Origin: Trichoplax sp. H2
Lineage: Eukaryota
Assembly (NCBI GenBank): GCA_003344405.1
Contig: NOWV01000152.1
Location: 124,001 to 184,740, forward strand
DNA length: 60,740 nt
Reading direction: 5' to 3'
Shown: positions 1-60,740 of the stretch, one piece after another
Layout: each line of letters begins with the position of its first letter
Numbering within the stretch: the stretch's first letter is position 1
Notes under the pieces: model-generated
What the model was told of the DNA's origin: nothing
What the model saw: only the letters and a program-made list of their open reading frames with translations
Databases searched by the model: none
Translations under genes and position numbers: made by a program

Positions 1-1613
1 ATTTGTAAGCAGAGACTGAAAAATTTTAACCTTTATTTAAAGGAAGTAAAGCTTGGCTCATGTATCGTAATATTTACGTTACTTGATATGATAATTTTTG
101 ATTAGGCTAACTTTGAATAATATAGAATTGGATTACCAAGAACTGGATTAGCTTTGACTGAAAGTAAATTTTTCTAAGTAAAACCATGAATGAATTAGCC
201 ATACTGTTTTCAGTTGATCATATATTAATACTTTATCGTTTATCCGTGTTTGCTATAGCCAGTCGAATAAAATAAAAACGTAAATATTTTATTCGACAAA
301 TGGTGCATTTTTAAATTATTTACAACTAGTTCCTTCATTACATCAAATCCAGTCAAATTCTTAACAACGTAAAGCCAATATGATTTTGTATCTAGTTTTA
401 AGGCTATAAGAAATATTTTAAAATGTTAATGCTTTTGTGACATTTCGAAAGTAATGTAACGCTATTGTCTAGTGGATAGCCCATTAAGGAAATATTAAAC
501 TATCCTGAATTCTAATATTTAGTCTCGTTGATATAATTTAATGAATGTGACGATGTTTCTCATAAACTGAGGAGTTATCATTGATTAGATAAAATATATA
601 TATCTGTATAGATTTCACTATTGAATTGTAGTCTGCATTTCTGAAGAATCATTCATTCATGTGAAATAAATATATGTAATATGCTACTTGTGGTCTGCAC
701 AGTTGGAGTTTTACGTACAATGGCTATCCTTATTTGTCATGTTGAATATGCCATCAATTTCCTACTATGCAGTAACTTATAGAAGTACTCGAATGCTCTT
801 TAATGCTAGAAGCAATCCATGCATAAGCTTTTGAGAAGACTAGTTTTAGTAGTCATTGTGCAATTAATTGTAACATGTATTGCATAATAGAGACAGTTGA
901 CAGAAGTATAGAATTACCTAGTAGCTCAATATAGAATAGTACTCTTATATGTACTTTGCGTAGAAGATGTACACTATCGCTACTATGGAGTTAATCTGGT
1001 GTGCATGAGGCCGTTCCATATTAGAAATGATTCGCACATGCGATTAATTGGCTTAAAATACGCTTCACAAATGACCAAATTACTTACGCCAGTAACATAA
1101 AACAATCTGGAAGGGAAAAATTTCTTCATATTGAATGCCTTACAGTCTTATCAAAAGTCGAATATAATATTTGTGATTAATGACGAAAATTATAGTCAGG
1201 CTAAATATGATTAGATAGCTCATGTCATAAGTTCTAATATATCATAGTCAAATTGATAACTTTCGTAGTAGAAGCAGCTATTTATCGGATTTAAAAACTA
1301 AAATAATAGATGTTGCTAATTGCATGATTGTGCTTATATTCAATGACTAGTGATATTTACTGTGCTGTATAATCAATGTATTGCGGAAAGAGCTCAACTA
1401 GCCACTAGTATCTTATACAATTTGCGCTTATATTACGATTAGAAATTTTTGAAACACATAAAAATTAAACTTTATCATACTAAGGAACTGGTTCAGATGG
1501 TTCGCAGACTATTGCACCGGCAGCTTTAAGAGAATAAAAATGTTTAAAATGCTTGAATAAAATGGATTGAATTTCAATGATTTTACATCATAATTTGCAA
1601 ACGCAAGGAGATT

Positions 1614-5940
<4,327 letters not shown>

Positions 5941-6084
5941 GACGGTTGTAATCTTCTTCTCGATGAGATGAACGGAATAGAGTGCTGGTAAAAGAGATCA
6001 AAATAGTATGATTACTGAGTACAGATAGGCGAAAAGATTCATTTACATTCCATGATGGGCGTACTAATACGGTCATTTGCATTT

Positions 6085-7365
6085 TGTACAGTACAGTAGT
6101 TCAGAACTTCAGAATTGCTCAGTCAACAGCTACCGTAATGAATGTTTATATAACAGGCAAATGGTTTGACCGATTAGCGTATCATGTACTGTACAGTACT
6201 GAACGTTTTGATTGCATTTGTACAGTAGGAATGTCATGATAGAGAATATTCCTGCTCGATCTAACAACAGCTTTGCTGATCGACTAAAAATACGCCGACA
6301 ACACTCAATATCACATTACGGCTAGATGTAAGATCAATCAATTTTCTTCCTCATTCAATACCACAAAGTTGTATCCTATCGTGACCCGCAAATACCGCTT
6401 ACATTTGGCAAATTTGAAATGGCAAGAAGTGATCATGCCCTACGCTAACTATGCGATTATCATCCTTGTATGTACGTTAAAATTACTTTGGGCACGCTAT
6501 CAAGAAATTAGCATAGTTAACATACGTATCTTGGCAGTTATCGACGTAACCGGAGGCAAGTAGCAGAAAAAGTAAATTCTAATTGGAATGGTTTAAAATT
6601 CAAATACTGTACAACAAATTTTGGGGGGATTGAAAATCCTGTACAGTACAGTACAGTACAGTACAGTACAGGTGTGGTGAAGATACTGTACAAGGGTGTC
6701 TCATAAGTCTTTTCCACGGTTGAAAATTATATGAAATTTTTATTATAATTTTTTATTGCATATAATTATTAGACAAATTTGGTATCATTCGATTGGAAAG
6801 AAGATGAAATGCTACGATACCACAATGCACTGTAGCCAATTTGTACTGTACAGTACAGTACTTCATTAGATTAGGAGCAGAATTAGTGGAATAATGTAGG
6901 TAATCATGATGACAAGGAATCTACGAGTGGCTGGCATACTGGTTCAGCACAGTACTGTGCTGTACTGAATACAGACGGTGCGGTCTTAGGCAGAAAAATA
7001 CAAACAATTGTTTTGGGTAGTGACGTCATAAGCAAGAGGCACGTAATCAATTCCCAAGCAAACTGGGCGATAAGCCAGAATTTTACGTCAGCGGTATTTA
7101 GACGTCCGGGTTAAATTGACCTTAGCGTCTTTTCGGTAAGGGTATGGTCATGACAGCTATTACCATGAAATAGGATCAGCTTTATTCTATACGATTACAA
7201 CAAAAATGGGTGGAAAATCATTGGAAAATATCTTGATATCACACTTAGAAATCTCAAATGACTTTCCACCCACCCTCAGTACTGTACAGTACTGTACAGT
7301 ACAGTACTGTAGTACCCTAAACCTAACCCTAACGTTACGGTACTGTACTGTACAGTGTACAGTAC
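6085..7365. repeat. Dispersed (CAGTA)n/(TACTG)n pentamer arrays in the divergent ETNPPL-EFHC1 intergenic region
   Basis: gtacagtacagtacagtacagtacagtacag at ~6641-6671, with further clusters at ~6085-6100, 6186-6201, 6843-6862, 6949-6967 and 7278-7365. Confidence 0.85.
7021..7028. promoter_or_regulatory. Perfect CRE/ATF palindrome TGACGTCA in the bidirectional promoter
   Basis: Exact 8-bp palindrome between the head-to-head ETNPPL and EFHC1 genes. Function cannot be shown from sequence. Confidence 0.3.
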
Positions 7366-7422
7366 ATACCACGGTAGGTCCGGCGTCTTGGACTGTGAGA
7401 AGTCTGCAAAACAGAATGTTTG

Positions 7423-7435
7423 GTATCTTAGCAAC
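7423..7435 (+). promoter_or_regulatory. Candidate X-box (RFX site) upstream of the ciliary gene EFHC1
   Basis: GTATCTTAGCAAC has a perfect RGYAAC half-site and lies ~180 bp upstream of the EFHC1 ATG. RFX X-boxes are typical of ciliary genes. Confidence 0.4.
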
Positions 7436-7613
7436 AGTACATAATTGTTTTGCTTCACTACTGCTTATATTGAAGTTAAATTGCCAACACAAAATCACAT
7501 CAATTAATGAAAGTTAGTGCTGAAGCTAGACACCTACATCGTCAGCAATTTTTTTCCATATTGCTTTGCAAAATTTTCAACTATTAGAACTGATCGTTTC
7601 AACCAACATCAAA

Positions 7614-10600
7614 ATGTCCGGATTACCTCTCTTACCTGGAAACAGTTTTCGTGATCCTACAGTAAGTTACAATATTAATGCTTTTAGTGCTTCGTACTTT
7701 GGAGTTATGTCGTACATCATTGATAAATCCAGTTTTAAAATTGTCTTGAAAGATTCTAATAATACATCTAAACGTTATGTCCTGATCTAAATTCACGCAC
7801 ATACAGTACAATATAAACATATTATCAGTACTCTAATAACAACTTCATCCTTACTTGGCAATCAGTGCGCCAGTTTAAAAACATTCATATATTGCGGTCA
7901 TAATTTAGACACCGAATTATACGGTTATATATCGTAATGTGTCCAATTAATGTAGAAGCTAAGATATTTATTATAGATACTAGACTATCCATTATTCTAC
8001 ATCATAGAGAATGACCTGTAATGTTTTATATCTAAACTGTTGTCTGATTTTATATTGCAGAAAACCAAGTATCATAAGCCTCAAACTTTAGGCTTCAGGA
8101 ATGGATATACGGTTACTCCACCACCAAAAGCCGGCATTGGAGGTGAAAAATTAACAACAACTTTATATGATGAACTTCCCAATCTTTCTCAATTGGCTAT
8201 AAACAAACCAGAGATGATATATGGGCAAGCTAATCAAGCCCCTGAGGAGGATTACATACCCGCACATGTTGCATTCGATAAAAAAGTGAGCCATTTTATA
8301 GTTCTAATATTCTGCCATAGCTTTATTACAATAGTACATCTGAAACTATTGAGTTACTCTGTAAAGTAACCTTTTACTGCCAATATTTTGTAGGTACTAT
8401 GTTTTCAAGCATTTTACAAACAAGCTGTCCATGAATCAGCAGATGAATACTATCGAATACGATTTGTGAAAATTTATTACTATTTGGAAGATGATTCCAT
8501 CGCAATTGTTGAACCACCGATGAGAAATAGGTACTTAACTTTATGAGATGATATTGTTAATTGAGTAGAATAGCCTACTCCCAAGATTGTTTTTCACTGA
8601 CTGATAATACTACTGATGTAAATAGCGGAATGCCGCAAGGTAAACTATTAAAGCGACAACGTTTACCAAAAGATGATTTCGGTAGCACATGGCATTGGAA
8701 AGACATTAATCTTGGTGTTAATTTATCAACTTACGGAAAAGTCTTTCATATCTATGACTGTGATAAATTCACCCAGGTTTGCATTATCAGATAATTCGAA
8801 AATGCAATTCTTCAACGCGCATAATTGATTATCGTGTCATCTTAGGATTATTTGGAAAGTGAAGGTATCGTCATGAACCCTCCAGAAATTCCAGCCCCTG
8901 ATCCTTATATCGAAAAAAGAAATACTCAGCAAAGAACTTTTGCAACCAAGTCAGATGAAGACAAATTGAAAAAATTTCTAACGCTTGATAAGAAAGTATT
9001 AAGATTTTTCTGCATTTGGGATGATCGTGACAATATGTTTGGTGAATTGAGGCCATTCGTAAGTTTATTACTCTCATTAATATTTATTAATTAGTGACGT
9101 TGATATCTTATATGATCTAGTCACTCGATAAGGAACCATTCCATGAATTTTAATAGGTCCTTCATTATTATTTGGTTGACGACACGATTGAAATTCGTGA
9201 AGTTCGACAGCAAAATAGTGGACGCGATCCATTCCCTTCACTCATGTCAAGGCAAAAAATACCATTGAATCGGAATTCAATTCCTTGTAAGCAAATGGCT
9301 GTTACTCTTGATATTGTTTATGATTTCAATTTATCCATGCCATGTATCGTATGACTATTTATTTTAAGCTAACGTACTGTTTTGAATGATTAGCGTCATT
9401 TCCAACATCGGTGCTAGAGTTATCCAGTCAGGAATTGAAAGACTACATAGTTCCATCAGACCTCAGAATTGGTAGAACCTTGAATATTCTAGGTCGAAGA
9501 TTCCTATTGTATCCTTTGTTATTTTTACTATCCAATTGAAAGTAATACTAAAAATTCAATGGATAAAATAGTTTAAGCCGCAAAACGCTTAGAACTGTTA
9601 CATAATACAGGATTAATCACTTATGAAACTTGACGAGAAAGACTCCTTGACTGCTTACTTACTAGATATGATTGCGATCTTTTCACTCAAAATTATTATT
9701 ATCAACATTATAATATAACTGATTTCACACCTATTGATGTGATGGAAAAGCGTCCACCTCCACCTAGAAAGGTACGATCACCAAGTAGTATAAGTAGTAC
9801 AGATTTAAATATTAACTTTGCTATTAGCAATTTATGATCACTATAACTGATTTAAATAACTGCTTTATAGGAAATTCCACCATATAATGGTTTTGGCAGT
9901 CTTGAAGATTCAGAACAATCTTGTAAGACCTTGATACCACAGCCTCCAAAGAAAGATTTTATGAAAATGCTTGAATTCAACAATGTTATTCTTCGTTATG
10001 AAGCTAAATACGTAAGTTCTACTGTCACCTACCATTCTATGTATGCAAATTTTGTAAGCTGTCCGTTACGATAATGTTTACGGTCGCCGTTTCAGATTAG
10101 TCACTTTCGTTAATATTGAGGGAATATTAACTCCTTACTTCAGGTGAACCCGAGTCCAGAAGATGCTACTCGTCGATTTGTCTTTACATATCGGTTAGCG
10201 GATGACTTGATGCTTATCTATGAGCCACGCCAGAGGTAAGATTTAGAAATAACTTTTCAGCTTCAAATCGAAATACTATTGTTCAAGATAGTTCCAATAA
10301 AATCTATAGCACTATCTCATGAATTAATAGATGCGTCCTCTTTTCTCAGAAATTCTGGAATAATAGGTGGAAAATTCTTAGAGAGAACTAGAGTGGTAAA
10401 ACCTGGGTGTGATCCAAATAGACCAGAATATTATGGCCCTAAAGATTTTACTATTGGATCAGTTGTTGTTGTTTATGGTCACAAGTTTGTTATAACCGAT
10501 GCTGATGATTATGTATTCCGCTACATCGAAGAAAATCCAGATCAATTTCCATCCGATATCATCGAATCGATGCGAAAATATAAAATCGGAAAAGATAAAA

Positions 10601-11277
10601 TTCGAGATGAGAAAAAACAGATTGAATCAAAAAAGACAAAAAATATGGCGGCTCCTGTGAGAAAGTATGTATTTTATCATAGTAATACATTTCTATTAAT
10701 TAATTTTATTTATCATGGACATCTACTAATTCACATCGGGCTAATATGACTCTCAAATTATGAAACAGCTCATTCTATAAAAGACTTAATAAGTTAACAC
10801 TATACCCGTAGTGATATAGATCATTTACTATCTTGAATTAATCTTGAACAGTGAACAAGAATTAGACGAATTGGTACGTACAATCCAAGCGCAACTGAAA
10901 CGTGAAAATTACATGAACAGCCATTCATTACAGGAAGCCTTTTTGCAATGTGATAAAGATCGATCTGGAAGAATTGACCGGGATGAGCTTGCTACATTAT
11001 GCGAGAAATTTAATTTACCATGTGATGCCCAGCTTCTGCGAACTGTAAGTAAATTTGATTTACTGTTAAACTTGAAAAACCTGCCTGTAGCAACACTGCT
11101 CAGGAATTTGAGCTATTTTAATATTACTGTATATTGCACTTTAGTTAGTATCAAGTCATCAATAATTGTTTTCTAACGTTAGTATTTTTATTTCTTCAGC
11201 TTATTAATAGATGCGATATGAATAACGATGGTTTGATCGACTATTGGGAATTCAGTCGATTCTTAAACTGGAATTAA
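7614..11277 (+). CDS. EFHC1: EF-hand domain-containing protein 1 (Rib72/myoclonin-1), ciliary microtubule inner protein with three DM10 domains and a C-terminal EF-hand pair; 13 exons, ~647 aa
   Basis: Exons 7614-7661, 8061-8285, 8394-8530, 8626-8776, 8846-9058, 9157-9286, 9394-9508, 9666-9771, 9871-10011, 10144-10235, 10350-10664, 10852-11044 and 11200-11277. Motifs: [71 protein letters not shown], and EF loops [12 protein letters not shown] and [12 protein letters not shown]. Confidence 0.93.
9509..9665 (+). other. U12-type (minor spliceosome) GT-AG intron in EFHC1
   Basis: 5' site GTATCCTTT, branch site TCCTTGAC at 9644-9651 about 15 nt from the AG, and only a weak polypyrimidine tract. 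Splicing gives in-frame RRFLL/YDCD. Confidence 0.88.
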
Positions 11278-12485
11278 TCAGTAATTCTAACTTAAAACTT
11301 TATCTTGGTAATATTCCAGCATTTATTATGCAAGGATTTACGTTAATACGTACTGTAATATATGCAAGATCATGATTGAAACACTATTACTGTTTACGAT
11401 GTGGTCTGGTATGATTGTTAAACTATCTTAATAAGTAATACGTATGACCGTAAAATTTTTGGCCTTTTTGATTGTAAATTTCAACATACGCGTATTTCAT
11501 AGTTTAGTGTCACGAGTACATAAATGCGATATTGAGCTGGTGTGTTTCTGTTTTCACGCTGTGCAGTGTCAAGTCCTGATAATGTTATTATTAGCGATGA
11601 TAATTCGATTCTTATTGGGTTCTGAATAGCATAACACATAGCATATGCCTGTTAGTTAATCATTAACATTAATATGTCATGGTCGTAATATAAAGTGCCA
11701 AAAATAAAGACAAGCTAGTTTCCCAAATTCAAGCCACTTACGCGTATCAGTTTGCTTCAATAAGTTAGTAATGCTATTTATACGTGATCTACAAAGTTCA
11801 CTACTGTCAGTAATTGTGATTTATTACAATGAGATGATGGCCATTAACTTCTTTCAGAAGCAAGTACATACAATTTATTTTTCCACCTTAACATGCTAAC
11901 AATTTCGTATATTATACAGTCAAAAATATGCAAGTTTATGGCTATAAATATGCACTAATAATCGTCAAATAAATTCTAGTATCGAGCTTGATTACGTATT
12001 AATACAGTACTAGCGCCGAAAATGTTTGTTATTACAAGGATTATATAGCAAAAGTGATATTTCGCTGGTTACGAACTCCCACAGAGAACAAAGACGGGCA
12101 AAGCCGTAAAATGATTATACTGGTAGTCAATGAAAGAATAGATAATAAGTACAATGTCCTATAGGAAATCATGATATCAGAATCCAACTGATGAAAATTT
12201 TAATACATTGATCAGTGCTATTAATCAAAAATTGATATTGAGATTAAGGTAAACAGTCCTACTTAGTGTTGTTTCGTAATATAGTTAGCAATTATTGAAT
12301 TGTAGGTAATTATTAGAGCATATAATCCGCAATAACATTTTGGCATCATAATGTCATTCTCGGTGGAAAATACTTTGATGCTAGGGCGCTGCGACCATGG
12401 GTAACAGCGCTAGTTTTTCTTTAGCGATAAAGCTAGACCGCCACAAGTTGCACACTGTACGTATGAGGGAGGCAATTACAATAAA

Positions 12486-15400
12486 CTAATTATTAACACT
12501 GACATCAGTCCTCCGCCGTCTAGTATTCGATCGAAGACCGTACGATCCATTTTGGGCTTTTCTATGATTTGAAGTCCGATATTTTGGAGACGTGTCACTA
12601 CTATCTTCGTCAACATTGTCACGATTTCGCAATGCTTTCCTTGCGAATTCATTAGCTGTACCACTTAGATCTTGAGCCCCAGATCGTCGACGAGTTCCAA
12701 GTTTTCTCTGAGCATCAATAAGTAAAAAGAGTTTGTTACTTTATCGAAATTATAACTGTGCAGATTGCAGTTTTATTTCATACTGGCGATCGGCAAACTT
12801 ACCCCACGAATTTTTGCGATCATAACGAATATATAAGTTATCACCAGACAGTATACAGCCTGTAAATGATACAGTAAAGTTGCTTAGTTAGGTCATAAAT
12901 ATGAAATTAGTCACACCGATTACGAATTCAGGTCAAAGCTACCTGAAAGATGACCCACAAGCCAATTTTAATTACGTCAGCTTTTGCAAATAATTCAGGT
13001 GCAAATTTCAGACAAATTAGGAATTCGATAAGTGTGATTGCTCTGTAGAGTAAATTTGATCTTATAAGGCATATTTTAAAATTTTTATTGTAGTTGTATT
13101 GGTATACTTACATATCTATACTTACAAAAAAATCCAGCATTGTGTACCCAAGCTCCTGGATCTAGCGTCCGTAGTATATACGTAATATTGCCTATAAGTG
13201 ATTTCGATGTAAAGATAACATGGTAGTATAAGTAATTTACTACTGAACTGTACTTCAAAGAGCTAATGAAGAGTTGATTATGTAATTAATCAGCATTGAA
13301 TATTATTTTACTTTATAGACGGGGAAACAATTGCACCAATTAGCAGCAAGCGATAAGTATTGAGCATATTATATATAGGAACCATAAGGATGTGCTTTAG
13401 TAGAAAGGTATTTAATTCTGATATCTGAAAATAAGATAATATTCCAAGGAAAATTAGCCGTACAAAAATCATGTTTGTTTATTTTAAGTCATGGATAGTT
13501 TTGTTCCCTAAAGGAAGCAAGTAATAAGCCGTACCTGCCACACAAAAAGTAACTGCCATACATACATTATTCGCATAACTGTGCTTGTTGGTTCAAACCA
13601 TCTTACGGGTTGAAAACTGAAAAAACATAGCAAAGTAGAGTCAATTGGAAGGTCGTCATAAGATAGTAGATGGTATGAAATGATATTTACATTAGTCTTT
13701 ACCTTTCAGGACCAAACTGCATAATTACCCTTCTAATTTTACCGCTAGTTGTATGAATATCTCTACAGAAATCACGAACATAGAAATTTCTAACCATTGA
13801 CGCGAATATATAAACACAAGAATTCAAACCGAAATTACTAACTTGACACTTTCCCAGTGATACGATGCCATTTCAAGTTTGCGGCAAATGAATAAGCCCA
13901 CAAATATGCCAAGTCCATTGCACAATAGTACGTCAAGTATAATCATGTCCCACCAGCATTCAGCAAAGTTAGGTAATAAATGTTTGAAGGCTAGCTAAAA
14001 GTAGCATCAAAGCCTTTAAGCTAAATAGCCTGCATATGTAGATGTGCAGTGTTACATCCAATATATTTTAAACTGCTATCATACCTCTGTTATTTCCCAT
14101 AGAACGCTAATTGCCCAAAGTATACCAGCATGGCGTAAGAATAGTGCCTTAAAAACCCAACCAATAAAGTGAGCGAAAGCATAAATATCAAGGCACTCCC
14201 AAAGACGATAAAAAGAAAAGGCGCAGTTGGTTGCCCACGACTAGGAACGCGGCGGCGTAAATAGAAACGAAAAATAAACGTTTCATTAATTACATGGAGT
14301 ATAAAGGAATGTAGGGTATACATTTTGTAAAAAATTTTTACCTTGTTTTCTGGTTTAACGTCTAATAATTCTGGATATAACCAGCCTAGCATGGCTCTTA
14401 CGTCACTCAGTTTTTGAAAGAGAATGAATGTTAATCCTAAAAGGTATATTAAGCTAATTCCTAATTAGAAAATAAATCAGTAAGTTCCGGTTACAATATT
14501 GAAGCAGGATTATTAAATTTTGTTATATACCATTGAATTAAAATAATAGTAGTAACTTATTATTGGTAAGGAATTATACATTCATGATTTAGTAATAAAA
14601 CTCACCAAATACCACCCTCCAAACTAATGGATGAGGTCGAATGTAAGGGCCTATTTTAGTAATAGCAAATAGTGAGATTTATTGACTAGAAGTTGTATCA
14701 AATTTCGTAATGCTGTACTTAGAAATTGCATATTCAATTACTTATAATATATTACAACAATATTAGCTAAAGGACGAGAATTACAGTTTTACGTTATCAT
14801 ATTCCAAATAGAGTACTAGTAGTACATCGATTACTGAATTTTAGTATTGTTTGATCGTCACGACGACATTAAAAAATGGAGCATCTGCATAGAAATTGGT
14901 TTACTGTAAGGTACGCAAAAGATAGAATAATACACGTATTAAGAGAACATGCAAGTTAGATAGTCCAGCACTTGAGGCAAATATAACACATAAGCACATG
15001 GCCAAAACTGATGATGCGTAGCGGACAAGGTTGGATGATGCCAATGTAAGAGAATTTAGAGTTAGAGCCAAGTGTATTGTTGAGCCGTTATCTTATCAGT
15101 TTCTAAATAATTCATCCTGCAACTTGGTATTCTATCATTAATTATTCTTACCGTTAGGGAAACACATCAAACTCACGATAAGGAATAGAAAAGTGACGCA
15201 AAACAGTCCTGAAGCGATGTTGTCCTCACGATTAACATTTGGATTTCTATCGGATATGTTATAATTAGTATAACAAGAAAACTTTAGATCTAGTCTGTAC
15301 TGATGTGGTATTCATTAGCATATTTCATATAGAAGAAACTATAGTGACAATTAGCTTCTAAGGCAGTGTAGTCGTAAAAAGAGAATACTACCACTACCAT

Positions 15401-17038
15401 GTTACTCAGATTTTCCACTTTTGTTGTAATCTACAGTGGTAAGCTATCTTAATCTTAATGGAAAGTGCTGTAATTTATCGTGGGTATGCATCTGATCTTA
15501 CTCGCCGATAGATAAGTTTATAAGAAATTTATGGCACCTGTGAGATGACGAATGTCCAATAAATCAACTATGTTTCAGATTCAACGGCTTCATTCCAGAT
15601 ACAGTATGTTGATTGTAAAATTGACAAGTTATAAAATCAGCCATTAAGCTAAATCATTCTATTTTATTTAATGAATGAAACGGTGTTTACAAATCGATTA
15701 TCCAAGCCAAGGAATACTATCCCAGTTTGCACACTGTAAGCTATCAGAATCTTGGTTTTGACATTCTCAGGTACCATGGTCCAGCAAATGTGCAAACTGC
15801 AGACTACTGTAGCATTGTATTGTAATGTTAATAATATTTTTAGTCCTTCAAGTGCAGGACAATTAATTTACTATACGTGTACTGCACATATAATTTTTTA
15901 TTGGATAGGAAAAATTGGACGATTCAAGTAAGTTAAGCCGTTGCGGCTAACCCAATAAGCTCGAAGAGGTAGTTATTGCTCATTTAGAGACGTACTGTAC
16001 AATACATCGATGAATCAAAATGGATGGCGCAACCATATGAGTGTATCAATGGGTAGTTGATTTATTGACATCGGTTACTGCTGTAAGCTGCTTTATAAGA
16101 TATCCTGAGGTACAGTGGTCTGGAAAACTTGCAATTGATATCATCATGTTATCACTGAATGCGCTTTGCACTTATTCAAAATGGACCACTTTTCTGTGCA
16201 AACATTGGATATCATGGCATGCGATGACTTCACGTACGCATCATAACGTTGGTAAAACTATTTTTATAAAGCAACATGGTGAGTTATCGTTCAATTGAAA
16301 TGGACGAAGAGCTAATGTTGAATATGTCATTACTGTATTGCACTTGTGGATGCTGTAGGCATTTGTAACGTAGGAGTAATGTTATAGCAGAGCAAAGTAC
16401 ACTGCAGTATTGGTGAGTACTGCTCGTATTGGTTGTCTCGATGGGAGATGGGCATGGATGGTCATCAATTTGTAAGTAGCAAGGCAAGGCAAGTTGCATT
16501 TTAATGATAGTTTATGGTATTGGTACAACTAGAATGGAGGCTTAAGACTCAATTTGAGAGTATTATGTCCATTGGGTGAATAGCGATTAGTTTTATTAGA
16601 CATGACGTTGGAATAGTGCAGTCTGGTACTGCACATGTCGACATTAGCGATGTCATGCATCCTGTACGTTGTTCTCAGATGATTGGAAGTTCGCTTATCC
16701 CGATATGAATGAACATGGTGTTGCTATAACTTTTAGGATAGTGTTGTTATTGATATTATGATTGGATAGCATTGGAGTAGAATAAATAAGTGAGATTGGG
16801 AGAAATGGATATTATGAATATACAGTAGTCAGACTTACCTGTTAAATGCCATCATAACGACAATACCAACAGCAAAAATTAACAAGGAGATCGTTTTGGG
16901 CCTATAGAAAAAGTCCATTGTGATGTTGGATACAGTTTGCGAATGAACATTTAAGACTTCATCATCAGAGGCTGAAGTTTCTCCGGATAATGACGTTCGG
17001 TGAGTGCGAACCTTTAATCGCCGTACTGTATCTGCCAT
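12486..17038 (-). CDS. PTDSS1: Phosphatidylserine synthase 1 (base-exchange type); ~13 exons
   Basis: Exon 1 is 16839-17038 ([15 protein letters not shown]). Later exons encode [79 protein letters not shown] and RSLGTQCW. The last exon ends in TAG at 12486-12488. Confidence 0.92.
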
Positions 17039-17427
17039 AATGTTTGGAAGAATGAGAATTTTAGCCTTGTGTGGTGGTTAATATGCCAATACAATGAATG
17101 AAGAAGAATGGATGATAAGCAAGCTTTTAGAATTTCCCTCTCTCGTTGATGGATATCGTTGCAAGTAAGCAAAGCAATGACAGGCTACAAGGTTTAGTAC
17201 ATCCCAAGTGAACAATGCTATTTTTCTTCTCTTTTTAGTCGTCACTGGCTAAAGTCGTGACTATTATGTCGCACACGCAATCCAATGCTGCAACTAGATT
17301 TCAATCACGCAATGGGCAGCCAGCTAGAGCCTAGTGGCAGGTAATCATTTGCTGGTGCTAGGCTGTTATCAAATCAGAAGGCCAACCTAATGCTGCAGTA
17401 TGCTATGAGTCTGCTCTACAATAGTCA

Positions 17428-18600
17428 GCACAGTACAGTACAGTACAATAATGATATGGAGTGGTGCCATGTCAGCGATGTCCAATCATCATGCTGCAAA
17501 GGCATCATATGATAATCATGAAATGAATAACAGTTTACAGAAATACAGTGTACAGTGAGTATTCAGTACAGTACTGAGTACTGGATGTGCACGTTGCAAA
17601 ATACTGTACTGTAAGGTCACGTTCTTACGGTGACCCAGAGGGACACGTAATACGCGTTCCACAGTGTACAGTACAGTAATGCAGTACACAGTTTGACCAA
17701 CTGTACTGTACTGTACAGCACAGTACAGTACAGTACAGTACACACATACTGTACAGTACAGTGTACAGTAGTTGGGTCAAACTTTGTACCGTACTGTAAA
17801 ACCCTTCATGTCCCTTCTGGGCCACCGTACGTTTTACTGTACTGTACTGCGTGACACCGGGATTCTAGCTTTTCATAATCTACAGTACAGTACAGTACGG
17901 TACCGTACAGTACAGTACAGTAGAGTGCACTGTACTGTACACTACTGTACACTGTACTGTAAAAGAAGGGAGGGAGCGGGAAGTGGCCGTTCAGCACAAA
18001 TACGGTAGTTATACTCAGGTCATGACGCTACCACTGAAGCTGTACGAAGCCGACAAACCAACTAAGTTGGATGCCAATGGTATACAGTATAGTGTACCGT
18101 TTCAGACATATGGTTCGCTTGATGTGACCAGCAAAATGGTCGATCCCTGATGATAGCATAATGAGCAAGGACTGAACGACCGTTTTCTGCCCCTCTCACT
18201 CTTTTAATAGTTCCTGGACTAGTAATACACGTTCATACATTAACTGCTAGTGAGTAATTAGGGCATAACTTGGCATCATCTCACTGCATTACAGTAATCA
18301 TCAATTCATCATGACAAATAGCAGTAGTGTAGAGCTGCATTATGTCTACCGTGTAGTTCATGACTGTCCAGTGTCCAATGCTGCCCCAGACAGAATCATG
18401 GACTTCTATTAGTCCCTGAACGGAATCCATGGATGTCATACTGTACTGTACTGTACAGTATGTAGATATTTGTACAGTACCGTATACTGTACAGTATGGT
18501 ACATACTGTATTAGTGACATTATTTTTGCAAGCGACTAATTACAGTAGATATCTACTACTACAGTACAGTACAGTATAGTCTTTAGTGTACTGTATATAG
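17428..18600. repeat. (CAGTA)n/(TACTG)n arrays and a ~240-bp imperfect foldback in the divergent PTDSS1-RPL11 promoter region
   Basis: Dense pentamer runs at 17428-17447, 17540-17960 and 18440-18595. Inverted arms TACGGTGACCCAGAGGGACACG (17626-17647) and CATGTCCCTTCTGGGCCACCGTA (17807-17829). Confidence 0.8.
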
Positions 18601-18797
18601 CTCATCGAGCTTTACTTTTCCACTTTTACTGGTATACAAACACTTGATAATAATAGAGTAACTTACTAGCAAAAATGATGTCATCGGTAAAGTCTACAGT
18701 ACCAAGTCGACATTACGACTGTTGCACATGGTACAGTACAATGTACTTGCGGTAGGACGGCATCGCACCTGCGTAGTTAATAGGTCGAACGAGCCAA

Positions 18798-18813
18798 CCT
18801 CATTCTTTTCTCT
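18798..18813 (+). promoter_or_regulatory. TCT/5'TOP-like pyrimidine tract of RPL11
   Basis: CCTCATTCTTTTCTCT about 10 nt before ATG 18823, typical of ribosomal-protein transcription starts. Confidence 0.6.
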
Positions 18814-18822
18814 GCTATCAAA

Positions 18823-21026
18823 ATGGCTGACAACTGCGAGTGTAAGTCAAACACTATCGGTACTAATCCTCCCCATTTTTTATACATTTGTTAACTATTT
18901 TTGTTCAGACATTTTAATGATATCAAAGTTAATCATTATCGCTAGTTATTTTTGAGTTTATTCATTAATACCAAGTGAAATGATCATTTTCCACACACGC
19001 TGCTATATTTCGCATTGGTCGACGGACATACTGTACTGTATATGCTAAGATAGCAGTCATCGTGCTGAGCCAGGTCAGGGATTTCTCTTCGAAATCCTTG
19101 CTTAGGTTTGCCATTGCAAAATTTTTACCGTAAGGAATTCAGAAATGGAGATTTTAGTTGTTCTAACCGTCTCATATACTACTTATCAGTGCCTGTAATA
19201 GACTGCAAAGTTTTCGAAATTAGCCGATGTGGTAAATGGTAGTTTAGATTGCCTTAAACCGAAGTCTCTGTCGCCGTGGTTCACGGTAAAGCGATTTTAC
19301 TCGATCAGTCTGAACGGCATAATTATAATCTTTCTTTGTCAATCCGTCGAGGTGAATAGTTTGTATTGCAGTCATCTGCATGAAACAAAACTATCCTGGC
19401 CAAGCAATAAGAAGAGGACAGTACTACATTGTTTTGTCCTATCTTATTCCTTGACTACTTCCATATTTATGGAATATGGATGATTCTGCTAAGTTCAACG
19501 CAGTTGCTTTACTAGAGTATATTTAATCCATCGGCTTTGCTTAGTCAAATGCATTTCAGTGCTACAAATTATATATAATATGAATCGCCTGGTAGATCAT
19601 ATCGTATGTAATAAAAGTTTGGTTATATACCGTGTATGCTTTGCGATACATATAGCGATATGGATGAGTATATTCCTTTGATGTTAGTATGCAGTGTTTA
19701 ATATGTTGGGCAGTTGAGATAAATTTCACTAATTTGTGTTGCATAGTCTCAATGAAAAACTACGTCACCTGTGAGTCTGATCAATGGCGATGAAACTGGA
19801 GTTATTGATGCACGATAGGAATTCACCATGTATAAAAGGTTACTTTAAAAGACAAATTACGTGGTGTTGTTTCACTACATTTTGTGTGTAATAGCATTCA
19901 GAGCATCTTCGGGGCTACCTCTACGCTAGAAGACATTAAAACGTCACTCTTATTCTAGCTATTTTCACATTTATTGTGTGACCATGTTGCATTTTTAATA
20001 CAAGCATTTATACTGTACTGTCGTTAATCCAAAAATGCAAGATATTGCAGTATACTGTATTATATAAAGCCTTTCCTTTGCTGACAGCATTACACTATGT
20101 CGTGATTTGACGCAATACTGTATAATGATCAATCATTGATAAAAATCTTATTTATACTACTTAAATTTACAGAAGAAGACGAATAATCCTATGCGACAAC
20201 TTCGCATAGTTAAACTTTGCCTCAATATCTGTGTTGGTGAAAGTGGTGATCGTTTGACGAGGGCTGCGAAAGTTTTGGAACAACTGACTGGACAGACCCC
20301 GGTATTCTCGAAAGGTATGTTTCTATTTTCAATTGGAATTGTGGTACCAGTATACGCATTATACAAATATCGCTTTCATTAGTTACTTTAGAATGGCGAA
20401 GTAATCCACTGTAATTCTAATACAAATTAGGTGTAGTTTTATGTCATTCTATTGATTAATGACGATTGTTATTAAAGCACCATCTTGTTCATTGCTGTTG
20501 ATCAATCAAGAAAAAGAAGTGATGAAAGTCTATTTCTTTCTAACGTTACTTTGTATTTAGCTCGATATACCGTCCGTTCTTTTGGTATCCGTCGTAATGA
20601 AAAGATTGCAGTTCATTGTACAGTTCGTGGTGCTAAAGCTGAAGAAATCCTTGAGCGTGGTTTAAAAGTACGCGAATATGAGCTACGAAGAGATTGCTTT
20701 TCTGCAACTGGCAATTTTGGGTTTGGTATCCAAGAACACATCGATCTTGGAATCAAGTATGATCCGAACATTGGAATCTACGGTATGGACTTTTTCGTAG
20801 TTTTGGGCCGTCCAGGGTTTAACATTAGCCAACGCAAACGAAGAGCTTCGCGTATTGGAACTTCTCATCTTGTGACTAAAGATGAAAGTATAAGATGGTT
20901 CCAACAGAAGGTACAATATCTTGTGATTACAGCCTTCTTTACGTTATCTTGTTAATGTCTAATATAACTTGCTTTACATTTCTATTCTAGTATGATGGTG
21001 TTATTCTGCCTGGGAAGAAGCGTTAA
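18823..21026 (+). CDS. RPL11: 60S ribosomal protein L11 (uL5)
   Basis: Exons 18823-18841 (frame anomaly, see findings), 20173-20314, 20561-20910 and 20991-21026. Protein: [67 protein letters not shown]...[17 protein letters not shown]...[11 protein letters not shown]. Confidence 0.95.
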
Positions 21027-23499
21027 TAGCGGTGGAAAGATTGTCAGTTTTAGCTCATAGAATCTTTACTGTAATAAAAAGTTTAATAAAACGATGAGTC
21101 TTTAAAGGAGTTGTAATTGCTTTGATGTTGAGCATTAGTTAGTGTCGCTGCAGATATCATTGATGTGCGCGTACGTAGTTTATTGATAAATTTGACGTAC
21201 TAACTTACTGTATTCATTGGAAATGTAGCCTGCTACAACTCTGTATCGAAAATTTTCTCTACTGCAAAGAGTGTCGACGGTGCTCCTTCCTAGATGCAGA
21301 TTGATAGTGCGCAGACATGCTTTCAAAGTAATTCGATAACGACGCTTTGTCGATAAATTTAACTTTAATTCCCATTAATTAAATATATCGTCACGAGAAA
21401 TGGAGAATAGTTACAGTATCTTTTGAAGGCTACGTTTATTTTAGAGGAGCTAACTGATTACGTCGCTATATACTTTACTGTGATCGAGTAAATTTGCTTC
21501 GGCAACGAGGGAGAATTTGAGTAATAGATGTAATACAAGGCATTATCAACATCATTGAGCATTAATATGCCGTAAGAATAGGCATAGCGCTTGAAAGTAA
21601 TGTTTACATGAACTGACGTAATGCAGTGTGGTAGAAATTATTTGCAAGGCTATCATCTCATGTTTTGAATTGCTTAGTACAGCATTGAAACAAGTGTGAA
21701 GCACTTTTTTCAACAGTGTTGGAGACAATCCCTATTCGCCAAGTTGAACTCTCTAATTCTTGATTCCCTAGCTCATAGCTGTGACTTACAATTATCTAAT
21801 TCAGTCGATAATTTCATTCAGCTAAATTGTAGTGACAAAGTTGGCCCATATCAACAAGTTTCAACAATCGTGGCTGTTGCCAAGTGCCGATAAAGGGCCT
21901 AACTTTAATAACTATATAATTAATTAATGTTTCACATACAGTACCGTTCTGTACAGTGTACGGTACGCAAAAGTTGTCAGTCTAATAAACGTATAAGAAT
22001 TTTCTCTTATATTTAGACGTCTTTGACTGTTGTAGTCTTCAGTATGAATCATATTACTTATATACTGTTTAATTAATGGATGTAAATCTGGTAATATGTC
22101 CTTTAGTCTCAATTAATAAAGTCATTACATAGAGTGTAGCAAGCGATACACTTTTATTGAGAGACTGGATAAGAGAGAAGAGAAGAAAAGGAAGAATGAT
22201 CTCGCGTTCGAAGTACTATAGTATCAAATATGCGTATACTAAGAAGTCCCAATTTCTGATTGGCCAGTTGATGATACAAGTCAATAGTACGCATATATTA
22301 TAGGTATGTGGCAAATCCCATAGAGATATTTATTTTTTTTGTATTTTTATGCTAAATCAAGGAAACAAATTCTCGACCTCGGTTTGCGTATTAATTGTAC
22401 AATATCAAATTGAGCTTGCAGTCGATCACTTCTAACGAAGAGTCGTATATAGGAGTTTATCCGCTATAAGCTCTAAAAAAATAAATTTTATATAGATGAT
22501 GGACTCCAATAAATACAAGTACACGGATAGCAATGATCATACTATCCAATTTAGTGCAATATTCAATTTACTGGCTTTACTAGTACTTTTTCTATCATAA
22601 TAATTATAATAAGCTATAATTTACCTAAATTGAATAATGTATGGTTGAACTCAGTACGGATGTAAATAATTAAGGTATAACCTTCTATAACAATATTTGG
22701 GTATACTAGTAATACAGTAGTCTATGATGTGAAAATATGTACTGCATTTAATTAATAAATTAAATCGTCAGTTTTTTTTTATCGTTTCTATAGCCTCGAT
22801 TAATTAGCTTCGATTGCTTTATTCCATACAGTGTGTGTGAAATAAACTATCATCCTTTCCGTAAAAGCATTGAGAATGGCAGTTTATTTTGTAGGCAGTC
22901 CGGTAATTAGCCGTGGCAGACTGACAGTAGTAGGATCTTGAACAATATACAGTATAATAACGACGATGTAAAGTATTTAGAATATGCAGTAGATTGCACA
23001 GTCCAGTAGTTTAGCGTGTAATAACATGTCTTTCTACTTATAGACTGAGACGAGAGAGAACTATTTCAGAGAGGAGAATTATATTACTCTAAATCCGTCA
23101 GGTACAAGGTAAAGAAAGAGAGATATAATGCTACACAGAGAAAAGATTCTGAACCCAATACCCTAACAGCACATACATACATCATATATATGATGTATGT
23201 ATGTATATATAATAGATTGTGTGCTAGTGCGGTTCTAGCTGTATTACGTTATTGTTACCGTTCTGTACGCGTTATCATCATGATTTATATTAGTGTACCT
23301 GATTAGTAGATAAGTAGGCAATAACATTACATAGCGGATATTGAAAATGAGCAATAACATTAATCACTATATTACTAGTAATATTCGTGAAATAACTACG
23401 TTTATATGAAGTTGCGCTCGTAATATCCTTCTTAAAATGGATACAGCCAAATGAAATATCGGATCAGTGGACTTCGGCACTTGATACAGATGAAAACTT

Positions 23500-23712
23500 A
23501 ATCTGAATTTTACTCTATCTACCCTAATTAAGTAAATTTATGCTATGCTGAGATTTGATATAGGCAATCCTAATTGCACACTATGAACGCGTATCAAGAA
23601 ATCCGAAACCCGAAATCTGAATTGTACTCTGTAATTTGATAAATCTCATAACGATGCTGGAATTTGATCTAAGCAATCCCAGTAGCATATTATAAACGCA
23701 TATCAAGAAATC
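23500..23712 (+). repeat. Diverged ~110-bp tandem duplication
   Basis: AATCTGAATT.TACTCT...ATGCTG..ATTTGAT.TA.GCAATCC...AACGC.TATCAAGAAATC occurs at ~23500-23603 and ~23614-23712. Confidence 0.75.
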
Positions 23713-25316
23713 ACGACTAAATTATTGATATTATGTATTAATTAAGAAGTATAGGTGAGATATTAAAAAGTGTGCGAGTTTTAAAAATCAATCTGCAAGG
23801 CTGAAATCTCGAATCTTATTAATTTATTTCATTTAATTATTTAATTTTACAATACGCATACGTATATACAGTATGTAAAGTTTCAGTTTCCTACTCATAC
23901 AGCGGCATTAGGTGCACTTATTTTAAATTAACAAAGGTTTTCTAAAACTATAGATCAGACTTGCTTGTATTTTCTTACAAGGTGACGACCATGATTCCAA
24001 TAAGAGATTCATGACAGTGTTGCTTAAATTAATTTTTTCGTGTTGTTGTTATTTAGCCTGAATAATATTATTTTTGTGTGGTCCTTCTATAAATGTATGT
24101 CAATGGCAATATCTGTAGCATTGCATAATATTAGCACAGCTTGTGAATCTATTAAATACTAAGAAATTGTAATGATTGCATGAATAATCGTACATTAGCC
24201 ATTATAGGGAAAGGAACCCTGTTGTGTCTCTAAGCCAGTGGTCTTCTTTTACGTACGGCTTAACATTGTACTATAATGGTAATTGAGTAGTTAAGTAGCG
24301 GATCTAAAATAAATACTGTACGTTAGTGCTGGTTATACGCTTCCTTTATAATATTTCAACATTAGATGAAGAGGCAGCGCATAATTAAATCATCGTGTGA
24401 TATTTTATTGTTTCGCGAACGTGATTAGTTCTTAGGATTCAAGCTGTGGTCCATTAGTGCACTAACCACACAGTACGATGACTAATAATTGTTTTACGCT
24501 ATACATACGTTTGGTCTTTTGGGATTGCTCTATTCACTAGCTTTTCGCAAAAATAATTTAAGAAGGCGTATTAGCCTACCGTTCGAATTAGATATTTATC
24601 TTCTAGTCACGAAAACTTTACAGTGAAAGATGTGGTCTTTTGACAGCTAATGTTTAATAATGTCGCATAATCTTGTAAGCTAAACTAAACCAACTGCATT
24701 TATATATGTCTTTTTCAAAGTTGATGGCCAAAATTTTGTTTACTAGGATTGGCGATCATCAATGTTGAGAAAGTTTTATGGATGATAAATTAGCGGGGTG
24801 CAGTTTGACTTAATTTACAAACTCGGTACAGTCTCTGACGCTGGTTATAAGTAAATCAGCTCAGTTAGTTTTTCAACACAACGCGCTGTAAGTTGATATT
24901 AAATTACAGTATGCAGCATAATAACTCATTCATGATATAATAGTAAGCGAAATAAATAACCGTATGAATTAACTTAACAGTGGTAAGTCTTATCCATTGG
25001 AGAAACTGATAATCTTATTACTTTCTACTAAAATATACGGATTAAGCATCAATTGTGTTTTTCGTCACTAACCAAACAATTATCTAATGGGAGCTATGGA
25101 AAACTCAAGGGAGAATAGCGACTACGTCCCAAAGGGATTAACGGACGACTACAATTATGTTTATTCCAGAAGTAAAACAACGTTGTTTGGTCCCTGAAGG
25201 ACTTATAGAACCTTGCAAAAGGCCATTAGCACATCATATTAGATAGGAAGTGTAAGTGTTCGAAATCAGGTCAATTTTTTGATTGAAGGTTCAATTTTTG
25301 GTAGGAATTAAAAAAG

Positions 25317-26294
25317 ATGGTTAAGTTCAGCCTGTGTTTTCAACTACTTTTTATCTTTGGTATCTTTAGCGCAAGTAAGCTTGTACCTGCTTGATTTTAT
25401 TCATGAGTGCAGATTGAACTCTACTTGAGTATTAACGTATTTATTTCAGAATAAATATGATATTTTTTTATCTATTTTAAAGGCCACTGCTTGTCCAAAT
25501 TTGAACATCAATGTCTGGCAGCACACAACGCTTTAAGGCATAAACATGGCGCAGCACCGTTGGTATGGAACGATAATGCTAGAAATAAGGCCCAGGTTAC
25601 CGCTGATGCAATACTCCAAGATGGACGATTTGAATATCCCGTTCGTGAAAGCCTTCAACAGAATATTTTAATGGCTAGCTCTAGTTATGCTAAGGGGATT
25701 ACCGCACAAGCAGTAACGAAAGAGTGGTATAGTGAAATTCGCTTTTATAATTTTACAAAGGGTGGATATCAACATAAAGCTAGACATTTCACTCGTGTAA
25801 TTTGGAATGGTTCCAAAGAACTTGGCTGCGCAAGAGCCTCATCTAGCAATACTGTAGTGATAGTAGCTGATTACTTTCCCAAAGGTAATGTTAAGGGCGA
25901 ATTTAAAGCCAACGTTTTCCCAGTTAAAAATTCCTTCCGTTACATTGATGAAGCCGAAATGGCTCATGAGGAGGATGATATAGCCAAAACAGCGCCAGAA
26001 CAAATTCCAGATAGCAGTTCTTGCAGAGGAGCAGTGGACAAAAATGGCATGTGTCGCGAAGGACTTCTAGAACGTGAGGATGATTTTACTTCTCCAACGA
26101 ATATTGTCGTTTCTAAAGCCAATAACCAGGAACAAAAACATTCTAAAAAGGTTACTGACTCTAGAAAGGAGTCTAAAAAGGAGTCTAAAGAAAGTAAAAC
26201 AGAATCAGACGCTTTGCCTTTGGATGCAGAAAGGATACTCGATGAAATCGAAAGCCGATTCGAAGCCGAAGAATTTCGTCCTGTGAAAGCGTAA
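25317..26294 (+). CDS. Secreted CAP/SCP (GAPR-1/PR-1-like) domain protein with charged low-complexity C-terminal tail; 2 coding exons
   Basis: Exon 25317-25374 encodes signal peptide MVKFSLCFQLLFIFGIFSA and is spliced in phase 1 to 25483-26294. Motifs: LAAHNALRHKHGAAPLVW, EWYSEIRFYNF, HFTRVIWNGSKELGCA, VVIVADYFPKGNV. Confidence 0.85.
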
Positions 26295-29125
26295 TAACTA
26301 GAAAACTAAGTGCATAAAGTTTCCCTCGGGCCTGAAAATGTGATCAGCTTACTAATGATTTTATTTTTGTAAGAAATTAATCGGCTTATATATAGTCTGT
26401 TGTAATATCGTTAGCAACGCCGTATTTCAAATAACGTAATGAAACTGTTTTACACTTACGTCTAATCATTTCATACTAAAAAAATTAACTTGAATATTGG
26501 TTCAATATATTCATTAAATTTTTGCAATGTAATTGAAATGTCGGTGTAACTACTAATTTCTTTATTAATTTAAATTAATGAAGTACCTTAATCACTGGGT
26601 TTGATACTTAAAATTAGTTTAGGACAGTTTTCTAGTAAGTAGTTAAATTAGATGTATTCGTTTTTATAGATAGATTTTATCGCTAGATATCTCCGGATTT
26701 TGTCGCAATAAATTTGTTGCCATAAATGTTAAAAATCTTAAATACTTTTGAATCAAGGGTAAACACAATAACGAAAATGTGGCAGATCACTGAGATCAGT
26801 AACATTGCAGGCATTAGGAAGGCTAAACAGATGAAAGTTTGACGATTGCAGATAAACTTATTCATTTAGGTTATTTGGATTATACAATCTCTCGTGCAAT
26901 GTAAAATATTATTGCTGTTCAGTCGTACCTGCTGATGTAAAAGGAGTTTACTATATTAAAATTAAAATTCATCATGGTTTTCTTGCGTTAAAGCTTAGAC
27001 ACCGAGAATGAATAATTTAGGGTTTAGAACGCTCTATAGTAACGATTTCCTTCGCGTAGTAATCCCCCTATATGCTCTTACCAACACACGAAAAAGTTTC
27101 AAGAATTTAATTCTTTACTTTTCTTTATCACTGCTTATTTCTAAAGCTGCCTCCGTCAATTGCGCCTTATCCTATAGTATATTTCTCAAATTCATTGCTT
27201 GCCTAAAGTTATTATGTGATTAGTGATATTCAACCAATCATTAACAAGTACAACGTCTCTTTAATATTTATGTAATCACAGCCAGGTCTAAACCACACTA
27301 ATAAAACGTTCTAGTACTAATACTACTAAGTTGGATGGCAAAATTTCGAGCTATTTAAATCATTTACGAAGTGATTATGGTGATAAAATGTATTCGCAGT
27401 ATCAGCCATTTCTCAGCAAGGAAAGATTTAGTACCCAGTGCAAAATTGTTAAACCTTTCGGCAACCTGGGTACTTTTTGCGTTATATCCATGAAATATTA
27501 CTATATATATAGCAAGAGGACATAAAGAGCAGAAGACTTTTTCCGGGCTTCAGAAAACTAGTCTATTTTGTTACAAAAACGTAGATAGGTAAACCTATGA
27601 TCATAATGCAGCATTCTTAAAGATTTTGATCGACAGAAAAATTTCCTTTCGCTATGACTGTATTTATTGTAAGTAAAGTGGTTATCTTTTGCATGCCTAT
27701 ATTTTTAATTGTAGATTCGGATGAAAGAACAAAAATACCTCTTGCTATACTTTTCAATTTTGTATAAGAGTACTTCGTATTTTGAAAACTCTTCATTCGG
27801 TCTTTCTTACTTGATTGATACGGTTTAAATTTAGCTCTTAGATATTCTGCCTTGTTTCGTACTACTGCCCTGCCGAATAGTTATAAACGACTATATACGT
27901 CACTGCCTAGCGAAATGCAGACTTTTCTCTGAAAATTGCGGTTAGCAGTTATTAGGAGGATAAAAGTACTGTAGTTGCAGATCTACTAGTTAGTAAATAA
28001 TTTTAAGCTTCACTACTATTCTTCTCCTCTATGGTAGATTAATTAATTACTGCCAGTTCTGAAATGCTCAATCTTAGTTCGTAATAATCAATTTATCTGC
28101 AAATTCGCTCTACTTTGACCCTTCCATCGCTAGTACTACGGTTAAATTCCTCATTTTTGTATAATATAATTAATTATACGTAATCAGATGATTTCTTTCT
28201 CAGTAAAACAAAAGCCATGGGTTTAAAGTTCTGCTATTCGAGATATAATAACTGCTGCTTAAATTATGGATGTTTTGTATAGTCGTTCGCGTACAGTATA
28301 TGCAAAAGACATACATATACCGCACATCTACTCGTATTACATTTTACAAACAATGTTATATAAGGTTTTTATTGGAAGCAAAACATCATACTACCCTCAT
28401 TGGCTATGACTATCTTGACGACACTGGCGTACGAATCTATAATTTGATATAATTTTAATATACGAGTACTGTACATTTCATTGATTATTTAGATCGATGG
28501 TTATATAAATTATTTTGTTTATCAAAATACTTCTACGATCCAAACGAAAGCAGACAGGGTATGAATCTCCTCAATCTACAGTAGATAGAGGCTATTAATA
28601 AACTTGCAAATGGCACCAAAATATAAGCGCAAAGCTTGTAGCCTTTCCGAACAATTTCTTTTCAGAATAATCTGCGAATCAAATGTGTTATTGAATTAGT
28701 TGTTAGCAACTACGTCTAAGTAGCCAGCCGAAATTGGGCTTATATTACATCAAGTTATGTCATAGGAAGGGAAAACTTGCAGATGTAACTATTGAATTCT
28801 AAATATTCTTTTTTTCCATCCTCTAATCATCCCATCCTCACAGAAATTTTTATATTTTTACTGAAGACTATGCGTCATTTGAGCTGTCATAAATTTATTT
28901 CTAAAGTTTAGTATTAGACGAAGTACTGATAAAACTAAAAATTTGTTACAGATTATGGTCAAGGGTGCGAGCATAGCTTGTCTTACATTCACGAATAGTA
29001 CTGGATTCGATAAACTATTCGCTCTTAATAAATACGCTGTAAGGAGGGGAGAAACGGCAAGAATTCATTATACGCTGGGGATTTGCTTCATTACAATTTA
29101 CTGTACTTACGTCATATATGATCTC

Positions 29126-29169
29126 TGGGGGGGGGGGGGNNNNNNNNNNNNNNNNNNNNGGGGGGGGGG
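29126..29169. other. Assembly gap (N20) flanked by poly-G
   Basis: N run 29140-29159 within G homopolymers. Confidence 0.95.
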
Positions 29170-29955
29170 TTCGTCTTCATCTACAGTAACTTTAACATTT
29201 GCGATGCAGTTTAACGCTGATCGTACTGCAGCTGTTTCTTTTTAGATACTGGACGCTTTATTCATCAGTCATGAACGGTCCTATCCATGTCTTATTCATT
29301 ATTAACGGGTGTTCTACTTCTCAATTAACCATCAACGTAACTTGCTGATGGATTAGTCGTTGTATTATTACAGTCACTACTATACGTATATCAACTGTAC
29401 ATTAACTATGATGTAATTGGTTCGACCTAAAGTGTATAATTATACATGTAATACAAATTTTGACAGTGTAATCAAAGTTCCTTTAGTATAAATAGTGAAC
29501 ACTGTGGAGTCGAAAGTGTTTTGTTATTAATTTTATCGAAAACTATTGATCACCGATTTGCGACAGGAATACACTATTTAATCGCAGTTCTTACAGTGCA
29601 ACTCTTGCTGGTTTTATTTTACAGCTTGTCAAGTCTATGCTACATTATCTAGCATTTATAGTCTACAACAAGAAGCTGTAGGACTCAAATTCCCTAACAA
29701 CGATTTTAACTATTTGCATGGTAGTTACCTGGCTGCACAATGAGAACTAAAAGTAAAAATTAGAATGCTCAACTACTTCAGCTTAATTACCTCAGTCTAT
29801 GCATTCATACCACTGCTGTAGCTTTCACAAATGTGAGATATTCGTATTACACATTAAAAGTAACATAGTCAAGATTGATTTTACATCAACGAACTCACAA
29901 TTTTATTTTTCTACGTATATAATTCTGTTTTTACAAAAAGTCGTACAGTTGTAGA

Positions 29956-32351
29956 TCACTTTTCAGCTTCATCTTGCTTGGCGAATGCAGCAAGGCGCTC
30001 ATTTCTCTTCTCAGTGATACGATCTTCACGTCTTTGGCGAGCTGCCTTTTTCTTAGCACGACGAGCCTCGGCTTGATCCCTACAGTAGCATATTCAATTA
30101 ATAAATAGTTGTAGAATGTGGCATATATCAACTATTACAATACTTACGCAAACATCTTGGCACGAGCTTTCTCAGCTTTCTTCTTAAAGATATACTCCAT
30201 AAGTACTCGCTTATTTTTGAATACGTTACCCTTGGCTTTAGCGTAATATTCATGATACCTTCCAACAGGATAAATGAAGGCGGTTATTTTGAATCTATAC
30301 TCGATACTGTAGAGCACCGTCATGTCTAATAACGGAGGAAGCAGTAATTATGCTTATCACTCACATATGATTATCGATCTTCTTTGCTTCACGATATTTA
30401 CGCAGTAATCTTCTCAGCACACGCATCCTACGCATCCAAATAATTTTTTCTGGCATACGGGCATTTGCCGTACCTTTCCTCTTACCGTATCCTCGATGTC
30501 TACCTTTTCTGCGTGCTTCCATCGCAGTTCTTACTCTGGATCTAGAATGGATAATTTGAGGTTTTCTGATAATTAAACCATCCTTTACGAGCTTGCGGAT
30601 ATTTTGCCCTAGGAAAATGGATTATTTGGCTTCAGAATAGAAGGGGATTTATTCAAATCTACATGCAGTACTGTGTTACAAAGAATATAATATATAGAAG
30701 AATTACTTGAATTGGCATTAGAGATTTCGTTCGTTTCATTAGGATCTAACCAGATCTTTCTTTTTCCGCACTTTAGTACGCTAGCAGCTAAACGCTTCTG
30801 CAAACGTAGGGTACTGAAATAGCAAGCATTTATTCCGTTAGGATTACTGGCAGTCTGATAACGAAGTTCACTAAAAGACTAACAATGTATGACATCAAAC
30901 TGTCGATTACTCGCCTTGCAAGGCAGAGTTTTAATTTTAAAGTACTATGGACGTCCTGAAGATACCGGTAACCCAATATTACTACTGCGATGCTAAATAT
31001 TGCCTGCCGTACTGAGTGTATCGATAGTAGTAGATGTCAGAAAGTCAGCTCCATGACGTACTGTATACTTACTGTACATTTGTTAAAGCCAAAATTGCGG
31101 AGCAACTAACACAACGATAGTTGTGAAATTTTACAAATACTAAACAGGGCCGAAATACTTGAACTTTTTGAAATATGATCAGCTATAATTTACGATTCGC
31201 AGACGCAATCTGTGCTACGCGCATAACAATTTCCATCCACTACATCATCCTGTAGGTGTGATTGTAAATCATAGCAAGAGTTTTATAATCTGCCTCTGTG
31301 TAGACTAGGCGTATTATATTTATTAACTTACTAACGCAAATACGTATGATGTTGCTACAATCACTCTATACTTCGCTATTAAATTTGTTACATCATGGAT
31401 AGCAGTTGCTACGGTGAAAGAATATATCCAAAACTGTACTCTAAAACATGAAATAGGGTATTCTCCGAATAGACGGTTTTAGTTACTGTACTGTATGGAT
31501 GGAATATACTCTTAAGTCCTAACCATGACATCGCACTATGAGATGACTGTAGACTAGAAATGCCGGTTGACTCCATCAAATATACGCTGAAGGAAAAATT
31601 ATGTTCTTAAAGTAAGAGAAGTACGCTACAGCAATATCCGACATCACACTAAAGCGCTACCAAACATCAGAGTCAACTACATCGATTCCTTTAACCTTGT
31701 ATAAGTGCTCCATAAGACGAATCTGCCATTGTGCAGTATAAACTAAACTGAGTTGAGCACATCTATCGTCTTCTAATTAGCACTCGCCTTAGTAGTCGTT
31801 TTCAACTAAGTTCAGTCTACACTACTTTCCACTAGGAATTTAGGCCTTCCAATGAACGAGGCAAAGTACAACTGACAGATGACAGAGAGCTCAGTAAAGT
31901 AACCGATAAACTAATGAAATTAACTATCGGAGATAGCGTTCCAATTTCAGGAAAATGATTGTAACAAGCAACAATTCTATTAGGATCGAAAGATTGATGC
32001 AGCTAATTTACGCACATGTAAAATATAATCCAGTTTCTATAAAATATAATTCTGTACTACGATAAGCGTCGAGGATAGGACACGAGTTGTCATTATGCTT
32101 AATCAGCGAAAAATCGGTATCACGTCTACTACTGCCTACAGTAAATCGCAATATACAGTGATGCGTTTCGGTAGTCGATTTCAGAGTTAAAATGGTTGAT
32201 CAATCGGTAAAATAAGTAATAAAACTAACAAATTTCGTTATAATCATTGATAACGCATCATTTCTTACAATTCTATGTAAGTCAATGTCAGCTATATCAA
32301 CGATTTGTAGTCGTTTACGATTAAGAAAAGATTGCCATTTTCTTACCTCAT
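29956..32351 (-). CDS. RPL19: 60S ribosomal protein L19 (eL19); 5 exons
   Basis: Exons 32347-32351 (ATG AG|gtaaga), 30707-30813, 30365-30608, 30148-30258 and 29956-30079. Protein: [54 protein letters not shown]...[14 protein letters not shown]...[19 protein letters not shown]. Confidence 0.96.
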
Positions 32352-32375
32352 GGCGGTGCTTGATTTTAGTATGAT

Positions 32376-32386
32376 GGAAAGAAAGA
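32376..32386 (-). promoter_or_regulatory. TCT/5'TOP pyrimidine tract of RPL19
   Basis: Minus strand TCTTTCTTTCC about 25 nt upstream of the ATG. Confidence 0.6.
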
Positions 32387-32522
32387 CAGTAATCACATGG
32401 ATCGATTTTTATGTGCGCTGGCCCTATAGGGGGGTGATTGCAATTCGCCATCGAATTATCACATCTTCGACATAGTGAATGATACACAGGATTTGATGAA
32501 TCATACTGTCGTATTTCATTGC

Positions 32523-32752
32523 CAGTACTGGACTGTACACTATATAGTCCATTTTTTTTACCTCTACAGTACCGTATTGTACAGTACAGTACTGTATGGT
32601 ACAGTCTACAGTACAGTATACAGTACTGTACTGTAGTACTGTACTGTAGAGGTAAAAGTCTTACTGTGCAGTACAGTACAGTACTGTAATGTACTGTACT
32701 GTATACTGTACTGTACTGTACAGTGAGTGCACACTGTACTGTACATTGTACA
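32523..32752. repeat. (CAGTA)n/(TACTG)n array upstream of RPL19
   Basis: Dense pentamer runs in both orientations. Confidence 0.85.
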
Positions 32753-33046
32753 ATTCCGTTGGAGATTTTCTGGACCATGAGGTTGCTGCTACCGCCAGTG
32801 CTCGAGTAAAAGCAAACAATCGATGCACAATTGCGCATGACTTTTCTAAACGGTGAGTCGACTCAGTATGTCTGCTGTGTTGGAGAGAGAGAGAAGGACG
32901 CGGAATGGCACTGCGTAGGTGTAGCAAAACCAATGTGCCAGCTCATTGGTTACTACATTCAACCCAGTATAGTGCACACTAGAGACCCTCTATCAAACTA
33001 TCCGCTATCAGGTCTTTCATGAGCTAGCCACAGCCAGGTGGGGAAG

Positions 33047-33667
33047 TGTGACAGTGTTATATACTGTATTAGCGTAGAAATATCTACGTTAGGATAATTT
33101 TGTTAGCCTATCCTTATTTAGTTAACTTCTAATTTGGATATAATGTGTTTTAATATAGCACTGGCTTTTTATGACAGTGACACATGTAGACATACTGAAA
33201 TCAATAGTTATATTGGGGAATGCGAATGATCTACTTACAGTTCGAATCATTGTGATTGCTTACTTATGGTAGATTTTAAATTATCGTGGAAATGTCTCGT
33301 GATAGGACATATCGCAAGCTGACTATTCTGTATTAGTCATCAGATGTCCATGTTCGTAAATACAGTTATCTTAATTAGGGAGCAATAGCTAAAATTAATG
33401 TCTAATTCAGTGAATGATTCCAAAGTTAATCGTACTAACTATGACTCATGAACTATTGAGGAAGAGTATACAAATGCAGTATATCGTGCAATAAAGTTAA
33501 TTCTTAAACTTAGTGTTTAAGGTAAAATACGAGGCGTTTAAATCTTTGTCTAGTCTGTTAGTAGAGCAGAAGTGTTCCTGATAGTGCTGATATCGTTCCT
33601 TGATACGTGGTTCAAGCAATTGACTTCTTGATCGTACGTTATCTTGTTACAAAGCTATTTTGTGACA
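33047..33667 (+). mobile_element. LTR-like element, family A, copy 1
   Basis: Termini TGTGACA...TGTGACA, internal AATAAA, high similarity to 59358-59913 and 45249-45416. Preceded by purine-rich GTGGGGAAG (PPT-like). No TSD. Confidence 0.7.
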
Positions 33668-34129
33668 CCGACATAAACTGACATTGTCACATCCATTTCT
33701 ACATATCAGAGAAACAATGAAATAGAGAATATTTATATTAAATTAACCTATTTATTCTCTTCGATACGAACACAGAGTGGATGCGTTTTAAATCTAGGCA
33801 ACCTGCATATCTTGCTCGTTAATAATATGCATAAGCTTTTCCAAGATCATTTATAATGCCAGGATATAATTAACAATAATAATATACTCGTACATTGTGC
33901 ATATGCTATTCGAATGTTGTGATTTGTGAATATGTTTCGTTGCATATTATACATAAATAATACATCATTATTGAATATTTATTTATAATTTAACGAGCTG
34001 TACCATAATTGTCATGAACTTGTCAACATACGAATAAATGACATATAGTTGTTAACACAGTATAAGTCATGCATCAATAACGTAAAATGGATAACCATGC
34101 AACGTAATTGTTAAATAGAGAATTACGAT

Positions 34130-34320
34130 TTAGTTAATGATAACATACAGTAATCGTTTCAAAGTTGTCAATATAGTGAATCATCCAGCAATAGTTATAA
34201 ATACAGCATACGCTATGCTTAATGCATCAATAACCTTGGGATAAAATTTTAGTTAACTTTATTGATTGGGCTTATCATCTACCGAGGCGGAAATGACATT
34301 AGCCTGACGCATTCTGCTAT
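34130..34320 (-). pseudogene. Diverged duplicate of the LRR-GPCR C-terminus and proximal 3'UTR
   Basis: Aligns to ~35125-35310. Encodes SRMRQANVISASVDDKPNQ* versus the gene's AKLRKTNVLSVTVDEKISNIND*. Confidence 0.6.
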
Positions 34321-35245
34321 TCTACGTTATAATGCTGCTTTATGTAACAATTATACTTTCAAAACACACCACTGCTATTGACTGAAATCTCTGCAGATCC
34401 TTTGTCGCACACCAACTCTGCGACAAGGGAACATAAAGTAAAAGTCTATTAGCAATTTTCTGACTTAAACGCTCTTTTACTAAACGTAAAACATATAGTA
34501 AAGTTCTGTAAAATTGAAGAATTTTATTAGCCTAGCCACATTCATTACACAATTATATTTGAATTGTTCCCGTTTATATAGGAACCATCTAACTTGTGAA
34601 CTGTAATCTAATCATTTTACCTTACTAGAAAAGGCGTACCAAACTGAAATATTCGTAACATAGCTTTTTATCAATATACAATTTTTTTGTTTACTACCAA
34701 ATTTAATGATCTATTTAATATATATGTGTTCATTTATTACTTTAAATATATTCCAGTACATACAACACGATTTACTGTATACAGTGTAAAGTCTAGATAT
34801 AAGTATTATATTTGCATACAATCTCGTTTGTTAAACATACATGTGTAAATACACTTAATTAAGAATTAGAGGAGTTATTAATGCCAGCATATATTCTGTA
34901 GATAGCATTTAGATTATTATTGTACTTTATATGGTGTAAGCCATGGAGATGGTCTTGATATTATGCATCATGTACAGTACCTATCAGCGAGCATCACTCT
35001 TAATTAATAGAACTAGAATAAAGCAAAGCGTTGATAATAGATATATTAGAATTCTCAACTCTGTAACAGTTGCTTGTTGATAATAAAGTAAACTTTTCGA
35101 AGACCATCTATTAAATGACGGGGCTATGATTTAGTGAATTATAATGCCATTATCTCAAATTTATCAACACATCGAAAAATCGAGTAATAATTGTAAAGAT
35201 AGTATACGCTACGCATAATGCGTCAATAACCTTAAGATATAATTT

Positions 35246-38200
35246 TTAGTCATTAATATTACTGATCTTTTCATCTACAGTAACTGAAAGTACATTAGTT
35301 TTCCGTAACTTAGCGGTAAATGCACTAGGCACAGTTCCAGTGATATTAGCGTTGATACGAGCTGATCGTATTTTTCTTAAAAAGGTTGGACTAGTTAGTG
35401 TATAGAGACAAGGGTTCACGGCTGAATTGATAGGCAACGCGAATATAATGATAAATTGCAGTGTAATTATATTTACATCTTCCGAATATGTTAATTGTAA
35501 TAAAGTCATTATATAAAATGGTAACCAACTGATTAAATCTGTCACCAAGATTAAAAGTAGTCGAATTGCCATAGCTTTATCATTAGCAGTATTTGATTTG
35601 GCAACATTTTTATGACTCTGTTGTACTGTCAAAAATATTTGTATATATAATAGTGCTGTAATAATCCAGCAACATATGGTTACAGCAATAAAGGCTACAA
35701 GCCAGTTGGCAAACGTGGAATTTGTAAGATTACTCGCCATACAGATACTACTGTATCCATATAATCGGTTCTCTGCCGAAGCGTTGATACTGCTCATAGC
35801 TGGTACACCAACGAAGATAGAACAGAATATCCACAATGTGCACACAGTTGCTATTGCAGCTTTGGCATTAAACCTATGTCTTGAAAATGGATGGACAATA
35901 CAAAACCATCTATCGAGACTGATTAATAGCATCATAAAGACAGACATTAGGCTAGATACACAACACAGAAAGCATGCAAATGCGCAATAACCACTTGAAA
36001 GCCATGACTCCGACAATTGTGCAAATCTTCCTGTGTAGTATCCATCGGCAATAGCAATAATAAGTAAATAAATAGACATAACGAAGTCTGCTATTGCTAG
36101 ATTAGATATTAAAATGCGAGGGACATTATTGCCGTGACTTTTACTTTCAAACTTATGTAAAGCAAGAACTAGGATATTGCCGATGAAAGCGAAACAGCCC
36201 ACAATCCATATGAATAGCTGTAGAGATACGTGTGATAAAAGGTTATGGCACGTGGAGAAAGATCCTTTCTGTTCATACGGTTGACAGGTAGTAACTTTAG
36301 CAGGCACCATGCAGCATAAATAACTTCGAGTAGATAATCTAGAAAATAATAAATATGCAATGCATTCTTTAGATAAAAGTGTAAGGATCAGATGTTAGAA
36401 TTATAATCATGGGAAGATAACGTATTGAACCCGGCACTGAATGATTTCTCATAGTATCTAGATTTCGCCAGGTAGCATAAGATAGACTGTACACTAGTTG
36501 TTTTGCTACTTGATTTATACACGTTAGTTAAAGGTAAGGTCGGTCCTAAAGGACCATATTATCTAAATAGTGATAAAAATTGATATTCAGGTAATGGAAC
36601 AACAGATTAATTTATAATGCAATTGGGTTGCATAATTTAATTTTAGTGAAGATGCTAATTAACTTTGGCTTCCTACGCTCATCAGTAGTTCGAGTCGTAC
36701 ATTAGATAAGTTACAGGAAGAGTGTGGGCGGCTGTTGACTAGATATTTGTTTATTATCAAAATAATGTCGCAACCCTCTGGTAGCAAAAATACTGCGCAT
36801 CATTGTGGGTAAACTAGTCACTTAATTTATATCTGTACTTACACTGTTTGTAATGCAATAGCACCTGCAAATGAATCAGAAGTTATGAAGGTCAAGGAAT
36901 TGTCTTTCAACGACCTGAAATAATATATTACAATTAGTGTTAGCACATGATTAATATTACGACATTATTTCGTATTTCAATATTTTACAGTTTTAAAGAA
37001 TTATACAATCGTCTATAGTCAATGAATTGATAAGTTAACAAAGAGAATTAAAAAAATTACTTATACTATGCAGGTTTGTGTAAATGAGCATCTTTGATAG
37101 ATAAAAGCAATAAACTTACAGTACTGCTAAAGTTCGCAGATTTGAAAAGCAATCTGTTATTAGATTCCTAATGCCATTGCGATCTAGATATCTGATTATT
37201 TTTTATGAATGTTTTATAGAAAAACATAAGATGAATTTTCTTTAAATCAATTAAGAATGGTTTAAATATAAAAATAAGTAATAGCTGATCTGCTATCATT
37301 AACTTACAGGTTAGTTACACCAGGAAAAAGATACTGGAATTCGGTTTTGCAAATATCAACTAATGAATTGTTCGACATATTGCTATAAAATTAAAAAATA
37401 AAAAGTATCTTTTATATGTAGATTAATAGATTGCATTACAGATTTTTCAACATACAGTATACATGACATATCAAGATAATAAAATTAAATTAAAGGATAT
37501 ATTGGTCATTTTCATACACTGTTTTAAGGCCGCTGAAGGCCAGAGTGTATTTGTTGCTAAATGTCTTTAATCCATTATTGGCCATGTTTCTAACAAATTT
37601 ATATAAGTTATTACGATAAGTATTTGAGCGCAGTAAAATTATACGATTTAGTATGGATATCTGATGTGATATCTAGAAGTTCGTGATTATTGCAACCTTA
37701 GTTTTGGTTAAATGATTTTTACTTAAATAAGTTAATAACTATTTTATCGATAAAAAAGATACGATAGTAATTGCTAGTGTGAATTTATATCAGGCGTTCC
37801 GACTGATAGATAGTATGCCAGACAGTTTCTTAACTTACAAATTATTCAGTCTATAGTCATGGCTACGAAATATATCCGATGAATCCATCGTTGTAATATT
37901 ATTGTTGTTAAAGGTCCTAAAAAAATTTAGTGATATTTTCACAAAGTTTACCTGCGTGGTTGTTACCGATCCTATAATTAATAACGTTTGCTTTACTTTA
38001 TCTTTATTAATTAAGAGTACTACTCGCCTTGTAACATTATGAGTAAGCAACATTTGATAAACAAGGCCGGGCTAAGATATACAAAGCCCGGCGTACTAAT
38101 TATGATTTCAGTAGTCCGCTATTTAGTCTTCTGATCTTAGAGTTGCAATATATTGTGTTGCAATATACTGTTCGCGTATATTGTGCAGTCAGTCTAGAAT

Positions 38201-41200
38201 ATAAGATCATTTTTTGCTATATAAAGTAATGTAATCTACGCCTGCTATGGGTAGCTTTGTCTGCTTAATGCTGAAGACTAGTATCTACGGTACAATTGTA
38301 AACTAGTATGTTTAATCTAGATCTTTAGGCTGATAGCTTAATATAAGTAATTTTTGACGATATTATATTGCTGTAAAGCACTTACAATGATTGGATGGTA
38401 TTTCGTAAATTTCTGAAGGCCTCTGGAAATTCTTGAAGGTTATTACCAGCGAAGTTACTGTGTAATTGTCGAATAGGATTTAAGTTATTTCCATTTATTT
38501 GCATTATAACGTCAGCACTATAATCTTAGACTAATATAAATATCGCATTACACCCTTTCATTATTTACAATTTATAATAGTTGAAGACACACACGGATTC
38601 TTGGTGTATCTGTTCATTTGAAACTCCATCAAGTAGGCAATTAAACAGATTTCTAGAACGTAACGATTGTATTTTTTGACGGATCACCATTTTAGTCAGG
38701 TTATTATAACTAAAATCACTGAAAAAGCAATAAAAAAGATCCATTATGCTAAAGGATTTTTAATATTCATGTTAGAATGAATCCTATCTGAAAGAGATGT
38801 TGACATATCTAAGGTAGGAATGAATTTGTATTAGAGCCATTACAACTTGTGACTTCAATTTTTAGAGAACAAACTGGCATGTCTACTGAATGAAGAAATT
38901 CTCTTTCCGATTTCAAAGAAAAATTGAAGCAGTACTCCATATTAATAGTATAGAATTCGGAGATTGATCCTGTTGCTCTGTGTTACACTACAGTATTTTC
39001 TATGTCGAATTACTAAGGTAATGAAATAATTGTTCTAAACGTGTCGTGTTTGGAGTAGCTATATTAAAAATGGTTAGTTCTTATTGACAGTGAATATGCA
39101 TGTAAATCTAAACTGAAAAATAATAATAATATGTCTCTCATGATCTAACTACATACTACATGTATTCATTCTTCGATAAAACCAAATATTGATAATCTAG
39201 TCAACAGACTAACGGAGGTGTAAGGTGATATTGTAAGCGCTGAAGTATGGGTTTCTACTTAGATAATCCACAAATTAGCTAGTGTAATAACAGATAAGAA
39301 TTAAAGCATGGAATACGATATCATCAAAGTATTAACAATCCCAATACTAGTAGAAATTAATAATTGTAACGCACATAATACAAAAATATCTATCGATCTT
39401 GAAGAGTTATGGACTTACATTGATCTTAGTCTAAAACGTAGTAAATTTACTACTAGTTGAGAAATATCTTCTATGCCGTTGCCAGCTAAGTACCTAGAAT
39501 AATCAGAATATCAATAAAATCTTGCCAAATTCAATATTTGAGCCTCCTATTTAAATGGTGTTCATATTATTAAGAGAATAGTTTTGCTAGAGTAAAATTT
39601 CCTTAATTTTTTGGGCTGCTTACACTTCCTCAACTTTCATTGTATTGGTTAAAATATCTTCTGCAATAACACTTTGGTAATGAGATAGTCCATTATAGCT
39701 AAAGTCACTATAAGTATGAAAAATTGTAAAGACACCATTAATGGACTGCTTTATAAGATTAAACATTTAAAATTTGTATGATTGATAAACGGATGCAAAC
39801 TAGGTGCATTACAAAGATTTTAGTCTTCCAAAAGTTGGCCAGCAGTTAGACATGATTTTTGAAAAATTGTTTCGAGCTACATGCCTAGATAATAAATATA
39901 AGCCATTGTACAAATTAGGCATTAAACAGGGCATACCATAATACCATTCGTTGATATCTGGCTATAATGTATGAGTTGTAGCATGAATATATAGCTACTG
40001 TTCTTAACTGAAATCATTACACTGGCACAAAGTCTAGTAAGTTGCATTACGCTGGTACGATATATAAATACGGAAATTAAACAATTCTTGAGCAGCCAGT
40101 CTCAAAATTTACCAAGTTGTAAGAAAAATATTAGATTTTAAGGGCAGACAGTCAAGTTTCTGAAGCCGGTTAGAATTCAATGAACTGCAATAAATGATTA
40201 ATACTGAGCATGCAGCATCGGTAATCAACTTATTTTGACATAAGTATGGGTAAGAATCATTGAATACTTACAGCTTCGTCAAATATCGGAGGGATCTAAA
40301 GCCATCATTACTTATAGAGGCTATTGAATTTCGTTCTAAATATCTATGAATCATAATAAAATTGTAGCATTACATGTCTAAACCATTAGTACTTAAGCTA
40401 GATATATTAAATGAATATTATTAATATCTTTGTAAGAAGCACTATTTTTATCCCTACTATAGAACGATAACTTAGTAAATGGTTCCCAATATTAGCAGAT
40501 AAAATAGTTTATTATTTGAAACTATTTTTGGACATTGCAGTTATAAAATTAGACACATAAGCTGCCCAGCTGTCGACTGTAAAAATTATTCACTAACAGC
40601 TGTCCTATTGCTTAATTATAATTTCTGACATCACTAGTCGTCTCTGGTCTAGCGCCGCCATCCTACTTATGATTATCGGGAATTCACTATAGAACCTATT
40701 TTCCGATAATCTTTTAATGCAAGTTCAAAACAAATCTATCTAGGCTAGTTATAAGCTAAGAAGCAATCACGCTATGCAGCAGCAAGTGATCTAATTCATA
40801 ATATATAACATTATTAGTGAATAGAAATATTTTATACGGCTTCAATCTCATGATAGCATAAAACGACTGAGTCCTCTATAATGAAATTATGAAAACTGAC
40901 CAATTACTATCAATTTTATGTGCGTTTGAAAGCTAGTTACAACTTCAAACGTTACTTACAGTTCCTTAAGTTGTTTTAAGGTTGCAAAGATACTGTCAAT
41001 ATAAGAAAGCTTATTTCCGTTAAGATTCCTATATTACAAGAACAATAAAAGTTTAGTAATGAATGAAGGTAGCTAATAGGCTTTCGAATATTAAAATGGA
41101 AATAGAAAAACATCGTTGTAGCTTGCCACGATACGATCTATGCATATTTTAATCCTACAGTTTACAATCATTTATATTTTTAGAAACAAGTAGCATCTAT

Positions 41201-44200
41201 TTACATCTGCGTAGTCTCTTGATACAGATTAGATTTAAGGCTATTATTTTGATCTGTTCAGAAGTACATATGCTTAGTGCCAGAAAACACTTACAGGACA
41301 GCTAGTTTAGACAAGTGATTTTGAAAAATATCCTTGGTAATTATTATTTCACAATCTTCTAAAATTCTTTTAGAAAATAAATAATGGGATTAATTAAATA
41401 CTAATAGTGAAAAATTCCCGTATAGTTACAAATATTAATGTAATATTGAGAACTTCTTATATTCATTTGAATGAATTTGCTTTATAGGAATATGGCTTAC
41501 AATGTCGTAAGTGCACTCAGTCCTTTAAATGAATTATTATGCAAATTCAAATTTACATTTTCAGATAAGTCCCTACAAATTCGTAATTGTCAGCATGATT
41601 AGTTACAGATACTAAGTGCAAAGGCATACATAGAGCATTATTAAGCGATGAAAAAGTGCCATAAAGTAAATAATGATAAAAATTTACGAATAAATTAGAT
41701 CGACATAGGTATAGTATACGTACAAGGTCAACAGCCTAGTAGCGTTCAGAAATACATTATTCGATATCGATTTAATACGGTTTTGTCCGAGATCACTATA
41801 TTGGTATTAATTGTTAGCGATTGAATTGCAATACATTAACAGAAATTTTATACTAAATTTAAAATAAGAATCGGCTGTGAAGATTACAGATTTTCAATGG
41901 CAGACATAGCCTGAAATTCTGCAACAGGAATCACTTTGATGTTGTTTTTCCGTAAATTTCTACATATATGAGACATAGTTAATAAAGAACAGAAAAATCC
42001 AAATTATTATCGATTCCAACTTAATTTAATTACTACATTCTTAAGAATTAATAACTCTATAACCAATTTTTTATGGTGCGTTGATGATAAATGTACATAA
42101 AAATTTACGAAATTGTATTATTTAGCAAATCCATCAGATTACTAATCACCATGAATTTGACGATTAATTATAATGATACATTTACATAGATTTCCACTGA
42201 ATTTTGCTTTCCTTACTTTAGGAACTAAGAGCTCTTAGATCTATTAGAATCTAGGATATCTTAACTTGCTCTTAATTATCGTACTTTTTTGTAGCTACTT
42301 ACGTATGGATAATACGTTCTACTGAAATATTTAGTGTTCAAAGATTTCAATTTCATTTTAATTTTATGTATTAACGATAGTTATAAGGCTATAATATGCC
42401 AATCTTAAATGTATATTTTATATCGTAGCCGTCATATATTGATATAAATGGATTTTAAATTCAATGTTTGAAACAATAAATGATCTTACAGGGCTTTTAC
42501 GGTAGATAATCCAAGTATAAAATTTATGTTTTCTAGAGAATTTTCTTGCAATATTCTGTAAAAATGTCAAAACGAAATCATTTACAGCTGCTTTGGGTAT
42601 TTATTTTTATTAGAAATTATGTAATACGAAAGTTAGCGTAAGGAGAAAGCACGTTATTTTAAGATTCTGGAGTAATTAAATAATATAAATTATAAATTGA
42701 ATAATGCAAGATGTTACTGATTGTCATTGTAGTGTTAATATTTGATAAATAAGATGCAATAATCTACTGGTTACGTTGAAATAATGCGATTAAATGCTTA
42801 TGATGAACTGTCTAAAGCTTACAAGGTCGTTAACGAATAATTGGCCAAGGTGAAGACATTATCGTTAATTGATCTCATCCTATTTGATGACAAGTTTCTG
42901 TAAGGATAAATTATTGAAACTTATCATATAAGTAATCTGTAGTATTTTCCAGAATAATTTTTATTATGTAGTACTTTAATGCTGAAAGATTAACGACAGC
43001 AGTAACTTACAGCACTTTTAGATTAGGTAAAGATTGAAATTGTTTTGCAAATTGGCTTGTCATGCTATTAATTCGATTTTTGCTTAAATCTCTAAACGTA
43101 TTATGTTGAATAAAATTATATAATACAATTGGTAATTCCATATAACATCAACCTTAAAGGTAGTTGAGTTTGCCTCACTCACAGTTCACTTAACGATGTT
43201 ATATTTGCTAAAGGTATCCGGGAAAATTTGCTTATAACATTATCTGAAAGATTTCTAAAATTTTTTTCGATTATTGAAAAGCTGTAGCATTAATTACAAT
43301 CTATAACAGATTCTAAATGAATATGCATACTTACAAAGATTTTATATTTCTCACTTCAAATGAGTTAATGTTTTCAATAGAGTTGCTTGATAAATCACTA
43401 TTAAAAAAGAATTATTAAAAAAATAAGTTAAGAAGAATTATTAAGATAATTATTTTGCAGCACACAACATAAGATAATGTAAGATGATGTGATTGATTAA
43501 CTGAAGAGTACAAGCATGTGAGGTAAATAGGAACATTTTGCACTTTACATTACATTTTAGTGAAATTAGATTGTGAAATGGAAACGTTCCAGTTGACATT
43601 CACGGTACCGGTCTTAGATAAACCCCTAAATAGATGTTAAGGGAAAGATCGTCAAGGAAATGAATTACAGAATGTTGAGAACCAACATTATCGTAGATTA
43701 GGTAGAAAACTAAAGAATAGATAGTTATATTAACAAGCCGCTAATTGTTCAGTAAGAAATTTGTACGGCATATTTTATATTTAAGAGAAGTGCTATCATT
43801 TAAAAGCACTTGTTAAGGCATTTACACTATCATGTATGGTATGTTTTCATTTATTAATGCAGGTTTTATCCATATTGCAATAAATCATGCTGTGATACTT
43901 GATCAAGAAATAATGATATTGAAAATTTAGACAATTCAAATGACTAAGCTAACTAAAAAGAAGAAAGTTATTACTAGCCAGTTATCATGATATTAATAAA
44001 CGGGCCAAAGACTTTAGAAGATCAGATTATCGTCTAGTATTGAGATAGAAACAGAGATTTACTTATTTTATATTAATTGTAAACCGCACTGTCACGGTAC
44101 GCCGTTACTAATTAAGTAACTGTAAATTAATGAATGCTTATGAATAGATAAGATAAGGTTATGTGCTATGTTTTAATGCGCTTGTAGCTGATAATAGGAT

Positions 44201-47200
44201 GGTAGAAATGAGATAAAAATAGAAGTTGTTANNNNNNNNNNNNNNNNNNNNGCTAACTAAAAAGAAGAAAGTTATTACTAGCCAGTTATCATGATATTAA
44301 TAAACGGGCCAAAGACTTAGAAGATCAGATTATCGTCTAGTATTGAGATAGAAACAGAGATTTACTTATTTTATATTAATTGTAAACCGCACATGATGGA
44401 AATATAGTTTATTTCGGTTACTTGAACAATGATCACAATATTTCTATACAGTATCATAGTTACTATTTCAAATTAAAATTATCCTGGCTATAAATATTAG
44501 TATTTTAAGATACTTGCAAGTCTAAGTCTTTGGAATCACCCGACAAGACGGACTTTAATTTTGGCAAGCTCTTTAATGGATTTCCATCAAATTTCCTAGT
44601 TAAAGTAATTAAATGAAGTTATCAACCTAGTCGCATTAATATTGGTGCGTCAAATAAGTCTATTAATGCGATAAAAGTAATTATAAAATATTAATGCAAG
44701 GTCAAATTTTGTATTACTTACGCTGACATTAGAGAAGATACATTGGATAATAAACCATCAGATAGCTTTGAAATTTGATTCGATCGGACATTACTAGACG
44801 ATGAGTTGCGAAAGAACGATTTTGGAGCGTTAAAATATTGGTAACCATAAATTATGAGGAATAAAATATTTGATTTTCTTACAAAATGATTATTTTAATG
44901 ATGGAAAGCTACAGTACTAACAGATGTTTCAATTTAGAGAGTCCCTGGAAATGTTTTCGCGTCAGGTTAGTTAGGAGATTCTCATCTAAATTACTATAGT
45001 CAATGGCTCAATTTAGAATTAAATGGTGAATTGGAGATACAATGAATCTGTTTTATAATTTATTGTCAACCACATAAACTCAACACCAGTATGCTTAATT
45101 TCGGCAAAAACAAATTATAGACCAATTAAATTGATATTATTGAAATAATATGTTTGTAAAGTGTCTTGTCCGGAATCTCAGCTCTGTAATAAGGTTCAAT
45201 TCTAATTTGATAACTTATGTTTCTCTAANNNNNNNNNNNNNNNNNNNNCTAACTTAGTGTTTAACGTAAAATACGAGGCGTTTAAGTCTTTGTGTAGTCT
45301 GCTAGTAGAGCAAAAGTGTTTGTGATAGTGCAGATATCGTTCCTTGATACGTGGTTCAAGGAATTGACTTATTGATCGTATATTGCGTTATCTTGTTGCA
45401 AAGCTGTTTTGTGACAGAGATACAATGAATCTGTTTTATAATTTATTGTCAACCACATAAACTCAACACCAGTATGCTTAATTTCGGCAAAAACAGATTA
45501 TAGACCAATTAAATTGATATTATTGAAATAATATGTTTGTAAAGTGTCTTGTCCGGAATCTCAGCTCTGTAATAAGGTTCAATTCTAATTTGATAACTTA
45601 TGTTTCTCTAAGCTGAATAAACAAATAAACTATAGAATGATGAGGAAATTAACTTGGAAAAACATCGCATATTATATTATTAATGGTTTATCAAATGGAT
45701 TTTGGTGTTACTTATTTCAGATTCTTGTAAATTACTAATAATCCACACTATATCAGAATTCATAAAACAGATAATATACTTAATACAAGTATATACGTAA
45801 AATGTACTTGCATTGTGTAATATGTAAGATATGATTAACTCCATCCTGTAATCTACGTTATTTTGGAACTGGATGATTCCATAACTTACAGATTAGTTAC
45901 GGCTTTTACTGATAAAAAGGCTTCTTCCGAAATATGTGAAATTTTACAACCATATAAGCTCCTAAATACGAAGAAATAGGTAATAAAACGACTTATATTA
46001 AAGAATTATTTTATTTCGATCACTAAATTACGAGACTACCAAATATTAAAAGGGAGAAGAAAAATAAAGATCTGCTTGAGACTTTGAACTAAAGATGGAT
46101 AGAATTTGGCTTTCAAGTAAGATATATTTTCTTTGAGTATCTTTCTCAGACTCCATTATTACAGATATCTTCTATTGCTAACTATGAATTAGAATTGCAT
46201 TAAAATACTAAGACCTATTTTCATTAAAATTTCCTAAGAATTTGTAATTGCCTTATGGCAATAAATTAATCAATACAGCTAAAATAGATTAATTTCTAGC
46301 TATAAGATATTGATTGAAGATAGCTTAATGCTTTTAATTTACTTTGAACAATGCTATATTATGAATTACTTCAATTAAGCATTGCTTCGACATACAAAGA
46401 TGCCTTAGTTATTTCTATTATTTCCAAACCTCTGGTTTTAAAACTTACAGTATGTGTACTTGATTCAATCCCAAAAATGTTTCTTCGCTTAGATTGCGAA
46501 GCAAGTTTGTTGAGAGATCTCTAAATAAAATTAAACAATTAGAGGGATCGTAGGCTCACCGGTTTATGATATGATAATTTTAATTCATGTTGGCAAACCA
46601 ATCAATAGACTAACATTTCATACAGATTATTCAAGTCCTCAAAACTTCTATCTTCGATTGTCATCATACCGTTACTGAATAAATGTCTATATCATGGGTA
46701 TTAATAGTTATGATTGAGGTTAATTTACCGTAAAGGAGGTACGCTTATCTAAGTAATCTGTTTCAAAGATATTGATAGAACTGAAAAGGTTACTACATTT
46801 ACAAATAAACTGAAATTTAGAATTTAAACAACTTACAGTTGCAGTAGCTTATTTAATCCCTTAAATTGGCTTTGCTTGATATTTTTAAGGTTATTATTTT
46901 GTAGTTTTCTATAATTTTAAACCACAGGGAAACTTTTATTTGTTATAAAAGTTCTATTACTTCCAATACAATTACTTATAGTAGAATTAAAAATATTCTG
47001 CTAATTTTGTCGGCTATAAACCGGTCCGCGAATTAAAATTTTATAATGTAGCATACAATATTCCAAGCTCCGTCAAGTTTTGAAATGAGCCAGGCTCGAT
47101 GTCGGTCAGTTCGTTTCTATTTATATATCTGAATACCCCAAAATTTAAGTTTTCAGAAAGATTATTTAAATAAAAGCCAGATAGGTTTCATTAACTTAAA

Positions 47201-50200
47201 TTTAGTTCCTAATATCCGTTATTACTTACAAGGATTTTAAAGATTGCAAACCACTAAGGCTATGTAATCCGATACTGATAATCTTATTACCGGTTAGCTT
47301 TCTATATATAAGATCAATTTACTTATCAATTATGACAATTTACCAACGCTGTTACTTATATGAATAAGCTAATGATACCTATTAGTACTTACAGTGTCTC
47401 TAATCTTGTTAGTTTAACGAATGCTTTCTTAGGTAAGGCATTTATTAGATTTGATGTTAAATCACTATTGATATTAAATTTCATTCGTTGCGAAATAGGC
47501 GCAATCAAAATAAATTGATTATTCAATTCACGATTACTGAAAAGTTTTAGATATATAACGATTATCCACTAACAGGGATTCTAAGTTTGTTAATTCATCA
47601 AATGCATCTTCATGTATAAACCATAAATGATTTGCAGACATTTCCCTAAATTTATTCATTTGTGACAAATAACAGCAGATAGTAAGTTTTACATGACTTA
47701 TAATAATTTAATGAACACCTGAAAATTTATCGATAATTTGTTACATACAAAGTTTTTAGGTTATCCAAACCCAGAAACAAGCTTGCGTTTAATACTTCTA
47801 GATTATTGTAATTCAAATTCCTATTCGTGCAGCAAAAGTAAAATTTTCATCGCATTAAGTGAATTTTAAAGTGAATTACAAATAATTTACATCAAATTGG
47901 TTAAACTTAAGGGATTCATCATGCTACAGGTATTGCAGTAGGTCTTAGTTACTAATTGGCAATCGTATTTAATAATTGCTTCTAGTTAATGGCTTCTAAT
48001 TTTTCGATGATTATTTTAAAAATACTAGGAGTTTTAATAACTTTAATGATAATGATGAACATTAAGTACTTATTTCTATTGTTTCATTTTACCAGACAAA
48101 CTGTTACCACTATGCCTCATGATCAATAGTAGGTTTATCAATTACAGAAATCTCGACATGAATATGTAGACTATTTTTTTATTGCATACAAAAACTTATT
48201 TAATCATAACAAAATTGAAATAGCTTTTAAATTTCTAAACAACAAGTCAATATCACGAATAATTAGGAATATACTGTACACTGGTACGAATAGGATGAAA
48301 AAGTTATGTAAATGATATTTACTATTAAAGTAACTCCATTAACTAAATACTTACAGTGATTTAGCTTTGTAATTTGATTGAAACAAGTTCCTTTCAATAG
48401 TATCTATCTCGTTTGATGGCAATTGGCTGATAGGTATGAAGAATGATTAGTATTAATTTGTATATTATGAGTCGAGGGACAGTGCTACAAATATGCTAAT
48501 GAAAAATTAAAATCTTTAGATTAGAAATTATGATAAAGCAGATGACACTACTGCTGGAGAAAGTGCAATAAAGTGATGAAGCTACAAGATATCCTAAATT
48601 ATGCGATAAACTTACATAGTAGTCAATTGTTTTAAGTTGGCAAAGGTTCCACTATAAAGTTTTACTATATTGTTATTTTCTAACATTCTATAACGAAATG
48701 ATGATAATAGGCATATAATTACAATACTGCAGAACATGAATAAAACTGCCAAAATTAGTTACATTTTGCCGATTGATTGTAGTTTTTGAAAGGCTTGAGG
48801 ATGGATATCAGTTATCTTATTATTATTTAGATCTCTAATAGCAAAAATGAGATATAAATATGACCAACGAATTATTATTGCCTTATAAGATACTTATCTA
48901 TGTAAGTGTAGAAATTTCAATATTACAGAAACGTGAAACCTACAATTTGTTTATTTTAGCAATATATCCTAGCGAGTATTGTGAAATTTGCGTCATAGAG
49001 TTGGTATCCATAGAGCTATATTTTAAAGTAAGCGACAATCTTCTTAATTTTGATAAAATAACAGTAATGTTGTATAAATATAAGCTTTAATTTTCATGTT
49101 TTAGATGCTATTATTATTAAGTAAGTGGCTTTATTAAGCTAGCTTATTGTTGGTCACAGTGTAATGAGTTTACACTGTTAGGCTTCTACTGCTATTGATC
49201 CGATCGAAAGTTTCCGGTTGGATCGTTTCGATGTGATTTGTATCTAGCCTTCTATTGAATTAAGAAATATGCATGTCAACGTTAATAAGGCAATGGACGT
49301 ATTATTGCATTAAATACGAAAGATTTGCACATTTGGCTAGAATCATAATTTTGTTTCATTTACTAAACAATGGCAATGACGTCAGGTATAATGCTTTATT
49401 CTTACATCGTTATGAGGTTGCTCAAATTTTGAAAAGTTCCAGATTTTAATTCTATTATAGAATTGAACCCTAAATTGCTAATTGAAAAAATTATCGTCGT
49501 ATTATATAAACGGAGAAAAGAAAACAAAAAGGCAGAGCTTCCATATTTCGGCTAACATCGTTTGTATATATTGCAGATCGGTGAAGGCTTGAAAATGAAT
49601 TCCACTTATTGAATTCCTGTATAAATTCCTAATGTATTGATATATTGAACGGTTCTTTCATTAAGTATTAAATAGTAAAATACGTATTTAAACAAGTTAT
49701 AGTAACACTGTTTTTGTATTCTGACGTTTGAGGTAAAGTTAATGCTATAGTATTTCAAACTGTGGATGTATAGTTATAGTATATTATCTCATAGCAAAAT
49801 GCTCGATAGAATTATACACTTATCATAGAAATGCAATTATAGTTAAATGTACATAAATTTGAATATTAATTGCTTACAAGACTTTCAAATTCGGCGTATT
49901 TCTAAATGCTCCAGCCGGAATAATTTCAATGTTGTTATTGGATAAGTCTCTATAATAAGTAAGAATGCTTAATATTAGGTTAGTACTAAGGTTAAGTCAC
50001 TGCTATTATCTGTCAAAATTTTGTATTTATAAACTGATTTGTAGACAGACAGTTTGGGCATAAATCTTCAGAACATAATAAATCATAATTTTAAATTCCG
50101 ATACATGCGTAAGTAAAACTGAATGTAGTATATTTTATATGATGCACAATAGTATCGATAATTTTAAAACCTATAATAAATATGATAGTGTCAAAGTGTG

Positions 50201-53200
50201 TACTTCCAAACTAGGCATTTTTTAATCACTAGATATTTCGTGCAAAATCTTTACCTTATCTTTAATTAAATTATTTATGAAATCTGTTACTTTGGTGTAA
50301 TGTAACTAGTATTGTGATTGTAGACTGCTAGCCATGTTTAGTATAATGTACGGTAGATATTATCCTAAGATATATTTGGTAGCTATAACTATAGACTATA
50401 GTGGTATAGACTCTATGCTAGAGTACAGATGACTATATACAGCAAGGTGTTGAGTTACTAATAAGGCTATAGGTAAAAATAGAACTGTAAATCATATATT
50501 AGGATATGGTTAATTCATTGTACTTTGGTTGATGTGAATAATGTCTACATAAGTACTGTAGTCGTATCCATATTGGATTAATGATGGTCCGCAGTAGAAT
50601 AATCTGACTAAGAATAATTTAACTATGTGTAATATAAGGTAAAAGGTTGCCATGCGAATTGTAGCTGCGAATGCTACGAAAAGTATAAAAGCATGCAACT
50701 TTAGATTATTCAGTTAGTCCGTTCTAGAAGTCTTTAGTAGTAGTATTCGGCTAGAGTAGAGCTGTGTAGTTAATCTTTGTATAAGATTCAATAAAGCCCT
50801 TGTTTTTCAAAAATTTGGAATCTAATGATTGGTATATATCACATTTGGGCATAAAGTTTCAGAATGTAGCGAATTATAAGTATGAATTCCGATATATGGG
50901 TGAGTAAAACCACATGCAGTATATTGTATATGATATATAATAACATCCAAAATTTTCTTAAGCCTATAATCAGCATGATAGAATAAATTCAGATAGTTGA
51001 ATAGAAATAAACCAAAAACCAACTTAAAATTTTAGCCCTTTAAAAATTGAACTTTGCTTGATTTGCACATCTTATGAAGTAGCTTTAAATAGCAGCAGTA
51101 ATATGAGGTTGTTGTCATGAACTAGCTCAGAGTACCTGCAACTATCAGTAAGTGTTTCTCAAAAGTTGTGTTTTTATCTGGAGACTAGATGAAGTACTGC
51201 ATAATAAAGTAGTTTTAATTCTAATACCTACAGGATAGTGTTCCTTTCAAGGACGAGAGTCTACAATCGATAAAGCTAAATAGTAGACTAATTGAGAATT
51301 TACTGTAACTAGTCTTACTTTATAGATGAAATTATAGCTAGGTATTATTTGAAAATGTGATTATCAGATTAATGTATTACTCAATAAAAAATGAATAATT
51401 CTGAGCTCACAGTGTGGTAAGATTTCTTAGTTCTGCTGGCAATACTTTAGCTATGCTGTAGACGTAGTTGTTACCTAAATCCCTAGAAGTTAGAAACGAT
51501 CATTAATGTACAACATCCAATTATTTATGCGAAAATGCTTAAGGAAAAATCGAAATTTAACTCAAATGTTGGCAAAAGGAGCAGATAGTTTTTTATATCA
51601 GACTGCTATAAAATGGATTCTGGTATATATTGAACAGGTAGTATCATTGAGATAGTTTAATACACTAAATATAATGCAAAATCAGTTCATGTCATCGGCG
51701 GCTTACAGTTCTGTCAACCAGTCCTCGCTCGAATTGGTTACGTGTATGGTAAATGTCGGGATATTATTACTACCTATTTCTCTGTATGCCAATGAAACCG
51801 AAAAGTTATAGTAAATAAGGCACAAGCTGTATCTCTGGAGATATAACTTGGTACATGGGATAATAGATAGCTAACTACTTATATAGGATAAACTTACAAT
51901 TTTCCAACGTAATTTTTATATTCCAGTAGCTTTGTATAGTCAAAATCATACAGATCGTTGTTATTTAGCTTGCTAATATAAAAAATGAGAGGAAAACAAT
52001 TAGTACCAAATTTACTATTAAAACTGTTTTGGTGTAACTATTTTAATCGCTACTAATGTAGGACTATACATGAATTAGACTTTATCTCTTTATTGCAGTT
52101 ACATTGTAGTCGGTGTTGCTGAAGTACCAACATGGTAAAGCCATCCATCACTAAGAGACATCAATTCATTATTATCCAATGCTCTAATCGAAAATAAAAA
52201 TAAATTACTACATTCAATAGAATCTTACTTCTAAAGGGTGAGATCAAAACTGGAAATGCGGATAGGTACGATTAGATACTGGTATTGAAGCAATTGGATT
52301 TCAATATCAATAAAAGAGAAGTAACGAGTGTAGTTTTTCTTAATAAATAAGATAACTTCTATGGAGATAAAGTATATTTGCATAATCATGCCGTTAACAC
52401 GAATAAATTTAAGTTCAACTTTTCTAAATAGTTTTACTAGTAAAACTTGGTATCGAAAGGAACAAAGAAATGCATACTATAGTTATCCAGTATTTAGCAA
52501 TAATTGGCATAAGGCGTACCAAAACGTTATAATTGATAAATCTTATAATAAAAGATAGAGAGATGAATCAGAAATGAACTCTCGAATGCAATACATTAGA
52601 GTATTTAAATTAAGGATCTCATTGAAAATTCTTGAAGCGCTTTCATAGAACTAGTGTACAACTGCTTGAAATTTTATTATGGCCAATTTACGATTTAATA
52701 TCTGAGTACCGATAATATTTGGCTACAATAATTTTCGCCTAAAAGCTAACTCTTAAAAAGATAATTTATTGATTAGCTATAATATAAATTTTTCGTAGAT
52801 AACTTACTGTGATAGAGGATAGTGTTTTACTAACTTTAGCAAAAAAGACCGAATTTAATCCAGGTGAAGTAAGCTAGATCTCACAACAATTTACGTTAAA
52901 GTAAGACTCCTAATTTAATATTAAAGTAATGGTCTACCTGAAAAGTACTAGCTTATTCAACTGCGAAAGTTTTGAAACTACTTCCTATTAGTTGTAGTTT
53001 GAGATATTATTTAGATAATTTTATTGATAAAGAAATTTACGATTACAGTAGTATGATATGTAAAATTTTATTAACTTACAAATTGTTTAGTGATGGAAGA
53101 AATGAGCAAGAAAAGGAAGTTAAAGCGTTATAGCTTAGGATCCTGAAAGAAATTTAATTTAATATGAATCCGTTTTTGTTGTCGATTTATTGTAACAGTA

Positions 53201-56200
53201 CGATCATAGATAATCTTGGCTTTACATTGATATTAAAATTTAGATAGCTATATAATTATCTTTAGTATGATCTAGAAAATTGTACTATTTTATTAATTAT
53301 TACTTGACTACAAAATAACTTATAGCTGTAACTAAATTTTTAACGAATAGATTACTAATCAATATTTAATTTGTTATAGCTCATCGAAAATTATAAGAAA
53401 AATGCTAACTATGCGTGCTATAGTGTCACGAAAGTAATCTTCGTGACGTATACTTTATTTTTATGTTACGTTCTATAGCTGCTTATTTCTCAGAAATGTT
53501 TAACGGTCTCCTTAATTTTAATTTTAGTGGTTAACAAAATTGATATCCTTAATTTAGGATTACATAAGCTAAAATGGTAATTGCCAACCAGCTAAACTGG
53601 GTTTTATCTATCACCTCCAAGGTTGTTAAAGTTCAAAGTGCAATTCCTAAGCTTAGAGGAAATGTCTTAGTAGGATAACTTTATATGTATCTGTTAAACT
53701 ATTAATAAGCATTGATTATTTTAATACTGTTAAAGTAAATTTAATAGGATTAGACGGTATCTAATCTGTACAGATAGAATCTCTTTAGGGTATCAATTTG
53801 ACTAATTTCTAATCGACAGGTGACTTGTGTAGCTAAACCGGGTTTAGGTCCGAAACCTATATAAACGGCGAGTTCGCCGACAATAAGTTAGATTGTGATT
53901 TTCTAGTAAGTCTTGAAGGTCTCGCTGTGTTAAACCCTGTCTGCCTTGGAATACCAATTGTCTGGTATTCCAAATAATGGTAGTAAAGGATAGAAATCGC
54001 CCTCTCAATCCTTGTTGCAAGTTAGGGATATTCCTAGCTAGTAACACATATTCTCTTCAAAGTCACTATATTACAGCTCCAAAATTATTGAAACCGAATA
54101 CCGTATCTGTAGAGACTATAGTAATAACTCGTCCTCTTTAGTCTAAGCAATAAAATCTACATTTTTTAGCTGCATATCATCCAACACTGAATTAGACGAT
54201 ATCATTTATTGAATTGGCATAGATCAAATCACAGAAATATGTAATATCTATAGTAATGGCCAATGGAAAGTATATATATTACACGCAAGACCTTTAAATA
54301 CATTATTAGCTTCGTTATATTTGTCGTTCAATGTAAAGGATATATTGGCTAGAATTCAGTTATTTTAGGTACAGTACTTACAATTCCTTCAGATTGTACA
54401 AATTAGAGAAGGTGTTTTCATTGATTTTGGAGATTAAATTATAAGATAAATTGCTGAAAAATCATTTACAGTGAAAAAAAATTTTTAGTATTGTAGATTA
54501 ATTTCGGTCAGTTGCCGTCAATAAAACATCTAACGCCAAAGAAATTATTAAGTATTACATATTACTAAGCTAGAACGTTTTACTAATGTATTCGTTAATA
54601 ACAGATACTTTCCATTACATGGTTCTTAATTCTTGAGATAGTTGAAATGCAGTCGACGAAATGGTCTTTATTAAATTGTAGCTTAGATCACTAACATAAA
54701 AGATTGATCAGTTGCAATTACGATTAATCGCCTATAAAAATTCTATAAAATACAGTATGTTATATAATTTCGTTTTAATTTATGTTATCAATCAGAACAA
54801 AAATATTTTCAAAAAGCTTCTTTGCCTTACATATTTTGCACGTTCTCATAGAATGATATTTGTGATTGGCTTATATTGCTGATGTCATTATATTGCATAT
54901 ATCTAATTTGATTGCATGTAAAGAAAATTAGAGAAAAACTAGATGCTAGTCTAAATAGATTTAAAGCAATTAACTTTAGATGATTTGAGGGTCGATTTTA
55001 AGGATATACGAGATAGCATGACTTTTACTACATTTATTACAGATGATTTAAATTATTCTCGTAGTCATACATTTAATAAGGTGGGCACTGGACTAGAAAG
55101 ATGAAAAAATTTATTCCGTAGCAATCGGCTAAGATATTATATAGACGTTCTGCTTTAAGTGTGAGTTATGACATTTTTTTACAGCCATTGGAAGCTCAAT
55201 AACGTACCAGAGTAAGTACTAGGGTGCGTAAATAGCTGAAATTATTTGTTATTAAATTACTAATTAATTCTTTAGCGTGATCTCAAAGCCTAAACATATA
55301 AGTAATAAATGATTAATTTAAAATTAGATCAAATAGCTAAGAACACCGTAATATTTAAAACATTAGATCATGACCAATACGGTATTGAGTTATTGATGCT
55401 ACTGCTGGATGGGCTATCTGTAATAAGCTAGGCAAATTTTCGTTTGTATTGAGCTACCTATCTTGATACTGCTACATTAAGATTTACAACAAGGTGAAAA
55501 TAAATTTAATTTTTCATTATAGCGACATTAGTGAGTGACACTACTTATGAAACTGTGGTAAAAACCGTAATATTGTAAAAGGTTGAAGATTACAAAATTT
55601 CGCAAATTAATTTTTATGAATCAGCTATGTATCATTACTTTGAATACGCCCATTTTTGAGCGATTTTTGAAACTGTTTAAAATTGATATTAACAAAGCGG
55701 GTAATGATTCTGAGTTATTAATTTATGTCAAGACCTACATTTGAATGACATCAAAGGCACTGAAATTGCCTCCTATGGGAATACTTTTAAGTTCTACGCT
55801 CTTGCATCGAATGGTTATTTTCGTACCATAACATGTACAATTGGTAAAACACGTTGAAAAATCTGGAAATGGCCAAAAAGAGGAATAACACGTCATGTTA
55901 ATCATGACTATTACTTATGATGAGCTTGAAGCGATTAGAATAATATTTTTGCCTTGTGATCTTAATATACTACAATATAAATATTCTAATATCAGACCAT
56001 AACCAGGAACTCCTAAAAAAATTCAGCTTATTTCTTTGGAGTCCCTGTTATAACACTATGAGCATTCAAAATAGTAACAATAACGAATTTATTCCTATTG
56101 GAAAGACAAGGCCTTATTAATTTGTTTTACATGGATAAAATTTAGAAAAGCAATAGGAATCTCCAGTTACGATAAAATCTGTAGTTAAATTGGCAAGATA

Positions 56201-57117
56201 TACCTGCAGGCTTAATTTTAACAGTTCTTTAACGAATATCTTGAGTGACTAATTAGATCAGAAAAGTATTTATAGTCTATTTTCAACGCTATTTAATATT
56301 GAACATTATTTAGTAAGCGGCGTAGAAAAGTTTAATTGCAATCTTAATAAATGACGTTACCGGCAGCTTGTTTGTTGACTATCAGATTATTTATATTTTG
56401 CGATAGTGCGCTATAGTTGATTCATATTTTCTTGGTTATAGCTAAAGTATCCAATTATTTTATTCTAAAAATTTTAGCCTTAGTATTCTGGCTTATAAGT
56501 ATGTAAGATACGGAATCGTTGCTAAACTATAAGAAGTAGAATCCTACTATTGTGTGTTAACTTAAAAAATAGATCTATTTGACTACCTTGGCTGCTTATA
56601 AAAAATGATATTTTCACCAATCACACGCAAACACTGAGATAACGCTACAGGGATAGTACATCAGTTTATTTATGTTAATGTCTTCTTTCCATCAATCAAG
56701 TGCTTAGCAAATCCTTTTTTACCAGATACATTAAGTTGCTTATTTGTTAATAAATCAGAAAGAAAAGATAGCAGCTTCATCGTTTTCTGATTAATAGATA
56801 CTGAATCCGTTTTAAACATTTAAAATAGTATAAATGTGCGAGCTGAGTAAAATGAATTACTTAGCATTTACATTATATAAATTCGTTTTGTTAGTACACT
56901 AAAAAAAATGCAAATTGAAGGTTGTATCCTAATTATTTACGCGTTAATTTAATCGCTCATAAATCATTTAACTTATGTGATGATGATAAATTGCAAGGTA
57001 AAACGATAAGCAAGTAAATAAGCCCTACTTACTTAGAAACGGCAGAGAGTGGGATGTTATACACATTGTAAAGATTATTACTAGCCAATTAAAGCAGAAT
57101 AAACTTGATTTACTCAT
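35246..57117 (-). CDS. Giant leucine-rich-repeat class-A GPCR (LGR-like; 7TM and hinge resemble type-C RXFP/GRL101 receptors, no LDLa seen); ~51 coding exons, roughly 1600 aa
   Basis: Signal-peptide exon 57033-57117 (MSKSSLFCFNWLVIIFTMCI...) and Cys-rich LRRNT exon ~55739-55863 (CFTNCTCYGTKITIRC). About 48 phase-2 exons between 36843 and 54902 each encode one xLxxNxL/I...F..L..L..L repeat, e.g. 36843-36914, 40272-40343, 48355-48426, 54382-54453. Terminal exon 35246-36338 encodes the hinge YLCC..CQP..STCHNLL and the 7TM (IGNILV, NLAIAD, SLDRW, TDLISWLP, LPINSAVNPCLY). Exon count is by eye and may be off by a few. Confidence 0.88.
44090..44231. mobile_element. Start of an LTR-like insertion (TGTCAC...) truncated by an assembly gap
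   Basis: Flank 43948-44089 is repeated at 44252-44392 without this sequence. The insertion begins TGTCACGG. Confidence 0.55.
45249..45416 (+). mobile_element. 3' part of a family-A LTR-like element, truncated by an assembly gap
   Basis: Matches ~33505-33667 and ~59742-59913. Ends TGTGACA directly before GAGAT, and the empty site is seen at 45031-45038. Confidence 0.75.
50296..50843 (+). mobile_element. Solo LTR, family B, with perfect 5-bp TSD TTTGG
   Basis: TTTGG|TGTAAT...ATCACA|TTTGG. TATAAAA at ~50684 followed by AATAAA at ~50790. The first ~335 bp are repeated at 60176-60512. Confidence 0.85.
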
Positions 57118-59357
57118 GATGGCTTTTTCAGTTAGGACAGCGTTGTGACACCCAAATCTAAAATATTAAAAGTTGTTTATCGATTGACAAGCTCAATGTA
57201 ACGATTTTAAATTATTATATGGCTTTGATAAGGTAGTTTTGAATTACTTAGATGAGAATTAAAACAAAACTAAAATTAATAATAACAACCTTCTGGCGCG
57301 ACTGAAACAAGAACATAAACTACGATATTCTTTGTAAGGATGCGAATTTTAATTGAATAGTAAAATGATATGGTGATTTTTATTTTTGTTAGGAAAGATA
57401 GTACAGGAATTTAAATGAAAATTGTTTATTGGTCGTTAGGTTAATGAACTGGTAAGCAAGTACGTTATTGGTAATTTAGCAATTATAACAATAACAATAA
57501 AGAATTACTTGATGCCCTCAATGATAGCTTGCAAATTTTAGTAAATTGAATCAATGCCTTTCTTTAACCTATTGATTACCAGAAACACTGAAATTACTTT
57601 ATTATAGGTAGCAAACAAAACTGTTATAAAAAATATTCACTATCAGAAATGAAAAACGTATCAAGAACAAATTTATTTGCCATTGAAGCAGTCCCACGAC
57701 TGTTAGATGATCTGCAGGTACAATGCAGTAGATAATTATCAGGAATGAAACGGTTAGGAAAGTCCTATTATTTTTAAATTGTAATGATATAAGGAAGTTC
57801 CTTTTAAAAAGATCTGAATTGTAACGTATCACAGAGAATCAAAACATTTAAAGGAAAAAATACTGCGCCTCAAACCGCATCTACTTTGCAAATTTGGTAT
57901 ATTCTAATTAATCTAAAGTGTATTTTGTCAAACTAAATTAAGATATGCAATTCGATATCTTATGTTTAACTATAATAAAAATTATGTATAAGTTTTAATT
58001 TGAACGGAATATAGTATCTTTGGAAAAGAAATTTCACTGCTATATGTTTTAGCCAGCTAAATAAGTATTGTCGGTTATAGATCACTTCTATAAAATTATC
58101 GTCTCAGATCAAACATAATTCACTTTTCTATTGCATTTTCTACCAAAGCTTGGTCTAAAACGCGAATTAAGTCAACATGATATTTATTAATATACTTCAT
58201 ATAAGTAAGCGAATGTAGTATGATACATATTTTGCCAATTTTGTCGGACATATGACGTCAATAATTGATCTAAAGCATTCCTGCTACCGGTGCTTAATTA
58301 CAAACAGCTGATATTTACATATCGGATAATTTTAAATATCTTGAATCGGAACTGGAAACAATGCATTATAATTTGCTCTTTGAAAATTTTCGCGTTCATT
58401 AAGAACAAATGTCCAATTATTTATTAGTAATTTGTTATTAAAAGTTTTGCCCATCCATTTGTTTCTGGGATATTTATGGTAAGTGATTTATGATCGATCA
58501 TCGAAGTAAATGATTATTAACTAGAAGGTACATAGAACTGATCAAATAATCGTATTACTATACTGTACAAAATTTAATATCTGATATTTCCCTAGATGGA
58601 TGATCATCCATCTTTAATTGTTTTCAGCACTATTTTTGAAGAGATACCATTTATGAAATACTATAAAGTTAACGATATTACATTAATCAAGCTGTCTAGC
58701 TGATGACAAGATTTTTTCATATTTAAAAGCTAGCACAATTGTTGGCATTATTAAGGAACAAGATTAGATTAGTACATTACATTCTGAGTTTACTTTCTAA
58801 ATTTGGTGTCATTAATTTATTAGGTTAAAGTACTGTTCTAAATTTATTTTTATAAATCAAATAATTGTAATATTTTAAGCAGCTTTAAGAAAATTCTTTT
58901 AAAGTTAGCGACAATAAAAATCATGTTCACTTCTTACAGAATGGGAACGTAACGGTTCTGCGTTACAATTAAAGTTACTTGGTGATATGCTTAATATATC
59001 TTTATCTTAATCTGTTATATGACTAGTGGTTAATCAATGAATAATTTAATGTCATTTCAGATTCGTGGGCATTACTTTCATAAACTGATATCTAATGTAG
59101 GTAATATACGGCAGTCATTATTGTGTCGGTTTGAGAATCTTAGTAAAACAGTTGGCGAAGATTTGCTTATCACAATCGGACACTCTTAATGATTACTCTT
59201 AAATGCGCTAAATATCTATATGGATTGTAATTTATATAAATAGAATTATGCTATGGCAAAGCTTCTGAATATCAATGCCTTGTATGTATTGCACGATTTT
59301 ATCATGCACAAATATTTTAAAGAAATTCATTGATACATTAGTATTTAAATAGGGAAT

Positions 59358-59913
59358 TGTGACAGTGTTATATACTATAGTAGTATTAGAGTAGAAATAT
59401 CTACGTTAGGATAATTTTGTTAGCCTATCCTTATTTAGTTAACTCCTAGGGAAATTAGAATTATCTACTTACAGTTCGAATCGTTGTGATTGCAACTTAC
59501 TTATGGTAGATTGTAAAATATCGTGGAAATGTCTCCTGCTAGGATATATCGTAATCTGACTATTCTGTTTAGCTATCAGATATCTATGTTTGTAAATACA
59601 GTTGTCTGCATTAGGGAGCAATTGCGAAAATTAATGTCTAATTCAGGGAATGATTCCAAAGTTAATCGTACTAACTATGACTCATAAACTATTAAGGAAG
59701 AGTTTATAAATGTAATATATCGAGTAATAAAGTTAATTCTTAAACTTAGTGTTTAACGTAAAGTAAAATACGAGGGGTCTAAATCTTTGTGTAGTCTGCT
59801 AGTAGAGCAGAAGTGTTCCTGATAGTGCAGATATCGCTCCTTGATACGTGGTTCAAAGAATTGACTTATTGATCGCAAATTACGTTATCTTGTTGGAAAG
59901 CTGTTTTGCGACA
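59358..59913 (+). mobile_element. Solo LTR-like element, family A, copy 2
   Basis: TGTGACA...TGCGACA, near-TSD GGAAT/GAAAT, TATAAA then AATAAA internally. Homologous to 33047-33667. Confidence 0.75.
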
Positions 59914-60175
59914 GAAATGTACTGTCATCCTATCAATTTAGTGATTTAAAAATAGCATTTGTTATATAGAAGCATTACAAGCTAGGAATGATCCTAGCCA
60001 GCAACAAACATTGAAAATATGCTTTCTAATCTGTACTACAGTAAATTAGAATATTAATCAGTTGATGTTTCTATGGAGGTATAATTAAGATTTTGCTCAG
60101 CGAGGACTCCAATCTCCAACGTAATGATATTCTACTTTATTATTGATGAGGTCGCTACTTCTATAAGTTTGTGAT

Positions 60176-60512
60176 TGTAATGTGACTAGTATTGTGATTG
60201 CAGTCTGTCAGCCATGTTTAGTATAATGTACGTTAGATATTTATACTAAGAGATATTTGGCAGCCATAACTATAGACTGTAGTGGTATAGACTCTATGCT
60301 AGAGTACAGATGATTATATACAGTAAGGTGTTGAGTTACTAATAAGGTTATAGGTAAAAATAGAACTGTAAATCATATATTAGGATATGGTTAATTTATT
60401 GTACTTTGGCTGGTGTGAATAATGTCTACATAAGTACTGTAGTCGTATCCATATTGGATTAATGATGGTCCGCAGTAGAATAGTGTTACTAAGAATAATT
60501 TAACTATGTGTA
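60176..60512 (+). mobile_element. Family-B LTR, copy 2, interrupted by a nested element
   Basis: Close match to 50296-50631 from TGTAATG to AACTATGTGTA, then the sequences diverge abruptly. Confidence 0.8.
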
Positions 60513-60740
60513 TGTCACAAACCAGCTTCGTGACAAGGATAACGTAAAATAAATCTCTAAATCTCTTAAAATCTGCGGATTCAGTATCCCTACTCACAAG
60601 AATTTAGACGCCTTTGATTCTACGTTAAACTCAACTAGACAATTGAGAACTACTTTATTCAACTATCTGACGGGCTTATATATACACTTCTACAGCAGCT
60701 AACATCCATGAGTCATCTTATAAAAATACTTAGATGAGAA
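60513..60740 (-). mobile_element. Diverged family-A-related LTR nested in reverse orientation, running off the window
   Basis: TGTCACAAACCAGCTTCGTGACAAGGATAACGTA resembles the reverse complement of the family-A end (TGTCACAAAATAGCTTTGTAACAAGATAACGTA). It also shares ATTTAGACGCCT...TACGTTAAAC and ACTTTATT. Confidence 0.65.

Follow-up and report, generated by a model that had tools for sequence, protein, structure and literature searches.

LGRs are rhodopsin-class GPCRs with a leucine-rich-repeat (LRR) ectodomain. In a 2022 review (PMC9545775), types A and C were described with seven to nine LRRs and type B with 14 to 18, and Trichoplax adhaerens was credited with 46 LGRs, of which 41 were restricted to placozoans and unusually rich in LRRs; 34 LRRs were given there for Tadh-LGR-15. 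In the databases, these placozoan LGRs are exemplified by the 'GRL101-like' proteins P0006, P0007, P0004 and P0001 from Trichoplax sp. H2; others among the placozoan relatives are named 'Relaxin receptor 2'. The gene considered here resembles the placozoan-specific receptors in its LRR-only ectodomain with very many repeats, in the lack of an LDLa module and in the combination of a short cysteine hinge with a class A 7TM domain (42-50 % identical). Its nearest named relatives were Trichoplax "GRL101-like" LGRs.

The gene lies in a 60,740-nucleotide stretch of Trichoplax sp. H2 DNA, called the window below (~30 % G+C). Judged from sequence, it very probably (about 0.82) represents one intact gene for an orphan LGR-type membrane receptor of 1695 residues, similar to hormone receptors and belonging to a lineage-specific placozoan expansion of long-LRR LGRs. 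On the minus strand, 54 exons could be chained from 57117 to 35246 into 5088 nt, or 1695 codons, in which the only stop was the terminal one. The chain consists of one signal-peptide exon, one LRRNT exon, 51 cassettes and one hinge+7TM exon; all of these parts had been announced in the initial annotation and were recovered at their minus-strand positions. That annotation counted about 48 one-LRR exons: their uniform 2-2 phase and prevailing length of 72 nt (35 of 51) were confirmed, while the number had to be raised to 51.

Exon 1 (57033..57117) carries the start codon (57117) and a signal peptide with a hydrophobic core, and ends in phase 1 at donor GTAAGT. Exon 2 (55739..55862; phase 1 in, phase 2 out) encodes the LRRNT cysteine cap (CxxxCxC...C), after which the first LRR begins. 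Among the cassettes that follow, numbers 1 (54831..54902, phase 2-2, with a weak LRR score), 2 (54619..54690) and 3 (54382..54453) are 72 nt long and number 4 (53080..53142) is 63 nt long. Irregular repeats are encoded by cassettes 5 (81 nt, 52103..52183), 6 (75 nt, 51898..51972) and 7 (75 nt, 51707..51781). Cassettes 8 (51411..51482), 9 (49878..49949), 10 (49557..49628), 11 (49406..49477), 13 (48944..49015) and 14 (48763..48834) measure 72 nt, and cassette 12 (49174..49251) measures 78 nt. The longest intron contains a copy of a dispersed repeat (50296..50631) which is 94 % identical to 60176-60512.

A collinear alignment with P0006 starts at cassette 15 (48616..48687) and includes, all of 72 nt like the latter, cassettes 16 (48355..48426), 17 (47749..47820), 18 (47574..47645), 19 (47393..47464), 20 (47230..47301), 21 (47057..47128), 22 (46837..46908), 23 (46615..46686), 24 (46449..46520), 25 (45890..45961), 26 (44922..44993) and 27 (44722..44793); an assembly gap at 45.2 kb separates cassettes 25 and 26. 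Cassette 28 (44518..44595), an irregular repeat of 78 nt with the only GC donor (GCAAGT), and cassette 29 (43554..43625), of 72 nt with a poor LRR consensus and the first exon downstream of a second gap at 44.2 kb, were retained in the model because both align collinearly with P0006. The alignment further comprises cassettes 30 (63 nt, 43335..43397), 31 (72 nt, 43183..43254), 32 (81 nt, 43011..43091), 33 (75 nt, 42823..42897), 34 (66 nt, 42490..42555), 35 (72 nt, 41888..41959), 36 (72 nt, 41724..41795), 38 (72 nt, 41295..41366), 39 (69 nt, 40960..41028), 40 (72 nt, 40272..40343), 42 (72 nt, 39813..39884), 43 (84 nt, 39624..39707) and 44 (75 nt, 39419..39493). Cassettes 37 (72 nt, 41501..41572) and 41 (72 nt, 40113..40184, with the weakest donor, GTAAAT) fall within two 24-residue stretches missing from P0006. 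Cassette 45 (38569..38718), 150 nt long, encodes one LRR together with an irregular insert containing cysteine, which is also present at this place in Trichoplax relatives; irregular repeats and such an insert near the membrane are shared with P0006. The array ends with cassettes 46 (72 nt, 38386..38457), 47 (78 nt, 37839..37916), 48 (72 nt, 37518..37589), 49 (75 nt, 37308..37382), 50 (72 nt, 37120..37191) and 51 (72 nt, 36843..36914), the latter being the final repeat before the hinge; these six again align with P0006. The terminal exon (35246..36338) encodes a cysteine hinge (CC...C...C), the 7TM domain (7tm_1, with DRW and NPxxY-type motifs), a C-terminal tail and the stop codon.

All 51 cassettes have a length divisible by three and are in phase 2-2; 35 measure 72 nt, five 75 nt, three 78 nt, two 63 nt and two 81 nt, and lengths of 66, 69, 84 and 150 nt occur once each. 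Predicted acceptors were AG at all 53 positions and predicted donors GT at 52 of 53, the exception being the GC at 44518. At 50 of the 53 predicted junctions, the split codon specified L, I, V or F. Within the interval, the minus strand offers 42 AG-72 nt-GT windows that are open in the cassette frame, compared with 10 for the plus strand. An LRR core matrix matched the minus strand 63 times, with 51 matches falling in the 35-55 kb bins, and the plus strand five times; since it was trained on 33 of the gene's own exons, only the contrast of strand and position is valid as a control. This exon pattern is well beyond chance. A poor fit to the LRR consensus was noticed in cassettes 5-7, 12, 28, 29, 43 and 45. 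Introns had a median length of 151 nt, and eleven of 469-1461 nt (among them introns of 1461, 1239, 896, 896 and 892 nt) may conceal missed exons.

The last exon matched Pfam 7tm_1 (E 2.8e-29) over its full length, from profile position 1 to 260 of 260. With this exon as query, the best nine named matches were all Trichoplax LGR-like proteins with 42-50 % identity, and the best non-placozoan matches reached at most 34 %. A sequence search of the PDB ranked RXFP1 first (122.7 bits), followed by TSHR (105.2), LHCGR (95.9) and FSHR (93.7), the next receptor class scoring 52.8. The RXFP1 alignment extends into the hinge. The scores of 7TM and hinge support the type-C-like character given to this receptor initially; four hinge cysteines were invariant across a 16-protein family alignment. 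The LDLa motif, also declared absent at that stage, did not occur in the window in any of its six reading frames. Relative P0004, modelled with AlphaFold2 (mean pLDDT 78.7), showed 29 regularly spaced LRR strands ahead of a seven-helix bundle; its best structural match was full-length LGR4, and those of its LRR part were TLR13, TLR8 and TLR3.

Whether the array belongs to a single gene was considered with respect to the two assembly gaps, where the initial annotation had foreseen a possible split. Both gaps consist of 20 N and are intronic. At the 44.2 kb gap (44232..44251), the segment 43948-44089 is repeated at 44252-44392, both copies being exon-free; at the 45.2 kb gap (45229..45248), the segment 45034-45228 is repeated at 45417-45611, with a copy of a dispersed repeat nearby (45251-45416). 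P0006 aligned collinearly with model residues 412-1680 (423/1287 identities, 33 %, E 9e-168), showing no gap of at least six residues across the exons flanking either assembly gap, and P0006, P0007, P0004 and P0005 were all collinear over these exons. As P0006 runs straight across both gaps, the region was considered one gene.

A merger of two neighbouring genes appears unlikely. The upstream gene would then code for a secreted LRR protein comprising the signal peptide, the LRRNT and the initial 15 to 25 cassettes, and the downstream one for a shorter LGR, the two being separated within a long intron or at an assembly gap. This reading could draw on the long introns, assembly gaps and dispersed repeat copies that break the array, on database protein P0055, whose two 7tm_1 domains denote a gene prediction fusing tandem LGRs, and on model residues 1-411 (exons 1 to 16), which are covered by no collinear homolog. 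These residues are joined to the remainder only by strand, phase and open frame and by the lack of an intervening terminal or initial exon. Against the merger, phase 2-2 and the open frame hold through all 51 cassettes. On the minus strand of the gene interval neither a second signal peptide, nor a second LRRNT, nor an LRRCT-like motif was found, the only LRRNT-like motif between 36.3 and 58.5 kb being that of exon 2; none of the long introns accommodates an alternative-phase candidate exon whose splice scores are acceptable. Moreover, the 13 closest relatives examined all begin inside the LRR array without an N-terminal cap, for which reason the missing coverage was attributed to truncated database models and not to a gene boundary. 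A recognisable signal peptide and LRRNT thus distinguish this gene from all 13.

A pseudogene or decaying copy, or an assembly artefact inflating the number of repeats, is scarcely credible. The two gaps with their local duplications lie inside the gene and no database protein exceeded 75 % identity, but the 1695-codon frame is free of internal stops in DNA of such low G+C content, the 7tm_1 match is full-length and the duplicated segments at the gaps hold no exon. The absence of any near-identical cassette pair rules out both haplotype duplication and repeat collapse. The best database match was 75 % identical over a fragment of 263 residues only, so the gene, or its placozoan lineage, is probably without a full model among database proteins.

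With ~51 LRRs, a number based on our chained exons and on counts of simple patterns, the receptor is far above the canonical LGR types, as was asserted at first; as an isolated oddity it can no longer be regarded, given the 41 LRR-rich placozoan-specific LGRs reported in PMC9545775. By comparison, Tadh-LGR-15 is listed there with fewer repeats, and the longest database relatives have ~29-37 by our own counts. Among type C receptors (RXFP1, RXFP2 and the GRL101 type), RXFP1 is close to this gene in 7TM and hinge, its hinge cysteines and the residues following them being alignable; type C differs in having ~9 LRRs and the LDLa module that is lacking here. Type B (human LGR4, LGR5 and LGR6) also displays an LRR-only ectodomain with an N-terminal cap and one-LRR exons, but has fewer repeats and another hinge; no type B sequence was found among the named or solved sequence matches scoring above type A and C receptors.

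Very long 7TM relatives (1.8-3.3 thousand residues) owe their length to CUB, LDLa, lectin and discoidin modules: of 18 scanned, 17 contained LDLa, and LRR_8 stretches numbered at most three. Proteins P0193 (1515 aa), P0260 (1531 aa), P0198 and P0243, which are only 25-30 % identical to the model, have ~35-40 LRRs followed by a cysteine hinge and 7tm_1, but start with a non-LRR domain of 200-270 residues that is missing here; this gene is hence not alone among GPCRs in bearing a very long LRR array. The strongest non-GPCR matches to the P0006 ectodomain were chaoptin, artichoke and Toll/TLR, whose LRR arrays are comparable in length to the present one but end in a GPI anchor, or in a single transmembrane segment plus TIR, with no GPCR domain. 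This likeness goes no further than the generic LRR fold.

The repeats are old and mutually diverged, in agreement with the first description. Among the 72-nt cassettes (n = 35), mean nucleotide identity was 0.40 (maximum 0.57) and mean amino-acid identity 0.22, the latter value being found at each cassette spacing from 1 to 6, so that neighbours were no closer than distant ones. Self-blastn of the window yielded 25 repeat pairs, none of which was an exon-to-exon match.

Because all 51 cassettes share the same phase, any skip or duplication would preserve the frame, and it had been proposed that the cassettes serve diversification, with combinatorial skipping or exon exchange between paralogs generating sensory or immune isoforms. 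This seems quite improbable. Besides the common phase, the proposal would be favoured by paralogs differing by gaps about one repeat long, by human LGR5 variants without exon 5 or without exon 8, both single LRR exons (PMC4891500 and PMC3203099), and by the absence of canonical Toll-like receptors from placozoans (PMC6321704). Human LGR5 is itself composed of 18 exons, LRRs being encoded by exons 1-17 with one LRR per exon (PMC4891500). Symmetric one-LRR exons are hence not special to this receptor, and uniform phase with one LRR per exon is no mark of a special mechanism. The independence of cassette likeness from spacing, the low maximal identity and the self-blastn without exon pairs also argue against the proposal. 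No intronic 11-mer or its complement was common to more introns than in 20 shuffles, and splice scores, from matrices whose training set was 48 of the gene's own exons, formed one continuous spread with no weak class, two low donor scores aside. Spare LRR cassettes or LGR paralogs are likewise missing, no other LRR or 7TM gene having been found in the 60.7 kb window.

The preferred reading thus remains that of a single orphan LGR. By analogy with known LGRs, a protein or peptide ligand outside the cell would dock on the concave side of the LRR solenoid; the hinge would relay the signal to the 7TM bundle, which would couple to a G protein. The DRW and NPxxY-type motifs are in place. The array may have grown by ancient duplication of single-LRR exons, and the uniform intron phase would allow one exon to be gained or lost without a change of frame, so that paralogs would differ by whole repeats. 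Against nine Trichoplax relatives, 13 gaps of at least 18 residues were counted, nine of which measured 22-28 residues, about one repeat; these whole-repeat gaps could equally reflect exons skipped in automatic gene models. The gene is a new and unusually long member of a kind of LGR whose multiplication in placozoans had been reported before.

The window was AT-rich, the receptor interval (57117..35246, minus strand) having a G+C content of about 27-31 %. The terminal ~1.1 kb of this interval consisted of a single minus-strand open frame, upstream of which lay dozens of short open segments between AG and GT. With their first base completing a codon, these AG/GT-bounded segments encoded the LRR pattern x-L-x-x-N-x-(L/I). 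The clearest exons were used to derive a position matrix and splice matrices, and every long intron was then searched for extra exons. The resulting predicted splice model comprised 54 exons and a coding sequence of 5088 nt (1695 codons), in which signal peptide, cysteine cap and LRR ectodomain shared one open frame with the 7TM exon. The chain started with a signal-peptide exon carrying the start codon (57117..57033, minus strand; GTAAGT donor, phase 1), followed by an LRRNT exon (55862..55739, minus strand) with a CxxxCxC...C motif, entered in phase 1 and left in phase 2. Between this exon and the terminal one were 51 LRR cassette exons on the same strand, all of phase 2-2, and the hinge, the 7TM domain (Pfam 7tm_1) and the stop codon were located on a single exon (36338..35246, minus strand).

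Cassettes of 72 nt predominated (35 out of 51), the others being of 75 (five), 78 (three), 63 (two), 81 (two), and 66, 69, 84 and 150 nt (one each). All 53 acceptors were AG, while donors were GT in 52 cases and GC in one. For 50 of the 53 junctions, the split codon encoded L, I, V or F, and this residue corresponded to the conserved hydrophobic position of the LRR. The model displayed a periodicity of 24 residues and a median intron of 151 nt. Only three additional exons were accepted from the long-intron search, which was run in any phase with the chain-trained splice matrices: 44595-44518 (with the GC donor) and 43625-43554, both poorly LRR-like, and 38718-38569. All three were on the minus strand and collinear with P0006, a 'GRL101-like' protein of Trichoplax sp. 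H2. A further candidate, 36777-36715, was dropped because the last LRR joins the hinge directly in relatives. The giant LRR-GPCR proposed in the initial annotation was hence recovered with its uniform cassette phase, its one-LRR-per-exon build and its hinge and 7TM on one exon. The number of cassettes was raised from about 48 to 51, and no in-frame stop was encountered in the 1695 codons.

Strand comparisons served as controls for chance. Within the receptor interval, the minus strand contained 42 AG-72 nt-GT windows without a stop in the cassette frame, and the plus strand 10. The LRR core matrix matched the minus strand 63 times (51 within 35-55 kb) and the plus strand five times; as this matrix was trained on receptor exons, only the contrast in strand and position is informative. 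From the base composition, we infer that a stop-free frame of 1695 codons cannot be due to chance in such DNA.

Three 20-N assembly gaps were present in the window, two of them inside the receptor (44232-44251 and 45229-45248), and the initial annotation had considered that transcripts might split there into separate genes. Each of these two gaps was flanked by a near-identical (99 %), exon-free duplication: segment 43948-44089 was repeated at 44252-44392, and segment 45034-45228 at 45417-45611. These duplications look like artefacts of scaffold joining (overlapping contig ends or haplotype differences). The dispersed-repeat copy found just past the 45.2 kb gap, with further copies at 33.5 and 59.8 kb, was also devoid of exons. 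P0006 (1270 aa, annotated as partial) aligned with model residues 412-1680 (423/1287 identities, E 9e-168), unbroken through the exons that flank each of the two gaps and including the poorly LRR-like cassettes 44595-44518 and 43625-43554. Three other Trichoplax relatives (P0007, P0004 and P0005) likewise covered the gap region. The idea that the gaps hide or duplicate exons was rejected, the duplicated segments being exon-free and the P0006 alignment continuous. Between 36.3 and 58.5 kb, the minus strand displayed a single LRRNT-like motif and no LRRCT-like motif. Given the unbroken alignment and this lone N-terminal motif, the interval is read, from sequence comparison, as one gene spanning both gaps.

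Residues 1-411 were the weakest part of the model, no homolog covering them collinearly. All 13 closest database relatives (P0001-P0009, P0041, P0042, P0045 and P0056) began within an LRR array, most of them partway through a repeat, and in none did the first 200 residues combine a signal peptide with an LRRNT-like motif. Their models evidently lack the true N terminus and are uninformative about a gene boundary at the receptor. Another relative, P0055, contained two 7tm_1 domains and looks like a fusion of two tandem genes. Towards the end made up of small exons, automatic gene models of this family do not seem reliable.

The presence of a rhodopsin-family 7TM domain was corroborated by Pfam, as the terminal exon matched the whole 7tm_1 profile (positions 1-260 of 260; E 2.8e-29; 102.8 bits for a cut-off of 30.5). 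It carried DRW and NPxxY-type motifs and opened with a CC...C...C hinge, which aligned with the hinge of RXFP1; the RXFP1 alignment itself began within this cysteine hinge, and four hinge cysteines were invariant in an alignment of 16 family members. Among solved structures, the best scores were obtained with RXFP1 (122.7 bits), TSHR (105.2), LHCGR (95.9) and FSHR (93.7), the next class A receptors reaching at most 52.8 bits (somatostatin receptor). By these scores, the 7TM domain resembled known LGRs more closely than it did other class A receptors. The initial annotation's description of a type-C-like 7TM without LDLa was fair, although a type C affinity of hinge and 7TM is tentative, RXFP1 leading type A by a small margin in these pairwise scores (only 17 bits over TSHR). 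No LDLa-type cysteine/acidic motif was found in six frames of the window, which includes 3.6 kb upstream of the start codon, and in the model the LRRNT came directly after the signal peptide. Two traits of type C LGRs were thus missing, namely the N-terminal LDLa and an array of ~7-10 LRRs, replaced here by 51 cassettes.

The nine best named matches to the 7TM exon were all from Trichoplax (T. adhaerens and Trichoplax sp. H2), with 42-50 % identity and lengths of 691-1270 aa, and were named 'GRL101-like' or 'Relaxin receptor 2' in their sources. Matches from other phyla, for instance bivalve GRL101-like proteins, did not exceed 34 % identity. When 1.84 billion representative proteins were searched exhaustively, 5151 matches at E <=1e-3 were obtained, headed by a fragment of 263 residues (75 % identity), with the same Trichoplax proteins next. 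The receptor thus combined a 7TM domain, a capped LRR ectodomain (according to predicted splicing), a cysteine hinge and an LGR-like 7TM score, as expected of an LGR class A GPCR. On sequence grounds, it would be a new and unusually long member of the known placozoan LGR expansion.

According to a 2022 review (PMC9545775), T. adhaerens possesses 46 LGRs, compared with eight in humans. Type B is absent, types A and C account for two and three, respectively, and the other 41 are placozoan-specific, with exceptionally many LRRs and hinge regions of their own. The same review gives 7-9 LRRs for types A and C and 14-18 for type B, and depicts Tadh-LGR-15 with 34 LRRs, versus about 51 in the present receptor. 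Since this expansion is reported there, the kind of receptor was already described, and the locus adds to it an array of greater length and an N terminus that looks complete. Nothing on the exon structure of placozoan LGRs or on more than 34 LRRs was found beyond PMC9545775 in the literature searched, and a preprint on placozoan GPCRs (10.1101/2025.04.18.649542) did not mention LGRs.

Database proteins were compared for array length. A uniform LRR pattern was counted 59 times in the receptor model, 37 in P0006, 36 in P0007 and 35 in P0004, the count of 59 coming from a permissive pattern that is also triggered by the membrane helices. Four database LRR-GPCRs of 1221-1531 aa resembled the receptor in their very long arrays (~35-40 LRRs) but differed in their N-terminal domain and displayed only 25-30 % identity to the model. 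The longest 7TM relatives (1.8-3.3 thousand residues) were rejected as counterparts, because they owe their length to CUB, LDLa, lectin and discoidin modules, unlike the receptor; LDLa was present in 17 of the 18 scanned. Neither LDLa nor any other such module was found in the window.

By analogy with the LGR family, the concave face of the LRR solenoid would bind an extracellular protein or peptide, and the hinge would pass the signal to the 7TM bundle, with its DRW and NPxxY-type motifs, and on to a G protein. As 51 repeats of ~24 residues would exceed a single flat horseshoe, the array may bend or break into arcs, the likely points being the irregular cassettes 5-7, 28-29, 43 and 45 (150 nt), as numbered from the N-terminal side. 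Such bending is suggested by a low-confidence break in the AlphaFold2 model of P0004 (mean pLDDT 78.7), in which two blocks with a total of 29 regularly spaced LRR strands preceded a seven-helix bundle. The top structural match of this model was full-length LGR4, followed by TLR ectodomains.

Pfam searches of open frames identified the neighbouring genes as a class III aminotransferase (2212-2789, minus strand), a DM10 and EF-hand (EFHC-like) protein (8561-11173, plus), a phosphatidylserine synthase (14093-14464, minus), a ribosomal protein with L5 domains (20143-20952, plus), a CAP/cysteine-rich secretory protein (25461-26291, plus) and ribosomal protein L19e (30364-30878, minus). They look ordinary and single-copy, and none was related to the receptor. 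The two best database matches of the CAP-domain frame reached only 57-61 % identity, with no close Trichoplax match, which suggests a placozoan-like genome whose proteins are sparsely covered by the database. A 220-residue open frame at 32203-32862 (minus strand) displayed no Pfam match and overlapped imperfect repeats at 32.6-32.7 kb. These repeats (17698-17964 and 32565-32748, also 6639-6671), ~80-85 % identical and found in both orientations, are probably low-complexity or satellite-like. Two dispersed repeat families, with copies 88-94 % identical, were located at 33041-33667, 59352-59913 and 45251-45416, and at 50296-50631 and 60176-60512. One copy adjoined the 45.2 kb gap and another was inside the longest receptor intron; these repeats probably represent fragments of transposons and are likely to have caused the assembly breaks. 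With the LRR matrix and Pfam on ORFs, neither a second LGR nor spare LRR cassettes were detected elsewhere in the window; the Pfam scan covered 37 of the 48 ORFs of at least 75 aa, the other 11 being overlapping or antisense frames, the 7TM exon and two short frames within the gene.

In vertebrate glycoprotein-hormone-receptor genes, each repeat occupies one exon and all are of a single phase. Human LGR5 shares the gene organisation of the receptor (PMC4891500, PMC3203099): it has 18 exons, of which exons 1-17 encode the LRRs, and variants without exon 5 or exon 8 occur. An explicit statement on the intron phase of LGR repeat exons was not found in the literature searched. The initial annotation rightly pointed out that uniform phase preserves the frame for any single-cassette change, which probably explains both the growth of the array and the differences by whole repeats among paralogs. 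Compared with nine Trichoplax relatives, 13 gaps of at least 18 residues were counted, of which nine were 22-28 residues long, although some of these gaps may reflect exons that gene prediction had missed.

The initial annotation went further and proposed that such cassettes could diversify the receptor by combinatorial splicing or by exon exchange between paralogs. Dscam-type genes contain clusters of mutually similar, mutually exclusive exons with common intronic pairing elements. In lamprey VLR-type loci, spare LRR cassettes flank a germline gene that is incomplete. Here, cassettes had only the LRR consensus in common: mean amino-acid identity was 0.22 at each spacing from one to six, adjacent cassettes were no more similar than distant ones, and blastn within the window did not detect any cassette pair. 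No intronic 11-mers or their complements were shared beyond shuffled controls, a weak test limited to exact words. The receptor thus differs from the Dscam type in lacking clusters of similar exons and, within this weak test, intronic elements above controls, and from the VLR type in having a complete germline gene, with no LRR cassettes outside it in the window. As cassette identity, blastn, intronic words and the rest of the window revealed no feature marking a diversity generator, diversification by splicing or exon exchange is of low probability, and the initial interpretation was borne out in part.

A wider reading would combine the longest LRR ectodomain on any GPCR, an under-counted set of placozoan LGRs, frame-neutral exon turnover and a role as pattern-recognition or chemosensory receptors; taken together, this is improbable. 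If true, predictors would drop tiny cassette exons and the expansion would be systematically under-counted (compare the N-terminal cap, absent from all 13 closest models), gain and loss of single-LRR exons would have produced dozens of receptors differing in their binding surfaces, and these would serve pattern recognition or chemosensation in an animal without neurons and without canonical Toll-like receptors. The receptor reveals neither a new receptor kind nor a new mechanism; it is a clean example of array growth in which each repeat is carried by its own exon of uniform phase. A complete-looking model with signal peptide, N-terminal cap and 51 repeats offers a template for re-annotating the family, the database models of which all look N-terminally truncated, as well as a concrete construct for a ligand search.
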